64,000 nucleotides of DNA, taken from contig JALHOP010000007.1 of NCBI GenBank assembly GCA_022842935.1, positions 77,592-141,591 on the forward strand, written 5' to 3'. The position numbers and the translations under genes were made by a program. The DNA comes from Myxococcota bacterium (lineage in GTDB: Bacteria > Myxococcota > XYA12-FULL-58-9 > JALHOP01). Below, piece after piece: positions 1 to 64,000 of the stretch. Every line of letters starts with the position of its first letter. Position 1 is the stretch's first letter. The notes beneath the pieces were generated by a model. It made no database searches. It saw only the letters and a list, made by a program, of their open reading frames with translations, and was not told the origin of the DNA.

Positions 1-1
1 G

Positions 2-439
2 GTGCTCGGCATTGGCTCGGCCTACGGGCAACTCGGTACGCCGGTGCGCCGGGTCGACTTCTATGCCGCCGACGCAGCCGATCAAGTCTCGCGTTTCACG
101 GGCTCGCCGCGCATGACGCCGAGCTATCGTTTCGTGAACGACCTCGTGCGCCCACCACGGGTGCGCGATGCATTCATCCCCTATCAGCAGCCGTTCTCGG
201 GGTTCGACGCGCACAACTTCTACGCAGCTGGCGGGAGCGCGCTCGGACTCTACTTCGAGCAAAACGGTGCGCGTAGTGTCCGCGCGTTGCATGAGCGCGA
301 GCGGACCGGCGACTTGGTTCACCCGACCCTCGAGCAGGTCATCGCACGCATCCGTCGAAATGGCGGCGAACAGCGTATTTGGGACGCGAACAACCGCCTG
401 CCCCCGCTCGGTGATGATAACGCTCGTCACGCGCGTTGA
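2..439 (+). CDS. hypothetical protein, truncated at the 5' window edge (C-terminal fragment)
   Basis: Open frame running in from the window edge. No diagnostic motif recognised. The strand bias and codon usage match the neighbouring genes. Confidence 0.35.
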   Translation: MLGIGSAYGQLGTPVRRVDFYAADAADQVSRFTGSPRMTPSYRFVNDLVRPPRVRDAFIPYQQPFSGFDAHNFYAAGGSALGLYFEQNGARSVRALHERERTGDLVHPTLEQVIARIRRNGGEQRIWDANNRLPPLGDDNARHAR

Positions 440-524
440 TGCCTTGCCAGTCCACATAGTCGGCAGGTGAAAAGCGGGCCTCGTGGCGCTCCCCGCGCTA
501 ACTTAAGGCCGACGGAGACGTTCC

Positions 525-1751
525 ATGCACAAGGCACTTGGTATCGCGGCCCTCGCGGTCGGTATCGCTTGCAGTAGCGACAAGAGCATCAACCAGCCGC
601 CGGCTGCCGACCCATCGGCCTGTCCAGGCACCACCCTCTCGACGGGGGCGACCGCAACTGCTCCCGGCACGCCCGATCTCACCATCCAAAGTGGTTTGCG
701 CCTCGAGGTCATCGCTCGGGTGAACGGCGCGCGCGAGCTCGCCGCGCTGCCCAACGGCGACCTCATCGTCGGTACTGGTGGTACCGGCGTGTTCATCGTG
801 CCGCATGCTGACCTCGACGACGGTACCTACGCACCGATTCGCTTCGCCACCATCGATGATGCTCCGGCGGCGGGTGTCACCTTCGACGCGAGCACGTGTC
901 GCGTCTACGTGGGCACGAATCACGGTGTGTACTCCATCGCGTACGAAGACGGCGCTACAACGGGTACACCGGTTGGGCCGATCGCCCTGTTGCGTCAGAG
1001 CAACGACAATAGTCACGCGACGACCTCGGTCGCGGTCGCGGGCGACAAGCTCTACGCAGCGGTCGGCTCTTCATGCAACGCCTGCACCGAGTCCGATCCA
1101 ACGCGCGCTACGGTTCAGGTGATGAACCTCGACGGCACCGACATGACGACCTGCGCACGACGCTTCCGCAACCCCATCGCGCTCACGGTCAATCCAGCGA
1201 CAGGCGCGGTCTGGGCCGGCGGGGCGGGCCAAGACGACCTGCCGCTCGGGCACCCGTACGAGATCTTCGATCCCGTTTCGCTTCGTTCCGCCGGAGCGGA
1301 CTACGGCTGGCCCGACTGCGAAGAGAATCGGCGCGTCTACCGCGCAGGGGCCAATTGCTCGAACGTCGTTGTTCCCCGCGTCGCCATGCCTGCTTATTCG
1401 ACGCTCATCGGGGCCGCCTTCTATCCGCTATCGCCGACGGGAGCTCACGCCTTGCCCGCCCAGTATCGCGGAGGTGCCTTCGTCACCATGCACGGCTCCT
1501 GGCACCAAGAGAACGGCGACTACTACTCACCGCCCAGCGTCGCCTTCGTGCCCATGAACGGTGACACGCCCGTCACGCAAGCCGATTGGGACGACCCCCA
1601 TGCGCAGTGGACCGAGCTCGTCGGTGCCTTCCAAAACAGCGACGGCATCAGTCGCTTGGCGCGTCCTACGGGGATCGCGGTGGGGTCTCGCGGAAGCGTC
1701 TTCTTCGCCGATGACGCAAACGGCCTCATCTTCCGTATCCGTCCGGAGTAG
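525..1751 (+). CDS. lipoprotein, beta-propeller of the soluble glucose/sorbosone dehydrogenase-like (GSDH) family
   Basis: N-terminal signal peptide with lipobox (LAVGIAC). Segments NGDLIVGTGGTG and GDKLYAAVGSSCNAC resemble the repeated blades of the PQQ-type soluble aldose dehydrogenase fold. Ends GLIFRIRPE. Confidence 0.5.
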   Translation: MHKALGIAALAVGIACSSDKSINQPPAADPSACPGTTLSTGATATAPGTPDLTIQSGLRLEVIARVNGARELAALPNGDLIVGTGGTGVFIVPHADLDDGTYAPIRFATIDDAPAAGVTFDASTCRVYVGTNHGVYSIAYEDGATTGTPVGPIALLRQSNDNSHATTSVAVAGDKLYAAVGSSCNACTESDPTRATVQVMNLDGTDMTTCARRFRNPIALTVNPATGAVWAGGAGQDDLPLGHPYEIFDPVSLRSAGADYGWPDCEENRRVYRAGANCSNVVVPRVAMPAYSTLIGAAFYPLSPTGAHALPAQYRGGAFVTMHGSWHQENGDYYSPPSVAFVPMNGDTPVTQADWDDPHAQWTELVGAFQNSDGISRLARPTGIAVGSRGSVFFADDANGLIFRIRPE

Positions 1752-1941
1752 CAGGCGCCACAGCTGGGGCCATTGTCCGCCACAGCGGTGTCGCGTTTCG
1801 CCCCCACCGGGTCGTGGGTGGGGAGAAATGCCGCAACTCAGCGATGGCCAAAGGAAATTCGTTGGTGGACCCACTCCCCATTTGGGGCGCGCCGCTTACA
1901 TTTGAGTAGCGTTCGCGTCATTCAAATAGGGGGACAGGGCC

Positions 1942-2514
1942 ATGGGCGTTTGGTGGACCAAGCGGTTAGGTGCAGTGGTGTTGGCTGCGGTAGCTCAGTT
2001 GACGGCATGTGGCGGTGAGGGCGGCAACGGTGGCGATGATGGCGGCGACGAGCAGAACACCCCCGGCGAGCCCAGTCAGCGGACCGGAAGCGGCATCAGC
2101 GAAGCGTGTGCGTTGTTCCCCGGCGCCAGCACGCAAGTCAATCTGACGGCCAGCGCGGCCGGCGCGCCGCTCCTCAATGGCGCGACCAACTATCATGTGA
2201 TCACCGCGGAAGGAGCCGCAGGTTGGACCGGCTACTTCTCGTTCACCACGCGCGGTGGCGACGTTGTTTTCAGCGTGGACACCACTGCGATCACGCTCGA
2301 CCTGCCGCAGGGCCAGGCCAAGCCGCCGACCCCGACGTTCATCGTGACCTCGAACGGCGGTGCGGTCTCGGCATCCGAGGCAGTTGCCGCTCCGCTCGAG
2401 TGTGAATCCGTCGCTGGAGCCTATCGCTACGAGCTCGGCGCAGGCACGTATCAGGTCCTCGTGAACCCAACTGCCTGGTACCAGTTCCGTCTCGTCGCGT
2501 CCGAGGTTGACTGA
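1942..2514 (+). CDS. hypothetical lipoprotein
   Basis: Signal peptide with lipobox (AQLTAC), followed by a Gly/Asp-rich linker. No known catalytic motif. Confidence 0.5.
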   Translation: MGVWWTKRLGAVVLAAVAQLTACGGEGGNGGDDGGDEQNTPGEPSQRTGSGISEACALFPGASTQVNLTASAAGAPLLNGATNYHVITAEGAAGWTGYFSFTTRGGDVVFSVDTTAITLDLPQGQAKPPTPTFIVTSNGGAVSASEAVAAPLECESVAGAYRYELGAGTYQVLVNPTAWYQFRLVASEVD

Positions 2515-2621
2515 AGCGCGATCGCGTCGGGATCATGCCGTTCAAACGCGCCTGACGAGGCGATAGGCTGGCGAGCGTCGCCCGAGAGATTCCCGCCGCT
2601 ATCTCTTCTGTTGCCCGTCCT

Positions 2622-3728
2622 TCAAGACGTGAGCACCTCGTCCGCGCGGAGGTCATCGATAGCGGTGGCTTGACGTCCAACGAGCGTTTCCAACAACGAT
2701 TTGGCGCTCCCTTGCGCAGAGTTGTGGAGAGAGACGCTGGTCGCGGTGCGGTAGAACGCGACGTTGACGCAGTGTCTGTAGAGGTCGAACCACGCGTCAT
2801 AAGCTGGGGTGATTGCGGCCTCGTCGTAGTAGGTGCGCAGGCTCGTCATCTCGAGAGAGCGCCGAACTTCGGGCGCGACCGAGCTCGAGAAAAAGAACGC
2901 GACATCGAAGGCTCCCGCGCCGCGACTGACGAGCTGCCAATCGAAGATGATCGGTTCTCCGCTTTGGCGGAAGAACATGTTGTCAGCTTTGCAGTCGCCG
3001 TGAAGCAAGACAGGCGATGAATCCGCAACGCGACGAATCGAGGATACAGCTCCTCGTGCCATCCGGTCCCCGACGCGGCGGGCGCGTTCGCCCAAGGATT
3101 CGCCTCTTTCGGCCCGCCACCGTGCCCAGCGGTCGGCACGCGGATCCGCGCCTTGCTGCCGTTGTGCGATGTGCATGAACGGGGGAGGCCAGGAGGCGGA
3201 CGCCAGCTGCCGAAACGTGGACGGCTGATGCAGGTCCGCGAGCGTACGGAGTACCTGCTCGGCCTGTCGTTGCGAGCAGCCAGCGTCGATGTCGCCCGCT
3301 GTCAGCGTCACATCATGGCTCAGGTCTTCGAGGACCAGCACCCCTTTGCCGTCCGCATCGACGTGTCCAAAGTAGAACTTCGGCGTGAGAACCGTCAGGC
3401 GTGGGGAGCAGTTGCGGTAAAAGTCGATCTCGTGCGCGCTCCAACCAGCGATACGATTGGCGCGCGCAATGGTGGGGTTGCTCGTGGGGAGCTTCACGAT
3501 AAGGCGCAGCGGCGTTGGGTTTCGAGCGTCTGCAACGACGGCACTCACGCGAACAGTCTGGCTCGCGGCCCCAGTCGCGACGGGTTCGACAGCCGACGCC
3601 TGGACACGCTCGTTGACGCCTACGACTGCGGCACAGCGCAATGCGCGGGTGAGCCAGTCGTCCGTCAGGTCGCCTGCGCTAAGTGGCAAATCGATGGGCG
3701 TTGGGGGCACTGGCGTCCAGCTCATCAC
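2622..3728 (-). CDS. phosphotransferase-family kinase (APH / choline-kinase-like fold)
   Basis: Brenner-type catalytic motif LLHGDCKADNMFF and a downstream IIFDWQ motif, as in aminoglycoside phosphotransferase-like kinases. Lies directly downstream of dnaK on the same strand. Confidence 0.6.
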   Translation of the reverse strand: MMSWTPVPPTPIDLPLSAGDLTDDWLTRALRCAAVVGVNERVQASAVEPVATGAASQTVRVSAVVADARNPTPLRLIVKLPTSNPTIARANRIAGWSAHEIDFYRNCSPRLTVLTPKFYFGHVDADGKGVLVLEDLSHDVTLTAGDIDAGCSQRQAEQVLRTLADLHQPSTFRQLASASWPPPFMHIAQRQQGADPRADRWARWRAERGESLGERARRVGDRMARGAVSSIRRVADSSPVLLHGDCKADNMFFRQSGEPIIFDWQLVSRGAGAFDVAFFFSSSVAPEVRRSLEMTSLRTYYDEAAITPAYDAWFDLYRHCVNVAFYRTATSVSLHNSAQGSAKSLLETLVGRQATAIDDLRADEVLTS

Positions 3729-3777
3729 ACGGTCCCGGCGACCCGCAAATGCACTCGAGCAGCAAGTTTAAGCGCAA

Positions 3778-5580
<1,803 letters not shown>

Positions 5581-5794
5581 GGGCTTCGTGGCTCGGGAAA
5601 ACCACGACAGTCGCAAGAATGTCACACATTGGTGCCCGGCGCACGTCGAGGTGGGCACGACCATCCAGAGGGCTATCGTCACTGGGGGGCGACGGCCGGG
5701 GCCGGGGATGACCCGAGCCGAGCGAGAGCGCCCCATCATGGCAGTGCCCCTCACCGCGTGGACCGCGAAGACGCACGCGTGTTACGCTTTGTCC

Positions 5795-6040
5795 ATGGTC
5801 GACAAGGCTCGCATCGTCAGTGCGCTCGTCGAGCTAGAGCTCGACCTGGTCGCCGCGTACCTGTTCGGCTCCGCCGCGCGGAATCAGCTCCGGAAGGGTA
5901 GTGACTTCGATCTCGGGGTCCTGACTGCGGGAGTGCCTCTTCTGCCCGTTCAGCGCTGGGAGCTTCAGGAGCAGCTAGCGGCGCAGCTCAATCGCAACAT
6001 CGACCTCATCAAGCAGCGCGGTTCTGTCTATGGTCGATGA
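5795..6040 (+). CDS. MNT-type nucleotidyltransferase antitoxin (partner of HepT)
   Basis: Minimal nucleotidyltransferase motif LFGSAARNQLRKGSDFDLGVL. Its 3' end overlaps the start of the HepT gene. Start chosen at the internal Met (MVDKAR); the ORF-track frame extends upstream and overlaps dnaK, which is implausible. An alternative start is about 57 nt upstream (MAVPL). Confidence 0.6.
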   Translation: MVDKARIVSALVELELDLVAAYLFGSAARNQLRKGSDFDLGVLTAGVPLLPVQRWELQEQLAAQLNRNIDLIKQRGSVYGR

Positions 6041-6455
6041 CGTCGTCCTCAACAAAGTCGCGAGCATCGAACGATGTCTGCAACGCGTGCGCGACGAGTA
6101 CGACGGCCGGCCAGAGAATCTCGACAACCAAACAAAGCAGGACGCGATCGTCTTGAATCTGCAGCGAGCGTGCGAAGCCTCGATCGACCTCGCGATGCAT
6201 CTGGTGAGCCGTTTGCGTCTCGGCGTCCCGCAGGAGAGGCGTGACGCATTCGAGCTCCTCGCAGGCGCTGGTCTGCTGCAGCGGTCACTAAGTGACGCTT
6301 TGAAGCAAATGGTCGGTTTTCGAAACGTCGCGGTGGACGACTATCAGAAGCTAAGCTTGCCCATCGTGAGGGCGATAGTGGAGCACCGGCTCGCTGACTT
6401 CGTCGATTTCTCGCGCGTGGCCATCGCGACGGCAGAGCGCACCGCATCCCAATAG
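6030..6455 (+). CDS. HepT-like (DUF86) toxin of a HepT/MNT pair
   Basis: DUF86/HepT-like sequence with a C-terminal Rx4HxY-type motif, here GFRNVAVDDYQKL (His replaced by Asp). An 11-nt overlap with the upstream MNT gene is typical toxin-antitoxin architecture. Confidence 0.65.
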   Translation: MVDDVVLNKVASIERCLQRVRDEYDGRPENLDNQTKQDAIVLNLQRACEASIDLAMHLVSRLRLGVPQERRDAFELLAGAGLLQRSLSDALKQMVGFRNVAVDDYQKLSLPIVRAIVEHRLADFVDFSRVAIATAERTASQ

Positions 6456-6500
6456 AGCGCTGAAAAGTTACGCCAAGGCGCTCGCGGTTCTCGAGGCGGA

Positions 6501-7928
6501 TCACTCTCCGCGCAGAGAAACGAGTGCTGCGGCCTGGCGAAGCGACATGCCCAGCTTATCGATCTGGGAAAGTAGCCGCATCGCGACGTCTTGGACGTTG
6601 CTCGGCTCGGTTGCGCCGCGCCGCTCGATACAGCTCAGCGCCGCCCGGGCGTGGAAGGCATAGATTCCGTTGCTGTCGAGCTCACCACGCATGCGCTTTG
6701 CGAGGACTCCAATCAGCACACGTTCGACCCCAGTGCGTGCGGGGTCGACCGCAAAAGCATAGCCACGCCGAACGTCGTCCTCAGGCACCTTCGCGCCGAT
6801 CTTCTTCGGAAGCCGAAACGCTTCTTCGAAATCGGCCAACGCGGCCATTGCCTGCGAGGCGCTCGAGCTCGGAACGTGTGCCACTTCGAACTCTGTCGGA
6901 TACGGGTCTGACAGGGGCGCGGCTTGGTCGATCGAAGCGCGCAAGCGCATAGCGATCTCGAACGTCACCATGTGTTCCCAGGGCTTGGTGTACTCGTTGC
7001 GTTGCCACTCCGGCCGCTGCGCTTCAATTTCGCGCTTCTCGCAGCTCTGGGTGAGCCCCTCGCCGTCAAACACTGCATTGCGAATGATCGGCGCAAGCTC
7101 TGCTTTGGCCTCGGGCGAGATTGCGTCGAAGCTCGCCGCGATAGCGCTTAGCCGCTCGGCACGAAGCACGTCGAAGCTGCCGGACATCGTCTCGCGAACG
7201 AGGGGAGCAAGCTCTGCTCTGGCCTCGAGCGAGAGTGCGTCGAAGCTCGTCGCGATAGCGCTGAACTTCCCGCCCAGAAGCGCGTCGAAGAAGTCTGCAC
7301 GCATCGCGATGTCGGGGTGGGTGACTGGGTTGATGTGATCGCCCGCAGCCACGAAGCCTTCGAGAAGTGCGCGGGTGCTGGCGTCAACCTTTCGTCGTGT
7401 GTGGTCGAGCCGTTGAAGGAGCTGCTTTGAGCGCCGGGCGAGAAGTACTACCACCTCTGGAGCCTCGACCCGTGCCTCGTCGGTCCCCACACGGTTGGTC
7501 CCTGGTGGGATGAGCTCTGCGAGGTTTGCGCGCGCCTCGTCGTTGAGGGTCTGCCCCTGCCGACGGTAGCTCAACTCCTCCCGGTAGCCCCAAATGTGGA
7601 ACGCCGCGTGACAGGCCGCGGCACCTGCCGCGCAGGCCTGCAACAGAGGTCCGCCCGCTCCCAGGAGGGGGACCGGGATGAGTCCCCACAGGATGAGCGC
7701 GAACATGCTAGGATCAGCTAGTTTCTCCACGAAATCGGCCGGTAAATCGCTCGGCTTCGGCGTCCGCACGAGGTGGTCCGTGTTACGCTCGAACGTCGTG
7801 ACGCTCTTTTTGACTCGTTGCTGGAGCTCGCTTCCCGAGGGGGCGCGCACGACCAGCTCTCCGCCAGTCGAGGGCAGAACGACGAATCGCTGGCTGACAA
7901 GTGTGGAAGCTGTCGTCGTGCTCGTCAT
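6501..7928 (-). CDS. hypothetical membrane protein with an internal duplicated segment
   Basis: Predicted transmembrane segment (MFALILWGLIPVPLLGAGGPLL). Two near-identical units of about 30 aa (AIATSFDALSLEARAELAPLVRE / AIAASFDAISPEAKAELAPIIRN). No recognisable family. Confidence 0.5.
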   Translation of the reverse strand: MTSTTTASTLVSQRFVVLPSTGGELVVRAPSGSELQQRVKKSVTTFERNTDHLVRTPKPSDLPADFVEKLADPSMFALILWGLIPVPLLGAGGPLLQACAAGAAACHAAFHIWGYREELSYRRQGQTLNDEARANLAELIPPGTNRVGTDEARVEAPEVVVLLARRSKQLLQRLDHTRRKVDASTRALLEGFVAAGDHINPVTHPDIAMRADFFDALLGGKFSAIATSFDALSLEARAELAPLVRETMSGSFDVLRAERLSAIAASFDAISPEAKAELAPIIRNAVFDGEGLTQSCEKREIEAQRPEWQRNEYTKPWEHMVTFEIAMRLRASIDQAAPLSDPYPTEFEVAHVPSSSASQAMAALADFEEAFRLPKKIGAKVPEDDVRRGYAFAVDPARTGVERVLIGVLAKRMRGELDSNGIYAFHARAALSCIERRGATEPSNVQDVAMRLLSQIDKLGMSLRQAAALVSLRGE

Positions 7929-8023
7929 GAATCACCTCTAGTTTCCAGCTTGAGCCAAAGCGTTTTTCGCATCGCGAACCCCAAAAAGGCCCCATCCCGG
8001 CGACCCGCGGCTGAATTGCTGCG

Positions 8024-9496
8024 CTATGCCGCCTTGAACGCGGCACGAAGGCGTTCGACAGCCTCCGCGAGCGTGCGACCGTGTTCGCTATCGCGGGCGC
8101 CACTCATCCGCGTGAGTACCTGCTCGAGCTTTGCGGGGTACTTGAAGTCGTCGAGGCTCTTTGCGATCGGCGCGGCGAGTGGTCCAGCGCGTAGGCTCCT
8201 CACGAGTAGTGCGAGCTCATCGCACAGTGTCGCGGCCTTCACCGCGTCGCCCGGATCGGTGAAGCGCCCATAGCCCGCGATCTTGCTGAGACCGTCCACG
8301 TAAGCACCGACGACCTCACGCGCCCCGTTGACCGCGGTCTCACGCGAGCGTGGCGTGTCGACGAACCCCTCGAACACGATGACGTCGAGGCCGTGATTGA
8401 GACGGTAGTCTTCGGCCTTGCTGACGCCCAGGCCGTTCGCGGCGATGACGTGCGGTAGACCCTTGGTGACGAGAATCTGCTCGACCGTCTCGGGTGCGCG
8501 GTCGCGGTGGTTGATGGTGAACTTGCGCTCGAACGGATAGCCTACCCGGTGACGCGGGAGCGTTGTATCGACGGCCGCGCTGCGCCGCATGTCACCAAGG
8601 TCGAGCTTTGCTGCAACGTTGGGCTTTACCGCGCGCAAAATGGCCAGCGCTTCATGCGCCACGTCCGCGATCGCGGCACGACAAACTGCCCCGCGTCCGG
8701 CAAAGTGACTTAGCAGGGCTTGATGCGATGCTTCGGGGGTCAACGCAGGCATGGCGTCTTGCCACTGATAGCCATCCCAGGACCTGACGGACACCGAATC
8801 GGTGACGCGAAGGAACGGCACCGGCGTTCCGAAGACTGACGCGGGGCGTTGGTTGTGCATCGCCTTTGCGGCGCCAACTAGGTCGACGAGCGATGCGACT
8901 TCTTTTTCTCCTACGATCGTCGAGAGGTCGATGAGGCTGCGTTCGGCGAGTGCGTTCACGAGCCCAAGGCCTGCCGCGATGTATTCGGCACGTGTGCTGC
9001 CCGCGTCGACCCCCCGTCGGGGATGCGACTCCGTCTCGAAAAGCTGCTCTGGCCAATCTTTGATGTTCCAAGCGAGGGAGCCGGTGAGCGCCTTGAAGAT
9101 CGAATCCCCAACCTGCTTGAGCCTGACTGCGGCATCGCAACCCGGCTGAAACCAACCGCGCAGCATGTCATGAACGGCGACTCGCGCTCGGTGAGCCTGA
9201 CCCGCTTCGCCCGTAAAGTCGCGTTTGATGTTGGCGAAATGATGCATGTTGCCGAGCACGCCCGCGACAACAACAGCACGCTGCATGGCCTCGGGCGACA
9301 ACGTCTTCGCCGGCCGCGGTGGTTGTTTGCACTCGACGCCGTCCGGCCCATGAGGCTGACGAAGGGATTGCATTTGCGGGCCGCTCGCTGTCAGCGAAGG
9401 GCCAAGGTCGATTAGCCTGAGAGTCAGCCAGGGTAGGTTGAGGGCGACTGCATTTGGGGCATTGTCGACGTTCATGGTGACAGTATCGGACGGCAC
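8024..9496 (-). CDS. hypothetical protein (490 aa, no signal peptide)
   Basis: Long ORF in the coding strand context of the ECF operon. No motif recognised. Confidence 0.45.
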   Translation of the reverse strand: MPSDTVTMNVDNAPNAVALNLPWLTLRLIDLGPSLTASGPQMQSLRQPHGPDGVECKQPPRPAKTLSPEAMQRAVVVAGVLGNMHHFANIKRDFTGEAGQAHRARVAVHDMLRGWFQPGCDAAVRLKQVGDSIFKALTGSLAWNIKDWPEQLFETESHPRRGVDAGSTRAEYIAAGLGLVNALAERSLIDLSTIVGEKEVASLVDLVGAAKAMHNQRPASVFGTPVPFLRVTDSVSVRSWDGYQWQDAMPALTPEASHQALLSHFAGRGAVCRAAIADVAHEALAILRAVKPNVAAKLDLGDMRRSAAVDTTLPRHRVGYPFERKFTINHRDRAPETVEQILVTKGLPHVIAANGLGVSKAEDYRLNHGLDVIVFEGFVDTPRSRETAVNGAREVVGAYVDGLSKIAGYGRFTDPGDAVKAATLCDELALLVRSLRAGPLAAPIAKSLDDFKYPAKLEQVLTRMSGARDSEHGRTLAEAVERLRAAFKAA

Positions 9497-9552
9497 CTAA
9501 GGCTAGTTCGCCCCAGAACACTGCCACCTCGTCATGGCCCCGACGGCGTGCG

Positions 9553-10047
9553 CTAGCGGCGGCGCTCGCGGTTCTCCTTCATGCGCTCGCGCACGCGCTG
9601 GCGTTGCTCCTCGCTTAGGTTGTCGCGCTTGTCGAGTCGCTCGAGCAGTCGCTGTCGGTCTTCGGGGGCCATGCGCGAGAGGTTTCGGTAGACTTCCCGC
9701 AGGCGCTCGCGGCGCTCGGGTGAATACGTCTTGAAGCGCTCGAACTGGTCGCGAACGCGGCGCTGGTCGTCGGCCGATAACCGCTTGAACGCACGGTAAC
9801 TATCGACGAGCGCAGCGCGTCGTTCGGGCGACAAAGCGCGGAACTTGGCGTAGCGCTCGCGCACTGCCTGCTTCTGCTCGGGCGTAAGCGTCTTGAAGCG
9901 CTCGAAAGCGGTCCGTACCTTCGCTTTTTCGTCTTCGGAAAGCTCGTTCCAGCGCTCCATGGGGGCGACTTCGCGCGGAGCGTCCTGGGCCACCGCGACG
10001 CGCGCGACGGCGAGAATGGCGAGCGTCACCAGGGTCGTGAGCTTCAT
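9553..10047 (-). CDS. periplasmic DUF3106-like repeat protein, third gene of the ECF sigma module
   Basis: Signal peptide, then four or five repeats of the pattern RxRFxxLSPEqRxxL (FERFKTLTPEQKQAV, YAKFRALSPERRAAL, FERFKTYSPERRERL). Its ATG overlaps the anti-sigma stop (ATGA). Confidence 0.6.
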   Translation of the reverse strand: MKLTTLVTLAILAVARVAVAQDAPREVAPMERWNELSEDEKAKVRTAFERFKTLTPEQKQAVRERYAKFRALSPERRAALVDSYRAFKRLSADDQRRVRDQFERFKTYSPERRERLREVYRNLSRMAPEDRQRLLERLDKRDNLSEEQRQRVRERMKENRERRR

Positions 10048-10391
10048 TGCGGCACCTCATCGGTCTTGGGGCTGTCTGCCGAGGCGAGCAGCTCGAGCAC
10101 TTCGAGGTCGGCGACGACGTCGTAGTCCTCGTAGAGATCCATCTCGTAGGCGATCTCGAGCGCCGCTTGGGCTTCGTCGGTCTTGTCGGGGACGATGATA
10201 GCGACCGCGATAGCGGCTGCCGTTGCGGCGATAGCGCCGAGACTCATCACCCAAACACGAAACCCGCGTCGCGCGCGCTGGGCCTTGTGCTCCGCGAGCC
10301 GCGCGTGAAAGCGCGTATCGAACCCTGGGCGCATCTCTTCATCGGCGTCCGTTGCCAGCAAGGCATCGAGCGGATCGGTTTCGGGCTTCAT
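10044..10391 (-). CDS. anti-sigma factor (single-pass membrane protein) cognate to the ECF sigma
   Basis: Start overlaps the sigma-factor stop (ATGA). A cytoplasmic N-terminus is followed by one transmembrane helix (VWVMSLGAIAATAAAIAVAIIV). This architecture is typical of the small anti-sigma factors found with DUF3106. The ORF-track frame begins 51 codons further upstream; I chose the Met that couples to the sigma stop. Confidence 0.55.
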   Translation of the reverse strand: MKPETDPLDALLATDADEEMRPGFDTRFHARLAEHKAQRARRGFRVWVMSLGAIAATAAAIAVAIIVPDKTDEAQAALEIAYEMDLYEDYDVVADLEVLELLASADSPKTDEVPQ

Positions 10392-11014
10392 GTGCTGCTC
10401 CTTGCTTCGGTAGCCGCTGGCATCCATGGGGCGAGGTCCGTGGTGAGACGTGCGCGCGCCCGATGAACCAGTGACTTCACGGCTGCTTCGGTGACGTCGA
10501 GCATGTCTGCGGCTTCGCGGTAGCTCGCGCCTTCGTAGTGGCACAACACTAGCGCTGCTCGCTGTGTGTCGGGAAGCTTGGCGAGCGCGATGCGCAGCGA
10601 CTCGCGCAGGTCGCTGCGCTCGACCAGATGGTCCGCTGAGGCGTTGTCGCCTTGCATCGTGCGGTCGAGATCGGGATCGACGCTCGTCATGCGTTCGCTC
10701 TTCTTGGCGCGGCTGTTCAAGCAGTGGTTGATGGCGATGCGGTAAAGGAAGGTCGAGAAGCGCGCCTTGGGCGTGTAGCTCTTCTTTGCCCCGTAGAGCT
10801 TCAAGAAGACGTCCTGGGCTGCCTCTTCGGCGCGCGCGCGATCCCCGAGCATGCGCCTCGCCAGGTTGAAGATGCGGGTCTTGTAGCGATCGTAAAGCTC
10901 CACGAAAGCACCCTCATTGCCCTGCACGAACGCGGTCATGGCCCGGGCATCGGCGTCGTCCACACTCCCTTCAACCGGGGAGCGGCCGTTTGGTTGCGGG
11001 TCGGCCTCAGTCAC
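10388..11014 (-). CDS. RNA polymerase ECF-type sigma-70 factor
   Basis: Region 2 (FVELYDRYKTRIFNLARRMLGDRARAEEAAQDVFLKLY) and region 4 HTH (LPDTQRAALVLCHYEGASYREAADMLDVTEAAVKSLVHRAR). An alternative start is 25 codons downstream. Confidence 0.8.
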   Translation of the reverse strand: MTEADPQPNGRSPVEGSVDDADARAMTAFVQGNEGAFVELYDRYKTRIFNLARRMLGDRARAEEAAQDVFLKLYGAKKSYTPKARFSTFLYRIAINHCLNSRAKKSERMTSVDPDLDRTMQGDNASADHLVERSDLRESLRIALAKLPDTQRAALVLCHYEGASYREAADMLDVTEAAVKSLVHRARARLTTDLAPWMPAATEARSST

Positions 11015-11197
11015 CCAGGACCTCCCAGCTCTCGAGTAGCTCTAGCGAGCGCAGGAGCTCGAGGTCTTCGAGGAGCTCAGGTGGTGGCGCACAGGTCGGT
11101 AGAGGTGGGCCAACGAAGGTCGGTGGCGGCGGGACGTCAGAGCACGGGACGACTACGGGGTCGCCGAGGAGAGCGAGCAGGATGAGGGCCCGGGCGC

Positions 11198-12007
11198 TCA
11201 CCGACGGGTTGCCGTCCTTCGGCGCAGCTCGCGCAAGCGCTCGTAGATGCGGCGGGCCTGGGGTGGGTCGATGTCGAGCGGGTTGTCGCGTCTGTTGCGA
11301 TATGCTTCGCGAAGCGCGTCGCGCACACCGTCCCGGGCGACCGGGCTTGCTCCGTCGCTTTCGCGTGCGCGTCGCCAGGCGTTGCGGAGCCGATCTAGCC
11401 CATCGCGCTCGAAGAGATCGCGCGGCTGCTGGACGCTGATGCGTCCCCGCAAGGCGTCGAAGGCGGCGCTGTCGAGCATGGCGCGCTCGATCCTGCTGCC
11501 AATCACCACAGCGCGTTCCGATGCCCCTACGAGTGCGCGCTCACCGCTCGCGCTCGCGACCTCGACGGCGCCGGCTTCAACGCTGATAGTGGTTTCGTCG
11601 CCGTCCACTTCGCTGAAGAACGACGTGCCGCGAACTCCAGCCACGGCGTTGACGGTCGTGACCTCGACCGTGTTGCCATCGAAGAGCGAGCTCACGCGGG
11701 CCCACAGACGGCCGGTGAGTAAGCGCAGCGAGGTGCTGCCCTCGCGAGCGGCTGGTTGCAGACGTAGCTCGGCGCGAGCACCCAACTCGATCACCGCTTG
11801 GTCATCGACGAGAAGGCGCGCTTGGCTGCCGTCACCGACGCGTATGAGATCGCCATCGCGGAGCGTGTCTCCCCGTACGAGCGAGATGCTCTCGCCATTC
11901 GCGCTGACGCGCGCGACCTCACCATGAGCCTCGACGACGCGAGCCGTGCTAGCACTCGCGAGTTGCGTCATGAACAGCACCGTTAGGGCGACGAGTGCAC
12001 GCATCAA
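11198..12007 (-). CDS. FecR-domain secreted protein
   Basis: Signal peptide (MMRALVALTVLFMTQLASAS). FecR-like core (GRLWARVSSLFDGNTVEVTTVNAVAGVRGTSFFSEV). Its start overlaps the upstream gene's stop. Confidence 0.65.
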   Translation of the reverse strand: MMRALVALTVLFMTQLASASTARVVEAHGEVARVSANGESISLVRGDTLRDGDLIRVGDGSQARLLVDDQAVIELGARAELRLQPAAREGSTSLRLLTGRLWARVSSLFDGNTVEVTTVNAVAGVRGTSFFSEVDGDETTISVEAGAVEVASASGERALVGASERAVVIGSRIERAMLDSAAFDALRGRISVQQPRDLFERDGLDRLRNAWRRARESDGASPVARDGVRDALREAYRNRRDNPLDIDPPQARRIYERLRELRRRTATRR

Positions 12008-13212
12008 AGGCTCCCCGTGAGCGTGAGGCGGACGATATGGCGCGCGTAGCGAAAGTTATCGGCGGTCGAGCCGTTGTGCGTGAAAGCGTACCCCGCCGCG
12101 ACGCCGAAGTGTTTGCTGAAATCGTAGGCCAGGTCGACCGAGGGTGACAGCCGCGTGTCCACGCGTCCCGTGGTCGCGTCGTCGTACCACCGACGGGTGA
12201 ACGAGACCGCGGCCGTTAGCTCGAAGTCGCCGACGCGTCCTCGTCCATACGCGCTCGCCTCGATGCCTCTCTGGCGCTGCTCGAGACCCTGCGCACGCTC
12301 GGCTATGTATCCGCCACGTGCGAGGTACGACCAGCGGCCAACGCGGTCGTCGCTCACCACGCCTCCGCCATAGAGCTTAGCGTCGCGGTCGAAGGGCTCA
12401 TCTTCGAGGTTGCCGGCAGCGTAGTTGCGCACGCCGCCGCGCGCGTAGATGCCTGGCCTCAGCGGTATGGCGTCGAGCTGGAGGTCCACGCGCGCCGTTC
12501 CTTCGCTGGTGAAGACTTCGTTGACCAAGCTCGAGGTGACGATGGTGCCGGAGAGATCGGCGGTCAACGCCAACGGACCAACGGTGTCGCCGAGGCTCGC
12601 GACGGCGCTCGCGATACCGTAGTCGTAGTCCTCGAGAGCGTCACGGTCGTTGACGTGGCGCGCGAGTTGGGCGACGACGCCGAGCTCGAGGATGTCGACG
12701 GGTTGCCATCCGAGCGTGCTATCGAGCACCAAGCGCGTCCCGGCCTCTTGCGCGCCTTCGCTGTCTGGCAGCAACGTGACGTTGCTATCGCGCTCGGCGC
12801 CGACACGCGCATCGAGCGCTAACCGCCGACCCGTGTTTGCTTCAGCGAGCAGAGCGCGCAGCTCGGCGTCCTCTTCAGCGTCGAAGCGCGCAGCCGCGAG
12901 CGCACGTGATGCCTCGTTGCCGCGACCGGCTGCGAGCAGGGCGTAGACCTTGAGCCGGCGGCTCGCTTCGAAGTGGAGCTGCATGCCGAGCAGCGGCTGC
13001 AAGTCTTCGTTGGCAGGGTGCCTGTCTTCGAGGGCCAGGCGCGCGAGGTCGAAGGCGATGAGCTCGCTCGAAGGATCTTCGCGATGCGCCTGACGTAGGA
13101 GGATGAGGGCAAGAGCCTTGTCGCCGTCATCTTCGCTGAGCAGCGCGCGCGCGTGCAGGACCGCCGCGTTGGACCCAGCATCGGCGGCCACCGAATCGGG
13201 GACGACGAGCAA
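12004..13212 (-). CDS. TPR-containing putative outer-membrane beta-barrel protein (Slam/DUF560-like architecture)
   Basis: The N-terminal half is helical and TPR-like. The C-terminal half is rich in alternating hydrophobic beta-strand-like segments and Gly/Tyr. The ORF-track start is a TTG. The in-frame upstream sequence encodes a signal-peptide-like stretch but has no canonical start codon, so the start is uncertain. Confidence 0.4.
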   Translation of the reverse strand: MLVVPDSVAADAGSNAAVLHARALLSEDDGDKALALILLRQAHREDPSSELIAFDLARLALEDRHPANEDLQPLLGMQLHFEASRRLKVYALLAAGRGNEASRALAAARFDAEEDAELRALLAEANTGRRLALDARVGAERDSNVTLLPDSEGAQEAGTRLVLDSTLGWQPVDILELGVVAQLARHVNDRDALEDYDYGIASAVASLGDTVGPLALTADLSGTIVTSSLVNEVFTSEGTARVDLQLDAIPLRPGIYARGGVRNYAAGNLEDEPFDRDAKLYGGGVVSDDRVGRWSYLARGGYIAERAQGLEQRQRGIEASAYGRGRVGDFELTAAVSFTRRWYDDATTGRVDTRLSPSVDLAYDFSKHFGVAAGYAFTHNGSTADNFRYARHIVRLTLTGSL

Positions 13213-13392
13213 AATAGCTATGAAAACGGTGCGCTTGATGATGACGCCCCCGGTCCTTCAAGACGTTTAACCGGCGAAGAAGGCAAAAGGTTGCGCGACC
13301 CCACCGCCACCGCAACTTCTTGGCGCGCGCCCGGTTCAGGGGAGGGAAATGGCGGACCTCAATCGACGGCCGCAGAGAACAGGAGAGATGAC

Positions 13393-14466
13393 GTGAAGAT
13401 CAACGTATTGAGCCTTGCACTGATGGGCGCGCTGGCCGTGGCGCCGGCATGCGGTAGTGACGACAGCGTTAGCGAGACCCCGGAAGCAGCGTCGCTGCCG
13501 AGCGCCGAGATGATGAGCCTTGCGCTCGAGAGCAGCCAAAACGGCGCCGCGCTCACCGATGACCCGTCGCTGACCGACGCCATCGCCCAGGAGCTCGTCA
13601 GCCAGCTCGACGACGCCATCGCTTTGTTGCAGCCGCGTCTCGATGCGCTACGCGAAGGCGCGACACCAGTACGCGATGGCGAAGGCTGTGCGGTTTGGGA
13701 AAAGCGCCACGAGGGCGTGGCCTACAAGCTCAGGGCATGCCGTCGCGACGGCCGCGTCGACAATTACGCGTTCGTCTTGCTCGGTCGTCCCGCCGAATCG
13801 ACCTCCGATGATGACTACATTCGCTTGGTCGCGGGTCACGGTACAGCGCTTCCTCGCTTCGACGGCGGCCGTCGTGGCTTCGGGGTCGTCGGCTACAACT
13901 TCACGGGTTTGAATCGTCTCCGCGGGAGCGGACCGGTGGGCGAGGTCGCTATCGGCTACCGCGTCGCCGGGCGGGCTCGCTCGCTCAGTGCCGCCTACAA
14001 TGACTTCGCGGCGAGCGACGATCGCGAGACCCATTCGGCCCGCCTGTCTTACCTGCACGTGTCGGGGCGTGGTGGTCGCATCGTCTTCGGTGTTGGCGCC
14101 GACGTCATTGCCCCCGGTGAAACCGATGGCACCTACGTCATTGGTCAGGACGAGCAGAATGAGCGCGTGCGCCTCGCCCTTGCCTGGGCGCGCGGGGTTG
14201 GTGCCAGAGTTACTGGCGTTGCGTGCGGCGGCACAGTCGGTGATGACTGCATCGCCATTGCGCAGTGCTACAGCTTCAACACCGCAGTGACCTTCGAGGA
14301 CGTTCGTGCGGGCAATACGCGGGCGTTCGAAGAACGTGACTGCCCGCGCCTCGAGATCGACCTGCCGCCGGCGCCCAGCGAAGACGAGATCAGCGGTGGT
14401 CTCGACACCGACGAGCTCGTACCAGGCTGGGACGTCGCTGTGCCGGTCGCGAACGACGCCGAGTGA
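13393..14466 (+). CDS. hypothetical lipoprotein (GTG start)
   Basis: Shine-Dalgarno AGGAGAG sits 5 nt upstream of a GTG. Signal peptide with lipobox (LAVAPAC). The ORF-track ORF extends further 5' but has no signal peptide there. Confidence 0.6.
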   Translation: MKINVLSLALMGALAVAPACGSDDSVSETPEAASLPSAEMMSLALESSQNGAALTDDPSLTDAIAQELVSQLDDAIALLQPRLDALREGATPVRDGEGCAVWEKRHEGVAYKLRACRRDGRVDNYAFVLLGRPAESTSDDDYIRLVAGHGTALPRFDGGRRGFGVVGYNFTGLNRLRGSGPVGEVAIGYRVAGRARSLSAAYNDFAASDDRETHSARLSYLHVSGRGGRIVFGVGADVIAPGETDGTYVIGQDEQNERVRLALAWARGVGARVTGVACGGTVGDDCIAIAQCYSFNTAVTFEDVRAGNTRAFEERDCPRLEIDLPPAPSEDEISGGLDTDELVPGWDVAVPVANDAE

Positions 14467-14482
14467 AGCTAGTTTGAGGTTC

Positions 14483-15127
14483 TCAAACGTCGGCCGGTGG
14501 CACTTCAGCGCCACTGGCCGATGTGTCCGTTTCAAGGGACGCGATGGCCACCTGGGCTGGGCGTAGCAAGCGATCGTGAATCGTGTAGCCGCGCTGTATC
14601 TGAGCGACGACGCTGCCCGGCTCGGCGCCTGGGCTTGCGACCTGGCTCAGGGCCTCGTGGCGCTCTGGATCGAAGGGCTGGCCAACCGATTCGAAGCCCT
14701 TCACCCCGAACTGACCAAGGACATCGAGGAGCTGCTTGGCGACCATGCGTACGCCGTCGACCACTGGGTCTCCACCCTTGGCGTGCTGCAGGGCCCGCTC
14801 GAGGTTGTCGACGACGGGCAAGATGTCGCGCGCGAGACGCTCCATGCCCATTTTGCGCGCCTCTTCGACCTCGCGGTGGGAGCGCTTGCGCAGATTCTCG
14901 AAGTCCGCTCCGAGGCGGAGCATTTGATCGCGCATGGTGGCCATCTCGGCAGTCTTCGCCTCGAGGGCTTTCCGAGCTTCCGCGAGCTCGGCGCTTGCGG
15001 TCGAGTCGGCAACGGTGGGCTCTTCGATCATCTCACCCGCGGCTTCACGCTCGCGGGTCTCTACGGATTCCAAAGCGTCTTGCATGGCGCGGTCCAGGTC
15101 GTTCGAAGCGTTGCGCTTGCTGCTCAT
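14483..15127 (-). CDS. grpE: nucleotide exchange factor GrpE
   Basis: GrpE hallmark RLGADFENLRKR and a C-terminal beta-domain. Immediately downstream of hrcA, as in many bacteria. Confidence 0.9.
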   Translation of the reverse strand: MSSKRNASNDLDRAMQDALESVETREREAAGEMIEEPTVADSTASAELAEARKALEAKTAEMATMRDQMLRLGADFENLRKRSHREVEEARKMGMERLARDILPVVDNLERALQHAKGGDPVVDGVRMVAKQLLDVLGQFGVKGFESVGQPFDPERHEALSQVASPGAEPGSVVAQIQRGYTIHDRLLRPAQVAIASLETDTSASGAEVPPADV

Positions 15128-16231
15128 TCAGATTCGTTCCCAGTACTTGCTCAGAAGCTGTGATGCATAGTCGACGAGCGCAACCAGGCGACCGTAGTCC
15201 ATGCGACGAGGCCCTAGAATACTCACGGTAGCCTGCTCACCGGAAGGACCAGCGATCGATCGACCGACGAACGACACCTCGAGCATGTCGCTCATGTCGA
15301 GCTCGGATGCGAGCACGACCTTGGCACCAGGGTCTTCTCCAGCCGCTTTAGCGGTGGCCGGAACTTCGATGAGCTTGTCGAGCAGACCCAAGAGCGCCGC
15401 CTTGTCCTCGATGGCGTGAACGAGGCTGCGGAGCTTGGCGACATCGGCAAACTCGGGCTGCTCGATAAGCTGCGCGGTCCCTTCCACGACGAGCGACGGC
15501 TCGGGTGTGGGGATGGCCTGCTGACCGATGGCGTAGGCGCGTTGCTTGAGCAGGTCGAGCTCGCTCTGCGCCTCGGTGAGCTCGCGCGCGATGAGCGTGC
15601 GCACCTCGTCGAGCGAGCGCCCGGCCAAGCGCTCGTTGAGGAAGTTCTGGATACGCATGAGCTCGTCCGGCGTCAGGTCGAAGTCGACCTCGACGAGCTT
15701 TTGCTGGATGAGACCAGCCAGCGACACGAAGAAGGCGATGAAGCGACCTGGGTTCACGCGGACCAACCCGATCTCGCGGAAACGCCCGCCGATGAAGCTT
15801 GGCATCACGATGAGAGCGACTTGGCCCGAGAGCCCAGCCAGGCTCTGACCCAAGGCGGTTGGTAGGGTCGAGGGCGCGGCGACAGCGGCGACCTCGTCGA
15901 GGCGCGTGCGATCCCAGGGCCGCAACTTCGGGCTCATGAGGTCATCGAGATAGAGTCGCAGACCTTTTTCGGTCGGGATACGCCCGGCACTCGTGTGCGG
16001 CTGCGCGAGGTAACCTCCCGCCTCGAGCTCGGCCATGACGTTGCGGATGGTCGCGGGGGACCACGACATCGCATGCCGCTCGCGGGCATTCCTCGCCGTC
16101 GACAGCAAATCGAGCTGCCTGGCGACCACCGCAGAGCTTACGGGCTGCGCATCATCGATGTAGGCCTCGATGACCACCCGCAACACCGCGCGTTTGCGGA
16201 CATCCAGCTCCATGTCGACACACGACTCCAA
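15128..16231 (-). CDS. hrcA: heat-inducible transcriptional repressor HrcA
   Basis: N-terminal winged HTH (VLRVVIEAYIDDAQPVSSAVVARQL) and an HrcA C-terminal domain. Start may be at the internal MELD, 6 codons into the ORF. Confidence 0.85.
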   Translation of the reverse strand: MESCVDMELDVRKRAVLRVVIEAYIDDAQPVSSAVVARQLDLLSTARNARERHAMSWSPATIRNVMAELEAGGYLAQPHTSAGRIPTEKGLRLYLDDLMSPKLRPWDRTRLDEVAAVAAPSTLPTALGQSLAGLSGQVALIVMPSFIGGRFREIGLVRVNPGRFIAFFVSLAGLIQQKLVEVDFDLTPDELMRIQNFLNERLAGRSLDEVRTLIARELTEAQSELDLLKQRAYAIGQQAIPTPEPSLVVEGTAQLIEQPEFADVAKLRSLVHAIEDKAALLGLLDKLIEVPATAKAAGEDPGAKVVLASELDMSDMLEVSFVGRSIAGPSGEQATVSILGPRRMDYGRLVALVDYASQLLSKYWERI

Positions 16232-16452
16232 AGGGACAATTAAGGAGGCGCTTACGAGGTGTCAAGCAGCCTGACGCGGTGCGATACGGGGATCGTCGTT
16301 CGTGCGTCGACGACGCGTGTTGCCTAGCCACATTGCCCATGACTGCTTTAATTAGACAGTTGTAGGCGCGTCTGCCGGGAATTCACTTGGCCGCCGCGAA
16401 AAGCCTCTGCTACGCTCAACGTTGTAGGGCCTGGAAGTTCAAGGAGCTTGGC

Positions 16453-17706
16453 GTGCCGCGCAAAGATTTTCAGGGTGGACAGCTCACCTGCTCGTTTTGC
16501 GGCAAAAGTCAGCGTGAAGTCCGCAAGCTGATCGCTGGCCCGACCGTCTACATCTGCGACGAGTGCATCCGACTGTGCACTGAGATCATCGAAGAAGAGA
16601 GTGAACGCGAGAACGGCGAACGCCGGCCGCAGAAGCTCCCGACGCCCCAAGAAATCGCCGAGCACCTCGACCAATACGTGGTCGGCCAGACGCGCGCGAA
16701 GAAGATCCTCGCCGTCGCGGTCTACAATCACTACAAGCGCATCGAGTCGAAGGCGAAGGGCAACGACGACGGCATCGAGCTGTCGAAGTCCAATGTCTTG
16801 ATGATCGGTCCTACCGGCACCGGCAAGACGCTGCTCGCGCAAACCTTGGCGCGTATGCTCGACGTGCCGTTCACCATCGCGGACGCGACGACGCTGACCG
16901 AAGCTGGCTACGTCGGCGAAGACGTCGAGAACATCATCGCAAACCTCCTGGTTGCCGCCGACAACGATGTCGAGCGCGCACAGAAGGGCATCGTCTACAT
17001 CGACGAGATCGACAAGATCGCTCGCAAGGGCGAGTCGCCGTCGATGACGCGCGACGTGTCAGGTGAGGGTGTGCAGCAGGCGCTCCTCAAGATCATCGAA
17101 GGCACCCGTGCCAACGTCGCGCCGCGCGGTTCGAAGAAGTACGGGCAGTCCGAGATGATCCCGGTCGACACGGCGAACATCTTGTTCATCTGCGGCGGCA
17201 GCTTCACCGGCATCGAACAAGTCGTACAACGCCGTATTGGTCGGCGTGGGTTGGGCTTCGGCGCCGAGATCACCCGCAAGGAAGACCGTCGTCTCGGCGA
17301 AATTCTCCGCGAGGTCGAGCCGGAAGATCTGACGAAGTTCGGTCTCATCCCCGAGTTCGTGGGCCGCTTGCCGGTCATCGCCACGCTCGACGATCTCGAC
17401 GAGGCTGACCTCAAGCGCATCCTCACCGAGCCCAAAAACGCGCTCGTGCGTCAGTACCAGAAGCTCTTCGCGATGGAGCGCGTGGAGCTGGTGTTCGACG
17501 ATCCCGCGATCCACGCGGTCGCCAAAGAGGCGATCCGCTCGAACAGCGGCGCCCGCGGCCTGCGCACCATTCTCGAGAGCGCCATGCTCGACATCATGTA
17601 CGAGGTGCCGTTCCTCGATGGCATCAAGCGCTGCAAGATCACGGAAGACGTGGTCAACAAGAAGGGCGAGCCTGAGCTCGCGTTCGAAGCCAAGAAGTCT
17701 GCCTAG
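16453..17706 (+). CDS. clpX: ATP-dependent Clp protease ATP-binding subunit ClpX
   Basis: Zinc-binding CSFCGK...CDEC motif and Walker A GPTGTGKT. Start taken at an in-frame GTG preceded by AAGGAG with a 6-nt spacer. This gives the same N-terminal spacing before the C4 zinc motif as characterised ClpX proteins. The ORF-track start lies 22 codons upstream. Confidence 0.9.
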
Positions 17707-17707
17707 A

Positions 17708-17726
17708 CCGGCGAGGGGCCGTTTTT
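17708..17726 (+). terminator. weak intrinsic-terminator-like hairpin plus T5 immediately after the clpX stop
   Basis: CCGGCGAGGGGCCG forms a 4-bp GC stem with a GAGGG loop and is followed by TTTTT. It lies between convergent clpX and the 17801..19420 gene. Confidence 0.3.
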
Positions 17727-17732
17727 CGTCGT

Positions 17733-17770
17733 CGCGTTGCGCTCCTCGGTTTGGGGGACGCGACCCCCAA
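17733..17770. repeat. solitary copy of the 38-bp hairpin core (CGCGTTGCGCTCCTCGGTTTGGGGGACGCGACCCCCAA) also found in the tandem array at 19.74-19.93 kb
   Basis: Exact 38/38 identity to the three array cores. Contains an 8-bp perfect stem, TTTGGGGG / CCCCCAAA, around an ACGCGA loop. Confidence 0.7.
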
Positions 17771-17800
17771 GGGCTAGACTGGCGCCTCTTCTTCGCTCTT

Positions 17801-19420
17801 TCAACCGCGGTGCAGAGGGACGGGCTCGCCGTCGAGTCGAACTTCCCAGCTATCTTCGAGGGCGTACTGCGCGCGGACGCGCGCAAGCGAAACGTCGCGA
17901 CCAAGCACCGCGCTCAGCGCTGTCGCGAGCGACCGCACGTAGATATTGATCTCGGCGGTCGGTATGTCGGTCACGAAGGAGAGCGAGCTCACCCTGTCGC
18001 CTCTACACACCCCGTCGACGTGCGACAGGAAACCGACGAGATGCCGCGCCACGTCGGTCGCTTCGCCGAAGCGCCCAGGGAAACCGTCGACGAACGCCTC
18101 GACGATGGCGTCGTAAGCCGGCGTCGCTAAGTCGTGGTCCGCGCCGCGTAGGCCTGCTGCGATATCGAGGTCACCGAGTAAAGCGCGTCGAGGCTGGGGT
18201 AACCACTCCACACCCACTTGCTGAGCCGCTCTCTGAGCCCTGGCGATCGCTTCAGCTCGGTCGCGCACACCCTGAACGGAGACCCAGGCGTCGAGCAAGC
18301 TCGTGAAGCGCTCTGGCGTGAGGTTCCCGCGCTCGGTGTGCAGCACGAGACGCTCGGGGATCGACGAAAACGGTCTCTTCTCGACGTCGTGGACGACGGC
18401 TTCGCAGTCCTTGGCGAGGGCTTGCTGGATGGCCTCGCGCGCGCTGTCTCCCAGCGACCGCGTCTCAGCCCCAAGCGATGGAGTGAAGAGGGCGTTCACC
18501 TTGTCCTCGAGCTCGTTGAGGCAGCGACGCTCGCCCTTGTAAGCCAAGATCTGGGCGCCCCGCCCCAGAGACGCGACGATGGACGCGTCACTCGCCCCAC
18601 TCTGTCGCAACACGGCCAGCAACTCGACGGAGCCCGCGATGCCGTGGTCGCGATTGGCCGAGTTCGTCCAGTCAATCCGCGCCGCGACCGAGTCAGCTGC
18701 GGCACGACGCTCGACGCCGGTCACCTCGAGGTCGTAGCCGTCGAACTGGCTCATGCTCGTCCGGTAGTCCCGAACGGGGTCGTCACTCGCGGAAGGCGCG
18801 GTCGAGAGGGCTTGCAGGTAGGCGACCTTCGCCGCCTGGGCGAAGTCGTCGACACCAATGACGCCGTGGGCGAGCAGGTGCTCGAGCACCTCGAGGTTTT
18901 GCGGCAGTTTCGCCAGTCCTTCCCGCACCGCCTCCGCGACCTCGATCGTCGTCGGTGCGTAGTAGGGGTGCGTGCGCCGCACCATGGCATTGGCATCTTC
19001 GAGCTTTCCGCTCCTGAGCGTCTCGAGGTGAGCGTCGCGCAGCGCTTCGCGAAGCTGGGTGGTGTCGAGCTTGCCGGCGCCGAGCGCCTTGGTGATTGCA
19101 GCGTTGTCGGCGTAGCGGGGCTCGGTGCCGAGCGCGCGTCTCCAGCCCACACGCATCGCCGCGTCGACGCCGGCCATGATGGCATCGCGTGAACGCCCCT
19201 TGAGCGCGAGAGTAGCTCCGAGCTCCACCTCGGCGATGCGCTCGAGCACAACGCGGAGGGCACGGGCTGTCGGTTTGCCGTCAACAAGCGGGATGTCACC
19301 TTGTTGAGCGATGACCGCCAGGGCGCTGGCGCCGAGCTTGGGCTCCCGCGCTTCAGCCGCGGAGCCGCCGAGCTCGAAGTAACGATCAACGAGGCTGGTC
19401 AGCGTCGTACGGGAGATCAT
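17801..19420 (-). CDS. hypothetical protein (539 aa)
   Basis: Long ORF with no signal peptide and no recognised motif. Its 3' end has a truncated paralogue at 19604-19740. Confidence 0.5.
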   Translation of the reverse strand: MISRTTLTSLVDRYFELGGSAAEAREPKLGASALAVIAQQGDIPLVDGKPTARALRVVLERIAEVELGATLALKGRSRDAIMAGVDAAMRVGWRRALGTEPRYADNAAITKALGAGKLDTTQLREALRDAHLETLRSGKLEDANAMVRRTHPYYAPTTIEVAEAVREGLAKLPQNLEVLEHLLAHGVIGVDDFAQAAKVAYLQALSTAPSASDDPVRDYRTSMSQFDGYDLEVTGVERRAAADSVAARIDWTNSANRDHGIAGSVELLAVLRQSGASDASIVASLGRGAQILAYKGERRCLNELEDKVNALFTPSLGAETRSLGDSAREAIQQALAKDCEAVVHDVEKRPFSSIPERLVLHTERGNLTPERFTSLLDAWVSVQGVRDRAEAIARAQRAAQQVGVEWLPQPRRALLGDLDIAAGLRGADHDLATPAYDAIVEAFVDGFPGRFGEATDVARHLVGFLSHVDGVCRGDRVSSLSFVTDIPTAEINIYVRSLATALSAVLGRDVSLARVRAQYALEDSWEVRLDGEPVPLHRG

Positions 19421-19736
19421 GGAGCCTCGAGCGGGAGACGAAAGAAAACCGCAGGTTCACCCGTTCTGTTTCGAGTATCGGCTCGCCGGGGGGGACGTTG
19501 TCAGGCGCCAACCTGACACCGTTTCAGATCCTGGACGCATAGGATGGGAAATTCGGGCCAGGCAACGAGAGCGTAAAGGCGCGCTCTTCGCGAGCTTGAA
19601 GAGCTAGACCGGCGCGTCTTTTTCGTTGTTGCCCTCGGCGACCTCGAGGACGGTCTCGTCGCCCTTCACATCGACCCGCACCTGGCCGCTGCCCTGGAGG
19701 AGCTTGCCGAAGAGGATCTCGTCGGCGAGCGGCCGG

Positions 19737-19930
19737 CGCCTTGGCATCGCGTTGCGCTCCTCGGTTTGGGGGACGCGACCCCCAAAAGAGCCTCGCATTT
19801 TTCGCGACCGCCTTGGCATCGCGTTGCGCTCCTCGGTTTGGGGGACGCGACCCCCAAAAGAGCCTCGCATTTTGCGCGACCGCCCTGGCATCGCGTTGCG
19901 CTCCTCGGTTTGGGGGACGCGACCCCCAAA
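19737..19930. repeat. tandem direct repeat of three 72-bp units, each with a 38-bp hairpin core
   Basis: Cores at 19747-19784, 19819-19856 and 19891-19928 are identical. The linkers are near-identical (AAAGAGCCTCGCATTTT[T/G]CGCGACCGCCTTGGCAT). The ORF-track ORFs crossing this region merely translate the repeat. Confidence 0.75.
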
Positions 19931-20560
19931 CCTCCGGTGCCCGCTCAGCCAAGGCTGTGCACTGCTCGGTCACCCCGGGGTGGTGAGCAATTTCAGCCAG
20001 TTCGGATACCTCGCCGTGTACGACGTGGCATGGCTTCGCCAATTGTTGCTCGTGAGTCCCATTCGCCTGTTGTCACCGAGCCGACGGCCGCGCAGCCTGC
20101 GCCACCAGAGGCCGCCGAGAAGCTCACCACCGACGACAAGTTGTGCGTCCTTGGTGGCGTCATGGGCCTGCTTTTCCTTTCGGCGGGTGGGGTCAACGAA
20201 GGTGCCCACATGCTCCAGCAGTCGTGCAGCGGTCGGGCTGCCTCTGGGCTTACTCCGGGGCAAGGTGGTGTCGCCGTGCGTGGTAGGCGCTGAGCGTCGC
20301 GTTCGACACAACGGACGAAGTAGTGGGTGAGCTCCCCGTTGCGACCGTAGAATTGGATCATGCGAGGCACCCCGCGTTGTCCGCGACCGCGTGGTACGAG
20401 CCCACCCCGCTCCAGGGTCGCAGCCGCGTTTGTCGAAAGACGCATCGGGAGAACACGTGGAGCCGGGCGGTGGGGGGCTTGGGTGGCCGGCTGCGGGGGT
20501 TTCCCGGGCGTCGGTGAAAAGCTACCTCGGGTTTGCAAGATCGACGCAAACAGCGCTTAA

Positions 20561-21991
20561 TTGCGTTGTATGCCCGCTGTGGCCGCCGTCGATGTTGGCT
20601 CATCCGCGATTCGCCTGTCCGTCGCGGTGGTGAGCCCCACGGGTTCCCTTGCTGGCAGTGACTTTCACCGCTACGGACTGCGTCTCGGTAGCGACGTCTT
20701 CAGCCGTGGTGTTATCGCGGACAACACCTCTCGCTTGCTTGTCGACGTCTTTGGCGACATCGCCGGCAAGCTCCGCGAGCACGACGTTTCGAGTTATCGC
20801 GCCGTCGCGACCAGCGCGATGCGCGACGCCGGCAACGGGCGGGACATCGCGCGGGCCATCCGTGACGCCACCGGCGTCCGCCTCGAGATCATAAGCGGCC
20901 GTGAAGAAGCGCGGCTCGCCCGGCAGGCGCTCACCCGTTCACTTGGCTCATCGGCGACCGGCGCTCTGCTCGTCGACATCGGTGGCGGTAGCCTCGAGAT
21001 CGAGACCTCACGCCGGGCTGCGCGCTCCTTGCCGTTCGGCACGGTTCGGCTAGTCGAGCGCTATCCTGAGCTGCGTGGGCCACTCCGCTTGAAGGCGCTA
21101 CGCGAGGTGCAGCGCGCCATCGCTCGTGACCTCGCGCGGCGGGTCAAGCGGCGCCGCTACGCAGTCGCCATCGCAACCGGTGGTAACCTCGACGTTTTGG
21201 CTCGTCACGCGCCGTTTGCTAGTGGCTTCTGGCCAGCCATCGACCTGTCGCGTCTGCAGCAGCTCACCGAGAGCCTGGCGGCACTGACGGTCGACGAACG
21301 CCGCGAGGCGATGGAGCTTCGCGCCGACCGCGCCGATGTCATCCTTCCAGCCGCGCTCCTGCTGCTCGCCTTGAAGCGCGTGTTCGGCCTGCAGGTCGTG
21401 GTCGTTCCCGGGACCGGGTTACGCGAATCCATCCTGCACGACCTCGTGGCGACAGAGTCAGTGCGTTCGTCCGCTAAAGCGGTTGCTAGGCGTTTCGGGA
21501 TCGATACCAAGCGAGCGGCGCATCGCGCGAGCCTTGCGCGTGGCCTATTCGAAGCGCTGTTGCCGGTGCATCGCCTATGGGCGCCAGCGCTGCGCATCCT
21601 CGAGACCGCGGCGTACCTCTACGACCTCGGCGGGCTGGTCGACGGGGAAGACGCGGCTCGCCACACTGCCTATCTGGTGCGCCACGCCAGCGGCCTGGCT
21701 CTCGACAACCGCTGCCGCGACGTCGTCGGTTACGCTTTAGCGGTCGCGTCTGATGGGCCACTCTTCGAGGCGACCGACGACCTGCGTCCCGATGACTTGT
21801 CGTCTGGCCGTATCCTGGGAGGTATCCTCGCCCTCGCGCACTGCCTCGCTGGTGCCACAAACCGGCGTCAAGTCCGCGTCGACCTCTTGCGCTCGCCGAT
21901 CGTCGTCGACGTGGGCCTCGACCGGCCCATCGATGCGCGGAAGGTCCTGCTCCTCACCCGGGTCCTCGGGCAGCGGGTAAGCGTTTTGTGA
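20561..21991 (+). CDS. Ppx/GppA family exopolyphosphatase / pppGpp phosphohydrolase
   Basis: N-terminal actin-like ATPase motif AAVDVGSSAIRLSV. C-terminal HD-like region (AAYLYDLGGLV...AYLVRHASGL). Confidence 0.75.
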   Translation: MRCMPAVAAVDVGSSAIRLSVAVVSPTGSLAGSDFHRYGLRLGSDVFSRGVIADNTSRLLVDVFGDIAGKLREHDVSSYRAVATSAMRDAGNGRDIARAIRDATGVRLEIISGREEARLARQALTRSLGSSATGALLVDIGGGSLEIETSRRAARSLPFGTVRLVERYPELRGPLRLKALREVQRAIARDLARRVKRRRYAVAIATGGNLDVLARHAPFASGFWPAIDLSRLQQLTESLAALTVDERREAMELRADRADVILPAALLLLALKRVFGLQVVVVPGTGLRESILHDLVATESVRSSAKAVARRFGIDTKRAAHRASLARGLFEALLPVHRLWAPALRILETAAYLYDLGGLVDGEDAARHTAYLVRHASGLALDNRCRDVVGYALAVASDGPLFEATDDLRPDDLSSGRILGGILALAHCLAGATNRRQVRVDLLRSPIVVDVGLDRPIDARKVLLLTRVLGQRVSVL

Positions 21992-22017
21992 GACAGGGGC
22001 GGCCGCGAACGTGACTC

Positions 22018-24318
22018 GTGGTCGTCTCGGGGCTTATCTTGAGGCCGATGGCCACCACCGACTCCACCGAGCTGCTGTCGAACCTCGTCGACGATGTACG
22101 CACCGCCTTCCGTGAGGACCGCACCATCCTCTCGTTCAAGGAGTACTTCGCGGCGGTGGTCGAAGACCCGGCCAAACACCTGCGCTCGTCGGCGCAGTAC
22201 CTGGTCGATATGTTCGAGCACTTCGGCCGCCAGGAGCTCGAGCTGCCCACCGGCAGAGCCACGCGCTTCACGCTCTTCGACGCGCCCTTCGCCGACGGCG
22301 AGGGCCGAGTCGCGGGCCAGGAGCACATCCAGGAGCAGCTCTACCGCATCATTGCGAACTTCGCGCGCGAGGGCCGCGTCAACAAGCTGGTCCTGCTGCA
22401 CGGCCCCAACGGCAGCGCCAAGAGCTCGATGGTGCGCTGTGTGATGGCGGCGATGGAGGCGTATTCGCGCGTCCCCGCGGGTGCGCTCTACAGCTTCAAC
22501 TGGATCTTTCCGAGCGAACGACTCTCGAGCGGCTCCATCGGTTTTTCGAACAACGGCCGACGCGCGCCAGCCGCCGCAGGTGACACCTACGCGTATCTGT
22601 CGGCCGAGCAGATCGACGCGCGCATCCCCGCCGAGATGCATGACCACCCGATCTTCTTGATCTCGCAAGAGCGACGCGCCGACCTCTTGAAAAAGCTCTT
22701 GCCAGAGTCCGCCAAAACGGTCGAGAACCCTGACGCGCCGCCGCGCGCGAGTATCAGCGATTACCTGCGCTTCGGTGATTTGTCCTACAAGTCGCGCAAG
22801 ATCTACGACGCTCTGCTTGCGAGCTATGACGGCGATATCGACAAGGTGCTCTCGCACGTTCAGGTCGAGCGCTTCTATCTTTCGAAGCGCTACCGCCGCG
22901 GCGTCGCCACCATCGAGCCGCAGATGTCGGTCGACGCCCGTATCCAACAGATCACCGCCGACCGTTCGCTTGGCTCGCTCCCGAAGGCGCTGCAACACAC
23001 ATCGCTCTACGAGCTCTCGGGGCCGCTGGTCGATGCCAACCGGGGTGTCCTCGAGTTCAGCGATCTGCTCAAGCGGCCAGTCGAGGCGTTCAAGTACCTT
23101 CTCAACACCATCGAGACCGCGACCGTTTCGATGGACTCGTTCGTGCTCCACCTCGACATGGTGTTCCTCGCATCGACCAACGAGATCTACCTCGACGCCT
23201 TCAAGGAGCACCCCGACTTTGCGTCGTTCAAGGGGCGTATGGAGCTCGTGAAGGTCCCGTATCTACTGCGCTACAAGGACGAAAAGGCGATCTACCAGCC
23301 GCAGATCACGCCGCGCGTCGTAGGTCGTCATATCGCACCGCACTCCATCGACGTTGCCGCGCTCTGGGCGGTGCTCACCCGCATGCGCAAATGTGATGCG
23401 TCGCTCTATCCGAAAGAGATGCGTGGGGTCGTCGACTCGCTCACGCCTTACGAGAAGCTGCGGCTCTACGATGAAGGCGAGACGCCCGACCGGCTGAGCA
23501 ACCGTGAGTCCGCCGAGCTCCGGAATCTCGTCCACCAGCTCTACCGCGAGTCGCTTGGCTACCCGAACTACGAGGGCCGCTTCGGTGCCTCGGCGCGCGA
23601 GATCCGCACAGCGCTGCTCAACGCCGCCCACCACGACACGTACCAGTATCTGAGCCCCGTCGCCGTGCTCGACGAGCTACGCGAGATCCTCAAAGCCAAG
23701 AGCGTCTACGAATTCCTGCGCCAAGAGGTGGTCGGCAAGTACCACGACCACGAGGCATTTCTGAAGCAAGCCGAGCAGCACTACATCCACTGGATCGATG
23801 AAGAAGTGCGCGATTCGATGGGGCTTGCCACCGAGTCGTCGTACGGCGAGCTCTTCACGAAATACGTGAGCAATGTCTCGCACTGGGTGAAGGGCGAGAA
23901 GATGCTCGACACCGTCTCGGGCCAGTACCGCGACGCCGACAAGGCGTTCATGGCGGAGATCGAGGGCGTCTTGATGAGCGAAGGTGAGCGGTCCGAGGAC
24001 TTCCGGCGGGCGGTCATCGGCACGATCGGCGCCCGTGCTCTCGAGAACCCCAACGCGCGACCCAACTACAACGAGCTCTTCAAACACTACATCGTAAGGC
24101 TACGCGAGGACTTCTTCACCAAGCGTCGCAAGGTCATCGAGCGCAATATCGAGAATTTCTTGAAGCTCACGAGCGACGATAAGGGCGTCGGCCTCGACCC
24201 CAAAGACGCCACGCAGGCGAAGGCCATGCTCGAGCGCCTCGTCACGACCTACAGCTACACAGAGCCCTCGGCGCGTGACACGGTCGCTTTCTTGCTCAAG
24301 CGCAAATACGCGGGGTAG
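22018..24318 (+). CDS. prkA: PrkA-family serine protein kinase (AAA+ type)
   Basis: Walker A LLHGPNGSAKSS and a PrkA-type AAA and C-terminal domain architecture. At 766 aa it is longer than the roughly 630-645 aa of characterised PrkA/YeaG. Confidence 0.8.
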   Translation: MVVSGLILRPMATTDSTELLSNLVDDVRTAFREDRTILSFKEYFAAVVEDPAKHLRSSAQYLVDMFEHFGRQELELPTGRATRFTLFDAPFADGEGRVAGQEHIQEQLYRIIANFAREGRVNKLVLLHGPNGSAKSSMVRCVMAAMEAYSRVPAGALYSFNWIFPSERLSSGSIGFSNNGRRAPAAAGDTYAYLSAEQIDARIPAEMHDHPIFLISQERRADLLKKLLPESAKTVENPDAPPRASISDYLRFGDLSYKSRKIYDALLASYDGDIDKVLSHVQVERFYLSKRYRRGVATIEPQMSVDARIQQITADRSLGSLPKALQHTSLYELSGPLVDANRGVLEFSDLLKRPVEAFKYLLNTIETATVSMDSFVLHLDMVFLASTNEIYLDAFKEHPDFASFKGRMELVKVPYLLRYKDEKAIYQPQITPRVVGRHIAPHSIDVAALWAVLTRMRKCDASLYPKEMRGVVDSLTPYEKLRLYDEGETPDRLSNRESAELRNLVHQLYRESLGYPNYEGRFGASAREIRTALLNAAHHDTYQYLSPVAVLDELREILKAKSVYEFLRQEVVGKYHDHEAFLKQAEQHYIHWIDEEVRDSMGLATESSYGELFTKYVSNVSHWVKGEKMLDTVSGQYRDADKAFMAEIEGVLMSEGERSEDFRRAVIGTIGARALENPNARPNYNELFKHYIVRLREDFFTKRRKVIERNIENFLKLTSDDKGVGLDPKDATQAKAMLERLVTTYSYTEPSARDTVAFLLKRKYAG

Positions 24319-24352
24319 GGTTTTAACGCCAAAACTAAGCTAGGGTAACGCC

Positions 24353-24802
24353 ATGTCGAGCTCCACGGCCGCAGCGCGCAAGAAATTCCTGGTCCCGTTC
24401 AACTTCAGCCGCAAGTCCGAGATGGCGCTCGACTTCGCCCTCCGCTATGGCGCACACATCGAAGTCGATATTTACATGTTCCACGTCTTCGAGGGGAAGG
24501 CCGGCGACTTCCGCAAGCTCGACCGCCAAAACGAAGAGTACCTCGAGCGCATGAAGCTGACGGTGAACCAGTGGGTCGAGCGTGCCGCGCAGGAGGGCAT
24601 CAACGCCCAGGCGCACGACGTCCATCGCCGTGTCGCCAACGGAAAGCCCGGTCTCGAGATCTTGAAGATGGCCGGCGGCATCAACGCCGACATGATCATC
24701 ATGGGGGCCCCGACGTCGTTCGGGTTCAGGCGCCTGCTCTCCAAGACGCCTTGCACCACGGTGCTCGTGAAGGATAAGGACCCGGCGTTCGTCGTCGCGT
24801 AA
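24353..24802 (+). CDS. universal stress protein (UspA family)
   Basis: Usp fold with an ATP-binding-type C-terminal motif (IIMGAPTSFGFRRLLSKTPCTTVLV). Confidence 0.75.
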   Translation: MSSSTAAARKKFLVPFNFSRKSEMALDFALRYGAHIEVDIYMFHVFEGKAGDFRKLDRQNEEYLERMKLTVNQWVERAAQEGINAQAHDVHRRVANGKPGLEILKMAGGINADMIIMGAPTSFGFRRLLSKTPCTTVLVKDKDPAFVVA

Positions 24803-24845
24803 GCCCCTATTGTGTGGGCTCCGGCGCGTTTCGGGAGCCTTGACC

Positions 24846-25337
24846 ATGGCAGGCGCAGCAGAAGAGAAGAACGAAAATCCGACGCGCTACACCGACATCG
24901 TGCGCGGCATGAGCAAAGAGAAGTTCGTCGAGGTTCTGAGCGTCTCGACCCGTACGTCGCGCGAGGCCTATTTTCACCGCCACAACATCAAGGCACCGCC
25001 GTCCGGCCGTGGCTTCACCAAGCCTGGCGCCAAGAACGAAGCGCGTGCCGCGGGTCTCTACGAGGCGCTGATGGAGCGCGTCGACGAGCAGGTCGCCGAA
25101 GAGATCGTACGCACCTGGCTACTTGGTAAGCGCCCGATGCTCGCTGCCGCCCTCGACCACTTGAAGATCGCGCACGACAACGGCCTCACCGAAAGCGACG
25201 ACGTTGACCGCTTCGAGAAGCTGTCAGCCGCCGAGCTCAAGGAGATGGTCAAGACGCTCTCCAAGGTCGCTCCCGCGGACGAGATCAAGGCGTATCTCAA
25301 GTACATGGGCGCCGAGAACGTCGACGCAGCGTTTTAG
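24846..25337 (+). CDS. hypothetical protein
   Basis: Start taken at MAGAAEEK, preceded by GGGAG. No motif recognised. Confidence 0.45.
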   Translation: MAGAAEEKNENPTRYTDIVRGMSKEKFVEVLSVSTRTSREAYFHRHNIKAPPSGRGFTKPGAKNEARAAGLYEALMERVDEQVAEEIVRTWLLGKRPMLAAALDHLKIAHDNGLTESDDVDRFEKLSAAELKEMVKTLSKVAPADEIKAYLKYMGAENVDAAF

Positions 25338-25364
25338 GATTCGTGCCAAGGCTAGAGCGCCGGG

Positions 25365-25799
25365 CTAACCCGAAAGTGTCTGTCCACGCCTGAGCCGCGT
25401 GAGCCAGGTGTCGAGCATCGTCTCGAGCTTGCCGACGGTCTCTTCGGAGAGCCGGTCGGCGCTGCTCCAGGTTTGTCCGGGGAATGCGACACGCAGCTCG
25501 GCGGCGTGTCCGTAGAAGCGACTCGAACCGGGCTTTTGGGCCTCGGTCTTTAGGTCCGCGATAGCGTTGCGAACCACCTCGAGCTGGCGTAGTCCAAAGC
25601 TCCCGTCGCCGCTCGACCAGACCGGATGGCCGCTCATGTATGACTCGCTGGAGAGGAAGGCGCGGCGACCTTCGCTGCCGCGCTGCCAGATGAGGATACG
25701 GAAGCTGTCAGCGGGGGTCGGCACGAAGTCGCCCGCGTGATCGTCAGCGTCCCGCAGGGCGGGTCGTTCGAGCGGAAAGGGTGGGGTCTGTTCGTTCAT
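25365..25799 (-). CDS. hypothetical protein
   Basis: ORF convergent with the upstream gene. Start taken at MNEQTPPF. No motif. Confidence 0.4.
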   Translation of the reverse strand: MNEQTPPFPLERPALRDADDHAGDFVPTPADSFRILIWQRGSEGRRAFLSSESYMSGHPVWSSGDGSFGLRQLEVVRNAIADLKTEAQKPGSSRFYGHAAELRVAFPGQTWSSADRLSEETVGKLETMLDTWLTRLRRGQTLSG

Positions 25800-26138
25800 G
25801 ACGGGGGGCGCGGCGAGCAAGCAGAGTGCCACGATGTCATGGTTGCTAACTGGTTGAATTTACGTTGTCCTTGTGTGGTTGTTATGACCACAGTGTGGGT
25901 TTGTATCCACTTTGTGCCCACTATTGCCCTCACTTTTACCCCACACGGATGACTTCGAGCTCGGAAGCCTCGCGGTCGAAGCCGGCGCGCGCCTGGACGG
26001 GGTGCCCTTCCGCATCGGTTGGTCGACTGGCGATGATGAACATGCCACATGTGGATCGACGGCGTGCCGATGCCGGAGCTTGCCGATGGGTCCGAGCTGC
26101 CGAGCGTCGAAGGAGAAGCACGAGTTACCGGGCGCAAC

Positions 26139-27170
26139 ATGAACAAAGCCGTCTCGCATGACTTGAAGCTTGGGCGATGGCGACTTCATGCGCTCTGCCT
26201 TACCTGCCTCGTCGCGTTCAACGGTTGCGCTACCGAGTCAGCCCGCATCAACCCGCACGACGTCGCCGCGGCACTGCTCGGCGAGATGAACCCGGCCCCG
26301 ACCATCGACGACCTGCGTGACGCTCGGCAGCGCGCAAACCCTTCGCGCCGGCTGCTCCTCGAGCGGGTGCTTGCCGTTCTCGAGACAGCGCCCGCCGAGC
26401 GCACTGCCACGGGTGCTAGCTTCGATCGCTTCTTGCAGGTGCTCCGCGATCTCATCGACTCCGCGCAAGCGGACGTCGAGGCGCGCCGCGCATATGTTTC
26501 CGCCTTCGTGCAAGCGTCGATTTCACCGGCGCCGCCGCTCAGCGACCCAGCCGTGCTCGCTGACGAAGCCCTGGCGCACGCGCGACGCCTGGTTGCCGCT
26601 TTTCCCGGGGACGGCAAGAGTTATCGGGTGCTCGCCGAGGCGCTAGGCAACGCACAAGAAGACCAGGTCGCTGTGGGCGTGGCGTATAAGCAATGCGTGG
26701 CGCTCGCCCCGGCTGCGGGGTCGTGCGTGGTTCGGCTCGATGCCATCCGCGAGCGATTGCGGGCCCCGCATTGTGGCGGCTCCCAGGTCGCGAGGGCTCT
26801 GGTCTTTCATGCGGCGACCGATGACGGCCAGCTCAGCGAGGAGCCGCAGCTCACACTCGAGGCGACGCCAGTGCTCACCGCAGTTGATATCGCGACGATC
26901 GCGGTCGACCCGACGTCGGACCGGGCGCTCGACATCAGCATCACGCCAGCCGCGGCAAAGACGTTCGGTTTGACGACGGCGCGCCTTGCAGCCTCGCGTT
27001 CCTGGCTCGTCATGCGACTCGGCGAGGTGTCGGTCATCGCCGCACGCGTCACGGGTCCCATGCCCGACGGCGTGATGAGACTCCACACGGCGCGGGAGCC
27101 GGCGATCGACGTTCTACGCAGGCTGTGCGTGACACTCGAGCGGCGCGCCTTGCCACCTGAGCTGCAATAG
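26139..27170 (+). CDS. hypothetical lipoprotein
   Basis: Signal peptide with lipobox (VAFNGCATES) from the Met at MNKAV. Helical, TPR-like composition. Confidence 0.5.
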   Translation: MNKAVSHDLKLGRWRLHALCLTCLVAFNGCATESARINPHDVAAALLGEMNPAPTIDDLRDARQRANPSRRLLLERVLAVLETAPAERTATGASFDRFLQVLRDLIDSAQADVEARRAYVSAFVQASISPAPPLSDPAVLADEALAHARRLVAAFPGDGKSYRVLAEALGNAQEDQVAVGVAYKQCVALAPAAGSCVVRLDAIRERLRAPHCGGSQVARALVFHAATDDGQLSEEPQLTLEATPVLTAVDIATIAVDPTSDRALDISITPAAAKTFGLTTARLAASRSWLVMRLGEVSVIAARVTGPMPDGVMRLHTAREPAIDVLRRLCVTLERRALPPELQ

Positions 27171-27236
27171 CGGATCGCAGTGGGTGACTGCCCTGTGCCC
27201 TGAGCTCGGGGTGGAGGAAAGCGCGGGCAACCGCGT

Positions 27237-29423
27237 TCAGTGACCCTGTCCGCAACGGCTGCAGACGTGGGCGCGTCCTTCGAGACTCATGTCGCCGTCG
27301 CTCGCCGCGACCAGACGACCATTGCGGTCGAAGACCAGCGAGCCGGCGACAGCAGCCAAAATTTCGTTCGGCTTGCCAAAGCGGACGCGGGTGAAGCCAT
27401 AGCCGTCGGTGATGCGCTCGAGCTCGACCACGCCTTCGGCGCTCGTCCAGCCACCGACGCGCGCGGCAAGCGGGCCCTGACCACGCCGAGCAGAATCGAC
27501 GTCGCCGATGGTTGCGACGGGGAGGTCGCGGGTGATGCGCGGAGTGGTGTCAGCGGCGAGGAGGCCCCGTTCCCGCAGGATGCTCTCGAAGCGCGCAACG
27601 GACTCGGGCGACTCGGTTTCGCGCGCGCCGCGCAATAGAGCAGCACCGATATCGTGCAGGGAGCCGCCGTTCTCGGGCATGAACAGCATCGCGGCGTGTA
27701 ACGTGCTCGCGCTGACATCACGCACCCGTTGCACACTGGCGACCGGGTCGGTGGCGCCACGCGCCGCGTCGGACGCCTCGCGAGCGAAGTGCTCGTAGAG
27801 AGCACCCGAGATGATCCGTGAAACATAGTGGTGCTCACCGGCTCGGCTGCCGTCTGGCACTGGCGGGTTCCCGGATGCCGCCGGATCGAGCCCCGCGATG
27901 TCGCTGACGCGAAGCACGCTCGCGGCGTCACGCAGCGCTTGGTTGCCGTCGTCGGCTGGGTCGCGCGTGCTCGAAGCGATGGTGCGCGCGAGTTGTTCGG
28001 CGATACGAGAGACAGAGTTGCTACGGGTGAGATCGCCTTCCGTCTCGGCGAGGGCCGCACGAATCACCTCGGGAGAGTCGAACGCGGTGAGAAGCGCGAC
28101 CGAGTCGCCATAGGCCTCGTGCATGGCGCGCCCTGGCGCCGAGGAGAACATCGCTGGCATCAGCGTCGCGAGCGCCGCGTGACCCGCCTCATGGCTGCCT
28201 ACGAAGCGATCTTGAGCGAGTCGAACGAGCTGCCCGGTGAGTGGCCGGATGCGCGCGATCTCGAACCCCGCCCGCATGAGGTCGCCGCCATAGCGCGCGC
28301 GCGCGCTGAGGGTCAGAAATCTGTCGATGGGTAGAGGCTCTTCACCCGAGGGCGGCCTGGCAAAACCCCCAAAGAGCCTGCCCGCGAGGCCTCCGTTGGT
28401 TTGGCGCGGGTCAGTGATCGTCTCTCGCGCCCGCTCCGCGGTGAGGAGGCGCTCGACCTCGGCGACGTCGTCACGGCGGGCGGCGTCGACGATGGCGCGC
28501 AGCGCGGCAGCTTGCGCCCGCACTTCGCGCAAGCCGGCGGGATTGAGCTCGGGGCGACTTTCGGCGGAGAGGCGCGACTCTGTCTCGGAGACGGCACTCT
28601 CGCGCTCAGCGAGGGCGTGCTCGAGGAACGCGACGCTCGAGCCGTCGAGCGGCACCAGCCGCCCGTCCCGGACGTTACCCAGCGAGCCGAGTTGCACTTC
28701 ACGTGTGCCGCCAACGAAAAACGCGTTCAGCTCCACGCTGCTCGAGCCGACAAACGCGTTGGGGCGCACCGTGAGCTGACCGCCATCGCCCCAAGGGATG
28801 GGGCGCCGTGCCGCGCGCTCGGCCAAGGTGATGGTCTGGTTCGCGGCATAAAACGCGGTGGTCTGAGCCGTGTCCACCTCTGGGGCGTCGAAGTGGCCCT
28901 CGGCGTTGGCGGTCACGGGTGCGACCTGGCTCGGCTCGGTGATGACGTTGGTGGTGAGCAGGCCGATGAGCGGCAGCTGCGCAAGACCCGGGATGTTCGA
29001 CTCGGCCGTCTTGATGTCGCCATCGACGGCGATGCGCACACGCGGACCTTCGAGGAGCGAGGGCGCGTTACGCGTGCAATAAAAGGCGCTGCCGGGGAGG
29101 CTCGCAACCGTGGCTGGCCGACTTCCGTCGTCTTGGTGGACCCGGAGGTTTACCCCCGGGGTGGTGCAGATCGGCGGCCGCAAGGCGCCCGCTGAGCCTC
29201 GGGTGATTGGGGGAACACCGAACGGGAGCCCCGGTAGATTCACCTCGGGTCTCTGAACCTCGCGCTCGGGGTTGCGCACGTCGGTGGGGGCTGCGCCTTC
29301 GCCTGCACCTGCAAGGGCGGCACGGGAGGGGATACGGGTCGGCGCGATTGGAGTCACTTGCCTCGCATCCTCTCTGGTGCGCGATACACGCCACCTAGTT
29401 TCGTTCAGGATGTTTATCGGCAT
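27237..29423 (-). CDS. M4 (thermolysin-like) zinc metalloprotease homologue
   Basis: HEAGH (HExxH) motif followed about 20 residues later by HEAYGDS, which matches the thermolysin xEAxSD third zinc-ligand motif. No obvious N-terminal signal peptide. C-terminus ends CSRCGQGH. Start uncertain; the only Met is at 29423. Confidence 0.55.
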   Translation of the reverse strand: MPINILNETRWRVSRTREDARQVTPIAPTRIPSRAALAGAGEGAAPTDVRNPEREVQRPEVNLPGLPFGVPPITRGSAGALRPPICTTPGVNLRVHQDDGSRPATVASLPGSAFYCTRNAPSLLEGPRVRIAVDGDIKTAESNIPGLAQLPLIGLLTTNVITEPSQVAPVTANAEGHFDAPEVDTAQTTAFYAANQTITLAERAARRPIPWGDGGQLTVRPNAFVGSSSVELNAFFVGGTREVQLGSLGNVRDGRLVPLDGSSVAFLEHALAERESAVSETESRLSAESRPELNPAGLREVRAQAAALRAIVDAARRDDVAEVERLLTAERARETITDPRQTNGGLAGRLFGGFARPPSGEEPLPIDRFLTLSARARYGGDLMRAGFEIARIRPLTGQLVRLAQDRFVGSHEAGHAALATLMPAMFSSAPGRAMHEAYGDSVALLTAFDSPEVIRAALAETEGDLTRSNSVSRIAEQLARTIASSTRDPADDGNQALRDAASVLRVSDIAGLDPAASGNPPVPDGSRAGEHHYVSRIISGALYEHFAREASDAARGATDPVASVQRVRDVSASTLHAAMLFMPENGGSLHDIGAALLRGARETESPESVARFESILRERGLLAADTTPRITRDLPVATIGDVDSARRGQGPLAARVGGWTSAEGVVELERITDGYGFTRVRFGKPNEILAAVAGSLVFDRNGRLVAASDGDMSLEGRAHVCSRCGQGH

Positions 29424-29862
29424 GCTGACGCCGATGGTGCGTGAAAGTGCAAAGGGCTATAGTCGCCAGTCTGTGGCGTTCGTTCGCGTAGCATCACGTG
29501 GCAGCAGCATGTGGCCGACGCTCCGGCACGGCGACACCTTGCTCGTCGACAACATGGCGCCGCCCGCCGTTGGCGACATCGTCGTGCTGCGAGCGGGTGA
29601 GGGGAGCTTTATCGCCCACCGTCTGGTGGCCATGGCAAACGGCCTGGTGCGTTGCACGAATGCCCGCGGCGAGCCCGACCCCTGGGTCAGTCGAGACCAT
29701 GTGTTCGGGCGGGTCGCCTGTGTCGAGCGCGATGGGCGCTTGCTCGCGGTTGGGCGCGAACCGCCAAATGTGCGTATCCTTTGGGCGTTGCGTTCGAGCT
29801 ATGGTCTAGCGCGACGCATCGCGCATCGCGTGCGCAGGAGCCTTCGTGATCGCCAAGCGTAA
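29410..29862 (+). CDS. S26-family signal peptidase of the ER/archaeal (SipW-like, Ser/His) type
   Basis: Catalytic Ser box GSSMWPTLRHGDTLLVD, then GDIVVLR. A His (IAHRL) sits where bacterial type-I SPases carry the general-base Lys, as in Sec11/SipW-type enzymes. Start approximate; Mets are available at 29410, 29422 and 29434. Confidence 0.6.
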   Translation: MFIGMLTPMVRESAKGYSRQSVAFVRVASRGSSMWPTLRHGDTLLVDNMAPPAVGDIVVLRAGEGSFIAHRLVAMANGLVRCTNARGEPDPWVSRDHVFGRVACVERDGRLLAVGREPPNVRILWALRSSYGLARRIAHRVRRSLRDRQA

Positions 29863-30121
29863 GTCACATGTCGTCGCGCGCCAGGTCGACGACGAAGCCG
29901 TGCTCGTGCCCATCCGCAACGACGCGTCGACGCCGCTCGCCATTCACGCCTTGGGGCCGGTCGCCGCTTTCGTATGGGGATTGTTGGATGGGGCGCGGGC
30001 GAGCGATGTCATCGCGGACATGGTGAGCGACGAGTTCGAGGTCGACGCGGCCACGGCGCGCGTTGACGTCGCGACCTTCTTGACCGAGCTCGAGGCTGCG
30101 GGTCTCGTGGAGGTCACATGA
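29846..30121 (+). CDS. PqqD-family protein (RiPP recognition element / peptide chaperone)
   Basis: Canonical PqqD/RRE pattern (VVARQVDDEAVLV...AAFVWGLLDGARASDVIADMVSDEFEVDAATARVDVATFLTELEAAGLVEV). Its stop overlaps the radical-SAM start (ATGA). Confidence 0.7.
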   Translation: MIAKRKSHVVARQVDDEAVLVPIRNDASTPLAIHALGPVAAFVWGLLDGARASDVIADMVSDEFEVDAATARVDVATFLTELEAAGLVEVT

Positions 30122-31230
30122 CCGACGTTGCCGCAAGCAAAGGTGACAATGGCGCTGTTCGTGACCTGTACCAGCGCGCGCTGCGGAAGCGGCGCATCCC
30201 CATGCAAGCGATCTTCGAGCTCACGTTGCGTTGCAACTTGCGGTGCGATCACTGCTACCTGGGAAGTGATCGCAAGCGTGACGAGCTGTCGACTGCCGAG
30301 GTCACGCGCATCCTCGATGAGCTCGCGGGTGCGGGGACGCTCATTCTCACGTTGACCGGCGGCGAGGTCATGCTGCGGCCGGACTTCGAAGACATTTATC
30401 GGCACGCCATCGCGCGCGGATTTTTGGTCAGCGTGTTCACCAACGCGACGCTCATCAAGCCTCGCCACGTCCAGCTGTTCAAGGAGCTGCCGCCACGCGT
30501 CGTCGAGGTCTCGCTGTACGGCTTGAGTGACGACGACTACGTCGACTTCACGCATGCGACGATCCCTTTTGCCGACGTCGACGCCAACCTGCGCGCGCTC
30601 AAGAGCGCGGGCGTCCATTTCGTCTTGAAGAGCGTCGCGACGGTCACGCTGGGTCCCAAGATCCGAGCCATGCGCGCCTACGCCGAAGCGCTCGGTGTGC
30701 ACTTCCGATTCTCGACGACAGTCTACGGCGCCAATGACGAGACGGCGCTTGCCGACCACGAGCGACCCTCGGCCGAGACAGTCTGCGACAACGAGCGCGG
30801 CATCGTGCCAGTCGAGAGCCCGAACCGCGTGCCGCTCCCAACTCTTCCGAATCGTGTCTTCAACTGCGGAGCGGGTCGCGTCGCCATGCACGTCGACCCC
30901 GAAGGCATCGCTTCGCGTTGTGGCATCGTTACGAGCGCGCTTGGCGCACACACCGACTTGCGCAAGGTTTCGGTGCGCGAAGCCTGGGAGCGATTGGGCG
31001 TTGGCCTCGACGACGAGCTGGCCGAGGGGCATCCGTGCCGCGACTGTGAGATTAGGGCGCTATGCCACCGGTGCCCTGCGACCTCGACGCCCGAGCAAGA
31101 GATCGCCATGTGCGAGACTGCGCATGCCCGGGCGCGCGAGCTCGACCTTCAGGTGGCGGCGGTAGCGCCGATGCGCCAATTCTGGCAACCTCGGGAAGAG
31201 TCGATCTTGAAGCGGAGATTTCGTGGCTGA
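30118..31230 (+). CDS. radical SAM / SPASM-domain peptide-modifying enzyme
   Basis: CNLRCDHC (CxxxCxxC) radical-SAM cluster motif. C-terminal SPASM Cys cluster (FNCGAGR...CRDCEIRALCHRCP). Confidence 0.85.
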   Translation: MTDVAASKGDNGAVRDLYQRALRKRRIPMQAIFELTLRCNLRCDHCYLGSDRKRDELSTAEVTRILDELAGAGTLILTLTGGEVMLRPDFEDIYRHAIARGFLVSVFTNATLIKPRHVQLFKELPPRVVEVSLYGLSDDDYVDFTHATIPFADVDANLRALKSAGVHFVLKSVATVTLGPKIRAMRAYAEALGVHFRFSTTVYGANDETALADHERPSAETVCDNERGIVPVESPNRVPLPTLPNRVFNCGAGRVAMHVDPEGIASRCGIVTSALGAHTDLRKVSVREAWERLGVGLDDELAEGHPCRDCEIRALCHRCPATSTPEQEIAMCETAHARARELDLQVAAVAPMRQFWQPREESILKRRFRG

Positions 31231-31390
31231 CAGCAACCATCCGGCGCGCAAGCGCAAAGCCTATCAGCCACCGAAGCTCGAGACCGTCGAGGTCGTCGCC
31301 GAGGAAGCGCTGCTCGCTCTCTGCGCTTTCGGTGGTGGAACGCCCCAGACCGTCATGCAGGGCGCCCCCTGCGAGGTCTGCAAGAGTTGA
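31223..31390 (+). CDS. candidate RiPP precursor peptide (55 aa, not in the ORF track): VADSNHPARKRKAYQPPKLETVEVVAEEALLALCAFGGGTPQTVMQGAPCEVCKS
   Basis: GTG start overlaps the radical-SAM stop (GTGGCTGA) and is preceded by GCGGAG. It sits directly between the maturase and the kinase. Charged N-terminal leader-like half, a Gly-Gly-Gly junction, a core with three Cys and a C-terminal Ser. Confidence 0.5.
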   Translation: MADSNHPARKRKAYQPPKLETVEVVAEEALLALCAFGGGTPQTVMQGAPCEVCKS

Positions 31391-31421
31391 CGGGTGGGCG
31401 CCGCTCGCGTTTGTAGCGGGC

Positions 31422-32255
31422 GTGCGTGACATTGCTTTTGGGCCCATCGCTCTGCGCATCGCCGGAGACCTCGCGGCTGTTCGCTGGCCGCTCGGGGCCG
31501 ACGACGTGCAGGTCGCTCCGCGGGTAGGCGCGAAAGTCGTGCACACCGAGCTCGTCGACGACCTACCGCCGCTCGCGAACCCGACCATCGACACGGGGGT
31601 GTGGCGCGCCGCTGCCTCGGGAGACGGCACGCGCTTCGCAATCACGGTTCCTCCTGACGCTCGCGTCGTCGCCGATTTTCACTGGGGTACATCGATGGTT
31701 TTGCGCGTTGTTCGCGATTTCATCGGCTTCGACCGCGCCCCCTGGTTCGACATCCTCGTACAGCTTGCGGTGGCCGAGATGGCGCCTTCCTGCGCAGGCT
31801 TGGCGCTCCATGCGGCCTGCCTCGAGATCGGGGGTCGCGCTGTACTCCTGTGTGGGCGTTCGGGGGCAGGCAAGACCACGCTCGCTGGCCGCCTAATCCG
31901 TGCGGGGGGGCATCTGATGAGTCATGATCGAACAATCCTGTTCGGAAGCGGCGCATGGCGTGCCGTTTCGACTCCCTGGGGACACGATGGAAGGTTGGCG
32001 AGCGCCGAGCGCGAACGGGATGTCGGCGCTGTCTTGTTTCTCGAGCAAGCCCCCGTCAACAGTAGTGAACGACTGACCGGCGTGCGTGGTATGGCGCGCG
32101 TTGGGTCGGTGGTGCTCGGAGCCCGGTCTGCCAAAGCGGTTATGAGCAAAGCAATGGAAGTGGCGGAGCACCTCGTGCGTGAGGTGCCCTGCCACGTCGT
32201 GCGTTTGACGAACGACGAGCGAGCGACGGAACACGTGCTGGAGTTGTTGCGATGA
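31422..32255 (+). CDS. HprK-like P-loop kinase (HPr kinase C-terminal domain homologue)
   Basis: LLCGRSGAGKTTLAGRLIRAGGHLMSHDRTILF matches the HprK C-domain pattern GxSGxGKS...GHxLxxDD. Start placed at the first in-frame GTG after the precursor stop. The ORF-track frame extends upstream over the precursor and radical-SAM gene and is unlikely to be real there. Confidence 0.6.
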   Translation: MRDIAFGPIALRIAGDLAAVRWPLGADDVQVAPRVGAKVVHTELVDDLPPLANPTIDTGVWRAAASGDGTRFAITVPPDARVVADFHWGTSMVLRVVRDFIGFDRAPWFDILVQLAVAEMAPSCAGLALHAACLEIGGRAVLLCGRSGAGKTTLAGRLIRAGGHLMSHDRTILFGSGAWRAVSTPWGHDGRLASAERERDVGAVLFLEQAPVNSSERLTGVRGMARVGSVVLGARSAKAVMSKAMEVAEHLVREVPCHVVRLTNDERATEHVLELLR

Positions 32256-35203
32256 GATTCGCAGTTTTGGTGATTGTGGGCTCGGCCCTCCTGGCGAGTA
32301 GCGCAAACGCCGCCTACATCGCCAACATCACCATCGACGGAAATGCCGCAGACTGGAGCGGCATGTATCAGTTTCGTGACCGCAACGAGACGACCCAGAC
32401 TGGTACCGACATCCCCGACCGCTACGATGTCGACACCGTCTACGTCGCGAATGACGGCACGTACCTGTACTGGGCGATCAACACGTACGGTGCGATCAGC
32501 GGTAACCTCTCATGGCGCATCTACGTCGACCCGAACAACGACACGGCTTCGGGTGGCGGCTACGGCCAAGACGACCGCTACGTCGAGTTCGATACCAACA
32601 ACGGCACCTGCCAGGCAGTGACCGTCCACGACGCCGACAACAATGCGGTGCGCAACCCTGCCATCGGGTGCGGGAACGGCGCCAACATCAACGTGGCTTT
32701 CAGCGGCACCTTCATCGAGGGGCGCATCTTGCTTTCGCGCCTTTTCACGACGGTCCCCACCGGCGGCAACCTCAACATCGGCGTCCTCGTGCAGGTCATT
32801 CCGAACACGGGCAACACGGCGACCGAGCTCGCGCCGGGGCAGCCGCTTCCGTCGTTCATCGACTACGACAATCGTGGCACTCTGGTCCCCACCTTTGTCC
32901 GCGTCCGCGGACTGACCGCCGAAGCAGCTGAAGGTGGCGTACTCGTGCGTTGGCGCACGAGCGCTGAGTACTTCAGCGCCGGTACCTGGGTGGTCCGGGC
33001 GAGCGGCGACGACTGGGTGCCCGTAAGTGGCGAACCTTCCGCGACACAGAACCAGGCGACCGGCGACAGTTACGCCGTGGTCGATGCCAATGGAGGGCCG
33101 GGGGACATCTACGCGCTCGTCGAAGTCGACAGCCGCACTATCGTGCGCGTCTTCGGGCCCGTGACGGCCGTGAAGAGCGCCGTGACCTTGCCCACGCGCT
33201 CACAGCGTCTCGCCAGCAACCTGACGAGCAACGCCCGTCGCATCGCGTCCCTCGATCAGCGCCTGCGCGTGCGCACCGCTGCCCTGGACAACATCCTGAG
33301 TGGCGGCCCGCTCCCCGGGCGCTTCCCGCAGCTCGACGTCGATGTAACCCGCGAAGGTCTATTCGTCGTCTGCGATAGCGATACGCTACGTTATGGTGGC
33401 GTGCCTGCGAAGATCACGCGCGGCGCCGAGGTCGTACGTGGCTTTGCGGTGAGTACGCCGTGCGCGGGCCTTGGCTTCTACGCGCCGGCTCCGAGCTCGC
33501 CCTACGCGCCGTTCGACGTCTACCGCGTGCAACTCGCGGCCGCGCGCAACCTCTCGCTCATCGACGCGCCCCTCGTGACGACGTACGACGGCCCCGTATC
33601 ATTGGCAACGCTGTCCACGCTCGTGACACCGCGCCGCTATCTCGACATGCGCGACGGGCAGCCCAACCGTTTCTTCTGGAGCTACGCCTCGACCTCGCCA
33701 AGCGCTCCCGTCGACCTTCCCGCGATTCCGGGTTACGCCGACATGACCGTCGACGTGCATCCGCTCTCTGGCGGCGCGACGCACACCCTCGTGGTTGCGA
33801 CCGATCGCGAGCTTGGTCGCTACACGGTCGGTGACGGTTGGAGCCGAATCGACTTCACCAACCTGGCGGTGAACGGCGCTCCGGCTCTCACCTTCGTGGT
33901 CGAAGCAGAACAAGGCGTCATCGAGACGGTCTTGCTCGCCGACGCTACCGTCCGCTATCGCGGCGAGCCTGCCCAGGCCGAAAACGGTGTGCATTTCGGC
34001 GCCGACGGTGACAGCTGGGTCGGTGTCCGAGGCGGCGAAGGTTTCGCCTTCGATGTCACGCAACCGCGCGACCCAAGCCTCCTCGTCGTCGCCCCATACG
34101 CGAACGGCACCGTCGTACACACGCAACCCGAGACCCGCGATGTCTTCATCGCCAAGACCTTCACGAAGCTCCAAGCCGTGCCCACCCTCGTCGATGCGTT
34201 CATTGACGAGCCGGGGAGCGGCGCCGAATACCTAGTTCTCACACCGGCCTCGCTCGTGGACACCGCGCGTGAGCTCGCACAGCTGCGGGCCGAAGAGGGG
34301 ATGAGCACAGCGGTGCTCTCCTACGAGGCTGTCTACGCGCGTTTCACTGGCTCGAACCCCGACCCGACGGCCGTCGCGAAGCTCCTCGATTGGGCCGCTG
34401 TCCGCTGGAGCGTCGCACCGCGCTACCTCGTGCTCGTAGGTAGCACGAGCTCGGACCCGTATGGCTATACTGGGTCGCAGCGGCTCGCCGACGCGCCCAT
34501 CGCCGAGAGCTTGGACCCCGACTTTACCTACCGGCGCTTCAGTGACCGCGACCTCACGGGCTCGCATCAGGTCGCCGTCGGGCGCATTCCTACCTCTGAC
34601 GCTTATGAGCTTGGCCGCTACGTCGAGAAACTCCGCGCCCACCGCGAGCGGAGCGCAACGGGCGTCTGGTCAGTACTCGCTGGGGCCTCGACCCCCGATG
34701 AGCCCTCGTATGCTGGCCTCGTCAACAACATCGCGGCGCAGGTCGCCGAGTCGGTGACCATCGATCGCTTGGACGACGCAACCACCGTTGACCTCGTGAA
34801 TGCATGGGGCGCGGCCGACGTCATTGCCTACGCTGGTCACGGCGATGCCGAGTCGTGGGCAGACGACGTGCTCTACACCGAGCTTGCGCCAAACCTCGTG
34901 ACGGAGCGGCCACCCGTGACCCTTTCTGCGGCTTGCATGGACGCAATGACCACCAGCGCCAACGGAGGCCTCGCCTGGTCCTTGGTGTCCGCTGAAGTGG
35001 GTCGCGGTAGCATCGCAGCCATTGCGCCAAGCAGCATCATCGAGCCTATCAGGGCCTCTGCGTTCCTCGGACGGGCGGCTGCAGCCATCGCGCACGGTGA
35101 GGCGGCGCGCTGGGGGGATGCCTGGTTGCTCGCGCAGATGAGTGATACGAGTGTCGCCGCGCGGTCGATGGTGCTCATCGGCGACCCAGCGCTCAGCCCA
35201 TGA
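32252..35203 (+). CDS. secreted C25 (gingipain-like) cysteine peptidase family protein, 983 aa
   Basis: Sec signal peptide (ALLASSANA-AY). C-terminal region carries VIAYAGHGD (His box) and TLSAACMD (Cys box) in the order and spacing seen in the C25 catalytic domain. Its ATG overlaps the kinase stop (ATGA). Confidence 0.55.
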   Translation: MRFAVLVIVGSALLASSANAAYIANITIDGNAADWSGMYQFRDRNETTQTGTDIPDRYDVDTVYVANDGTYLYWAINTYGAISGNLSWRIYVDPNNDTASGGGYGQDDRYVEFDTNNGTCQAVTVHDADNNAVRNPAIGCGNGANINVAFSGTFIEGRILLSRLFTTVPTGGNLNIGVLVQVIPNTGNTATELAPGQPLPSFIDYDNRGTLVPTFVRVRGLTAEAAEGGVLVRWRTSAEYFSAGTWVVRASGDDWVPVSGEPSATQNQATGDSYAVVDANGGPGDIYALVEVDSRTIVRVFGPVTAVKSAVTLPTRSQRLASNLTSNARRIASLDQRLRVRTAALDNILSGGPLPGRFPQLDVDVTREGLFVVCDSDTLRYGGVPAKITRGAEVVRGFAVSTPCAGLGFYAPAPSSPYAPFDVYRVQLAAARNLSLIDAPLVTTYDGPVSLATLSTLVTPRRYLDMRDGQPNRFFWSYASTSPSAPVDLPAIPGYADMTVDVHPLSGGATHTLVVATDRELGRYTVGDGWSRIDFTNLAVNGAPALTFVVEAEQGVIETVLLADATVRYRGEPAQAENGVHFGADGDSWVGVRGGEGFAFDVTQPRDPSLLVVAPYANGTVVHTQPETRDVFIAKTFTKLQAVPTLVDAFIDEPGSGAEYLVLTPASLVDTARELAQLRAEEGMSTAVLSYEAVYARFTGSNPDPTAVAKLLDWAAVRWSVAPRYLVLVGSTSSDPYGYTGSQRLADAPIAESLDPDFTYRRFSDRDLTGSHQVAVGRIPTSDAYELGRYVEKLRAHRERSATGVWSVLAGASTPDEPSYAGLVNNIAAQVAESVTIDRLDDATTVDLVNAWGAADVIAYAGHGDAESWADDVLYTELAPNLVTERPPVTLSAACMDAMTTSANGGLAWSLVSAEVGRGSIAAIAPSSIIEPIRASAFLGRAAAAIAHGEAARWGDAWLLAQMSDTSVAARSMVLIGDPALSP

Positions 35204-37107
35204 AACAGGTCCTCCCTGTTGTACTTCTAGTTTGCGTGTTCGCGGCGTGCTCCGGTGACGGGAGCGAGGCGCTACTGCGGGTCGACGCGCGCGGTGTCCA
35301 AGCGCTGCGCTCCGCGCTCGACCTCGCCACTGGTCGTCTCACCATCAACTGCACCGACGGGCGTCGGTTCGACGTACCGGTCGCGCTCGATGCAATCGAG
35401 CCGCCGGGGCAAGAGCTGACCGTGGCGGTCCCTGCGTGCGGCGATGCGCGCATCGAGTTCCAAATCCTTTCGGGCGTCGGCGTCCCCGAGCTACGGGGCG
35501 CGAACGACGCCGTCCTCGTGCCGGGCTTCGTGGATGTGGAGATCCCGCTCGGCTATGTTGGCCAGCTCTCACTAAGTCTTGCCACTGACTCGCTCGTCGA
35601 GAGCTGCGTCGCCGTGGTCGAGCGCACCTCACCCGATCGCGTCCTCGTCGAAAGCGCGCTCACGCTGACCCGCACCGAAGTGACGTCGCTCATCGTCCCC
35701 ATCGGTAGCTACGACGTCACGTGCGACGGCCGCATCGCCCAGACTCTCGTGAGCCCGGGCCTCAACGTCGACGTCGCCCTCATTGACCCGGTGCCCGGTC
35801 CGCGGCTCATCAGCACCACCCTGCAGCCGAGCTATCCGCCGACCACCGCGCGCATCGACGTGACCTTCACATTTTCGGCGCCGGTGACTGGTGTCGACGC
35901 GAGTAGCGTGAGCCTCGACAACGACGGCACCATCCAGGCCGTGAGCGGGAGCGGTTCGAGCTACACCGTGACCTTCAATGGCCTCAACATTGGCACTGAC
36001 TACATCGTCACCCTGTCAGCCAGCATCGTCGACAGCGAAGGTCTTCCCCTGGTCGGCGCTCCGCTCCGCCTGCCCTTCCGCATCCGCGCCAACGAATACT
36101 TCGTGTCGACAGCTGGCGACGACAGCGTCAACAGCGGCACCGACCCGACGAGCCCTTGGCGCAATATCGCGTTTGCGGTGGCCAGTGCCTCGACGCCCGC
36201 GCGCATCTACGTCGCCGCTGGTACGTATGACGAGCAGGTGTTTCTCGCCAGCGATGTCACCATCGAAGGCGGCTGGTCAGCGGACTTCGTGACACGCGAC
36301 CTTGCCACTAACGAGAGCCGTGTCCGCGCGAGCAATCAGACGGTCTTTTTCGGCAGTGTCGGCAACGCCGTTGTCGATGGGCTGACCATCGAAGCGACGC
36401 AGCCGCAGCAAGTCGTGGTGATGCAGAACGCCGATGCCACCTTGCGTAACTGCATCGTCACCGGAGCGGGAGGAACCTTTCCGACTGGCTATGGCGTGTT
36501 CATCGAAGGCCTGGGTCTACCGAGTCTCGTCAACAACGTCATCGCGGTGTCGGCGGGCTCTTCGAGCACCTACGCGGTCTTCGTTCAGAACGGCGGTAGC
36601 GCCCGCGTCATCCACAACACCATCGACGCGGGTGATCGTGGCATCGTCTCCGGTGTCTACCTCGACAGCGCCGCGGGCGACGTCAGCATCGTGAACAACC
36701 TCTTTGTTGGTGGCACCACCGTCAACACCCGCGTCGGCATCACCGGGGAAGCGCCTCCTACCGCCCTTGTGAACAACGCGTTCTCGGCCGAACACGATGA
36801 TGCGTATCGCAACGCCGCTGGCACCGGGCTTCCCATCGGCGCGGCCGGTGACTTCGGCTTTACCGCGCCGCACCGCTTTAGCGGCAACGTGCTCGTGGCA
36901 GCTACCGCAGCCTTGGTTAGCGGTGGCGACTACCGCAGCACACCCGACAGCTCACTCCAGATCGGCATTGACTCGGCGCCCGCGGATTGCGGATTCACAG
37001 ACACCTCCGCCTACCCGTGTTTCGGTCCGACGACGGACCGCTTGGGACAGGCGCGCGCGGTCCCGACGACGGTTGGTGCCTACGCGTCCGGTGCCGGAGC
37101 GCTTTGA
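35200..37107 (+). CDS. lipoprotein with right-handed parallel beta-helix (pectate-lyase-like) repeats
   Basis: Lipobox LLVCVFAAC. Repeated beta-helix rungs (NAVVDGLTIEA, LRNCIVTGAGG, LVNNVIAVSAG, VIHNTIDAGD, SIVNNLFVGG). Its start overlaps the preceding stop (ATGA). Confidence 0.6.
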   Translation: MKQVLPVVLLVCVFAACSGDGSEALLRVDARGVQALRSALDLATGRLTINCTDGRRFDVPVALDAIEPPGQELTVAVPACGDARIEFQILSGVGVPELRGANDAVLVPGFVDVEIPLGYVGQLSLSLATDSLVESCVAVVERTSPDRVLVESALTLTRTEVTSLIVPIGSYDVTCDGRIAQTLVSPGLNVDVALIDPVPGPRLISTTLQPSYPPTTARIDVTFTFSAPVTGVDASSVSLDNDGTIQAVSGSGSSYTVTFNGLNIGTDYIVTLSASIVDSEGLPLVGAPLRLPFRIRANEYFVSTAGDDSVNSGTDPTSPWRNIAFAVASASTPARIYVAAGTYDEQVFLASDVTIEGGWSADFVTRDLATNESRVRASNQTVFFGSVGNAVVDGLTIEATQPQQVVVMQNADATLRNCIVTGAGGTFPTGYGVFIEGLGLPSLVNNVIAVSAGSSSTYAVFVQNGGSARVIHNTIDAGDRGIVSGVYLDSAAGDVSIVNNLFVGGTTVNTRVGITGEAPPTALVNNAFSAEHDDAYRNAAGTGLPIGAAGDFGFTAPHRFSGNVLVAATAALVSGGDYRSTPDSSLQIGIDSAPADCGFTDTSAYPCFGPTTDRLGQARAVPTTVGAYASGAGAL

Positions 37108-37134
37108 CGCCGCGCTCGCGGCGGAGCCTGGCCG

Positions 37135-39564
37135 GTGCGAGCGCGTCGAACCTGTGCGACACTGCTATCGATGAGGCGAAGGCTCACACTGTTCGCGCTG
37201 CTGTCTAGTTGCTCGGTCGATCTCCAGATCCCGGATGCTGCGGACATCGCCTGCGAGAGCGACGATGACTGCCCATCGGGCTTCATCTGCGATGTGCGCA
37301 GTCAGTGCCGCAGCCCGGAGGTCGCGGCGCGCGGTGTCCCCGGGTTCGACATTACTCCGACGACCGTCACCGTCGGGGAGTCCGGCACGCCGACGGTCGT
37401 TAACGTGCGCCTCACCGCGCAGCCGACCGCGGCGGTCACTCTCGTGCTCGCGCCCGATGACGGCAGCGAAGCGTTCATCTCCAAGAATGTGCTGACGTTT
37501 ACACCGGAAAACTACAACATCGCTCAAGCAGTCACGGTCGTCGGCGAGCGCGACTGCCTCGCGGACGGGCCCATCGTCTCGCACATCCTGATTTCTCCGG
37601 CCCAGAGTCTGGACCCCGACTACAACGGCCTCGACGCGCCAGATCTGGAAGTCACCACCAACGACGACGTGCCTTCCGCGGGGATCGTGGTTACGCCTCC
37701 CAGCGGCCTCGAGACCAACGAGAGCGGCAACGTGACCCAGTTCACCGTCGTCGTCGCTTGTAAGCCCACGGCGGACGTTCATTTTACCCTGGCGTCGACG
37801 GACGAAACCGAAGGCACCATCACCACGACTGAGCTCACTTTCACGCCTGACAACTGGGCGGTCCCGCGCGTCATCAACGTAGCGGGCAAGGGTGACTGCG
37901 AAACCGACGGTGACGTCACCTATGCCGTCGATCTCGGTAGGGTCGCGAGCGACGACCCGCTCTACGCGGGCATCGATGCGCCGAACGTCGAGCTCGTCAA
38001 TCGTGACGTTGTTTTCGGGCGGGTCAACGTCTCGCCCAACAACGGCCTGCGGACCACCGAAGGCGGCGGGCAAGCGACGTTCTCGGTGACGCTCACTTGC
38101 GCGCCGAGCGCCAATGTCATCGTGCCGATTGGCACAGGTGACGGAAGCGAAGGCACTCCGGGCGCGACGACGAGCCTCACGTTTACTCCGGCCAACTGGG
38201 GCGAGCCGCAAGCGGTCATCATCACCGGCGTAAATGACTTCTACGACGACGGTAACATTGCGTACGCCATCACCACCGGCACGCTCAATAGCACCGACCT
38301 TGGCTTCAATGGGCTCGATCCTGTCGATGTCAGCGTTACCAACGAAGACGACGACACAGCGAGCGTCACCGTGACCCCGACCACCGGTCTGCACACGACC
38401 GAAGCCGCGGGCACGGCGCAGTTCAGCATTCAGCTCGGGGCCGAGCCCCTATCACCCGTGCAGATCGCCATCGCCAGCACCGACACAGCCGAAGGGACCG
38501 TCGTCGGCACCACGGTGACGATCGCCGACCGCAATCCACGTTTCATCACCATCACCGGCGTGAACGACCCGGTCGACGACGACAACAAGAGTTACACCAT
38601 CACGCTGGGCGACATCGTCAGCAGCGACCCCGCCTTTAGCGGCATGGCGGTGCCCGACGTCGCAGTCATCAACGACGACGACGACACCGCGGGATTCACG
38701 CGCTGGGAGAACGCTGTATACGTCACCGAGGCGGGCAGCACCGCGGACGTGCGGCTCAGTCTCGCCTCGAGGCCGAGCGCCGACGTCAATTGCGTGGTCG
38801 ACGACACGTTCAACGACAACGAGATCCGTGTGGGCACTACCGGTTCGGTGAACGTGACGTTTACGCCGGTGACCTACGGCCTGTTGCAGTCGGTGACCGT
38901 GACGGGGGTGAACGACGGCGTCGCTGATGGCCTCTCGAATCCGTTGCCTTCGGTCCGTACCCAGTGCACGTCCGCGGACCCAAAGTACAACGGCATGCAA
39001 TACTACGTGACAGCCTACACCATCGAGCCGGCCAGCTCGCGGCGCGTCTACCAGACCGCAACAGCGGGCTACACCGGCAATCAGATCGCGATCACCACGG
39101 CTGACACCATTTGTCAGAACAACAACCCCATCGGCAGCGGCACCTGGAAGGCGATGCTCACCTCGTCGGATCCTACGGCGCCATCGGCGTTGCGGCGCGC
39201 CTGCACGACGCCCAACTGTGTCAGCAGTAGTGAGAATCAAAACTGGGTCTTCAGGCCGGCCTTCACGTATTACTGGTCCGGTGTGAACGGCATCGTCGGC
39301 ACGACGAACGCCGCTGGCATCTTCACCGGCATGATCGATGGCACACCGCCTAGCTCGGGCACCGCAGGTTTCGCTGGCTACTGGACCGGCATGAGCGCCG
39401 ATTTCACGAACAACGCCAATTGCAACAATTGGTCGACCACCAGCGGCACGGGGTCGGTTGGTCTCGACCGCCAGTCCACTGTCGGCAACACATTCGGCTG
39501 GAATCCGGGCATCGCCACCTTCGACTGCACCCAGACCCATCAGCTGCTGTGCATCGAGCAGTGA
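37135..39564 (+). CDS. lipoprotein with roughly six tandem 95-aa Ig-like repeats and a C-terminal C-type-lectin-like domain
   Basis: Lipobox LFALLSSC. Repeating unit VTPxxGLxTxExGxxAxFxVxL...LTFTPxNWxxPQxVxVxGxxD. The C-terminus ...WNPGIATFDCTQTHQLLCIEQ resembles the end of C-type lectin folds. Confidence 0.6.
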   Translation: MRARRTCATLLSMRRRLTLFALLSSCSVDLQIPDAADIACESDDDCPSGFICDVRSQCRSPEVAARGVPGFDITPTTVTVGESGTPTVVNVRLTAQPTAAVTLVLAPDDGSEAFISKNVLTFTPENYNIAQAVTVVGERDCLADGPIVSHILISPAQSLDPDYNGLDAPDLEVTTNDDVPSAGIVVTPPSGLETNESGNVTQFTVVVACKPTADVHFTLASTDETEGTITTTELTFTPDNWAVPRVINVAGKGDCETDGDVTYAVDLGRVASDDPLYAGIDAPNVELVNRDVVFGRVNVSPNNGLRTTEGGGQATFSVTLTCAPSANVIVPIGTGDGSEGTPGATTSLTFTPANWGEPQAVIITGVNDFYDDGNIAYAITTGTLNSTDLGFNGLDPVDVSVTNEDDDTASVTVTPTTGLHTTEAAGTAQFSIQLGAEPLSPVQIAIASTDTAEGTVVGTTVTIADRNPRFITITGVNDPVDDDNKSYTITLGDIVSSDPAFSGMAVPDVAVINDDDDTAGFTRWENAVYVTEAGSTADVRLSLASRPSADVNCVVDDTFNDNEIRVGTTGSVNVTFTPVTYGLLQSVTVTGVNDGVADGLSNPLPSVRTQCTSADPKYNGMQYYVTAYTIEPASSRRVYQTATAGYTGNQIAITTADTICQNNNPIGSGTWKAMLTSSDPTAPSALRRACTTPNCVSSSENQNWVFRPAFTYYWSGVNGIVGTTNAAGIFTGMIDGTPPSSGTAGFAGYWTGMSADFTNNANCNNWSTTSGTGSVGLDRQSTVGNTFGWNPGIATFDCTQTHQLLCIEQ

Positions 39565-39705
39565 ACGGTGAGGGTCCCTCGGCGCCCGCGTTGCGCGAAC
39601 CGACGAGCCTCGGACCTGCTACGCCGACAGGGTAGGCACGGCAACCGCGTATAAACCCGCGCCGATACAGCACCACCTCAAACCTAGCGCTGGGAGTGGT
39701 GTGCC

Positions 39706-40413
39706 ATGCTTGAGCAGACGACAAATGCCGTGAGCGGCTGGAAAGACTTCCCGGTTTCGCGGCAAATCAAAGACGCCATCAGCGGACGCGATAAGGTCTC
39801 GTCGTCGAGTGATGACGTGCCCGCCGCGGAGCGTTGGCTCGCGTCCGCTCTAGCGTCCATGGGGTTCCGCAGCCAAGGCGCGGGCGTCGACGTCCTGTAT
39901 TTCCCCGCGACCAAGCAATCCAGCGCAACGCTTCGGTTTCACACTGAAGTCGCCGGTCCCGTTCAGGTCACCATCGACAACGTCGACCTGCGCCGCGGCA
40001 AGCTCAGCTTGAACGCCTACGATACGACCACGAAGCTCGCGTTGGCCTTCGTGGAGCGGGTCGTCGAACGGGTCATGAACGATACCAACGGGGCCAAGCA
40101 GGCCTTCACCATCAGCCTTCGTCCGATGGGCCACTACCCCGATATGTCCGTCGCATTCTTCGCGCAGTCGTTGAACAAGCAGTTCGACTACGTCTTCGAC
40201 GATCGATCGAGCTCTGGCACGGCGAACGCCAACTGGAACGGCGTCCTCGCTGTGACGCGCGGCGGCAAGCTCGTCGACGAAGCCAGCATCTTGAAGCAGG
40301 TCCAGGGTTTCGTGGCGGAAGTGCTGAAAAAAGATGCCGCGATCACCAAGCGGCGGACCGTCAACGCGCTGTGGGGCTACACCATGAGCGACGCGGTCGA
40401 GCCCAAGAAATAG
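39706..40413 (+). CDS. hypothetical protein
   Basis: ORF with no signal peptide and no motif recognised. Confidence 0.45.
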   Translation: MLEQTTNAVSGWKDFPVSRQIKDAISGRDKVSSSSDDVPAAERWLASALASMGFRSQGAGVDVLYFPATKQSSATLRFHTEVAGPVQVTIDNVDLRRGKLSLNAYDTTTKLALAFVERVVERVMNDTNGAKQAFTISLRPMGHYPDMSVAFFAQSLNKQFDYVFDDRSSSGTANANWNGVLAVTRGGKLVDEASILKQVQGFVAEVLKKDAAITKRRTVNALWGYTMSDAVEPKK

Positions 40414-40486
40414 CCTCGATGAATACCCCCGCCCTGGGCGTCCGTCTTTGACGCTACGTTTTCGAGCTTTGAGACGGCTCTCGACC

Positions 40487-41407
40487 TTAGTCGGCTTCTA
40501 CATAGCCCTGCTTGAGCAGCTTGTGCACGTCCATGATGACCGCGTGGTCGGACCGCGGGTCCTTGTCGAGCACGTCTTGGTAGTGGTCGAAGTTCATGAT
40601 CGACTGCAGCGTGTCGAGCTCGCTCTTTGACAGGTCGGAGAGCCGCGGCATCATCGGAATGCTGACAATGAGCTTCGCTTCGCCCGCCGGCAGGTCTTTC
40701 TGGATGCGGCGGATCTCGTCGACCTGGCGTAGCGCTTCGATGAGCACGCTCTCGGTGTTCTCGGTGAAGTTCTCCGGGAACCGCATGCTCTCGTCGATAG
40801 GCTCGAGCTGGAACGAGCCGGCGCTCCACGTCATCATGCGCGCGATCGCCTTCATCGCTGGCAATGAGAGGCCCTTGATGACGGCAGACTGAAGCTGACC
40901 GTTCTTGATGTAAATCTGCCCGTTGTTCGGCCCCTTGATGGTCAAGGCGCCGGACTTGCGGTTGGTGGCGAACAGCTGCAGCAAGTCGGGCAGCGGCACC
41001 TCTTGCAGGTCGCCACTCATGGTCGTCGACTCGCCCGCGCGGTTGCCCAGAGCCTGCATCATGTCTTTGACGGACTTGGTGTCGCGGCGCCCCATGTCGA
41101 GCGTCATCTCGGATTCATCGATGAGCTTGAGGATCGACGTGCCGATGAGGATGCGGTCGTTGCGTTTGAGCTCGGCGCGGCGGATTTTTTCGCCGTTTAC
41201 GAAGGTGCCGTTGGTCGAGCCGAGGTCGGTGATCGACAGTTGGCCGCTTGCGACCGTGAGCTTTGCGTGTTTGCGCGACACCATGTCTTCGACGAGCACG
41301 AGGTCGAGGTCGCTTGCGCGCCCGATGAGCAACTCACCGTCATCGGGGATTGGAAACTCTCCGCCTACATATTTGCCGGAGATGAACTTGAAGGCGTTTT
41401 TACCCAT
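40487..41407 (-). CDS. FHA-domain protein with a C-terminal DUF4388-like domain
   Basis: FHA core (LLIGRASDLDLVLVEDMVSRKHAKL...TDLGSTNGTFVNGEKI). The C-terminal segment GALTIKGPNNGQIYIKNGQL is typical of DUF4388. Confidence 0.7.
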   Translation of the reverse strand: MGKNAFKFISGKYVGGEFPIPDDGELLIGRASDLDLVLVEDMVSRKHAKLTVASGQLSITDLGSTNGTFVNGEKIRRAELKRNDRILIGTSILKLIDESEMTLDMGRRDTKSVKDMMQALGNRAGESTTMSGDLQEVPLPDLLQLFATNRKSGALTIKGPNNGQIYIKNGQLQSAVIKGLSLPAMKAIARMMTWSAGSFQLEPIDESMRFPENFTENTESVLIEALRQVDEIRRIQKDLPAGEAKLIVSIPMMPRLSDLSKSELDTLQSIMNFDHYQDVLDKDPRSDHAVIMDVHKLLKQGYVEAD

Positions 41408-41431
41408 GATCGATCGCGTGCCGTCCTAACC

Positions 41432-42175
41432 CTACGTGCTCGCCGGCACCAGCTTCAAGTACATTGCTGCGCGAGCATTACCGGGTTCTTTGGCCAGCAC
41501 TTCCTTCCATTCGGCGATGGCTTCGGGGAGCTTACCCATCGAGTAGTGGCACACGCCCAGGAGCACGCGTGCCGGAGTGTACGCCGGCCGGTCGACCAGC
41601 GCTTGTTGCAGGTGTGCCACGGCGTCGTTCATTTGTCCGGTATCGCGGAGCGCCGAGGCGAGCCGCGTGCGGATGTCGGCGAAGGTCGGACGCAGCTCGA
41701 TGGCCTTGTGGTATTCCATGATGCCGCGCTCGGGATGGCCAGCAGAGCAATAGGCGTCCGCGATCTCGGCATGCATGTTGGCGATCTTGCCCGCGACGAA
41801 CGGGTCGAGCTCGCCGGTCTGAACACGGCTGTTAACCAGCGCCTTTTTGTAGATGTCTTTCGCCTCGTTGTACTTGCCGAGGTCGTTGTAGAGGACCGCG
41901 AGGTTCAGGGCCGCTTCAGTGTAAGCTGGGTTGAGCGCCAGGGCGCGTTCGAGCGCACCTTGCGCTTTCGAGAACTGGCCCATGTCGTGATAGACGACGC
42001 CGAGCATGTTGTAGACGTCGGCGAAGCTCTGGCTCTTTTCGACGACCTGCTCGAGGTAGGCGCGCGCTCCCGGGAAGTCGCGCTTCAGGTAGTACTCTTT
42101 GCCGAGGTTGAGCAGTTGGCGGAGCTGTTCGTCCATGGATTGACCTATGGTCGTCTCAACCCGAGTACCGGTCAA
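41432..42175 (-). CDS. TPR-repeat protein
   Basis: Six to seven tetratricopeptide repeats ([17 protein letters not shown]..., [22 protein letters not shown]...). Confidence 0.6.
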
Positions 42176-42220
42176 CTATTCGCGTCGATTTGCTGCGCTG
42201 TCGACCGCGTAGCCGCGAAT

Positions 42221-43135
42221 CTATCGCGGCGGGTTCGCGCGGGGGGGCTGGTTGCCGGTGGCCGTCGCCGATGGCGCAGGATTGGCCACATCGCTCCCAG
42301 CTGGGCTCTTGGCACTGGCTTGGTCGGTAGCCTTGTCGTCGAGCTTGCTCTTGTTCATCTCCTCTAAAACGGACTTGGCCTTGCCGGCCTCGGGCGAGTC
42401 GGCGAATTCGGTTTCGAGCTTGGTCAAGTGGACACGGGCCTCCACCAGCTCTTTGGTGAAGTAGCGCGAGTTACCAGCGATCCAGAGCGCTTCGGGGTCG
42501 AGACCGAGGCCGTTGTAGTCGCGCAACACACCCTCGGCACGCACGGCCGAAGCCATCCACTTCTCGCGCTTGAAGTAGAAGCGGGCGACGTACATTTCGT
42601 GGTCGGCGAGCTTCTTGCGGCACTGATTGAGCTTGTCCTGCGCTTTCTCCGCATACTCGGAGGTGGGATACCGCGCGAGCATGTCCCGGAACGCCGAGAT
42701 CGCGAGCTTGGTCTGGGCCTGGTCCTTTTCGGCGGAGGGCGGCAAAAAGAAAAAGTCGCCCGGGATTTGCTGCTGGTAGGCGTCGGCGATGCGGAACATG
42801 GCGTAGGGCGCTTCCGAGTGCGTCGGATGGTACTTCAGGAAGTTCCGGTAGGCATCGACCGCCTCTACGTACGCCTGCCGCTCGAAGTGCACGTCGGCGA
42901 TGCGCAGGTCGGAGAGCGCCGCGTACTTCGAATAGGGGAAGCGGGCCTTGATGGTCTCGAAGGCGTCGAGCGCCTCGGGATAGAGCCCGTCTTTCAGGTC
43001 GGTGACGGCCTGCGCGTACATATCGTCGACTGTCTTGACCGCGGCTCGGCCGCCCGTCGTGGCGCAGGAAAGTGGAGCCAGGAGGAGGAAAAAGCTCGCG
43101 ACCTGCAGGGCTCGCGGAAAAAAGATGCGTCGCAT
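42221..43135 (-). CDS. bamD: outer-membrane protein assembly factor BamD-like lipoprotein
   Basis: Signal peptide and lipobox (LLLAPLSCAT). BamD/YfiO-type TPR arrangement (YAQAVTDLKDGLYPEALDAFETIKARFPYSKYA...). Start at the internal Met MRRIFF. The ORF-track frame begins 47 codons further upstream (43276). Confidence 0.65.
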   Translation of the reverse strand: MRRIFFPRALQVASFFLLLAPLSCATTGGRAAVKTVDDMYAQAVTDLKDGLYPEALDAFETIKARFPYSKYAALSDLRIADVHFERQAYVEAVDAYRNFLKYHPTHSEAPYAMFRIADAYQQQIPGDFFFLPPSAEKDQAQTKLAISAFRDMLARYPTSEYAEKAQDKLNQCRKKLADHEMYVARFYFKREKWMASAVRAEGVLRDYNGLGLDPEALWIAGNSRYFTKELVEARVHLTKLETEFADSPEAGKAKSVLEEMNKSKLDDKATDQASAKSPAGSDVANPAPSATATGNQPPRANPPR

Positions 43136-43211
43136 GTGGGACCTTCGGATACGATAGCATGCGTTCAAGATTCTTGAACAGCACGCCGACTTCGGAGAGA
43201 ACACCAACCCT

Positions 43212-45653
43212 ATGGCACGTGACATCCACGAGCTTGAGGTCGAGTTCGCTAAGAACCCGAACCTCGACGCGTGCATACCTCTTTGCGAGGCCTACCTCGG
43301 CGCCAAGCGCTTCATGGAAGCGATGGTCGTCTGCAAGAAGGGCATCAAGACTGCCCCGGACGACGTGCGTGGCCCAATCATGCTGGCCCGCATTTACCTC
43401 GAGCAGGGGAAAGCACCCAAGGCCGAGCAAGAGCTCGCGGGAGCCGTCCAGAAGTTCCCCAACAATCCGTTTCTCCTCGAGATCCAGGGACGGATGTTCC
43501 TGGAGCTGGGAAGGCGCGATGAGGGCATTCGCGCGCTCACCCAAGCGCTGACGGTCAACCCCAACCTCCCGCAAGCGCAAGCCATGTTGCGCCAGCTTGG
43601 CGTGCCGCTACCGCAGCAGCAGCCGGCAGCTCCGCCTCCCCAGGCGGCCCCGCCGCAGCAAGCGCCCGTGCAGCAGCAGCGACCGCCCCAGCAGGTCGCT
43701 CAGCAGGCCGCTCCTCAGCAGCAGCCAGCGCAGCAGCAACGTCCGCCCCAACAACAAGCGGCGCCGCCCGGTTTTCAGCCGCAGCAGATGCCGCCGCCGG
43801 TCCAGCAGCGTCCACCACAGGGAGCGCCGCCACCTCGTCCGGCCACCGGCCCCGCGCCTGGTCCGGGCCCGCAGCAGGCGGTGGCGCAAGCCCCGCAACA
43901 GGTCGCGCAGCCACAGCCTGCGCCGCCGATGCCGGTCTACTCCGACACGCCATCGCAGCCCGAGAAGCAGCTCGAGCACGTCAACGACTTCTTCGCCCCT
44001 GACACCCTGGGCTTCGCGAATGACTCGGCCATCGAGACGGCTGGCCCCGGCCGCCTGACCATCTTGGGCTTCGTTCCGAAGACGACGGGCTCCATCAAGA
44101 CGACCATCATGGTTGCGCTCGGCGTGCTCGCGGTGGCCATGGCTTGGATGGGCTACCAGTGGCACCACTCCACGCAAGAGAAGAAGCTTGCCGCGGTCAT
44201 CCGCGACGTGCGCGCGGCGATCGACGACGACACCTACGTGCGTTACCTCGAAGCGGCCAAACGCGGCGAAGATGCGATGAACATCGACGACGGGTCGCCG
44301 ATCGCGCTGTCCACTTTAGCGTACGCCAACGCAGTGCTTGCGGTCGATCACCAAATCCCAGAGGTCGTCGACAAGGCGCGCAACTATCTCGAGCGAGCCG
44401 ACAAGGCGGGCGGCGACGAGAGCGCGTATCGCATCGCGGCTCGCGCGCTGATGTCGTACTACGACAAGAGCTACGACGTCGGCATCTCGGCCGTGAAGAA
44501 GATGCAGGATCGCAACATCAACGATCCGAAGATCGAGGTCGAAGCCTTCCGCCTGTTGCTCGCCTCGAAGCCCTCCGACAAAGACACCCAGATCCAGGAG
44601 CGCCGCCTTCTCGGCATCGCCGCCGGTAGTGTCCGGGCCCAGAACTTCCTTGGCTGGTACTACTACATTCGCGACAACTGGGAAGGCGCGGACGCCAAGT
44701 TCGCGGGCGCTTTGCAGAGCAACCGCAATCACCCGCAGGCTCTCATTGGCAAGTCGCTCGTCGACCTCGACCGTGGCATCGGCTTGAAGGAGCGGCAGCT
44801 CGAGATCGAGGCGAACATCAAGAAGGTCTTCGCGCAGGAGGAAGACCTATCGCAGCCCATCAAGGCCCTAGCGTACTTCGCTCGCTCGCAGCTCTTGCAG
44901 TTCCAGAACAAACACGCCGAAGCGGACACCGACTTCAAGAAAGCGCAGCAGCTCGACCCCCAGAACCCCATCTTCGACTATCGCCGTGGCGTCTCGTTGC
45001 TCGCCTTGAAGAAGAACAGCGAAGCCCTCGACGCGCTCAAGCGAGCAGCCTCCAAGGCGCCGAACGACCCGCGCTACTTCAAGCGCTTGGCCGAGGCGCA
45101 ATCGGCTACCGGGGATGCAGCGGGTGCAAAAGCCTCTCTCGAGCGTGCGCAACAACTTGCGCCCAACGACTTCGAGGTCCGGCTCCTCGAGGGCACGCGT
45201 CTTCGCGCTCAGCGGCAATACGATGCCGCCATCGCCGCTTACGAAGGCATCCCGCGTGAGCTCGGCCCCGAGGCGTTTTCTCGGGCGCAGATGGGTATTT
45301 CGCAGGCGCTGCGCGAGTCGGGCCGCCCCGCCAAGGCCGTCAAGCAAATGATGGACTACCTGAGCAAGCTGCCGTCGGGTACGTCGAAGCCGCTGCTCGC
45401 TCAGAGCTGGTGCGAGCTTGGCCAGGCGCACGAGGCCAACAAGGACAACGATGGTGCGATGACGGCCTACCAGACCGGCATCGACGAATACATGTACGAT
45501 CCGAACTGCCACTACTTCTATTGCCGAGCCTTGGGTGGCGGCGGCGAGGCGAAGCAGCAGTGCGAGCTCTACGTGACGCTCGCTCCCAACGGCGAGCATG
45601 TCGCTGACGCCAAGCGACGCGCTAGCGGTGGCGGGAAGGCCCCCCAAGAGTAG
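43212..45653 (+). CDS. membrane-anchored TPR protein with a Pro/Gln-rich low-complexity linker
   Basis: N-terminal TPRs, a PQ-rich tract of roughly 120 aa, one transmembrane helix (IMVALGVLAVAMAWMGYQW) and a long TPR region. Confidence 0.6.
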   Translation: MARDIHELEVEFAKNPNLDACIPLCEAYLGAKRFMEAMVVCKKGIKTAPDDVRGPIMLARIYLEQGKAPKAEQELAGAVQKFPNNPFLLEIQGRMFLELGRRDEGIRALTQALTVNPNLPQAQAMLRQLGVPLPQQQPAAPPPQAAPPQQAPVQQQRPPQQVAQQAAPQQQPAQQQRPPQQQAAPPGFQPQQMPPPVQQRPPQGAPPPRPATGPAPGPGPQQAVAQAPQQVAQPQPAPPMPVYSDTPSQPEKQLEHVNDFFAPDTLGFANDSAIETAGPGRLTILGFVPKTTGSIKTTIMVALGVLAVAMAWMGYQWHHSTQEKKLAAVIRDVRAAIDDDTYVRYLEAAKRGEDAMNIDDGSPIALSTLAYANAVLAVDHQIPEVVDKARNYLERADKAGGDESAYRIAARALMSYYDKSYDVGISAVKKMQDRNINDPKIEVEAFRLLLASKPSDKDTQIQERRLLGIAAGSVRAQNFLGWYYYIRDNWEGADAKFAGALQSNRNHPQALIGKSLVDLDRGIGLKERQLEIEANIKKVFAQEEDLSQPIKALAYFARSQLLQFQNKHAEADTDFKKAQQLDPQNPIFDYRRGVSLLALKKNSEALDALKRAASKAPNDPRYFKRLAEAQSATGDAAGAKASLERAQQLAPNDFEVRLLEGTRLRAQRQYDAAIAAYEGIPRELGPEAFSRAQMGISQALRESGRPAKAVKQMMDYLSKLPSGTSKPLLAQSWCELGQAHEANKDNDGAMTAYQTGIDEYMYDPNCHYFYCRALGGGGEAKQQCELYVTLAPNGEHVADAKRRASGGGKAPQE

Positions 45654-45698
45654 GCTCTTCGGGTGACCCGACGAGAGACCGCAAGCACGGGCTCTCTC

Positions 45699-46187
45699 TC
45701 AAGGTCCTGCGAATAGGCGTGCGAGCGTCGTCGATGGGTCGCGTCGTAGGGCCCTGTGGAAGAGCGCCGCGCCAGCTTGCCAGTCATCGCGCGCGCCATC
45801 GCTCGAGAGCCGCGCACTCGCGACACGTTCGAGAAACGCGAGGAGCGCGGCGACGACGACGGTGTCGTAGGGCTTCTGCGCTGTCTTGCAGGCGTCCCAG
45901 AACAAACCGTCCGCGTCTGGCTTGGCGTCGGCTCGATAGTCGCGGAAGCTGCGATGCACGATGAAGCTCTCATGTGCTTGCGAAAACAGCGCTGAGCCGT
46001 TGAAGGCTACCAGCGTAGGGCCCAAGACCGGCGCTCCGAAACCAGCCGATCCGCTAACGCGGATGCCACCGAATAGTCCCAGAAGTGGACGCGCGGTAGC
46101 GATGATGCGTCGTAGATCGCCGAGCCAGGCCTCGAACTCGGCTGCCGGGATATCCGCGGTGCGCGCCCAGGCGTGCGAGTAACCCAT
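45699..46187 (-). CDS. hypothetical protein
   Basis: ORF with coding-like composition. No motif. Confidence 0.4.
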   Translation of the reverse strand: MGYSHAWARTADIPAAEFEAWLGDLRRIIATARPLLGLFGGIRVSGSAGFGAPVLGPTLVAFNGSALFSQAHESFIVHRSFRDYRADAKPDADGLFWDACKTAQKPYDTVVVAALLAFLERVASARLSSDGARDDWQAGAALFHRALRRDPSTTLARLFAGP

Positions 46188-46193
46188 CGCTAC

Positions 46194-46661
46194 CTACCGC
46201 CGTCGGCTCTGCTTGCGGGTCATCGCCGCGAACACCGCGAGGGTCTCTTGACTTACGTGATGTTCGACTCCCTCTGCGTCGGTGTCCGCTGTAGCGGGTG
46301 ACACGCCAATGCTCACGAGAAAGTCGCGTACGATTCCGTGGCGAGCGCGCGAGCGAGCGGCGAGCGCGTGGCCCTTGTCGGTGAGGAAAATGGAGCGATA
46401 GCGCTTGGCGGTGACCAGCCCGTCGCGGGCGAGACGCCGGATGGTATTCGTGACGGTTGGCTGCGAGACGCCAAGGACCTGCGCGATGTGAACTGTGCGC
46501 GCCTCACCGTGCGCAGCAATGAGCTCGGCGATTAGCTCGACGTAGTCTTCGGCGACCTCTGTCTGACGGGCTTCGCGTGCGCGCACGTAGCGGTTCGGCA
46601 GAGAGCTGCCCTCCGAGCGCTTGCGCGGTTTGGCGGCTCTGCGCGGGCGGGGCGTGGTCAT
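46194..46661 (-). CDS. DtxR/MntR-family metal-dependent transcriptional regulator
   Basis: EDYVELIAELIAAHGEARTVHIAQVLGVSQPTVTNTIRRLARDGLV is the DtxR-type winged HTH. Start uncertain; Mets are available at 46661, 46727 and 46793. Confidence 0.65.
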   Translation of the reverse strand: MTTPRPRRAAKPRKRSEGSSLPNRYVRAREARQTEVAEDYVELIAELIAAHGEARTVHIAQVLGVSQPTVTNTIRRLARDGLVTAKRYRSIFLTDKGHALAARSRARHGIVRDFLVSIGVSPATADTDAEGVEHHVSQETLAVFAAMTRKQSRRR

Positions 46662-46834
46662 CGGCGGAAGAGAACCAGAGGGTGAGGGCAGCCGCAAGCG
46701 CGGGCGCTCTTGGCCTGCCCGCTTCATCGTCGTGGGCTCGTGAGACGACATAACTTTCACCTGCGTGCTTGGGCATCGTGCACCCGGCGCCACGCATCAC
46801 TCCGCTTGCTCAAGGGATTGAAAGTGAACGAAGC

Positions 46835-47173
46835 TCACGTGTCCCGCAGAATAGTCTCCGCTTGAGGATTGAAAATGTATTGTCCCTTTAGGGCACCAAC
46901 CCTCAGGTCTATCTGGTAGGCGCTCAACAGTTTTTCGCCACCATTGATGGCGTCGTGCAGTGACTGGAACGCGCGCGTCTCATCCAGTTCGTAGGTCTCG
47001 GACGCCATCTTCGTCTCAACAATGACATGCGCATGCATGAGGTATTCGTTACCAAGTTTCTGGAACGCAACGCTTATCCATTTTAGGCCGACTTCTGTAT
47101 TCAGCTGAATCGAGGCACCGACCTGTTTGCCGCGCTCGAGGCTCCGTACCGCTTCGGTCTGCATGTGAATCAT
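46835..47173 (-). CDS. hypothetical protein
   Basis: ORF only. No motif. Confidence 0.4.
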   Translation of the reverse strand: MIHMQTEAVRSLERGKQVGASIQLNTEVGLKWISVAFQKLGNEYLMHAHVIVETKMASETYELDETRAFQSLHDAINGGEKLLSAYQIDLRVGALKGQYIFNPQAETILRDT

Positions 47174-47330
47174 CTCGGCATCCTCATGAGCACCTGGAGC
47201 GCGAGAGCTTTGCGTCGCGCATGTGTCGCGATGTTTCGGCCACGCTCAACGGCCTTACTGAACACGCGGTGGTTCGTACCGGCCCAGCATCACCATGTCG
47301 ATCAGCGAGCATGAAGATGCCCAACGGGAG

Positions 47331-47771
47331 CTAGCCGTCTCCGAACATTCCCTGGAAGGCGGCAACCATCTCCGCCTCGGGAACATCCCGGATACGCGTC
47401 GCGATGATCCAGTGGTGACCGAAGGGGTCGCGTACCCGTCCCGCGCGGTCGCCGTAGAACTGGTCGGCGAGCGCGTAGATCTGCGTTGCACCCGCGTCGA
47501 GCGCACGTGCGAAGGTCGCGTCGGCATCGGCCACGTGCAGGTCGAGGACCACCGAGGTCCCTCCGAGTGTTGCCGGGCTCATCGAACCGGTCGTTGGCAT
47601 CTCGTCTGCCAGCATCAGTCGGGTACCCTCGATCGCGATCTCGGCGTTCATGCAAACCCCGTCAGGCGCCACCAAGCGCGCACGAACCTCTTTCGCGCCG
47701 AACACGCGCTCGTACCAGGCGATCGCGTCGGCGGTAATCTTGAACTGCAAATAGGGTGTGATCCCGTGCAT
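47331..47771 (-). CDS. VOC (glyoxalase / bleomycin-resistance) family protein
   Basis: Paired beta-alpha-beta-beta-beta modules with conserved His/Glu positions (HGITPYLQF...GHHWIIA). Confidence 0.65.
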   Translation of the reverse strand: MHGITPYLQFKITADAIAWYERVFGAKEVRARLVAPDGVCMNAEIAIEGTRLMLADEMPTTGSMSPATLGGTSVVLDLHVADADATFARALDAGATQIYALADQFYGDRAGRVRDPFGHHWIIATRIRDVPEAEMVAAFQGMFGDG

Positions 47772-47910
47772 CGCGTCTGCCCCTTCTCGTTAAACGGTCG
47801 ACCTCGGGCGCGGTTTCAAAAACGCGCGCGTCGATCGCTTCGCATCGAAACAATACCGGACTGTTCTCGGTATTCACGCTTGTTCGAGCCAACTTCCGCA
47901 ACGGCGTACG

Positions 47911-48390
47911 TCATTCTCTCTGCTTTCCACGATAGGCTGACTCGAGCGTGGCGATGTTGATCTTCTTCATCTGCATCATGGCGGACTGCGCTCGCCCCGC
48001 TGCTTCACGGTCTGGCCCGCCAAGCAAACGGGGCAAGGCCTCGGGGACTATTTGCCACGACACGCCCCAACGATCGGTCAGCCAACCGCAATTGCTCTCT
48101 GCTCCACCGTTGGCGATCAGTGCGGACCACAGGTCGTCGGTTTCGGCCTGGTCTTTGGTCAAGACGCTGATCGATGCAGCCGGCGAGAGTCTGTAGTGCG
48201 GGCCTGCGGTCAAGATCATCATCGGGGTCCCGTGCAGTATGAACTCGACGACCATGGGGTCGTCGGGTTTGCCGTGGGCGTAGACGGCGTCGATTGCGCT
48301 CCACGGCAAGAGCGATACGTAGAACTCTGCGGCTTGCAAACCACCTTTCTCAAACCACAGACAGGTTCGCACCTTGGACCGGTAGGCCAT
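47911..48390 (-). CDS. PhnB/YjdN-like VOC-superfamily protein (the domain annotated as 3-demethylubiquinone-9 3-methyltransferase-like)
   Basis: CLWFEKGGLQAAEFY...CGWLTDRWGVSWQI is characteristic of this domain. Start taken at MAYRSK. The ORF-track frame begins 17 codons further upstream (48441). Confidence 0.6.
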   Translation of the reverse strand: MAYRSKVRTCLWFEKGGLQAAEFYVSLLPWSAIDAVYAHGKPDDPMVVEFILHGTPMMILTAGPHYRLSPAASISVLTKDQAETDDLWSALIANGGAESNCGWLTDRWGVSWQIVPEALPRLLGGPDREAAGRAQSAMMQMKKINIATLESAYRGKQRE

Positions 48391-48447
48391 CGGAAGCACT
48401 CCTTCGTGCGGTTCGTTCTGCGCAATGGACTTCATTCTCATCCCCTT

Positions 48448-49068
48448 TCAGCGCCTTGCGATTCTCTTCGGGCGGCTCCTGAACAACAGCTCGACGTAGC
48501 GGCGTAGGTGATCGATGCTCTCGATCGCCACGCTTACGTCGTTTTTGGCCTTCGCGAGGACAAACGCGCCTTGCAAGACGGCTTGCATGTGGGTCGCCAG
48601 GCCCTCGGCGCTCCAGTCGGCACTGACGTCGTGCTGCTTCATGGCCTGCGCGATGTCGTCCTCGAGCGTTCCTGCGTGTCCGAAGATGCTTGCGGCGCAG
48701 GCGTCCCGAATGTCGGGATGCTGCGCGTAGGTCTCTTGAACCATGGTGCCCACCACACAGGTGAACTCTGGTATGGCGCCTCGGAGTAGCGCGCGACGGA
48801 ACGCGATGTAGGCGAGCACGCGGTCGAGCGGGGCCTTCGGGGTGTGGTAGGGCGCGCGCTCGAAGATTGCGCTTGTGACCGCCGACCAATGCTCGGCGGC
48901 GGCGACACCGAGCTCGTTTTTACTCTTGAAGTAGTGAAAAAAAGCTCCCTTCGTTACGCTGGCGCGCGCGCAGAGGTCATCGACCGTCATCGCCGAGAAG
49001 CCCCTCTCGCGAATCAACGCTAGTGCCGCGTCGAGCAACTTCACTCTTGCGGCCTTCGGCTTCGCCAT
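48448..49068 (-). CDS. TetR-family transcriptional regulator
   Basis: TetR HTH (LLDAALALIRERGFSAMTVDDLCARASVTKGAFFHYFKSKNEL). Divergent from the 1466-aa gene. Start taken at MAKPK; the ORF-track frame begins 5 codons upstream (49083). Confidence 0.75.
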   Translation of the reverse strand: MAKPKAARVKLLDAALALIRERGFSAMTVDDLCARASVTKGAFFHYFKSKNELGVAAAEHWSAVTSAIFERAPYHTPKAPLDRVLAYIAFRRALLRGAIPEFTCVVGTMVQETYAQHPDIRDACAASIFGHAGTLEDDIAQAMKQHDVSADWSAEGLATHMQAVLQGAFVLAKAKNDVSVAIESIDHLRRYVELLFRSRPKRIARR

Positions 49069-49212
49069 GGAGAAACATACCAACTGGTTGGTATGTAAAT
49101 CAAGTGAACTGATGCGACTCCAGGCGGGCGCCGTGCTTTGGAGGCACGTCGCGAGTTTTGCGCCTGCGCTGCGGCAGGTCGTGTGAAGCGCAACCTCCGG
49201 CGCGAAACGTGA

Positions 49213-52200
49213 TTGACTGGGAGCATGCTCACGAGTTCCTCACTGGCTCTCGAAGTCGAAGCCTCGCTCCGTCGTGCGATCGATGACGGCCTGGTCGGTG
49301 CCGACCTGCGAAAGATCGTCATCGGCCCGAGCGACGACCGCCATCGCATCGACATCTGGGCCGTCGCGGGCTGGAGCGACTACGACGACCGCCCGCCGGC
49401 CGCCCCCTTGGCAAGTGTCGACAACCGAGCGGCGCTCGAGGTTATCGACGCGCTCGAAGCCAAGGCCAAGAAGACGTCCGGGACCAAAGCCAAAGTCCTG
49501 TTCGATCGCTACGAGAGCGCATTGCGGCCGTCGCGCCTTGCGCATCCAGACCCGCGTGTCGACGCCGCCATCGTCGCCCATGAAGAACGCCTGGAGGCGA
49601 CGATCGTTGCCGCCCTGCGTGAAGTCGCGACGGGGGGGCGTCTGCCGCAGTTGACCGCCAAAGTCGTTGGGCTGTTTTCGTTCAACGTCGGCAAGCGCTC
49701 GTCGATGCGGCTCGAGGCCTTCTATCATCCGCACGGGGCCGGACGCTTGCTGTCGGTCATGGAGAAGATCCCACCGACCACTCTGGTTTACCCGTGGGCG
49801 TCACTACACGACGACGGCATCACGTTGTTCTTCAAGGGCGACGACGACACCGCGTCAGAAGTCAAAGAGCGGCTGTTCGCCAACATGTCCTTCTACGCCT
49901 TCGATGACGGCGAGGCGCACGTACGCATGAAGACGGAGGCCATGACCTACGCGTACCAGCACGGTCACGAGAATCAGTCGCTGAGCAACGACGAGGTCGA
50001 TGCGTTGCTTGCCGTGCATTTGAAGAAGCGGCCTGAGCTCGCGCTCGATCTGGAAGGGTTTCCGGCGCCGAACGACAAGAAGGCAGTCGACCGCTTCGTC
50101 GCGCTCTACCGCGAAAGCGGATTCGAGCACGAGACACGCAAAGTGGTCGCCTCGATCGTGAAGAGACATGGGCCACTCGCGCCCGCGGTTCTACTCGATG
50201 AGCTGCCACAGTCTCACCCCGGGCGTACGCAGGGCTACGGCGTCTGGTCAGAATTGCTCGCGAAAGCGGAGCGATACGAGGAGGCGCTGGCTGCGGCTCG
50301 ACAGATCGACGCGAGCTGGCGCTACTACTACTGGGAAGCCGAGCTCGAGAGCCTCGTTGAGCTCGGCCGTTTCGATGAGCTCGAACGATTCTGCGCGGAA
50401 CGCGCCAAAGATCAAGGGCGCGGGCATAGCGGTCCGCCGCTCGAGCGGACGGCGCCGTACAGGGCGTTGGCCTTGGTGAAGCAAGGACGAAGCGGCGAGG
50501 CCATGGCGCTTCTCGAGCGACACAAAGACGACCGGGGCGAACACGAGCACGCCTGGGCGAAGGCTGCCGCGCTCGCCGCGACGAATCCTGCGGCCGCAGA
50601 GTCAGCGTTGCGAGCTGCGTTGGGTGCGGGGTCGTCATTCGTGCACCGCGCTACACGCGACTTCGCGGCGTACCCACGCCTCATGGCACTGCTCGAGGAG
50701 CGCGCGCGCCACGAACGCGCTCGTGAGCAGAGCGCCGTCGCGGCTGAGAGGCGCGTTCGGCGCGTGATCGCGAAAACCTTGCCGAAGCCGCGCGCCGCGC
50801 AAGGCTCCTGGCACGTCGCGGGGCGGCAGGCGAAGCGACCTACCAAGAGAAAGTCCAAGAGTACACTGCGGGGCCCGAGCATGCAGGCGCTGCAGCGCGT
50901 GCTCTTGACCGACGATCACGTCGACTCCTGGCATCACGCCAAAGGCTTCTCGGTTGCCATGACCTCGAGCGGCCTGTGCGTTGTCGATACGTCACGGCCC
51001 AAGCGGCCAGTCCTGCTCGCGAGTTTTGCCGCGTCGACCGAGCGCCACACTGCGGCGCTGCTCGACGGCCACGAGCTCATCGTCGCTGCGACCGACCGCA
51101 TCGCGTGGTTCGACCTTGCGAAACCGAGCGCGCCGAAGCTCAGGAGCGTTCTTGCCGTTGGCATCGAGGACGATGACCGCGTCTACATCGACCGCCTCGA
51201 GCGTCGCGGAGACCTCGTGTTTGCGTTTCGCTCTGGTCTCATCATCGTTCGGTCCCCGCGCGGCGGGCGACCGTCCGTGGTCGGTCGACTTCCTATCAAC
51301 CCAGTCCAGCTCGCTTTGTCTGGAACGCGTCTCATGGTCGCCGACGGCGCCAAGGACCTGCTCTGGGAGGTGAAGGTGCCCAAGGCAGGCGCTGCGCAGG
51401 TGGTTGGTGTGCACCCGGTGAAGACGAGCAAAGGCGATAAAGTCGTTCTCGATGACGCGACCGCATTTGCGTGGCAGGGTAAGCGGCTCGTGCTCACGCG
51501 CCCGGGCGGTACCGTTCTTTGCCGCCACGTCGCGCCGAAAGCGCGTCCGGACGGTCTCGATGCACGCGGCAAGAAGCTGGTTCGACCCATCGTCGAGCTC
51601 GTGGCGCGCGCCCTGGCGGAACTTCGCCAGAGCAAGCCAGACTTTCTCGCCGGCGTTCTGAAGCTCGGGTGGGGCGGGGGACCGAGCCTTACGCTGACGG
51701 TCGACGCTCCTAGAGGGTTCGTGGGTCTCGAGAGTGGCTATGCGCTCGAAGAGCCACTCGCTGTGGAGCTCGCTTTCGCGGATGTCATCGCTGACGTGCA
51801 GCTCGAGGGGCTACTTTCGTGGGGACCGCAGGTCGACGCGCTGCGACGCAAGGCCGATGAGGACCAAGACAGGCTGCGCGCCATGAACACTCGCCGTCAC
51901 GAGGTTTGGCACGCCACCTTGCGCGACGTGGCGCGCGCGTTGACACGCCGATCCGAGGTCGAGGCAGTCGCTAGCGGCCGCGTCTACTTGCTCATCGAGG
52001 CAGCTGGCCTCGAGCTTGCGAGCATCATGCACACGCGTAAGCCATGGGTTCCGCATCGCCCACTGCCCACCGGCGAGGTTCCCATCGAAAAGCTCATTGA
52101 GGACTATCAGCAGACCTCGACCATCTATCGACGCGCGCGCAAGGATGCAGCGGTACGCACCGAGGTGTTCCGCTTGAGCGCACAGGGTCGTTGGATGGCA

Positions 52201-53613
52201 ATCAAGATCGCGCTCGCTCTCGCGGATATCGACATCGAAGGTGTCATGGGGTGCCTGTCGCAAGCGGTTGCGACGACCGACGCCGAGGGGTTTGCCACGA
52301 TTCCCGTGATGAAGTTCCTCGCCAGTCATCGCGAGCGCCCGGACGCGCGGCGCATTCTCGAAACGGTGCTGGCCGAGGGTCGCGAGCATTGGGTTGTTCA
52401 CGCCGCCGCCGCGTTGCAGCGCAATGACGTCCTTACGCGCGAGGCGACCCGTATGCTGGACGCCCTGTTCGAGGACGGCTCGCAGCTCTGGGGATCTCAG
52501 CTCGAGACGTTTGATGCGTGCTTCGAGGCCCTGCGGGATGGGCTCGAGCCGCTCCGGCCTCGCCTGGTAGCGGCGATGGCGAATCTCAAACCGAGCCACG
52601 ACGACGCTCTGGCCGCGTTAGCCATGGCTCTCTATCGGAGCGGCCATGCGCAGGCTCCCGAGCTCGTGCGCGAGAAGGCACAGGTGGCCAAGCAAGACGA
52701 GGAGTACCACGGCGCGTCCGGTATCGCGGAGCTCGACGAGGAGTCGAATTTCGCGCCTGAGAAGATCGCAACAGCCGAGCGTGAGTGGACTAGCGACGCT
52801 CTCGTCACGCGCGTCGCAACCCTCGCCAAGAGCAACGCGCTCGACGAAAGCGTTTGGCCGTCCGATCTACCTCCTGAGCCGTATCCCGCGAGCTGGCGCT
52901 ATTTTTTCGCGCTTGCTTGGCCCAAGATCGAACGTGCTGGCCAGGTGGATTGGCTGGTGGCGACACTCGCCCGCCACACGGATCTCGAGCCCAAGTGGCG
53001 CAATGACAAGAAGCTGCTCCTCGCGGTCTACGACGAGCTAGCGCGGCGCAACGATGCTGTGCGAGCCGCCGCGCTTGCCAAGGCAGTCATGGATTCGCCG
53101 ACGGGGGCATTCGACGGGGTCGCGACACGGAGCGACGCGAGCATCCGCGCCAGCATGGAGAAGCTTCATGGCCAGGCCTCCGCCGTGCAAGGCTTTGCCT
53201 TGGCGCGGGCCGGTAAGCTCGACGAGGCGCGGGCGCTGTGCGACGCGCTGCTTGCGACCGCTCCAGCGGACGGCCAAGCATTGTTCCTCGACGCGCGGCT
53301 CGCGTGGCTCGCCAGTACTCCAGAAGCGGGCATCGAGCGCGCCAAGCAGAACCTCGACAGAACAAGCGACGCCCCGGGGCGTGGGCGCCTGTTCAACCTC
53401 ATGGGCTGCGCCTTCGATGAGCTCAAACGGTGGCCGGAGGCCATCGAAGCCTTCAAGCAAGCCCACAGTATCCATACGGATGCCGAATACCTGGCCAATA
53501 TCGCCGAGTGCTATCAGAAGCTCGGTGACGTCGAGAGCGCGCGCAGCCACGCCGTGGCGGCGAAGCGAGCGGGCTCGAAGGCGCCCATTGTCGCCACGAT
53601 CCTCGCCGAGTAA
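49213..53613 (+). CDS. very large cytoplasmic protein (1466 aa) with LVIVD-like beta-propeller repeats and C-terminal TPRs
   Basis: No signal peptide. Central segments fit the LVIVD repeat pattern (LCVVDTSRPKRPVLLASF, IAWFDLAKPSAPKL, LIIVRSPRGGRPSVV). C-terminal TPRs (GRLFNLMGCAFDELKRWPEAIEAFKQA...). Confidence 0.55.
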   Translation: MTGSMLTSSSLALEVEASLRRAIDDGLVGADLRKIVIGPSDDRHRIDIWAVAGWSDYDDRPPAAPLASVDNRAALEVIDALEAKAKKTSGTKAKVLFDRYESALRPSRLAHPDPRVDAAIVAHEERLEATIVAALREVATGGRLPQLTAKVVGLFSFNVGKRSSMRLEAFYHPHGAGRLLSVMEKIPPTTLVYPWASLHDDGITLFFKGDDDTASEVKERLFANMSFYAFDDGEAHVRMKTEAMTYAYQHGHENQSLSNDEVDALLAVHLKKRPELALDLEGFPAPNDKKAVDRFVALYRESGFEHETRKVVASIVKRHGPLAPAVLLDELPQSHPGRTQGYGVWSELLAKAERYEEALAAARQIDASWRYYYWEAELESLVELGRFDELERFCAERAKDQGRGHSGPPLERTAPYRALALVKQGRSGEAMALLERHKDDRGEHEHAWAKAAALAATNPAAAESALRAALGAGSSFVHRATRDFAAYPRLMALLEERARHERAREQSAVAAERRVRRVIAKTLPKPRAAQGSWHVAGRQAKRPTKRKSKSTLRGPSMQALQRVLLTDDHVDSWHHAKGFSVAMTSSGLCVVDTSRPKRPVLLASFAASTERHTAALLDGHELIVAATDRIAWFDLAKPSAPKLRSVLAVGIEDDDRVYIDRLERRGDLVFAFRSGLIIVRSPRGGRPSVVGRLPINPVQLALSGTRLMVADGAKDLLWEVKVPKAGAAQVVGVHPVKTSKGDKVVLDDATAFAWQGKRLVLTRPGGTVLCRHVAPKARPDGLDARGKKLVRPIVELVARALAELRQSKPDFLAGVLKLGWGGGPSLTLTVDAPRGFVGLESGYALEEPLAVELAFADVIADVQLEGLLSWGPQVDALRRKADEDQDRLRAMNTRRHEVWHATLRDVARALTRRSEVEAVASGRVYLLIEAAGLELASIMHTRKPWVPHRPLPTGEVPIEKLIEDYQQTSTIYRRARKDAAVRTEVFRLSAQGRWMAIKIALALADIDIEGVMGCLSQAVATTDAEGFATIPVMKFLASHRERPDARRILETVLAEGREHWVVHAAAALQRNDVLTREATRMLDALFEDGSQLWGSQLETFDACFEALRDGLEPLRPRLVAAMANLKPSHDDALAALAMALYRSGHAQAPELVREKAQVAKQDEEYHGASGIAELDEESNFAPEKIATAEREWTSDALVTRVATLAKSNALDESVWPSDLPPEPYPASWRYFFALAWPKIERAGQVDWLVATLARHTDLEPKWRNDKKLLLAVYDELARRNDAVRAAALAKAVMDSPTGAFDGVATRSDASIRASMEKLHGQASAVQGFALARAGKLDEARALCDALLATAPADGQALFLDARLAWLASTPEAGIERAKQNLDRTSDAPGRGRLFNLMGCAFDELKRWPEAIEAFKQAHSIHTDAEYLANIAECYQKLGDVESARSHAVAAKRAGSKAPIVATILAE

Positions 53614-53642
53614 GGCGCGGTTGCAGCGCGCGCTCGTCGCCG

Positions 53643-54452
53643 TTAGCAGTCGTCGAAGATGTACCCGCTCGCACCTTCGGGCACGAGGTCGCGGTCGCGC
53701 AACACGATCGACAGGTCGGGGTAGGCTTGGCAGCCGCGCGTGAAATCCTGACGACGGTATTCGATGACGAGCACGCCAAATCCGTATGCGTCGGTGTACG
53801 CGTCACACTCGTCATAGCGGTTGCACTCCTCGGCGACCACGAAATCGGTTGCCATCTCGTCGCGGCGGCCGACAAGCTCGCTTGCGTTCTTTTGCGCGAT
53901 GGCGAGATCGCGGGCGTGTGCTGCGTCCGCGAAAGCGCGCAGGGTGGCGACCGCGTCGTCTTCGTTCAAGAGCCCCTGCGAGCGCGTGTAGGTATCGAGG
54001 TTGTCGATCTCGATGGCGTCGAAGCCAGCATCAGCGCAGCCGGCGATCCATGTGCCCACGACGGTCGCGAGCTCGGCTCGACGCGTGCTCCCCCGGGTGT
54101 CGAGGATGGCTTCGTTCCAGTCGTCGTCGATGACCAAGTCGCCTTGGGCGTCGCGCAACAAGAGGCCCGGGTGCTCGCTCTCCCAAAAAGCTTGCTCACC
54201 GGGCTGCACCTGAAAGCCGTTCACGTAGCAGATGTTGTAGGCACCAGCCGCTGGCGTGTCGCTACGGTCGCGCGCGACGATGCCGACCCCGGCGGGCAGC
54301 GGGTAACCGCCCCCGAGCTGATAGTCGAGCCCGGTGTCGACCGGCGGGCGGCCCCAGGGACCAACCTGCGCAGCGTCGTCGATGACCTTGGGGTCGCCTG
54401 TATTGCCCGAACAAGCGCTTAACGCGACCGCGGCGAGGAAAATCCAGCGCAT
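53643..54452 (-). CDS. glycoside hydrolase family 114-like lipoprotein (endo-alpha-1,4-polygalactosaminidase / PelA-Ega3-like)
   Basis: Lipobox (AVALSAC). GH114-type motifs (AYNICYVNGFQ, FDAIEIDNLD, YGFGVLVIEY). Start at the internal MRWIF. The ORF-track frame begins 62 codons further upstream (54638). Confidence 0.6.
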   Translation of the reverse strand: MRWIFLAAVALSACSGNTGDPKVIDDAAQVGPWGRPPVDTGLDYQLGGGYPLPAGVGIVARDRSDTPAAGAYNICYVNGFQVQPGEQAFWESEHPGLLLRDAQGDLVIDDDWNEAILDTRGSTRRAELATVVGTWIAGCADAGFDAIEIDNLDTYTRSQGLLNEDDAVATLRAFADAAHARDLAIAQKNASELVGRRDEMATDFVVAEECNRYDECDAYTDAYGFGVLVIEYRRQDFTRGCQAYPDLSIVLRDRDLVPEGASGYIFDDC

Positions 54453-55035
54453 AGGCAAATCCAACGAACGTGGACGTAGCCTACCCCGGCAAATTGCGCA
54501 ATGCGATGTCGGCGCGACGCACCACATCGAGGGCTGCGCGCGCGCTCTCCAAGGCGGGCGCGAGAAAGCGGCTTGGGGAGGCGGGATCGTCCCTGTGCGC
54601 GTTGACGGACGCTTGGACAGCGACGCGCTTGAGCTCATCCGCAGGCGCGCCTCTCAGGTGACCGAGATAGATGGCCCAAGCACCAGCTAGCGCATCGCGC
54701 TCGGCGGCGGCACTTGGAGATGCATGAGAACGGCCATAGCGGCCGTGGCTATAGTGCGCTTCGCGGATCTGCTCTGCTGTCGTAGTCGGCGGGGTATTGG
54801 TCTCAGCCGTGAACAGGGGTGAACGCCTCCCTAGGGATGACACGTCATGCATTAGGAAGTCCTCACTGCTGGCTGAAGCTCGGCCGTTGTCGCCACGGCT
54901 AGGAATATCGGAGGCGACGTGTCGCCGGTGCCCGAAATAGGGCCAGACATGGCGTCATGACGCGCGTGTTCGCTCGCGTCGCGTCGCGGCACGACGACGA
55001 ACGTTCGGGGAGCTCGGCCTTGCGCACGCTCCCGC

Positions 55036-55776
55036 TTACCCAGCGTCGCTCGCGAGCTTCGTGAAGTCGTGCTTGGCAAGCCGGTCCGCCTCGATGAAGA
55101 CCATGAGCTTGTCGCCGTCGTGCCACTCCCACCAGAGGTCCCCATCGGAGCCGAGCGTGATGAGACTCTTCCACCCCTGGCCTGGTGTTGGATCGTAGCC
55201 GAGGGAACAGTGCGAGGGGTAGCCAAGTAGATAGTGCGGACTCACGTGCAGAGAATCACGCAGGCGACCGTAGTCCTCCATGCGATCGTAGTCTGTGCCG
55301 AGCGGCCAAGCGTCGACCTGATACTGGTCGAACGGCAGGTCGACGCCGCTGTGAAAGCGTACCGCTCGCGCTCCGCCAAAAGAGACGCTTTCGGGTGGGG
55401 CAACCGTGGTGAGCGCGTTGTCGGGCGCAAACACGAACGCCTTGACGTAGCCAGGGCTCCGCCAGAAAAACTTGCCGTCGTCCGAGTCGATGCCTACGAA
55501 CAGGCTCAAGAGCCCCTTGGTGGGAAGCGCCGCGCCAATCGCTGGGAGCTCGCCGCAGTCGATCTGAGCGATGAAACGGTAGGGGCCGTGTGGAGACTCC
55601 GGCCAGGGCATTCCTCGGGGCAGATCCGGCGAGCCGCCGAACCTGCTCCTACGGGTTTGAATCGCCGCGCCCGTGATCTCGATATCGATGCACGGCCGTG
55701 CGTGTGCTACGAGGTAGTCCGAATGCGCCGAGAACGGCGAGTCACGCAGGCATTGCGTGAGGCGCGCAAGGTCCAT
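55036..55776 (-). CDS. DUF1963 (YwqG-like) family protein
   Basis: SRFGGSPDLP...W...FIAQIDCGELP...GLLSLF pattern typical of DUF1963. Confidence 0.6.
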   Translation of the reverse strand: MDLARLTQCLRDSPFSAHSDYLVAHARPCIDIEITGAAIQTRRSRFGGSPDLPRGMPWPESPHGPYRFIAQIDCGELPAIGAALPTKGLLSLFVGIDSDDGKFFWRSPGYVKAFVFAPDNALTTVAPPESVSFGGARAVRFHSGVDLPFDQYQVDAWPLGTDYDRMEDYGRLRDSLHVSPHYLLGYPSHCSLGYDPTPGQGWKSLITLGSDGDLWWEWHDGDKLMVFIEADRLAKHDFTKLASDAG

Positions 55777-55852
55777 GTTGGCGACTCCTAGCGGGTCGCG
55801 ACTCCTCGCGCAATGCTAACGCCCGGTGCACGGTTCTCCGCGCACCGTGCGG

Positions 55853-57157
55853 CTACGCCGGTAGCGTCGCGTTGCTCGCGATGCGTGCGACCTCGGCCGT
55901 CAGGTCGCGGAACCTGCGCACCTTGTTCCCTCCGTTATCGCGGATGATTTTGTCGACCGTGTCGGTCGGCTGGTGGTAGTCCGAGTGCAAGTCACCGCCG
56001 CCCCGCGGGTTCGAGAGACCTTCGAAGGCGAAGACCGTGGGGATGCCCGCCTGCGTGAAGTTCCAGCCGTCCTGGCGTTGCTCGAACTGATCGATGTCGC
56101 GGTTCACCGTGGTGAACTTGTTTGCGCCCAACGCCTCGTTGGCCTTGAGGACGGCGTCACGCATGAAGCCAGAGCCGCTGCCACCGCCCAGAGACATGCG
56201 CTCGAGCTCCCAGCGGCCGCACATGTCGACGTTGTAGCAACCCTTGATCGCCGTCACCGGGATGCCTGGCAATGGATGCTTGATGAAGTAGCGTGAGCCG
56301 ACCAGACCCTTCTCTTCGGCCGCGGTCAGCAGCACGATGACCGAGCGGTTGAGCTTGCCCGCCTTCTGCAGCTCCTGGAGCTGGGGCAGCGCCGCCAAGA
56401 GGGTGCCCGAGCCCGACGCGTTGTCGTCGGCGCCGAAGTTGATGGTGTTGCCACGCGCACCGATGTGATCGAGGTGCGCCATCAAGACGATGTATTCGTT
56501 CGCCTGTGGACCCGTACCGCGAACGACGCCAATCACGTTCTGCACCGGGCTTGCGGCCATGCCAGCGCGTTTCAACGCGTCGACACTAAGGTTGCCGCTA
56601 AAGCCGCCGCTGCGCGGTAGGCGGTGGCCATGCTGCTTGCGGATAGCGTCGTGCTCGTCTTTGGTCGTGGTGTCGTCGAGATAGAAGCCGTACTGGAAGA
56701 GCTGCGGGCCGATCGTCGGCCGGCCGTGGATGTGAAGGTGCGGCACGATGTCGAAGCCGAAAAGATCGAACGTCTGGTAGAACGGATTGCCCGAGGGGTC
56801 GCCCGAGTTCACACCCTCGAGGCCATATTTCTTCATGAGGTTCGTCGCGTATTGCGACGCGGCGTTGTAGCCCTCGGAGGGGCTGCCGCGGCCGCGGAGC
56901 TCGGCGGAAGCAAGGTACGTGATGTGCGTCATCGGGTCGGCGTCAGGGTTGGCGACACCTGGTCGAATCGACGTGATTGCCGTGATGCCTCTGCTGCCGA
57001 CGCGCTCGAGGCTACTCGAGAGACGCGCGACACCCTGGCCACTACGGAGGACCGGACCCTTGACCTTCGCGGGCTGGGACAATTGCCCAGAAGACGCGGA
57101 CAAAAAGGGCTTCGTGCCCAGCGTGGCGCGCTGGGCCTTACGGATGTCGTTGGTCAT
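55853..57157 (-). CDS. M28-family zinc aminopeptidase
   Basis: HLDHIG, the NFGADDNASGSG metal-binding loop, and downstream ...EE... and ...H... ligand segments in M28 order. Confidence 0.7.
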   Translation of the reverse strand: MTNDIRKAQRATLGTKPFLSASSGQLSQPAKVKGPVLRSGQGVARLSSSLERVGSRGITAITSIRPGVANPDADPMTHITYLASAELRGRGSPSEGYNAASQYATNLMKKYGLEGVNSGDPSGNPFYQTFDLFGFDIVPHLHIHGRPTIGPQLFQYGFYLDDTTTKDEHDAIRKQHGHRLPRSGGFSGNLSVDALKRAGMAASPVQNVIGVVRGTGPQANEYIVLMAHLDHIGARGNTINFGADDNASGSGTLLAALPQLQELQKAGKLNRSVIVLLTAAEEKGLVGSRYFIKHPLPGIPVTAIKGCYNVDMCGRWELERMSLGGGSGSGFMRDAVLKANEALGANKFTTVNRDIDQFEQRQDGWNFTQAGIPTVFAFEGLSNPRGGGDLHSDYHQPTDTVDKIIRDNGGNKVRRFRDLTAEVARIASNATLPA

Positions 57158-57299
57158 GTTGCGGTTTCCGGAGAAGGGGAAGAACCAAGGTTATCTCGTG
57201 AGAGGGCGTGAAAGTTGCGGGGATTCGGAAGCGCGACCCTGGCTGGTTCACGGGTCGAAATCACGCAATGGTCACGCACACACGCGTCTTGCGCGTGCG

Positions 57300-57752
57300 T
57301 TAGTCGTCGTTGCCCGCAGAACCCGTGCTTGGGGCGCTAGATGCCCATGTTTTGATGAGCTGCTTGTCGGCATCCGAGAGCATTGCCGCTGTATGTAACG
57401 GAGTGTAGAGGCCCGGTGGCATCTCGCCCTCGGCAACCTCCTCGCCAATCTCGCGCTGAAGCTTCGATTGTGTTGCCACGGGCAGGGCCTCCCAGGTCGA
57501 GAAGTTCAGCGCGGCGCGTCCCTCTGCGACGTCGTAGTGCACCAACCAGGAGATGGGTGCGACGCGGCTATACCAGGGCCAGCTCGTTTCGTTGGAGTGG
57601 CAATCGTAACAAGCGCGCCTGAGTACCGCCTTGACCTCGGGCGTGGCCCGAATGTCGGCGGTCGCAGGGGCGTTCGTATGCTCGCAGGTCACCAGCTGGA
57701 TGGCTGCGAGCGTCGCGACTAATCCGAGTCCGATCTTCTTCGATACCTTCAT
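57300..57752 (-). CDS. haem-binding-domain protein (single CxxCH)
   Basis: Signal peptide. CYDCHS haem-c attachment motif, then WPWYSRVAPISWL, as in the small haem-binding domain family. Confidence 0.6.
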   Translation of the reverse strand: MKVSKKIGLGLVATLAAIQLVTCEHTNAPATADIRATPEVKAVLRRACYDCHSNETSWPWYSRVAPISWLVHYDVAEGRAALNFSTWEALPVATQSKLQREIGEEVAEGEMPPGLYTPLHTAAMLSDADKQLIKTWASSAPSTGSAGNDD

Positions 57753-57933
57753 GACGTGGGGTTCCTACAGCACGGCAGCGCCGAAGGCATCCACCACGTC
57801 TGCGACACCTACTGGTGTCGCAGTGCCGTAGAGCATCGCCGTTTTCGCCTGAATGTCATCGCTGTTGGCCTTTCAGAGACCGGCGGCGACCAGTTCGGCT
57901 CGCTCGCTTGAGCCGCAGGCCGCCCGTTTCGCC

Positions 57934-60900
57934 TCACCCGGCGGTCGAAGAGCGGCTTCCACGCGCGAGCTGCAAGAAGACAGCCAGCACAACGAGCAAC
58001 GCGAAACCATCAACTGCGATTGCAGCGCATCCACCGCGAACATCCTCGACACCATTGAATGTGTTGTCCGCTAAAGAGGTCGACTCGAAGTTGGTGAAGC
58101 GCGGCTCCGTGCACGCGCGAGCCTCGAGCTCTGCGCCTTCGAACCCCGAGGTGTCGAGAAATCCGTAGGCATGGCGGGTGAGAACAATCTGCGTTGTTCT
58201 CCCTGCGCCGTCGTTATCGTTCACCGCAAGATCAAAGCCGAAGCGGTGACCCACGGATGGGGGGCCACCGAGGGCCGCCCAGGGAACCACGTAATTGATC
58301 GCGTAGCCCGTTGTGGTGCGTTCGGCTTTCGTGACCGTGCCACTCGGCGCGCCCCGCACTCCACCGATTGCGCCGTCGACGCCAACCGTGATCTGCCAAT
58401 CGTCCGATCCGTAGGACGTCGCGCGATCGCCATCCCCGTCGAGATAGAGCTCGACACTGTCTCTTTCGTAAACCTCGCGAGCGTCGGCTTCGATGCGCTC
58501 GTCTGTGACACCAACGCGAACGTAGAGCGCTTCGGTGTCCCAGGCGACCATCGCCTTCGCCGAAAGGTCGGCACTCGTGGCGGGTGGCTCGGTCAAGCCC
58601 AAAGCCGGTTCGATCACGGCCTGTTCCGGTCCGAGCGCAATCACATCCGCTTGCGACCATGGATCGGCATCGGCGCAGCTACCGCTTGGTGCGGGTTCGA
58701 GCGAACAGGGGCGGATCGTCGCGCTGGTACCAGCGCATGAACAGTCCGCAGCACAACTGTCGCACGTCTCGCTTGCCGAACAGGCGCCATCACCGCACGC
58801 TTGCGCTCCGTCACAGTCGCCACACGTGCTCGCTTCGAAGAACACGTCGCAGACACCGTCTCCGCAATGAGGAAAGACCGATGCATCGAAGCGACCACGC
58901 TCGTAGTAGCCCACGTTCAATGTGCCGTCGACCCATGCCACATTGTCGTCGACCAAGGTGGCGCGCATGTGATGGCTATCGGGGTACATCGCTTCGTTGG
59001 CGAGCAATAGATTGTCCCCGCCAGTAATGCGGAACAGATCGAAGTCGCCACGGCGTGACGCATTGCACGTCACGCCAAAGTCGAACTGACAGTGTCCAGA
59101 GACACCCGAGTGCATGAAGTTCCTGGTGTTGGAAACCATCAGGTACGCCAGGCGCACCTCCGTCTTGTTGCCGCCGATGAAGCGGATATTCTGCGCGTTG
59201 CGCACCTCCATCATCGGTGCGTTCGAGTACTCCATGTTGCTCGCGTAGAACGTCAGAGGCGCGCTGGTTCCATCAATCAACACAGTTCGATGGTCAGGAT
59301 GTTCTGAGGCCCCGTCATACTGCTGAAAGAGCTGGAGGCCGTAGAACCGTCCCCCTCCGTGTCCGCTAAAGCGAGATATGGCGCGGTTGACACCACGACG
59401 GTCCGGAGTCCACGGCAGATCGGCATAGAGCTCCGATACGACGGATGCTGGCCCAGCACGCCAGTCGAGCGCCGGACGCGCCGCATCCCCGTCGAGAAGA
59501 AGCTGCAGGTCGGACACAAAGATGGTCGCATCTGCGTCATCGACGGTGCGAAGCATGGGCTCGCCGCTCGTAAACCCATAGGTGACGAGGCGGGAGCGCC
59601 CCGTCGGGACGCCGAAGACGCGGGTGTTGCTGCGAAGCACGATGGTGCGCGAAATCCGGTAGTCACCGCGTGGCATGAACACATAGCCGCCGGCATCGAA
59701 GGCGCGCTGCAGCGCATCACTATCGTCGGTGGTGCCATCTCCCCTGGCTCCCAGACTCAGCACGTTGACAACACCTGGGGCGTCGAAGGCGGGGAGCATG
59801 GGAAGCTCGTGACGGAGTCGCAAGTCCGCGGGAGCAGAGTCCGTGCCTTCGAGCTCGACGTAGGGCGCGTCAAGCAGACGGCCGTTTGCATACGACGCAT
59901 TGGCAACGTCACCGCGCGACCACGGATCGCCGTAGGCGTAGCGTGTGATATGCGTCCATTCTGAGCCGGCGGCGCGGCCAACGACGTGTGAGCCGCTCTG
60001 CACCAGGGGACCCGAGCCGCCGCCCATCCAGACGTCCTGCAGGAAGAGCGAGCGCCCAGCACTCTCGTTCGCCGCGTTCGCTACGAGTGGTGCGCCGCCG
60101 CCCCGCACGTGAATGCGACTATCGACAACCGTGAGCTGGCTGGTTTGCGGTCCAGAGATAGTGCCAGAACGGTCGATGACGATTGCAGGTCCCGTCGCTT
60201 TCTCGATCTCAACGCCGACCAGCGTTGCCGGGCTGTACGCGCTCACGACAACCGCGGCTTCGGTTTGGTCGGTCAGGCGAGCACCGGCAATCGTCTCCGA
60301 GCCAAGCTCCAGGATGATCCCGAACCGTCCACCCACGACATCAAGACCAACGCTCACGCGCGTCTGCACAACACCCTGAAAACCCGCGAAGCCACCGTTT
60401 GCAACAACGCGAACATTCTGGACCGAGCTCCATTGCGCGAGCGGCGCTCGCACTCCGACCGCCCCCGGATTCCCCGACCCGAGGTGAACTTCGAGGTTAC
60501 GCAGATGGATCCCCATGCCGCAGTCGAACTGGCCCCACCAGCCGGGCTCGTAGCCATACCCAGGACCGTTGCTATACATGTGAATGACGCCGCGCGGATT
60601 GTTCGGGTCGCCAAAGCCGGGAGCACCATCAGCCAACCGAATGATCGGCCGTGGGCCACTCGACGGTCCGACGAGCGACGGCGCTTTGCGCATGACCCAA
60701 CCGGTGCCGTAGTCGATGTTTGCTTCCCCGGCGATGGGGCGCCCGAAGTGGTCGGCGCACGCCCATAACTGGTAGCGCTGGACGCCCACGAGTGAGCCGC
60801 TCACGAGGTACGTTCCGGCGGGCACATAGGCGATGAGCCCCGACTCGCGCGCCGCGAGAATCGCAGCGTTGATCGCGTCGGTCGAATCGGTCTGCCCCGA

Positions 60901-61095
60901 CGGATCGGCGTTGAAGAACGTGACGGGAAGATATCCCGCGCGAATGAGCGGGTCGTCTTGTCTTCCGAGCTGAACGACACGCGCCGGAAGTGGCGGCAGC
61001 GCGCGTGCGGCAGCGGGCAAGAACAGTCCGAGCAAAGCGACGACGACGATGGCGCGATGGTTCATGAGGGAGCTCATGAGCAATCGTTGCGCCAA
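57934..61095 (-). CDS. large secreted beta-helix protein with a Cys-rich module and a MYXO-CTERM-like C-terminal sorting tail
   Basis: Signal peptide. Long parallel beta-helix-like region. Cys-rich CGDGVCD...CGDCDGAQACGDGACS module. Ends RGGCAAIAVDGFALLVVLAVFLQLARGSR, i.e. a Gly-Cys motif, a hydrophobic helix and a basic tail. Confidence 0.6.
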   Translation of the reverse strand: MAQRLLMSSLMNHRAIVVVALLGLFLPAAARALPPLPARVVQLGRQDDPLIRAGYLPVTFFNADPSGQTDSTDAINAAILAARESGLIAYVPAGTYLVSGSLVGVQRYQLWACADHFGRPIAGEANIDYGTGWVMRKAPSLVGPSSGPRPIIRLADGAPGFGDPNNPRGVIHMYSNGPGYGYEPGWWGQFDCGMGIHLRNLEVHLGSGNPGAVGVRAPLAQWSSVQNVRVVANGGFAGFQGVVQTRVSVGLDVVGGRFGIILELGSETIAGARLTDQTEAAVVVSAYSPATLVGVEIEKATGPAIVIDRSGTISGPQTSQLTVVDSRIHVRGGGAPLVANAANESAGRSLFLQDVWMGGGSGPLVQSGSHVVGRAAGSEWTHITRYAYGDPWSRGDVANASYANGRLLDAPYVELEGTDSAPADLRLRHELPMLPAFDAPGVVNVLSLGARGDGTTDDSDALQRAFDAGGYVFMPRGDYRISRTIVLRSNTRVFGVPTGRSRLVTYGFTSGEPMLRTVDDADATIFVSDLQLLLDGDAARPALDWRAGPASVVSELYADLPWTPDRRGVNRAISRFSGHGGGRFYGLQLFQQYDGASEHPDHRTVLIDGTSAPLTFYASNMEYSNAPMMEVRNAQNIRFIGGNKTEVRLAYLMVSNTRNFMHSGVSGHCQFDFGVTCNASRRGDFDLFRITGGDNLLLANEAMYPDSHHMRATLVDDNVAWVDGTLNVGYYERGRFDASVFPHCGDGVCDVFFEASTCGDCDGAQACGDGACSASETCDSCAADCSCAGTSATIRPCSLEPAPSGSCADADPWSQADVIALGPEQAVIEPALGLTEPPATSADLSAKAMVAWDTEALYVRVGVTDERIEADAREVYERDSVELYLDGDGDRATSYGSDDWQITVGVDGAIGGVRGAPSGTVTKAERTTTGYAINYVVPWAALGGPPSVGHRFGFDLAVNDNDGAGRTTQIVLTRHAYGFLDTSGFEGAELEARACTEPRFTNFESTSLADNTFNGVEDVRGGCAAIAVDGFALLVVLAVFLQLARGSRSSTAG

Positions 61096-61257
61096 TACGA
61101 ATGTTCAACGATGGCAGCGGGTTACCACGCGACGACGGACCTTGCCTGGACCGAATCGTGACCACCTGCGCGTGTGGTGCGGCCCCCATGCGTGGAGTCG
61201 AAGCGACACGTCTTGGCTGCGTTGCCCAACTATGTCGGGTCGGGTCTCATTGCCCTC

Positions 61258-62601
61258 TCATTTGATGCGTTCGTAGAGACCGTGCTTGCGCAACAAGGCG
61301 CGCAGCAGGTGCCGCTCGAGTCTCGAAGCCCGCGAGGCACTCGAGAGATTGCCGTCGTGTGCGGTCATCAATGCCTCGAGGTAGGTCCGTTCAAAGTCAT
61401 CGAGCACGCGACGCCGTTCGTCGCGATAGCGCTGGCGGACGTCGATGTGGCCGGACGCAGATGGACTGTCGGGGCCCGGCTCCTGGTCGAAAGGCGATTG
61501 ATCGAAAGGCGAGCTGCCGAGCGCAAGCAAGCGGGTCACTGCGTTGCGCAGCTCCCGCACGTTGCCCGGCCAGGTGTGGCTGCTCATGCGGTCGAGGACG
61601 CTCGCGGGTAGCGCCGCGGAGTCTTTGTCGTAGTCCTTGGCAAAGCGGGCGGCGAGCATCGGGATGTCTTCTTTGCGTTCGCGTAGAGGCGGAACCTCGA
61701 TCTCGAGGACCGCCAATCGATAGTAGAGATCCTCGCGAAACGTTTTCTGCTGAACGGCGCGTGCCAGGTCGCGGTGTGTCGCTGCAACCACACGCACGTT
61801 GACGGTACGGACGGTGTTTTCCCCCAAGCGTTTGAGCTCCCCACTCTCGAGAACGCGCAACAGCCGCGCCTGTAGCTCGAGCGAAAGCTCGCCGATCTCG
61901 TCCATGAACACGGTGCCATGGTCAGCAAGCTCAAAGACGCCGGCGTGCTCGTCTTCAGCACCGGTAAAGGCGCCGCGTGCATGACCGAAAAGCGCATCAC
62001 TTGCGAGGTCCGGCGAGAGCGTCGAGCAGTCGAGGACGACGAACGGTCCGTCTCGGCGGACGCTGTTGCGATGGATGGCCCGGGCGACGAGCTCCTTGCC
62101 GGTACCGGTCTCGCCTTGCAACAAGGCCGGTGCCTCTGAGGGCTCGATACGCGTAAGCAGGGCGAAGAGTCGACGCATGGAGGCGCTCGCGCCAAGCAGC
62201 TCATCGTACCTGTCTCCACTATAGAGCGGCAGGCCGTCGCCACGGGACAGAGGTAGAAGCGCAAGGAGGCTGCGGCCAATGCGGAGCCGCGCTCCTGGCT
62301 GGAGCACTGCCCGCTCGATGCGTTGGTTGTCGATATAGGTGCCGTTGGTGCTCCCTAGATCTGTGGCAACGATTCCTGCGTTGGTGACGCGAAGCTCGAG
62401 GTGCTGGCGCGACAACAGCTTGTCCTCGAGCTGCAAGCGACAACTCGGCGCCTTGCCGACAATCGCGGTCCCTTTGCGCAATGTGATGTGCTTGCCCGCG
62501 TCACTAGGGGCGCCACCCGACACGTAGACGACACACCCAGGCAGGCTCGGACTTTGATTCGACCCGTCGAGCTCGGTCGAGCTCTCGCTCTCATCGACCA
62601 T
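61258..62601 (-). CDS. sigma-54-dependent transcriptional activator with N-terminal FHA domain
   Basis: FHA (ITLRKGTAIVGKAPSCRLQLEDKLLSRQHLEL...TDLGSTNGTYIDNQRI). AAA+ sigma-54 interaction domain (GETGTGKELVARAIH, GAFTGA). C-terminal HTH. Confidence 0.8.
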   Translation of the reverse strand: MVDESESSTELDGSNQSPSLPGCVVYVSGGAPSDAGKHITLRKGTAIVGKAPSCRLQLEDKLLSRQHLELRVTNAGIVATDLGSTNGTYIDNQRIERAVLQPGARLRIGRSLLALLPLSRGDGLPLYSGDRYDELLGASASMRRLFALLTRIEPSEAPALLQGETGTGKELVARAIHRNSVRRDGPFVVLDCSTLSPDLASDALFGHARGAFTGAEDEHAGVFELADHGTVFMDEIGELSLELQARLLRVLESGELKRLGENTVRTVNVRVVAATHRDLARAVQQKTFREDLYYRLAVLEIEVPPLRERKEDIPMLAARFAKDYDKDSAALPASVLDRMSSHTWPGNVRELRNAVTRLLALGSSPFDQSPFDQEPGPDSPSASGHIDVRQRYRDERRRVLDDFERTYLEALMTAHDGNLSSASRASRLERHLLRALLRKHGLYERIK

Positions 62602-62623
62602 GTTGCGCTACGTTGACACAAAC

Positions 62624-64000
62624 ATGACTGCCGGGCTGCTTGTCTTTGTCGTTGCTGCCGCCGGTCGTGTCGTCGTGTTGTGCGACGACGACGCAACGCT
62701 CAAGCGCGTTCGTGTGGCCCTCGATGCGGCGCCCCACGAGTCTACGATCGGGCCGTTTCGCGCGTGCCACGGGACTGCCTCGACAACGACTCTGCGCGAC
62801 AAGCTCGACCGTGCGCGGCAGTCACTCTACCGCATGAACTTCAAAGCTGCCGAGTCGGATCTGACGGCGCTGACGCATGAAGCCGAGCTCGTCGCGTTGC
62901 CTGCGGGCGACGATCTCCTTGCCGAAGCGCGCGTTCTACTCGTCTGGGCTGCTCTCGATGGGCGCGCGGAATCTCGAGCACGTGACTATGCCACGGCCCT
63001 GGTTCACATTCGCCCGGGTCTTCACCTGTCGCCGAACGTCTATCCTCCGCACCTCATTGCCTTCATCGAGGCGATCGACGCGCGCCAGCGGCATGAAGGC
63101 TCACTCGAAGTCACTACCTCGATTGCAGGGACACCGCTCGCCGTCGATGGGCTGACACGGTGCACGACACCTTGTGTGCTTCACGGGCTGTCTGCTGGAG
63201 CGCATCGGGTTACACTCACGCCAACCGGAGTGGCAGTCTACACCGGCATCGTGTTGGTCGGCGGCGCAGCGCGGCTCCACGTGGCGCTTGATCCCGATGG
63301 CCGAGACGCCTTGGTGGCAGCGCTCGCACGTAACGACATCGCGGCGATTCGTACTCTCGCGCCCGAGGCACGGGTCATCCTCGGACCTGGCGCGGTGGGA
63401 GGCACGACGGCGTGGGTAAGCGACGCCGACCGCGCCACCGCTATGACACTGTCGTTCTCCGAAGGCACCGACGCCGAGACTGTAGCGAGCGCCATTCGGG
63501 CGCGCCTCGAAGCAACACGCCCCGTTGACGACGAGGTCGTCCGGGCAAAACCAGCGATATCCACGCGCGACCACCCCTTGGCTTTGGAGCTCGCGCTGCT
63601 CGGCGTCGTGCCACTCACGGCACCACAAAGCGATGCCTTCTCGGGCGGTGCCATGCTGCTTGCCCGCCTTCGCGGAGCGCTATCGACCCGCTGGGCGCTC
63701 GAAGCGCAACTTGGCTATGTCGGTCTCGTCCCGAAGCACGACGCTCAGTTCGGCGGCGTCGGACAGCTTGCGGGCGGGGTACGGTTTGCCTTCGTACGCT
63801 GGCTCGTATTTTCGGCGCACGGCGGCGCGGCACTCACGGACGGCCACGTCCGCCCATGGTTTGATGCGTCGCTGGCCGCGCCGTTGGCCCTGGGCGGGCT
63901 TTCCCTGAGTCCTAGCCTGATGTACGCGCATGTGGTTGACCGGGGTAACACCCCGCTCGCCGGGGATGCGAAGCTGCTCGCGGTGGGGGTCGCACTGGCG
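62624..64000 (+). CDS. PEGA-domain protein, 3'-truncated at the window edge
   Basis: Manual translation of frame 2 from the ATG at 62624 stays open to the window end; it is absent from the ORF track because there is no stop. The PEGA pattern is present (TSIAGTPLAVDGLTRCTTPCVLHGLSAGAHRVTLT). Divergent from the sigma-54 activator. Confidence 0.5.
   Translation, partial: MTAGLLVFVVAAAGRVVVLCDDDATLKRVRVALDAAPHESTIGPFRACHGTASTTTLRDKLDRARQSLYRMNFKAAESDLTALTHEAELVALPAGDDLLAEARVLLVWAALDGRAESRARDYATALVHIRPGLHLSPNVYPPHLIAFIEAIDARQRHEGSLEVTTSIAGTPLAVDGLTRCTTPCVLHGLSAGAHRVTLTPTGVAVYTGIVLVGGAARLHVALDPDGRDALVAALARNDIAAIRTLAPEARVILGPGAVGGTTAWVSDADRATAMTLSFSEGTDAETVASAIRARLEATRPVDDEVVRAKPAISTRDHPLALELALLGVVPLTAPQSDAFSGGAMLLARLRGALSTRWALEAQLGYVGLVPKHDAQFGGVGQLAGGVRFAFVRWLVFSAHGGAALTDGHVRPWFDASLAAPLALGGLSLSPSLMYAHVVDRGNTPLAGDAKLLAVGVALA

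Follow-up and report, generated by a model that had tools for sequence, protein, structure and literature searches.

What kind of sequence is the short hairpin that lies once directly behind clpX and three more times, in tandem, on the way to ppx in this genome? An earlier note on the DNA had described the three tandem units and suggested that they belong to a REP/MITE-like repeat family caught in expansion. The window analysed here, the whole stretch of 64 kb from a Myxococcota bacterium, gives a different picture. On balance it is probable, though not strongly so, that local duplication within a lineage-specific insertion left the 72-bp units and the copy behind clpX as debris, and that neither belongs to a dispersed family.

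The 38-nt core CGCGTTGCGCTCCTCGGTTTGGGGGACGCGACCCCCAA has four exact copies in the window (Table 1), where zero are expected from 100 shuffles, and all four are in direct orientation. Alignment of the units extends the identical block common to all copies to 39 nt (TCGCGTTGCGCTCCTCGGTTTGGGGGACGCGACCCCCAA). Three of the cores make up a 194-bp array in which Tandem Repeats Finder detects a period of 72, 2.7 copies and 98% matches, bearing out the threefold occurrence at 72-bp spacing that had been reported. The linkers are indeed nearly identical, differing at a single base (33/34 nt), and with two such linkers in 2.7 units, instead of unique spacers, the array is not a CRISPR array, as had been recognised.

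Table 1. Features of the clpX–ppx interval, in window coordinates
Feature	Position	Strand	Basis and remarks
clpX, 417 aa from conserved ATG	16453..17706	+	Pfam AAA_2, zf-C4_ClpX, ClpB_D2-small; 417-aa homologues; blastn to L088 begins at 16453
Lineage-specific segment, 2.27 kb	17707..~19977		Comparison with relatives; holds four cores, orphan gene, putative ClpA-type relic
Tail A1: CTAG + ACCGGCGAGGGGCCGTTTTTCGTCGT	17703..17732	-	Alignment to 19604-19636, score 24, 3/1000 shuffles; short copy of the 3' tail module
Core copy 1	17733..17770	+	Exact match; hairpin 17751-17770; between convergent clpX and 539-aa gene
Tail A2: CTAGACTGGCG, 3' UTR and last ~12 codons of 539-aa gene	17774..17839	-	DNA and read-through protein alignments
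Orphan 539-aa gene	17801..19420	-	Gene-like codon composition
Perfect 7-bp hairpin GCTCTTC-GCGAGCTT-GAAGAGC	19583..19604		Hairpin scan; abuts CTAG at 19604
47-codon ORF (MPRRRPLADEILFGKLLQGSGQVRVDVKGDETVLEVAEGNNEKDAPV, then stop)	19604..19747	-	NCBIfam ClpA match, coding-like GC; fused to the core's ATG
95-aa ORF (P0122)	19604..19891	-	Protein collection, from source contig; N-terminal 48 aa = two in-frame array units
Tandem array	19737..19930	+	Tandem Repeats Finder, exact matches, unit alignment; 2.7 units of 72 bp
Array cores	19748-19785, 19820-19857, 19892-19929	+	34-nt linkers between
Shine-Dalgarno-like GAGGAG (CTCCTC on + strand)	19757..19762	-	Sequence reading; 9 nt upstream of ATG 19747-19745
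Conserved small ORF, 87 aa, hydrophobic core	20030..20293	+	52-57% identity to 96-aa ORFs of L089, L090
ppx/gppA, start at conserved ATG	20570..21991	+	Pfam Ppx-GppA; N-terminus aligned with relatives

The core hairpin has a perfect 8-6-8 layout. A hairpin scan finds a perfect stem in every copy: all of them have 7 bp (TTGGGGG/CCCCCAA), the array units have 8 bp and the last unit has 10 bp. The stem is flanked by CTCGG and AAGAG in the array and by CTCGG and GGGCTAG in the copy after clpX (locus A); a CTAG, 3 nt from the stem, is found at locus A only and is absent from the array units. Read on the minus strand, the core has the order hairpin, GAGGAG, 9 nt, ATG. GAGGAG is present in every copy, and locus A has ACG where the array has ATG. 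In the predicted RNA fold, GCUCUU pairs with GAGGAGC around the core hairpin. A codon-position GC signal is absent from the array in all six frames. The separate hairpin at 19583-19604 may be related, in degenerate form, to the outer stem of the core; aligned with the core unit it does not reach significance (298/2000), and it was not retained as a degenerate core.

The tandem array might be an artefact of a metagenome-assembled contig. The 335,811-bp source contig is known from NCBI only, no second assembly spans the array, and the organism's only other assembly, an independent metagenome contig covering 16641-19552 at 99.97% identity, stops before it; the 95-aa ORF, looked up exactly in other assemblies for confirmation of the array, returned no record. 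However, the array units differ at two positions (T/C in column 5, T/G in column 66), which marks them as distinct copies; looping by the assembler, or a collapsed repeat, would not give such differences. The array flanks are unique sequence, and locus A and the orphan gene are confirmed by the independent assembly. An artefact is therefore considered very improbable.

Comparison with relatives places all four cores in sequence particular to this lineage. In close relatives (Myxococcota metagenome-assembled genomes), the small conserved ORF and/or ppx follows clpX within 2-150 nt; in L085-L088 and P0004, ppx or the next gene is 2-63 nt from clpX, and the 65-nt spacer of L090 aligns to ~19978-20029 of the window. 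Since the relatives place clpX beside ppx or the small ORF, with which conservation resumes to the right of the array, the segment from 17707 to ~19977 is a lineage-specific insertion in a variable hot spot, the flanking hrcA, grpE, clpX, ppx and prkA being syntenic with the relatives. The TAG stop of clpX is part of the CTAG at 17703-17706, and in a relative with a 93%-identical ClpX, on a 2363-bp contig of JGI sample 3300059473, a gene of 231 aa or more runs convergently and shares 4 nt with the clpX stop, the same CTAG stop/stop overlap. At the same spot, L089 (GCA_964484195.1) has its own, unrelated tandem pair of hairpin units (unit GTCCCGCCACTTGAGGCGGGAC), with a different 8-6-8 hairpin that agrees with the one here in its loop frame (ACNNGA) and in the order of tail, hairpin, 3 nt and CTAG/CTAA. 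This independent tandem pair shows that the site downstream of clpX is prone to duplication. GC-rich hairpins directly after stop codons are common in the lineage, according to the hairpin scan.

Other searches around the locus were negative. Comparison of the insertion by tblastx with the relatives' loci and with the rest of the window gave composition-driven noise only. A CIRCE/HrcA operator was looked for because hrcA adjoins, and no site was found within 3 mismatches. Between the array linker and the 5' part of the L090 small ORF's coding sequence there is a similarity (p about 0.01); it is absent against the small ORFs of L089 and of the window itself and is probably a chance match.

The core is confined to this insertion in the data searched. 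The 64-kb window holds no fifth copy, the 24-base core pattern has no match in 185,579 species genomes (GTDB, one genome per species), and the core has none in viral contigs. Amongst metagenome contigs, the 21-nt hairpin occurs in one only, at the same locus, a copy count limited by the matching metagenome carrying 2-3/9 of the window proteins, or about a quarter to a third of the genome's genes. These results, and the absence of a GTAG/CGTC tag, leave a REP/MITE-like family in expansion without support in the data searched, although a dispersed family of low copy number may exist in the rest of the genome. Within the data searched, the four cores all lie in one 2.27-kb lineage-specific insertion, which is the outcome that the earlier note had itself named as the mark of a local duplication.

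In REPs, one end of the palindrome bears an unpaired tag, GTAG or CGTC, and many occur in inverted pairs (Di Nocera et al. 2013, PMC3733652). The 39-nt block could nevertheless be a REP-like mobile palindrome of very small size, or another hairpin element that a Y1/HUH transposase moves in trans, and could have inserted repeatedly near gene ends and in tandem in the manner of BIMEs. Its ends are identical and sharply bounded in differing flanks, its size and its perfect stem-loop with an unpaired arm resemble those of REPs (PMC3733652), and a CTAG tetranucleotide lies 3 nt from the stem in locus A. The different tandem 8-6-8 hairpin of L089 is also what would be expected from lineage-specific REP families. 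The block fits the description of a short imperfect palindrome of 20-40 bp after coding regions, although the array copies lie 5' of both neighbouring genes. However, no GTAG or CGTC tag stands beside the stem, and the lack of CTAG from the array units means that no tag belongs to the conserved block. The copies are all direct, whereas many REPs form inverted pairs (PMC3733652), and nothing outside the insertion matches in the window or the species genomes. The linkers are themselves duplicated at 33/34 nt, which points to duplication rather than to independent insertion. A mobile palindrome is thus unlikely. No transposase-like gene was found within about 3 kb on either side, the neighbours being hrcA, grpE, clpX, ppx and prkA. 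Terminal inverted repeats with a target-site duplication, as in MITEs, were also not found: the CTAGs at 17703 and 17774 enclose 67 nt whose ends, ACCGGCGAGGGG and GACCCCCAAGGG, are not inverted repeats, and CTAG flanks one copy only.

The cores have not been duplicated alone. A 3' ‘tail module’ is present in three copies of graded similarity. The motif CTAGACCGGCG...TTTTTCGT is common to the clpX stop region and to 19604, with an alignment score equalled in 3/1000 shuffles, in agreement with the observation that the motif preceding the 19604 fragment is the one that follows clpX, and a third copy, CTAGACTGGCG, lies at 17774. The minus-strand reading of tail A1 ends in TTKNGPSPV, and its stop overlaps that of clpX. 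The sequence to the left of the CTAG at 19604 was considered as a copy of the clpX 3' end and discarded (not significant, 305/1000). Tail A2 is homologous to the end of the ClpA-type fragment, the ORF at 19604. At the DNA level, the 47-codon ORF and the 3' end of the 539-aa gene align over ~66 nt with a score of 36 against a shuffle maximum of 28 (0/500). The likeness of the 19604-19740 peptide to the C-terminus of the 539-aa protein, also claimed earlier, thus stands for the DNA; for the protein it is marginal (13/1000 shuffles), and then with the 539-aa frame continued past the TGA as far as the CTAG stop, and it fails in BLASTP of the 47-codon peptide against the 539-aa C-terminus (no significant resemblance, E=15). 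The part common to the two is the last ~22-30 codons, the CTAG stop and the 3' UTR. A proposed kinship between the 23-nt mini-tail and the full unit does not reach statistical significance. With four exact cores and the tail alignments (0/500, 3/1000), the view that a 3' gene fragment and the sequence following clpX were duplicated, and the hairpin core amplified, is supported.

The 47-codon ORF itself is probably not simply a truncated paralogue of the 539-aa gene, as had been proposed, since the shared part is confined to that end and the body of the ORF (RRPLADEILFGKLLQGSGQVRVDV) matches the C-terminus of the NCBIfam ClpA profile NF008263 (positions 713-750 of 758, E 0.002-0.004, 15-16 bits). 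This match is far under the whole-protein cut-off, as expected for a fragment, and comes from one profile library only; Pfam gives none, and residues 713-738 of E. coli ClpA (PDB) match at E about 1. The ORF has a coding-like GC1/2/3 of 0.75/0.35/0.92. It is best read as what may remain of a ClpA-type ATPase gene at its 3' end, on a match that is weak but consistent in position. A word search found no homologues of the 47-aa peptide, and an exhaustive HMMER search among 1.84 billion representatives found only the peptide itself. Its PDB matches to designed ‘Pizza’ proteins were rejected as repeat-summed noise. An extension of the ClpA frame into the core, with FGGR standing for the sensor-2 GAR motif, was also considered and rejected, since the alignment to the profile begins only at RRPLADE. 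The longer 95-aa ORF has P0122 as its only match among the 1.84 billion representatives, with the 335,811-bp NCBI contig as sole source. Its N-terminal 48 aa are probably not real coding sequence, because the array lacks the coding GC signature.

The other gene in the insertion is an orphan. The 539-aa gene has a GC1/2/3 of 0.72/0.49/0.79, and its product finds only itself among 5.8 billion proteins, without a match in Pfam, NCBIfam or PADLOC or among plasmids, phages and viral contigs. A single-sequence AlphaFold model is all-helical with low confidence (pLDDT 53), and Foldseek with this model gave no PDB fold match, only non-significant helical-repeat matches. Identical direct repeats around a lineage-specific segment with an orphan gene could be attL/attR-like, left when circular DNA integrated behind clpX at a palindromic 8-6-8 site, either site-specifically (tyrosine-recombinase type) or in the Campbell manner. 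The 2.1 kb from the first to the last core would then be cargo, and the extra units would come from repeated integration or excision. Tyrosine recombinase core sites have two arms around a short centre, and the palindrome has two 8-bp arms and a 6-bp centre; the contents of the spot also differ among close relatives. However, there is no integrase or other recombinase gene in or beside the insertion, and the flanking genes are syntenic. The duplicated material runs past the core into diverged tail sequence, and the 34-nt linkers are unexplained as cargo. Such an origin is distinctly improbable. Integron attC sites have the core motif GTTRRRY; inspection by eye gave one 6-of-7 match only (GTTGCGC), with no complementary partner motif across the palindrome, and this candidate was dropped.

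Could the repeats instead be maintained by selection, as RNA or operator elements? They might serve as a terminator without a U-tract or a 3'-end stabiliser for clpX and the orphan gene, as a translational leader with three in-frame starts behind hairpins that occlude the ribosome-binding site, or as a palindrome to which a dimeric regulator binds. Every copy has a stable, perfect hairpin, the outer stem GCUCUU/GAGGAGC covers the Shine-Dalgarno sequence in the predicted fold, the cores are identical whilst the tails have diverged, and GC-rich hairpins after stop codons are common in the lineage. Nevertheless, copy 1 lies between convergent 3' ends and the array between divergent 5' ends, so that no single role fits both, and the element is absent from all relatives compared. 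The folds of the units are little more stable than those of shuffles (z -2.2 to 0), and Rfam 15 gives no match at E up to 1 over 16000-21000 on both strands. No U-tract follows the hairpin on either strand (it is followed by AAAGAG, AACCTC or AGGGCT on the plus strand and by AAACCG on the minus strand), and a terminator scan finds none at the core. Taken together, a selected function of this kind is quite unlikely.

Under local duplication, the founding unit, read on the minus strand, would have begun with a GC-rich stem-loop, followed by GAGGAG as ribosome-binding site and by an ATG; the final codons of a ClpA-type gene would have come next, with their stop inside CTAG. We infer the following order of events. 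A ClpA-type gene convergent with clpX would first have lost nearly its whole body, leaving the leader, the ATG and 44 C-terminal codons (19604-19747). This short unit may then have been copied in tandem through unequal recombination or replication slippage, both of which a perfect hairpin would favour, and in some copies more of the tail would then have been lost, which would account for the pair of 72-bp units and for the 26 nt of tail at the stop of clpX. The 539-aa orphan gene would now sit in one copy and retain the shared tail at its end. The ClpA C-terminal match in the correct end-to-end register counts for this reading, as does the strong coding GC3 in the 47 codons against none in the array. 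The 100% identity of the four cores, compared with ~75% among the tails, suggests recent amplification or gene conversion of the core. Against local duplication, the boundaries of the 39-nt block are sharp and identical across three right-hand and two left-hand contexts, which is more like the insertion of a discrete element than a regional duplication, and 2.7 rather than an integral number of copies needs an extra explanatory step. The array probably has no dedicated function, and the core hairpin would have at most a role in RNA, either by forming a stable stem-loop where the orphan-gene transcript ends or by occluding the ribosome-binding site in a leader.

A more adventurous proposal, to which only slight credence is given, is that the 39-nt block and the unrelated L089 8-6-8 unit represent lineage-specific families of very small hairpins that home to the clpX stop/terminator region (YTAG-associated), multiply in tandem and mediate the capture of foreign genes, such as the 539-aa orphan. 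They would then form a REP-like or recombination-site system with a cargo-capturing role. A new type of small mobile element for the phylum would follow only if the core were dispersed or recombination-active. If local duplication is correct, the locus is an ordinary case of variable intergenic spots gathering gene fragments and short tandem duplications. It also carries a warning for annotation, in that the 95-aa ORF and possibly the 47-aa ORF would not be real genes and the tail of the 539-aa orphan would be borrowed. The hot spot downstream of clpX in this uncultured Myxococcota clade has different contents in each close relative.

The locus shares features with several known systems. Like attL/attR repeats and integron attC sites, it has identical direct repeats around an orphan gene and a palindromic core, but there is no integrase nearby and the extra 72-bp units have no cargo. 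The ‘I-shaped’ hairpin terminators without a U-tract that have been proposed for high-GC bacteria are matched at locus A by a perfect GC-rich stem-loop without a U-run a few nt downstream of the orphan-gene stop. In contrast to these putative terminators, the array copies stand 5' of the transcription units on both sides and not at a 3' end, and the core carries a Shine-Dalgarno sequence and start codon on the minus strand that a terminator does not need. As in REPs and BIMEs (PMC3733652), a GC-rich palindrome of ~40 nt with an unpaired arm is found where genes end, also between two convergent ones, and can form tandem arrays with short linkers. Unlike these, the block has no GTAG/CGTC tag, its copies are all direct, and no high copy number or dispersal is seen in the data searched; all copies lie in one strain-specific insertion, with linkers and neighbouring gene fragments co-duplicated. 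Local tandem or segmental duplication with pseudogene remnants, the preferred reading, would not by itself give cores that are 100% identical when the co-duplicated tails are about 75% identical, nor a non-integral 2.7 copies, and it needs recent re-amplification or gene conversion. It does account for copies that all fall within 2.2 kb, for a gene 3' end and stop co-duplicated with graded divergence, for units with internal deletions, and for a region that is absent from close relatives, one of which has an independent tandem duplication at the same place.

The region downstream of clpX is probably, though far from certainly, a decayed local array of one unit, made up of a leader hairpin, a ribosome-binding site, a start, ClpA-type C-terminal codons and a CTAG stop. 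The 38-nt core CGCGTTGCGCTCCTCGGTTTGGGGGACGCGACCCCCAA is present in four mismatch-free copies, one after clpX and three in a 72-bp tandem array; 100 shuffles gave no matches. Alignment of the units extends the identical block to 39 nt and shows one base of difference between the two full linkers and a difference at another base in the third unit. The earlier note's description of a core repeated at 72-bp spacing with near-identical linkers is thus borne out, and it was right to exclude CRISPR, since the linkers are identical. That the array is an assembly artefact is highly improbable, because an assembler loop would not be expected to yield unit-specific differences. The 64-kb window holds no further repeat family of comparable quality. 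A 97-nt direct repeat in another ORF (82% identity, 114-nt spacing) presumably reflects a repeat within the encoded protein.

All copies have the stem TTGGGGG/CCCCCAA without a mismatch; its length is 8 bp in the array, rising to 10 bp in the last unit. Taken on the minus strand, a core consists of the hairpin TTGGGGGTCGCGTCCCCCAA, then ACC, GAGGAG, 9 nt and ATG, with ACG in place of ATG in the copy after clpX. The hairpin dominates the folds of the units, which are otherwise not unusual (z -2.2 to 0); within the array a predicted outer stem, GCUCUU/GAGGAGC, would cover the ribosome-binding site. An RNA or operator element under selection is nevertheless unlikely, given that the region matches no Rfam family, the hairpin lacks a following U-tract on both strands and a scan called no terminator at the core. 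No codon-position GC signal is found in the array in any of the six frames. Because 72 nt is 24 codons the array stays in frame, and this generates a 95-aa ORF, recorded in a protein collection from the source contig, whose N-terminal half we regard as non-coding.

Positions of features in the window and in its closest relatives, L089 and L090
Feature	Position	Content or context	Basis
Lineage-specific segment	17707 to about 19977	core 1, 539-aa gene, putative ClpA-type relic, array	L090 comparison
Core copies	17733, 19748, 19820, 19892 (+)		
72-bp unit array	19737-19930	2.7 copies, 98% identity	Tandem Repeats Finder
539-aa gene	17801-19420 (-)		
Motif CTAGACYGGCG	17703, 17774, 19604	exactly three occurrences	
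Small ORF, 87-96 aa	window 20030-20293 (+); L089 11408-11698; L090 11320-11610	between clpX and ppx	
hrcA-grpE	15128-16231	adjoin clpX	
Other variable segments	5583-9553, 25933-29479	counterpart missing or rearranged in L089/L090; region otherwise collinear	
97-nt direct repeat	7080-7176, 7194-7290	within ORF 6501-7928	

The core ATG nearest 19747 opens a 47-codon minus-strand ORF (MPRRRPLADEILFGKLLQGSGQVRVDVKGDETVLEVAEGNNEKDAPV-stop) with a strong coding signature (GC1/2/3 = 0.75/0.35/0.92). Its peptide matches the ClpA profile NF008263 of NCBIfam at positions 713-750 of 758 (E 0.002-0.004, reproduced with three query variants) and, in the PDB, residues 713-738 of E. coli ClpA (KKPLANELLFGSLVDG-GQVTV, E about 1). 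The profile alignment starts exactly at RRPLADE, immediately past the ATGCCAAGG junction, and reaches to within a few residues of the stop, suggesting that the fragment still carries a ClpA-type gene's own C-terminus and stop. In a search of 1.84 billion representative proteins the peptide matched only itself, and a word search gave no matches. The fragment may be the extreme C-terminus of a ClpA-type gene, an assignment that is weak in absolute terms.

The earlier note had taken this fragment for a truncated copy of the C-terminus of the neighbouring 539-aa protein. By BLASTP the two are not alike (E = 15). The likeness does hold in DNA, where the last ~66 nt of the 539-aa gene and its 3' UTR to the CTAG at 17774 align with the end of the 47-codon ORF (score 36, with shuffles reaching at most 28; 0/500). 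Read through a TGA 9 codons ahead of the CTAG, which we read as the ancestral stop, the 539-aa ORF ends ...LEDSWEVRLDGEPVPLHRG-stop-KSEEEAPV-stop, and the fragment ends ...LQGSGQVRVDVKGDETVLEVAEGNNEKDAPV-stop (13/1000 shuffles). The tail recurs a third time in shorter form, CTAGACCGGCG...TTTTTCGTCGT, in the gap from the clpX stop to core 1 (3/1000 shuffles). The sharing of a motif by the clpX stop and 19604 is confirmed by CTAGACYGGCG, whose CTAG at 17703 is both the clpX stop and the opposite-strand tail stop. Neither the 23-nt mini-tail nor a hairpin at 19583-19604 resembles the full unit significantly. The last ~10 codons and 3' UTR of the 539-aa gene appear to be borrowed from the ClpA-type tail. 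The gene has normal codon composition, and its protein has no homologue in 5.8 billion proteins, plasmids, phages and viral contigs; an AlphaFold single-sequence model is all-helical, of low confidence and without a fold match in the PDB.

Judging by what the closest ClpX proteins are named, the window comes from an uncultured Myxococcota bacterium. Four relatives with ClpX 85-86% identical (L085-L088) and one at 92% share the window's order hrcA, clpX, ppx, prkA, with 2-63 nt from clpX to the next gene. No CIRCE operator (TTAGCACTC-N9-GAGTGCTAA) occurs within 3 mismatches in the whole 64 kb. L089 (GCA_964484195.1) and L090 are closer, at 80-86% nucleotide identity across the region, and here clpX is followed by a short spacer, a conserved 96-aa ORF and ppx. 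This ORF, the counterpart of the window's small ORF (52-57% identity), has an invariant hydrophobic core, C..GG..GLL.LSAGGVNE...M.Q.SC.GR, matches no family and is absent from the 85-86% relatives. The 65-nt spacer of L090 aligns to about 19978-20029 of the window, so that the segment before this is specific to the window's lineage. The array linker with the left core arm (19764-19830) aligns weakly to codons 7-22 of the L090 small ORF (11330-11400; CCCAAAGAGCCCCG...CGCGACC...GCATC; about 21/2000 shuffles), not to the window's own small ORF, and to nothing beyond an 11-mer in L089; this likeness is probably chance.

A relative with 93% identical ClpX (JGI sample 3300059473, 2363-bp contig) has instead a convergent gene, at least 231 aa long, that runs into the clpX stop, a 4-nt overlap with the same CTAG stop/stop geometry as in the window. 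L089 carries two tandem 50-nt units directly after the clpX stop, each with a perfect 8-6-8 hairpin, GTCCCGCC-ACTTGA-GGCGGGAC, unrelated in stem sequence to the window hairpin; the units open with 10 nt that are reverse-complementary to the 3' end of clpX. The second unit's start, GGCAGACTTC, is the reverse complement of the window's clpX end, GAAGTCTGCC, rather than that of L089 itself, and the clpX stop of L089 lies in a hairpin loop closed by a perfect 10-bp stem, GAAGTCCGCC TAG GGCGGACTTC. This hairpin and the tandem units occupy L089 11242-11349. The differing contents and the tandem units of L089 make the region 3' of clpX a variable, duplication-prone hot spot.

We infer the following sequence of events. 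A ClpA-type gene convergent with clpX, an arrangement still suggested by the 93% relative, would have lost nearly its whole body in frame. The leftover unit of ~190 nt would then have been copied in tandem, and further tail loss in the copies would have left the 72-bp units as well as a stub at the clpX stop, while one copy came to bear the orphan 539-aa gene and kept the shared tail. The likely engine is unequal recombination or slippage at the perfect GC-rich hairpin. Since the cores are 100% identical and the tails only ~75%, recent amplification or gene conversion would be required. The duplication proposed in the earlier note thus stands in outline, with the fragment reassigned to a ClpA-type tail partly shared with the orphan gene. 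Repeats resembling att sites, left by site-specific or Campbell-type integration, are a still less likely source than a selected RNA element, as no recombinase lies nearby. Terminal inverted repeats, as in a MITE, are lacking from the 67-nt stretch that separates the two CTAGs after clpX.

Local duplication accounts least well for two observations, the sharp ends that all copies of the 39-nt block have in common and the parallel, unrelated hairpin units of L089; both would suit a tiny REP-like mobile element. The REP/MITE-like family in expansion that had been proposed is unsupported: a core query of 24 specified bases gave no matches in 185,579 species genomes (one per species), viral contigs held no copies, and the 21-nt hairpin was found in a single metagenome contig, which represents this very locus (99.97% identical to window 16641-19552). 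The absence of further metagenome copies is soft evidence against dispersal, as that sample contains the window's organism and yet only 2-3 of the 9 window proteins tested. A low-copy core family is possible and a high-copy REP-type family unlikely. The feature is of an ordinary kind, in an unusual and poorly sampled lineage. A REP-like element has a small chance of being the right explanation, with no transposase nearby; whereas many REPs are not all in direct orientation, the core copies are all direct, and their stems abut neither a GTAG nor a CGTC tag (PMC3733652).

Follow-up and report, generated by a model that had tools for sequence, protein, structure and literature searches.

A predicted radical-SAM, kinase and C25-associated operon for peptide maturation in a Myxococcota genome

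Six consecutive genes, referred to here as g1 to g6, probably constitute a biosynthetic operon for a ribosomally synthesised and post-translationally modified peptide (RiPP); the family to which this operon belongs is uncharacterised and occurs widely among uncultured bacteria. The genes are located in a stretch of Myxococcota DNA of 64,000 nucleotides, called the window throughout this article. The operon most likely yields a cross-linked and phosphorylated product from a peptide of 55 residues, with the modifications being inferred; likewise, every step of the proposed pathway is an inference without experimental evidence. The initial annotation of this region as a RiPP-like maturation system is supported by the occurrence, as one set, of a conserved precursor, a recognition element (RRE), a radical-SAM enzyme and a protein with a kinase fold.

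Gene arrangement and its recurrence

Eight open reading frames follow one another on the + strand between positions 29272 and 39564 of the window, and all of the genes initially reported there were found. Overlaps of 4 nt with the sequence ATGA join g2 to g3, g5 to g6 and g6 to g7, the junction of g1 and g2 is an overlap of 17 nt, and that of g3 and g4 an overlap of 8 nt (GTGGCTGA). The two remaining junctions are gaps of 31 nt (g4/g5) and 27 nt (g7/g8), the latter being 63 nt if g8 starts at ATG 37171. As five junctions truly overlap and the other two are short gaps, the earlier description of six of seven junctions as overlapping or near-overlapping is a fair one. The start proposed for g1, TTG 29272, has to be rejected because the resulting long frame overlaps a divergent gene of 728 aa that ends at 29423, and because the public call is 150 aa; the start is almost certainly ATG 29410, 29422 or 29434. 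The start of g5 was corrected to GTG 31422, which gives a protein of 277 aa.

The arrangement of g1 to g6 is not due to chance, because both the gene set and its order recur in relatives whose radical-SAM enzymes are 79%, 70% and 48% identical to that of the window. Across 84 non-redundant loci from many phyla, the radical-SAM gene is accompanied by a PqqD gene at 62, a gene of the ScmC family (the family of g5) at 61, a peptidase gene at 54 and a precursor gene at 54. Three further loci, reached through precursor homologues and not through the enzyme, retain the order PqqD, radical-SAM, precursor and ScmC; a C25 gene immediately precedes PqqD at two of them, and an S26-like gene follows ScmC at two. 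Profile searches confirmed the assigned domains (peptidase, PqqD, radical-SAM/SPASM, HprK fold, C25 and beta-helix). The initial reading would have been refuted by the absence of the small reading frame from homologous loci, by a radical-SAM enzyme closest to a family that does not modify peptides, or by genes that never occur together. None of the three was observed, and the recurrence of the set across phyla directly answers the last.

Little else was found around the genes. Scans for promoters and terminators between 28800 and 40500 gave counts no higher than in shuffled sequence, and no RNA family from Rfam was detected between 25000 and 41000. A known defence system was ruled out, with PADLOC matching only generic radical-SAM (viperin) and P-loop proteins. 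Genes for PrkA, FHA/DUF4388, TPR and BamD proteins are seen among the neighbours in the window, a set compatible with Myxococcota but no proof of this origin.

The precursor peptide and the proteins predicted to modify it

The peptide encoded by g4 (31223..31390, + strand) has 55 residues and no signal peptide, and its GTG start is preceded by GGAG at a distance of 6–7 nt. Its leader contains the motif Y14-Q-P-P17-K-L19, and its core contains C34, C50 and C53 and ends with Ser55. This gene is present in every close relative, being conserved at loci L002, L005 and L008, and 21 of the 35 differences between the window and L002 fall at third codon positions. In the wider set, precursors were found at 58 loci, and a database search gave 256 gene-called homologues; all named ones among them are listed as ‘hypothetical protein’, and Pfam domains are absent from the whole set. 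The small reading frame can thus be accepted as a genuine conserved gene, as was initially assumed, on the basis of its presence in relatives and at more than half of the non-redundant loci, of its homologues and of the third-position bias. No NCBIfam precursor model matched g4.

All these peptides form one family with a lasso-like [Y/W]xxPxL leader, three conserved cysteines and a variable core. In effect, g4 meets the criterion of a short precursor gene with conserved leader and variable core located beside modifying enzymes. P17, C34 and C53 do not vary in the family, and at least 90% of its members retain C50. A C-terminal Ser occurs in 52 of 66 precursors derived from the loci. Of 119 database homologues, 117 have it, and Gly-Ser is the ending of 91. 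These counts overstate independence, as the sequences are related and were partly obtained with a profile that included the C-terminus. Several precursors lack the C-terminal Ser, including all four of the archaeal locus L050, and several loci carry multiple divergent precursor copies.

Recognition of the leader is ascribed to g2 (29846..30121, + strand), a discrete PqqD-type RRE (Pfam PqqD, E 8.8e-15). Its best NCBIfam matches are PqqD chaperones of lasso peptides, and its best PDB matches are TbiB1 from a lasso system (5v1u, E 2e-5) and LppB (9x8z, E 0.003). Residues D74 and F78 align with D70 and F74 of LppB, which provide the hydrogen bond to the leader Tyr and the divider of the pocket, respectively; D74 is retained in 55 of 62 homologues. 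The criterion of a PqqD-like recognition element with leader-binding pocket residues is met. Covariation of D74 with the type of leader was considered and rejected, the Asp being retained with both Y-type and W-type leaders. In the first step of the proposed pathway, g2 would bind the precursor through the YxxPxL motif, as in the complexes of lasso B1 proteins and of LppB.

The second step is assigned to g3 (30118..31230, + strand), a predicted radical-SAM/SPASM peptide maturase (Pfam Radical_SAM, E 2.9e-23). Its CX3CX2C motif (C39/C43/C46) is invariant, and seven C-terminal cysteines (C250, C268, C307, C310, C316, C319 and C332) fit the seven-Cys SPASM pattern, each being invariant or retained in at least 90% of 36 homologues. 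The combination of a radical-SAM CX3CX2C motif with SPASM auxiliary-cluster cysteines, which is a criterion for sactipeptide and ranthipeptide enzymes, is met, and databases name the homologues ‘radical SAM protein with 4Fe4S-binding SPASM domain’. By sequence, g3 is nearest to the sactipeptide maturase StsB and to the mycofactocin protein MftC among NCBIfam models, and to SkfB and PqqE in the PDB; its AF2 model (pLDDT 88) has SuiB, PqqE and SkfB as top folds. Because the matches start near residue 100 of StsB, AlbA, SkfB and SuiB, it is concluded that g3 lacks the N-terminal domain of these enzymes. The complex of g2 and the precursor would present the core to g3, which has no recognition domain, and g3 would most likely form intramolecular thioether cross-links of the sactionine or ranthionine type at the three conserved cysteines. 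A thioether product remains undemonstrated, and these cysteines are the only indication of it.

The chemistry of g3 is not readable from its sequence, as NirJ, AhbD, MoaA and anSME score almost like peptide maturases. None of the maturase cut-offs is reached (StsB 82.8 against 625 bits, AlbA 58.2 against 850, SkfB 48.5 against 300), and models of NirJ2, NirJ and AhbD follow StsB closely at 78–79 bits, with anSME among the fold matches (E ~7e-12). The earlier expectation that the enzyme is nearest to peptide maturases and not to a sulfatase maturase is borne out, but it is weak support on its own, since NirJ, AhbD and anSME lie only slightly lower. One could hence suppose that g3 is another SPASM enzyme, either of the heme/NirJ type or of the sulfatase-maturase type acting on a protein, and that the small reading frame is not its substrate. 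We consider this extremely improbable: the NirJ2, NirJ and AhbD scores are themselves all far below their cut-offs, the vicinity lacks heme, d1 and sulfatase genes, and the neighbours of the gene at most loci are a PqqD RRE and a conserved peptide that bears an RRE-binding motif.

Another alternative is that the peptide only provides the scaffold from which a small cofactor or metabolite is made, in the manner of the mycofactocin and PQQ systems. The radical-SAM enzyme and the kinase would then modify the C-x-x-C-x-x-G-S segment, and peptidases would excise a small product, the rest being discarded. The C-terminus of mycofactocin precursors is invariant, and in the present family too the best-conserved parts of the core are its very C-terminal end and the last two cysteines. 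Moreover, a discrete PqqD protein beside a radical-SAM enzyme without its own RRE is the architecture of PQQ and mycofactocin pathways, and MftC is the second-best NCBIfam match of g3. The scores of MftC (79.1 bits against 265) and PqqE (58 against 381) nevertheless miss the equivalog cut-offs by far, and the neighbourhood has no conserved gene for a dehydrogenase or any other enzyme that uses a cofactor. The divergent precursor copies found together at several loci are typical for bioactive peptides and not for cofactors. Many loci contain an MsbA-like exporter or a secreted C25 protein, and an extracytoplasmic peptide product is therefore suggested. The cofactor explanation is regarded as distinctly unlikely, and modification of a peptide that is itself the product remains the preferred reading.

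In the third step, the peptide Ser kinase proposed on structural analogy is g5 (31422..32255, + strand), a protein of the ScmC family with an HprK/P-like kinase fold. The match to Pfam Hpr_kinase_C is weak (24.3 bits), and precomputed Pfam annotation adds ScmC (PF27840). In the AF2 model (pLDDT 91.3), the top Foldseek matches are the catalytic domain of HprK/P (2qmh, 1kkl, 1jb1; E ~1e-6), followed by PEP carboxykinase. H130, the P-loop G145-x-S147-G148-x-G150-K151-x-T153 and D169 are invariant and match the His-Lys-Asp-Asp motif published for lasso-tailoring kinases at three of its four positions; the first Asp of this motif is His in the clade of the window (SHD vs SDD). An HprK/P-like kinase fold requires a P-loop and the catalytic residues His, Lys and Asp within the fold of the HprK/P C-domain, and g5 fulfils this. 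The initial suggestion that the genes correspond to a database-defined pairing of an HprK-related kinase with PqqD is only loosely right, as the cut-offs of the HPr-rel-A models are missed (TIGR04352, 28.6 against 200 bits; TIGR04353, 17.1 against 35), and Pfam ScmC is the better label for g5. With a profile of 12 ScmC homologues of g5, a search of 1.84 billion proteins retrieved 959 cluster representatives at E <= 1e-30 and 12,552 at E <= 1e-10. By inference, g5 would phosphorylate a Ser with ATP, most likely the C-terminal one, comparably to PadeK, ThcoK and PsmK.

Removal of the leader, the fourth step, is assigned to g1 (29410..29862, + strand, with the start uncertain as noted above), a soluble protein resembling signal peptidase I (S26B, Ser/His type). 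It matches Pfam Peptidase_S24 above the cut-off (27.8 bits), S26 with 22.3 bits and the NCBIfam model of archaeal signal peptidase I with an E-value of 1.9e-5. Its GSSMWPTL and IAHRLV segments align to GSSMEPTL and VAKRLI of signal peptidase I 4me8, and from this alignment it is deduced that the catalytic Lys is replaced by His. Among 49 homologues of this type adjoining a radical-SAM gene, the Ser of GxSMxP is present in 42 and the His of HR in 48; the Asp of (K/R)GD is found in 46, and g1 of the window has Glu at that position. Thus g1 is a putative leader peptidase whose activity is inferred by analogy, and it would cleave off the leader in an RRE-dependent manner, as LppS does. LppS, an RRE-dependent leader peptidase, is a precedent for proteins of the g1 type (Popov et al., Nat Commun 2026, PMC13381572).

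The C25 protein and the lipoproteins

The sixth gene, g6 (32252..35203, + strand), encodes a predicted secreted protein of 983 aa with a C-terminal C25 (gingipain/PorU-like) domain. Peptidase_C25 matches residues 660–982 (E 7.2e-33; 114.8 bits against a cut-off of 23), and the N-terminus, read by eye, resembles a Sec signal peptide (MRFAVLVIVGSALLASSANA). As a sequence search of the PDB with g6 gave no match, the catalytic motifs were judged from an alignment of neighbourhood homologues, in which YAGHG and SAAC, the motifs of the His/Cys dyad, are conserved where the C25 domain is complete. The PorU sortase model NF033707 is only weakly matched (57 bits against 420), so that the criterion of a type IX sortase is unmet, and the examined part of the window showed no genes for type IX secretion.

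A C25 gene lies no more than ~5 kb from the cassette at 22 of the 84 loci, mostly at less than 1.5 kb and always with Y-type leaders: 20 of 33 Y-type loci have it, against none of 18 W-type loci. It is also found near the cassette at L089 and L091. In most loci it is located upstream of PqqD, and in the window downstream of ScmC; linkage on either side is seen in Acidobacteriota, Nitrospirota, Desulfobacterota, Chloroflexota, Verrucomicrobiota, Planctomycetota and actinomycetes. Across the 84 loci, C25 genes and the MsbA-like ABC exporter genes of other loci are almost mutually exclusive, which is evidence against a simple ‘export, then trim’ model. No exporter was found in or near the operon in the window, so it is unexplained how a cytoplasmic product and the secreted C25 protein meet. 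We consider g6 a genuine partner of the Y-leader subfamily with an open role, and its step, the fifth, is the weakest of the pathway: secreted g6 would probably act on the product outside the cytoplasm, or the product on g6, by trimming or by sortase-like transfer.

Two alternatives concern this partnership. According to the first, the modified peptide is not a free product but a dedicated partner of the C25 protein, either as a cross-linked subunit, as an inhibitor or prodomain acting in trans, or as an activator. A parallel exists in quinohemoprotein amine dehydrogenase, whose Cys-rich subunit QhpC is cross-linked by the radical-SAM enzyme QhpD. The tight adjacency of C25 genes at the 20 Y-type loci from several phyla, the near-absence of ABC exporters at C25 loci, and a second precursor copy between two C25 genes at L091 would fit such a role. 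It remains unlikely, however, as the other 13 Y-type loci and all 18 W-type loci lack C25 within the stretch fetched and have an unchanged precursor architecture. Moreover, g4 has no signal peptide and the C25 protein has one, so the two are produced in separate compartments; neither structural nor co-evolution evidence of an interaction was obtained.

The second alternative restricts the functional unit to g1–g5, with the C25 and lipoprotein genes as unrelated neighbours sharing a transcript. C25 is indeed absent from 62 of the 84 loci of the wider family, and common descent of close relatives alone could account for the translational coupling. Also, the last two genes are conserved only in close relatives. 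For the C25 gene, however, this explanation is very improbable, given its presence on either side of the cassette in several phyla, its restriction to Y-type leaders and the retention of linkage despite rearranged positions. Hence, g6 is kept in the proposed operon.

The products of g7 and g8 lie outside the conserved core and are clade-specific lipoprotein passengers. The protein g7 (35200..37107, + strand; Pfam NosD, Beta_helix, DUF1565 and Big_5) combines a Big_5 Ig-like domain with a right-handed beta-helix; a lipobox-like VFAAC is visible in it by eye, and its homologues occur only at L002 and L005. Repeated modules and a C-terminal DUF1554 (E 2.7e-25), with a weak match to the LenF family, are found in g8 (37135..39564, + strand), which has a homologue only at L005–L007. 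The initial label of g8 as a lectin is unsupported, DUF1554 being its sole recognised domain.

Relation to known systems

The statement that the locus matches no characterised RiPP class holds, as all NCBIfam models score far below their cut-offs and no paper on it was found. Full-text literature searches gave no paper describing a RiPP system with a kinase, a radical-SAM enzyme and PqqD, and the genome-mining papers checked mention neither kinases nor signal peptidases. It is possible, though doubtful, that the operon is the first representative of a new RiPP class, in which a peptide is cross-linked by a radical-SAM enzyme, phosphorylated on a C-terminal Ser, governed by the leader logic of lasso and linear polyphosphorylated peptides (LPP), and coupled to C25 in one large subfamily. 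This coupling could take the form of sortase-like surface transfer, of a protease regulator, or of C25-dependent release in place of the ABC exporter.

If the inference holds, a large untouched family of peptide-modification clusters exists, mostly in uncultured phyla, and it joins lines studied separately, namely radical-SAM/SPASM cross-linking and the kinase and signal-peptidase-like logic of lasso and LPP systems. A candidate precursor family is now available for ScmC-centred cassettes. A testable question is why a secreted C25 protein is genetically tied to a cytoplasmic cassette and alternates with an exporter of the ABC type. Since g1–g6, the core genes, occupy only ~6 kb, heterologous reconstitution is practical.

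Sactipeptide and ranthipeptide systems (AlbA, SkfB, StsB, CteB, PapB) resemble the operon in having a radical-SAM/SPASM enzyme beside a Cys-containing precursor; StsB is the best NCBIfam match of g3, and SkfB, SuiB and CteB are among its fold neighbours. Enzymes of the AlbA, SkfB and StsB type, however, have their own N-terminal RRE domain, in place of which the window has a discrete PqqD protein. We know of no kinase, signal-peptidase-like protein or C25 partner in the characterised examples. The C25-family domain of g6, its conserved His and Cys motifs and its predicted secretion recall PorU, the type IX sortase, and gingipains, and no counterpart was found in which C25 is linked to a peptide-maturation cassette.

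The SynChlorMet (SCM) cassette (ScmC, ScmD, ScmE, ScmF) is database-defined and uncharacterised, and a full-text literature search found no mention of it. It shares with the operon a PqqD homologue, a radical-SAM/SPASM enzyme and the ScmC logic, but it has two radical-SAM genes, whereas the window has one. The SCM equivalogs are not reached (ScmC 25.7 against 125 bits, ScmD 25.9 against 100, ScmE 46.5 against 400, ScmF 47 against 400), and g5 matches ScmC only at the level of the broader Pfam family PF27840. The idea that the W-type loci are canonical SynChlorMet cassettes was likewise rejected, as they also fall far below these cut-offs.

Lasso peptides of the paeninodin type are closer in the logic of the leader and the kinase, since they combine an HprK-like kinase, a highly conserved C-terminal Ser and a [Y/W]xxPxL leader read by B1/PqqD. 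Their kinases PadeK, ThcoK, SyanK and PsmK phosphorylate the C-terminal Ser of the linear precursor (PMC9266682). In contrast, a profile search of the eight operon proteins found neither a macrolactam synthetase (C) nor a transglutaminase-like B2 peptidase domain, and the class-defining macrolactam cannot form; a radical-SAM enzyme stands in the place of the lasso cyclase.

The LPP clusters of Bacillota (LppA, LppB, LppK, LppS) resemble the operon in a discrete PqqD-type RRE with an Asp and Phe pocket, a YxxPx[V/L] leader, an HprK-like kinase acting on a precursor Ser, and a soluble archaeal/ER-type leader peptidase that resembles a signal peptidase with Ser, His and Asp (PMC13381572). These shared motifs and folds are present in the operon, and its activities are only inferred from them. 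LPP clusters are without a radical-SAM enzyme, whereas the window combines a radical-SAM/SPASM enzyme, a Cys-rich core and C25, and lacks an NTP transferase and an exporter in or beside the operon. The phosphosite differs as well: LppK phosphorylates Ser3 of the LPP core (PMC13381572), and the conserved Ser of the window family is C-terminal. The work on LPP thus provides an experimental precedent for three components of the operon (PMC13381572).

Operon layout and protein identities

The eight-gene arrangement described in the initial annotation was confirmed as eight consecutive ORFs on the + strand. With the most plausible starts, g1, an S26-like peptidase gene, extends over 29410-29862, g2, encoding a PqqD-type RRE protein, over 29846-30121, g3, encoding a radical-SAM/SPASM enzyme, over 30118-31230, and g4, encoding a 55-aa Cys-containing precursor, over 31223-31390. 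These are followed by g5 for a ScmC/HprK-fold protein (31422-32255), g6 for a secreted C25 peptidase (32252-35203), g7 for a beta-helix lipoprotein (35200-37107) and g8 for a DUF1554 lipoprotein (37135-39564). The junctions consist of five overlaps (-17, -4, -8, -4 and -4 nt) and two short gaps (+31 and +27 nt). The TTG codon at 29272, previously taken as the start of g1, makes this gene too long, since the resulting ORF collides with a divergent 728-aa gene whose end lies at 29423; in the public annotation of the identical JGI contig, g1 is called with 150 aa.

Pfam and NCBIfam searches upheld most of the protein labels assigned earlier. The exceptions are g5, which matches Hpr_kinase_C only weakly and to which precomputed Pfam annotation adds ScmC (PF27840), and g8, whose 'lectin' label is unsupported, its C-terminal end being DUF1554. 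No NCBIfam equivalog model came near its cut-off for any of the eight proteins. The g1 product is S24/S26-like, and its boxes GSSMWPTL and IAHRLV align to GSSMEPTL and VAKRLI of solved signal peptidase I, which places a His in the position of the catalytic Lys, the mark of the ER/archaeal type. The GxSMxP, HR and GD boxes are retained in its family. g2 was identified as PqqD (E 8.8e-15), with lasso-peptide chaperones as the nearest models, and g3 as a radical-SAM enzyme (E 2.9e-23). Across 36 aligned homologues of g3, C39, C43 and C46 are invariant, while Cys 250, 268, 307, 310, 316, 319 and 332 are invariant or at least 90% kept, and together they fit a SPASM pattern. The C25 domain of g6 covers residues 660-982 (E 7.2e-33), behind an N-terminus that reads as a predicted Sec signal peptide, and the lipoprotein g7 combines a beta-helix with an Ig-like domain.

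Homologues of the radical-SAM protein were found at 79%, 72%, 70% and about 50% identity. The 79% and 70% relatives both possess the S26-like, PqqD, radical-SAM, small ORF, ScmC, C25 and beta-helix genes, DUF1554 being present only in the latter, and in a 48% relative (GCA_043821645.1) the S26-like, PqqD, radical-SAM, ScmC and C25 genes are still there, together with a 58-aa ORF. The small ORF is conserved in all of these close relatives (79%, 70%, 48%), always with a C-terminal Ser and the motifs YQ(P/R)P, EEALLA-x-C and APC-x-x-C. In g4, 21 of the 35 differences that separate the window from the 79% relative fall at third codon positions. Homologues of g7 and g8 occur in the closest relatives only, and these two genes are not counted among the components of the system.

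The window and the 79% and 70% relatives have common flanks, with Ppx/GppA, PrkA and a Usp-like gene upstream (20561-25337) and FHA/DUF4388, TPR and BamD (YfiO) genes downstream (40487-43276). The window's strain carries two additional genes without annotation (26049-27170 and 27237-29423), inserted directly upstream of the operon. The second of them, the divergent 728-aa ORF on the - strand, contains a zinc-protease-like HEAGH (HExxH) motif and gave neither a Pfam nor a PADLOC match; the identical JGI contig carries it, whereas the 79% and 70% relatives lack it.

Gene neighbourhood and precursor family

The window system is a member of a large unannotated family. Scanning one genome per species with a profile of the radical-SAM enzyme yielded 80 loci (26-45% identity) from Planctomycetota, Chloroflexota, Omnitrophota, Nitrospirota, Acidobacteriota, Desulfobacterota, Verrucomicrobiota, Bacillota, actinomycetes and a Methanoregula. 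Genes in the fetched loci were called by a simple ORF scan, all ORFs were searched with the window proteins, and neighbours were clustered over 84 non-redundant loci; the counts are lower bounds, as many loci lie on short contigs. PqqD stands beside the radical-SAM gene in 62 of the 84 loci, ScmC in 61, the S26-like peptidase and a recognisable precursor in 54 each, an MsbA-like ABC exporter in 24 and C25 in 22. The same core neighbourhood was found on three contigs reached through precursor homologues and read with unbiased precomputed Pfam annotation. Here the order is C25, PqqD, radical-SAM, precursor, ScmC and then an S26-like gene in L089, the same without C25 in L090, and C25, PqqD, radical-SAM, precursor, ScmC in L091. 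That the radical-SAM enzyme does not act on peptides remains possible, but this co-occurrence speaks strongly against it.

In L089 (8858-14984), a lasso-like gene set directly adjoins the C25-PqqD-radical-SAM-precursor-ScmC-S26 cassette. It comprises Hpr_kinase_C, Transglut_core3, NTP_transf_5, a second PqqD, a methyltransferase, an ABC transporter and a 74-aa ORF with the end ...PTS, and echoes the co-localisation of linear polyphosphorylated peptide (LPP) and paeninodin genes reported in Bacilli.

An iterated profile over all small ORFs of the loci recovered 70 precursors in 58 loci. Their leader half combines a basic N-terminus, the motif [Y/W]x(K/P)Px[L/V/I] and an acidic EE-x-(V/L)L stretch; the core contains a Cys (usually in G-C-K), 10-17 variable residues and C-x(2-6)-C, and the last Cys is followed by 2-6 residues and then a terminal Ser. 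Among 66 non-redundant candidates, the C-terminal residue is Ser in 52 and Thr in 3. An independent check on gene-called proteins in a 5.8-billion-protein collection returned 256 homologues, all unnamed or 'hypothetical protein' and none with a Pfam domain. Terminal Ser is found in 117 of the 119 listed homologues (91 of the 117 with a Gly-Ser end), and exactly three Cys follow the leader motif in 111 of the 119. These counts overstate independence, as related sequences were counted and the C-terminus formed part of the profile; the pattern is nevertheless clear. A cofactor-like product excised from the C-terminus, as with mycofactocin or PQQ, cannot be excluded. In a Methanoregula MAG (L050, 6985-8477), four tandem W-type precursor genes depart from the rule of a C-terminal Ser: their cores are longer, rich in Cys and end in other residues.

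Proposed maturation pathway

The earlier RiPP interpretation is supported, in the form of an RRE-dependent radical-SAM RiPP pathway whose set of partners is without precedent and for which there are no experimental data; every step below is inferred. In the first step, g2 would recognise the precursor through its leader YxxPxL, the motif bound by lasso B1/LppB-type domains (PMC13381572). The highest similarity of g2 is to lasso B1 proteins (TbiB1, E 2e-5) and to LppB (9x8z). Its D74, retained in 55 of 62 homologues, and F78 align with D70 and F74 of LppB, of which the former hydrogen-bonds the leader Tyr and the latter divides two pockets (PMC13381572).

In the second step, g3 would perform radical chemistry on the core. 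It lacks the ~100-residue N-terminal recognition domain of StsB, AlbA, SkfB and SuiB, and would thus rely on the discrete PqqD to supply recognition, like PqqE and MftC. The closest folds to its predicted model (pLDDT 88) are SuiB, PqqE and SkfB. Since nothing in the core is conserved besides its Cys and the C-terminal Ser, thioether cross-linking is the leading guess for the inferred chemistry, held with slightly less than even confidence.

Subsequently, g5 would phosphorylate a precursor Ser. Its predicted model (pLDDT 91.3) matches the HprK/P catalytic domain and then PEP carboxykinase, and its invariant residues include H130, D169 and Lys151 of the P-loop. In lasso clusters, HprK-like kinases act on the linear precursor, where they phosphorylate a conserved C-terminal Ser, and require a His-Lys-Asp-Asp motif (PMC9266682), and LppK polyphosphorylates a core Ser (PMC13381572). 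By analogy, the near-invariant C-terminal Ser would be the obvious target of this inferred activity, an assignment on which the balance is about equal. Residues 167-169 of g5 are S-H-D in the window's clade versus S-D-D in more distant ScmC proteins, so that His replaces the first Asp of the published motif.

Finally, g1 would remove the leader, with cleavage predicted close to L33/C34. For LppS, a SipW-like enzyme of the Ser-His-Asp type, cutting of the LPP leader was shown to require the presence of its RRE (PMC13381572). The g4 peptide has no signal peptide, and no exporter was found near the window operon, where the flanks hold Ppx/GppA, PrkA, FHA/DUF4388, TPR and BamD; a simple scheme of export followed by trimming is therefore incomplete.

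C25 linkage and comparison with known systems

The linkage to C25 is the most unusual feature of the system. Across the 84 related loci (L002-L088), the 22 C25 loci are confined to Y-type leaders, named like the W-type after the first residue of the leader motif [Y/W]xxPxL. Y-type loci include 20 with C25, 5 with ABC and 8 with neither, and W-type loci 10 with ABC, 8 with neither and none with C25. Only one of the 84 loci contains both C25 and an ABC exporter, and this near-exclusion argues for a more specific relationship. Homologues with a complete C25 domain retain G-H-(G/S/A) and (T/A)-C motifs, read here as the putative catalytic His and Cys, and several have signal-peptide-like or membrane-anchor-like N-termini. 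In most loci C25 is located upstream of PqqD, and in the window's clade it follows ScmC, indicating that the linkage outlasted rearrangement. The possibility that C25 is merely a neighbour remains, with the co-occurrence data strongly against it, and the peptide acting as a subunit or regulator of the C25 protein cannot be excluded; the role of C25 is unresolved. In L091 (1-7615), the cassette is preceded by two C25 genes, of which one is an S8-C25 fusion, and between these two sits a further precursor copy of 60 aa that is nearly identical to the first.

Lasso peptide systems contain a cyclase and a B2 peptidase, both absent from the window operon. The SynChlorMet cassette has the PqqD, radical-SAM and ScmC logic in common with the window, yet the window proteins fail to meet its models, and no mention of it was found in the literature searched. 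Likewise, they do not meet the HPr-rel-A models to which the initial annotation alluded. By score, g3 comes nearest to sactipeptide and ranthipeptide maturases, yet all of these fall far under threshold. Among characterised systems, the LPP family, reported as limited to Bacillota (PMC13381572), is the closest. Unlike the window system, it has no radical-SAM enzyme and includes an NTP transferase and an exporter; common to both are an RRE, a YxxP leader, an HprK-like kinase and a signal-peptidase-like leader peptidase.

Follow-up and report, generated by a model that had tools for sequence, protein, structure and literature searches.

The gene at the head of an eight-gene operon in the 64,000-nucleotide stretch of Myxococcota DNA analysed here (the window) encodes a clan SF Ser/His peptidase, which by sequence is closest to the Sec11/archaeal/SipW-type (S26B) enzymes and is neither a Lys-type LepB nor a LexA-type repressor. 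With modest confidence, we propose that it is a soluble or peripherally membrane-associated cytoplasmic endopeptidase that, guided by the neighbouring PqqD-type protein, removes the leader of a 55-aa precursor peptide encoded in the same operon. This reading, which is the most likely one, rests on gene association, from which we infer what the enzyme cleaves, where it cuts and in which order the steps occur.

As proposed in the initial annotation, the peptidase gene heads the operon. It is the first of a set of translationally coupled genes (Table 1), with overlaps of start and stop codons reported from the peptidase through the beta-helix gene, and the same order of eight genes is kept in two other MAGs (L012 and L013). 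The PqqD-family protein has its best NCBIfam matches among lasso PqqD chaperones; for the radical SAM (rSAM) enzyme, which is 70–79% identical in L012 and L013, maturases of sactipeptides and mycofactocin rank first. None of these matches reaches the cut-off. A SPASM domain is annotated only on the rSAM homologues in related loci. Based on the sequence and on the N-terminus of the L013 homologue, the GTG at position 31422 is the likely start of the ScmC-like gene, and the ScmC-like homologues in neighbouring loci carry a precomputed PF27840 (ScmC) assignment. The start of the C25-like gene overlaps the stop of the ScmC-like gene, and its product matches PorU models weakly and is 57–61% identical in L012 and L013. 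The DUF1554 protein, 59% identical in L013, matches the NCBIfam model OM_LenF_fam (E-value, 1.9e-8) below cut-off. A promoter/terminator scan gave a result no better than shuffled sequences, nothing unusual was seen in the composition at the operon, and PADLOC returned no defence-system match.

Table 1. Features of the peptidase gene and its operon (positions are those of the window).
Feature	Position	Strand	Evidence and remarks
Anchorless Sec11/SipW-like (S26B-like) Ser-His-Asp peptidase gene	29410..29862	+	150 aa; basis: ORF, Pfam, family search, AF2, dN/dS
Ser box S32-S33-M34-W35-P36-T37 (within GSSMWPTL)	29503..29520	+	S33, predicted nucleophile, codon 29506-29508
H70-R71, box D 'AHRL' (IAHRL)	29617..29622	+	Predicted general base and conserved Arg
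Box E equivalent T83-N84-A-R-G-E-P-D90	29656..29679	+	D90, predicted third triad residue, codon 29677-29679
C-terminal Arg-rich amphipathic helix, residues 119-150	29764..29859	+	AF2 helix 119-149; position of the TM helix in some relatives
PqqD-family peptide-recognition (RRE) protein	29846..30121	+	Pfam PqqD, E 8.8e-15; start overlaps peptidase stop by 17 nt
Radical SAM peptide maturase	30118..31230	+	Pfam Radical_SAM, E 2.9e-23
55-aa precursor peptide MADSNHPARKRKAYQPPKLETVEVVAEEALLALCAFGGGTPQTVMQGAPCEVCKS	31223..31390	+	GTG start, GGAG 5 nt upstream (RBS read directly from sequence)
ScmC/HprK-related kinase-like protein, P-loop GRSGAGKTT	31422..32255	+	Weak Hpr_kinase_C, HprK_rel_A and ScmC matches
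Exported C25/PorU-like cysteine-peptidase homologue, Sec signal peptide	32252..35203	+	Pfam Peptidase_C25, E 7e-33, full profile
Beta-helix lipoprotein (Big_5 + NosD/Beta_helix)	35200..37107	+	Pfam; conserved in L012 and L013
DUF1554/LenF-like lipoprotein, last conserved operon gene	37135..39564	+	Pfam DUF1554, E 2.7e-25

The peptidase ORF is real and is under purifying selection, with pairwise dN/dS values of 0.18–0.43 against three orthologues; if translation starts at the ATG at 29422 instead, the product is the 146-aa protein called by NCBI. The protein matches the Pfam families S24 (E-value, 1.3e-6) and S26 (E-value, 8.8e-5), and its AF2 model (pLDDT 84) has a beta core of the LexA/UmuD/signal-peptidase kind (clan SF fold). 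The catalytic Ser is preceded by about 30 residues, which are disordered in the model and contain no HTH; only about 10 residues stand ahead of it in the L013 orthologue.

Queried with the single protein, a word-indexed search recovered no homologue other than the gene itself, listed with three start codons, and an exhaustive search was therefore used. The latter (phmmer) yielded 1,499 family representatives, taken at the 50% identity level, at E ≤ 1e-3, and the residue counts given below come from 150 aligned homologues. Among PDB sequences, the family profile best matched SEC11C (4e-13) and SEC11A (2.7e-12); the values for bacterial SPase I and LexA were 1e-4 and 1e-3, respectively. The archaeal-type signal peptidase model TIGR02228 was matched by 144 of the 150 relatives and the SipW model by 45. 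The window peptidase itself scored 24.8 bits against TIGR02228 (curated cut-off, 51.85) and 23.5 bits against TIGR02227, the bacterial signal peptidase I model (cut-off, 47), and showed no match to the SipW model at E ≤ 0.001. The identity of an S26A enzyme (LepB/SpsB) was rejected, as His occupies the Lys position, leaving no Ser/Lys dyad, and the TIGR02227 score is below cut-off. Most matches of a related-locus search with a three-sequence alignment (A4), namely L014–L026, were rejected as an archaeal Sec11 outgroup; they belong to a different family, the ~100-aa Ser/Lys-type peptidases of Marine Group II archaea. Another match of the same search (L027) was a chance one, and no contigs encoding P0001 and P0003 are on record.

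Both the S26 catalytic Ser box and the His in place of Lys at the general-base position, as described in the initial annotation, were confirmed by the alignments. At position 33, the predicted nucleophile, Ser is found in 143 of the 150 homologues and Cys in four, while M34 and P36 are invariant, and the 'SMwP' of the family profile is aligned with the 'SMEP' of SEC11A and SEC11C. H70 and R71 are both invariant (150/150). In HMMER alignments, H70 is paired with Lys in bacterial SPase I (4me8, 'vAKRLi'; 4nv4, 'yVKRIIG') and with His96 ('IVHRV') in human SEC11A. The predicted third residue of the triad, D90 (D in 131 and E in 7 of the 150 sequences), is aligned with the last Asp of SEC11A 'GDNNAVDD', which we take to be Asp122; the family consensus at this site is 'GDalaepD'.

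The absence of a clear N-terminal membrane anchor, pointed out in the initial annotation, was likewise upheld. No TM segment was found in the window peptidase, the maximum Kyte-Doolittle value (19-residue window) being 1.16 even over the longest, 196-aa ORF, and 148 of the 150 relatives have no N-terminal anchor either, an N-terminal hydrophobic segment being present in only two. Where a TM segment does occur in relatives, it comes after the peptidase domain and has Arg-rich/basic sequence ahead of it; these basic residues before the C-terminal TM therefore place the peptidase domain in the cytoplasm. A segment with a Kyte-Doolittle value of at least 1.6 occupies the position of the C-terminal helix in 19 of the 150 relatives, and the corresponding amphipathic helix of the window peptidase has the highest hydrophobic moment of the protein (0.71) and a net charge of +8. 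ScmC–peptidase fusions are present in three loci (L036, L056 and L104), a peptidase–NTP_transf_5 fusion in a fourth (L059), and GNAT and NTP_transf_5 fusions among the family representatives. The fusion partners are ATP-, NTP- or acetyl-CoA-dependent cytoplasmic enzymes (HprK-like ScmC, nucleotidyltransferase and GNAT).

The gene neighbourhoods of the family were then compared. The co-occurrence with the rSAM/PqqD pair that the initial annotation had suggested examining was indeed observed: a PqqD gene adjoins the peptidase homologue in seven of eight looked-up neighbourhoods, an rSAM gene is also present in six to seven of them, and ScmC in four. In an independent metagenome sample, 23 of 30 family loci harbored partner genes (ScmC in 18, PqqD in 15, rSAM in 9, NTP5 in 7 and C25 in 2), compared with a single rSAM match and no other partner in 50 control loci (287 kb), these being the 50 chance matches among the 80 returned by a DNA pattern scan of metagenomes. 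The gene module of the family thus combines the peptidase, a separate PqqD-type protein and an HprK-like (ScmC) kinase; an rSAM/SPASM enzyme and a short precursor are often present as well. Locus L001 contains a short peptide and the genes C25, peptidase, PqqD and C25, and has neither rSAM nor ScmC, which speaks for a functional pairing of PqqD with the peptidase. A regex search for precursors in the rSAM-less loci gave nothing convincing.

The 55-aa precursor is kept in L012 and L013 (67–76% identity), with three invariant Cys residues and a C-terminal Ser. It has in common with the peptides encoded beside other family members the leader YxxPx(L/F)...E(T)xxLA(x)C, in which the YxxPxL part is lasso-like and the junction ...ETxALAC... 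is conserved; the C-terminal parts of the precursors vary. S26 enzymes prefer small residues at -3/-1, and by our reading such residues stand before the Cys in about 10 of 17 precursors. In the window clade, the residue directly before the first Cys is L, V or A, and the exact A-x-A↓C site is not conserved. Cleavage at a double-glycine (GGG) motif was rejected, as the motif is not conserved in L013.

According to the proposed scheme, the PqqD-family protein would bind the YQPPKL leader motif of the precursor, the rSAM enzyme would cross-link its three Cys residues, the kinase-like protein would modify the conserved C-terminal Ser, and the peptidase would finally take off the leader, probably at the small-residue site before the first Cys (...EALLA↓LC...). 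This particular cut, one residue before the Cys-adjacent position, is a guess; most relatives have an A-x-A-like -3/-1 site. The function would be the counterpart of that of the lasso-peptide B1 (RRE) and B2 (leader peptidase) pair, on a different protease fold. Similar to the lasso proteins, the discrete PqqD protein is encoded next to, and translationally coupled with, a small peptidase, the leader is of the YxxPxL type, and the PqqD protein matches lasso models best; in contrast to them, the window peptidase is a clan SF Ser/His enzyme and not a transglutaminase-like Cys protease, and the locus has an rSAM enzyme instead of a lasso cyclase, with no Thr at -2. A role as leader peptidase for the small peptide had been offered as an alternative in the initial annotation, and it is consistent with the conserved PqqD/ScmC/rSAM/precursor neighbourhood. 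Against the leader-peptidase model stand the Asn at a 98%-conserved Asp position and the rapid divergence of the protein, both described below; in addition, the partner of the PqqD protein could be the rSAM enzyme or the kinase instead, and the operon has no exporter gene.

The link to C25, also raised in the initial annotation, holds for a part of the family. C25 genes adjoin family members in L001, L046 and L101, and in the fusion protein P0102 the peptidase domain is followed by a signal-peptide-like TM with an A-x-A motif and then by a PorU-like C25 domain; comparable fusions to other secreted domains are found in P0139, P0141 and P0099. Thus, the C25/PorU-like link is real but limited to a minority of the family, and a pure leader-peptidase model gives no account of its recurrence. 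The peptidase might instead work with the exported C25/PorU-like protein from the cytoplasmic face of the membrane, for example as a factor that helps to process or assemble it close to the membrane. Such a role would agree with these fusions, with the L001 arrangement and with the C-terminal amphipathic basic helix, which suggests membrane proximity. We regard it as unlikely, since C25 is found in only 2 of the 30 family loci, where the usual partners are ScmC and PqqD, and since in the separate-gene versions only the signal peptide of C25 would be expected in the cytoplasm.

The 'GD' of box E reads 'TN' in the window peptidase. Column 84 is D in 147 of the 150 homologues, and within this alignment Asn84 is confined to the window protein and the two proteins closest to it (P0004 and P0005); the orthologues in L012 and L013 have the Asn as well ('CANA'), the motif being kept as 'C(A/T)NA...D'. 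The substitution is absent from the initial annotation. The counterpart of this Asp is reported to matter for activity in E. coli LepB and yeast Sec11. The peptidase is, moreover, the least conserved protein of the operon (49–52% identity, versus 57–79% for the others). These two observations would suit a catalytically weakened or non-catalytic peptide-binding subunit that keeps the precursor in place while the rSAM enzyme or the kinase acts on it. Precedents for a non-catalytic subunit are the signal-peptidase homologue SipA of Streptococcus pyogenes, which is among the structural matches (4n31), and the lasso B1 protein. Nevertheless, the window protein and its orthologues, although only ~50% identical overall, have all kept Ser, His, Arg and D90, dN/dS stays below 0.45, and Asn84 could still hydrogen-bond R71, so that a non-catalytic role seems quite doubtful.

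The gene association behind the leader-peptidase model would be identical if the peptidase acted at another step of the pathway, either by trimming the precursor elsewhere or by degrading the product (self-protection or turnover). However, what is conserved in the precursors is the leader at the N-terminus and the junction ahead of the first Cys, and the retention of Ser as the very last residue speaks against C-terminal trimming. We therefore find action at another step rather improbable.

The initial annotation had favored a SipW-like dedicated type I signal peptidase, acting on the signal peptides of the C25-like, beta-helix and DUF1554 proteins. The nearest relatives of known function are Sec11, archaeal and SipW signal peptidases, three exported proteins are encoded downstream in the same conserved operon, and C25 lies beside, or is fused to, some family members. 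The usual signal peptidase identity, however, does not fit a protein that lacks a TM anchor, as do nearly all of its relatives, whose L013 orthologue starts only some 10 residues ahead of the Ser, and that scores below the curated cut-offs of both signal peptidase I models. The same holds for the fusions to kinase-like, nucleotidyltransferase and GNAT domains and for the TM segments that follow the domain with basic residues ahead of them. The signals of the downstream proteins are of the ordinary Sec or lipobox kind and are cut on the opposite face of the membrane; two of the three have lipoboxes and are substrates of LspA, not of SPase I. Together with the scarcity of C25 in the sampled loci, this makes a dedicated signal peptidase very unlikely, and that part of the initial annotation was not sustained.

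The identity of a LexA/UmuD-type self-cleaving regulator (S24), to which the Pfam S24 score slightly above that of S26 and the top structural matches (UmuD' and LexA, ranked first because their core is equally compact) might point, is next to negligible: the base position holds an invariant His aligned with that of SEC11A, neither the Lys nor the HTH against which the initial annotation had cautioned was found, there is no other N-terminal domain, the structural likeness is confined to the shared core, the gene lies in a biosynthetic operon, and the family profile favors SEC11 by about nine orders of magnitude.

Compared with the S26B enzymes (Sec11/SEC11A–C, archaeal signal peptidase I and SipW; MEROPS S26B; TIGR02228, NF046067), the peptidase shares SMxP, the His-Arg of box D and, at the level of the family, the box E 'GDxxxxxD' with the distal Asp aligned with that of SEC11A. 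It differs from them in the lack of a TM segment, the predicted cytoplasmic location, the smaller size, the long C-terminal amphipathic helix and N84, and the genomic partners of its family are of RiPP type and not secretory substrates. The nickel-SOD maturation protease SodX (TIGR02754) is a soluble S26 peptidase for one cytoplasmic propeptide and provides a precedent for the S26 fold in such a role. It is likewise a small, anchorless S26-type enzyme, and 75 of the 150 family members match its model weakly; the window peptidase, however, reaches 20.9 bits (cut-off, 63.25), no sodN gene is located nearby, and the Lys-type peptidases of L014–L026 resemble SodX more.

The SynChlorMet cassette and the HPr-rel-A systems (TIGR04248-04251, TIGR04352/04353; PF27840) also combine a PqqD relative, an HprK-like ScmC, an rSAM/SPASM enzyme and a short peptide, but the window proteins fall far below the equivalog cut-offs (ScmC, 24.7 vs. 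125; ScmD, 25.9 vs. 100; HprK_rel_A, 27.9 vs. 200). HprK-like kinases are known for the phosphorylated lasso peptides paeninodin and pseudomycoidin. As in those systems, an HprK-like gene lies here beside a precursor ending in a conserved Ser, a likeness seen at the level of the genes, whereas the context is rSAM and not lasso. Literature searches found nothing on SynChlorMet and nothing tying S24/S26 peptidases to PqqD, HprK or rSAM systems, and a review of RiPP leader proteases makes no mention of S24, S26 or signal-peptidase-type enzymes.

As a broader and distinctly tentative proposal, the family could represent a previously unrecognised class of RiPP leader peptidases, anchorless, cytoplasmic and directed by a discrete PqqD RRE, within the core (RRE, HprK-like kinase and peptidase) of a widespread pathway modifying C-terminal Ser, and in the window a thioether-cross-linked product could be passed to the exported PorU-like C25 protein and the two lipoproteins for surface processing or attachment. 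The conserved attachment of these three proteins to the module is worth experimental follow-up, and the database name 'signal peptidase I', routinely given to proteins of this family, is misleading. If the leader-peptidase reading is true, the family would add a protease fold new to the catalogues of RiPP leader peptidases, as judged from the one review, and would offer a genome-mining marker for a widespread, unstudied RRE, HprK-like kinase and peptidase pathway, with or without rSAM. Bacteria would then have adopted the catalytic layout of the ER/archaeal signal peptidase for a soluble enzyme of RiPP maturation in the cytoplasm.

The peptidase encoded by the first gene of the operon is best interpreted as a cytoplasmic leader peptidase that would act together with PqqD, the peptide-recognition (RRE) protein, on the 55-aa precursor; the substrate, the cleavage site and the order of steps are those we infer. 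The initial annotation had offered such a role as an alternative, and it is the one favored here. The established basis for it comprises the fold and catalytic residues of the peptidase, its lack of an anchor, the fusions found among its relatives, and its gene association.

Profile alignments placed H70-R71 on the 'IVHRV' motif of human SEC11A, with the His facing the catalytic Lys of the bacterial enzymes, which bears out the earlier proposal of a Ser/His active site. In these alignments, the Ser box lies opposite 'SMEP', and the 'GD.....D' of the family opposite 'GDNNAVDD'. The window protein matches Pfam Peptidase_S24 (28.5 bits) and Peptidase_S26 (22.9 bits), while its top NCBIfam model is the archaeal-type signal peptidase (TIGR02228; 24.8 bits), narrowly over the bacterial type, the protein being far under the cut-offs of both. 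An exhaustive phmmer search yielded 1,499 representatives of the family (E ≤ 1e-3). Among the best 150 of these, M34, P36, H70 and R71 are invariant, the nucleophile column 33 holds Ser in 143 and Cys in four, the D90 column holds Asp in 131 and Glu in seven, and the box-E 'GD' Asp is retained in 147; TIGR02228 is matched by 144 of these relatives and the SipW model by 45. The Cys-for-Ser replacement is exemplified by 'YGCCMWP' in locus L077 (12–1469, minus strand). The family profile has the best matches to human SEC11C (E-value, 4e-13) and SEC11A (2.7e-12), whereas bacterial SPase I (1e-4) and LexA/UmuD (1e-3) are matched far less well. The AlphaFold2 model of the window protein (pLDDT 84) has a clan SF beta core and a long C-terminal helix, and Foldseek matched it to UmuD', LexA, SpsB, SEC11A and SipA with modest E-values and a probability of 1.0.

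Loci L014–L026, from Marine Group II/Poseidoniales archaeal MAGs, encode mostly anchorless Ser/Lys-type proteins of ~100 aa (GDSMWPTLRDGD ... VKRV ... GDNPDP..SxDSH) that resemble the NiSOD maturation protease. Picked up solely through the MWPT motif, they belong to a separate family. A longer, anchored Lys-type signal peptidase is encoded in L016 (Planctomycetota MAG).

The peptidase gene is real, as it has orthologues in L008 (JGI contig; 68% identity), L012 (Myxococcota MAG; 49%) and L013 (Bdellovibrionales MAG; 52%), with pairwise dN/dS of 0.18–0.43 at dS near 1. Alternative starts of the ORF are ATG 29422 (146 aa, the NCBI call) and TTG 29272 (196 aa). The annotated start of a divergent 728-aa ORF (27237–29423, minus strand) would overlap the peptidase start; this ORF is zinc metalloprotease-like by motif (HEAGH and HEAYGD), has no match in Pfam and NCBIfam, and did not turn up next to the operon in L012 and L013. 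A PrkA-like 766-aa ORF and a 149-aa ORF a few kb upstream (22018–24802), named from their translations, appear to be unrelated to the operon.

The peptidase might also have reduced activity or serve only to bind. 'C(T/A)NA' stands in the window protein and in close relatives where other family members have 'RGD'; N84 of the window clade, which replaces an otherwise 98% conserved Asp, would fit such a role, as would the comparatively rapid divergence of the enzyme, but the orthologues retain Ser, His, Arg and D90.

In the window, L012 and L013, the 55-aa peptide has three invariant Cys residues and a C-terminal Ser. Small ORFs beside family members share the pattern (K/R)(K/R)PYxxPx(L/F)..E..(F)ETxALAC(G/A)K...C...S-stop, and the precursor family is characterized by a PYxxPx(L/F) leader, an ETxALAC(G/A)K junction, and two or three Cys. 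In lasso peptides, PqqD-like RREs recognize the leader through YxxPxL, and the best models for the window PqqD are lasso PqqD models. Ahead of the first Cys, small residues mostly occupy positions −3 and −1 (ALA|C, SLA|C, ATG|C, VSG|C), matching the S26 preference. The window-clade equivalent is ALLA, and since L/V/A intervenes between it and the Cys, the exact candidate cleavage site is uncertain there. The very last residue is Ser in almost all of the peptides from loci containing ScmC, an HprK-like kinase-related protein, which suggests a modification of that Ser; the peptide of L001, a locus without ScmC and radical SAM maturase (rSAM), ends with Arg.

Among the neighborhoods of eight different relatives, a PqqD gene adjoins the peptidase relative in seven, the stop codon of one gene often overlapping the start codon of the other, an rSAM gene is found in six, mostly with SPASM (and in a seventh, L008, by tblastn), and ScmC (PF27840) in four. 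The window operon consists of genes for the peptidase, PqqD, rSAM, 55-aa peptide, ScmC-like protein, C25-like protein, beta-helix lipoprotein and DUF1554 lipoprotein; this order is kept in L013, and in L012 to the end of the contig. From the peptidase gene to that of the beta-helix lipoprotein, stop codons overlap the start codons that follow. The second sample comprised 80 metagenome loci obtained by a DNA-pattern scan of contigs and scored with HMMs built from the sequences of this analysis. A family member was present in 30 of them, 23 with partner genes: ScmC in 18, PqqD in 15, rSAM in nine, NTP_transf_5 in seven, and C25 in two. Four of the seven partnerless loci are under 2.1 kb. The control, 50 chance-match loci (287 kb), contained one rSAM match and no other partner gene.

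The co-occurrence with C25 proteins is genuine, but it concerns a minority of the family. L001 and L002 combine C25, peptidase and PqqD (and, in some cases, another C25) without rSAM. L001 (1691–9432) is a stripped-down system of a 50-aa Cys-free peptide, C25, peptidase, PqqD and a second C25, with neither rSAM nor ScmC genes within 15.8 kb. The C25 link is unexplained by the leader-peptidase reading; it is kept as a rival and, in addition, as one element of a more far-reaching proposal, in which the exported C25 protein may act on the peptide product at the cell surface.

The window peptidase is not a typical signal peptidase. The suspected lack of a clear N-terminal anchor was confirmed, as the top 19-residue Kyte-Doolittle window reaches 1.16, the longest ORF included. 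In the L013 orthologue, a stop codon 11 codons ahead of the Ser box puts the start at TTG 10004, and the ~10 residues that remain upstream of the catalytic Ser leave no room for an N-terminal anchor. A hydrophobic segment precedes the Ser in two of the 150 relatives and follows the domain in 19; in the anchored relatives, an Arg-rich stretch precedes the TM segment, placing the catalytic domain inside the cell. The window protein ends in a 32-residue amphipathic helix, whose hydrophobic moment is 0.71 and whose net charge is +8. This would be consistent with a peripheral association with the membrane. A SipW-like signal peptidase dedicated to the three downstream exported proteins, the initially preferred role, conflicts with this topology and is at odds with the lipobox signals on two of the three.

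Relatives are also joined to enzymes requiring ATP, NTP or acetyl-CoA (ScmC, NTP_transf_5 and GNAT). Fusions of the Sec11-like domain with ScmC kinase-like, NTP_transf_5 or GNAT acetyltransferase domains are likewise seen in proteins P0088, P0106, P0025, P0043, P0047, P0080, P0101 and P0140. In P0102, P0139, P0141 and P0099, the peptidase domain is followed by a signal-peptide-like segment (basic n-region, hydrophobic core, A-x-A) and a secreted domain, PorU-like C25 in P0102; these proteins look like the peptidase joined directly to a preprotein that would otherwise be encoded by the next gene downstream.

Coordinates of the peptidase, precursor and fusion ORFs in the window and in loci carrying relatives
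Feature	Location	Strand	Remarks
Peptidase ORF	window 29410–29862	+	ATG 29410, 150 aa
55-aa precursor ORF	window 31223–31390		GTG start 31223, GGAG 5 nt upstream; conserved in L012 and L013
Precursor family member	L009 1666–1848
Precursor family member	L011 4069–4212
Precursor family member	L003 15513–15698
Precursor family member	L084 11643–11837
Precursor family member	L084 6080–6310	-
Precursor family member	L107 1036–1284
Precursor family member	L043 1351–1581
Precursor family member	L010 3912–4205
ScmC-peptidase fusion	L036 4922–6346	-
ScmC-peptidase fusion	L056 1419–3179	-
ScmC-peptidase fusion	L104 125–1501	-
Peptidase-NTP_transf_5 fusion	L059 5111–6715	+	also in 2 of 150 representatives

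In databases, proteins of the family are named 'signal peptidase I' or 'S24/S26 family peptidase'. No paper tying the family to PqqD, HprK-like or rSAM systems was found in a literature search of incomplete coverage, and an earlier description may exist; S24, S26 and signal-peptidase-type enzymes are absent from a review of the proteases that remove RiPP leaders, published in 2023. Functionally, PqqD and the leader peptidase would resemble the lasso B1/B2 pair, although the window peptidase is built on a Sec11-like Ser-His-Asp core. In this family, an already known catalytic design occurs at a new location and with new partners, and its role is probably new as well.
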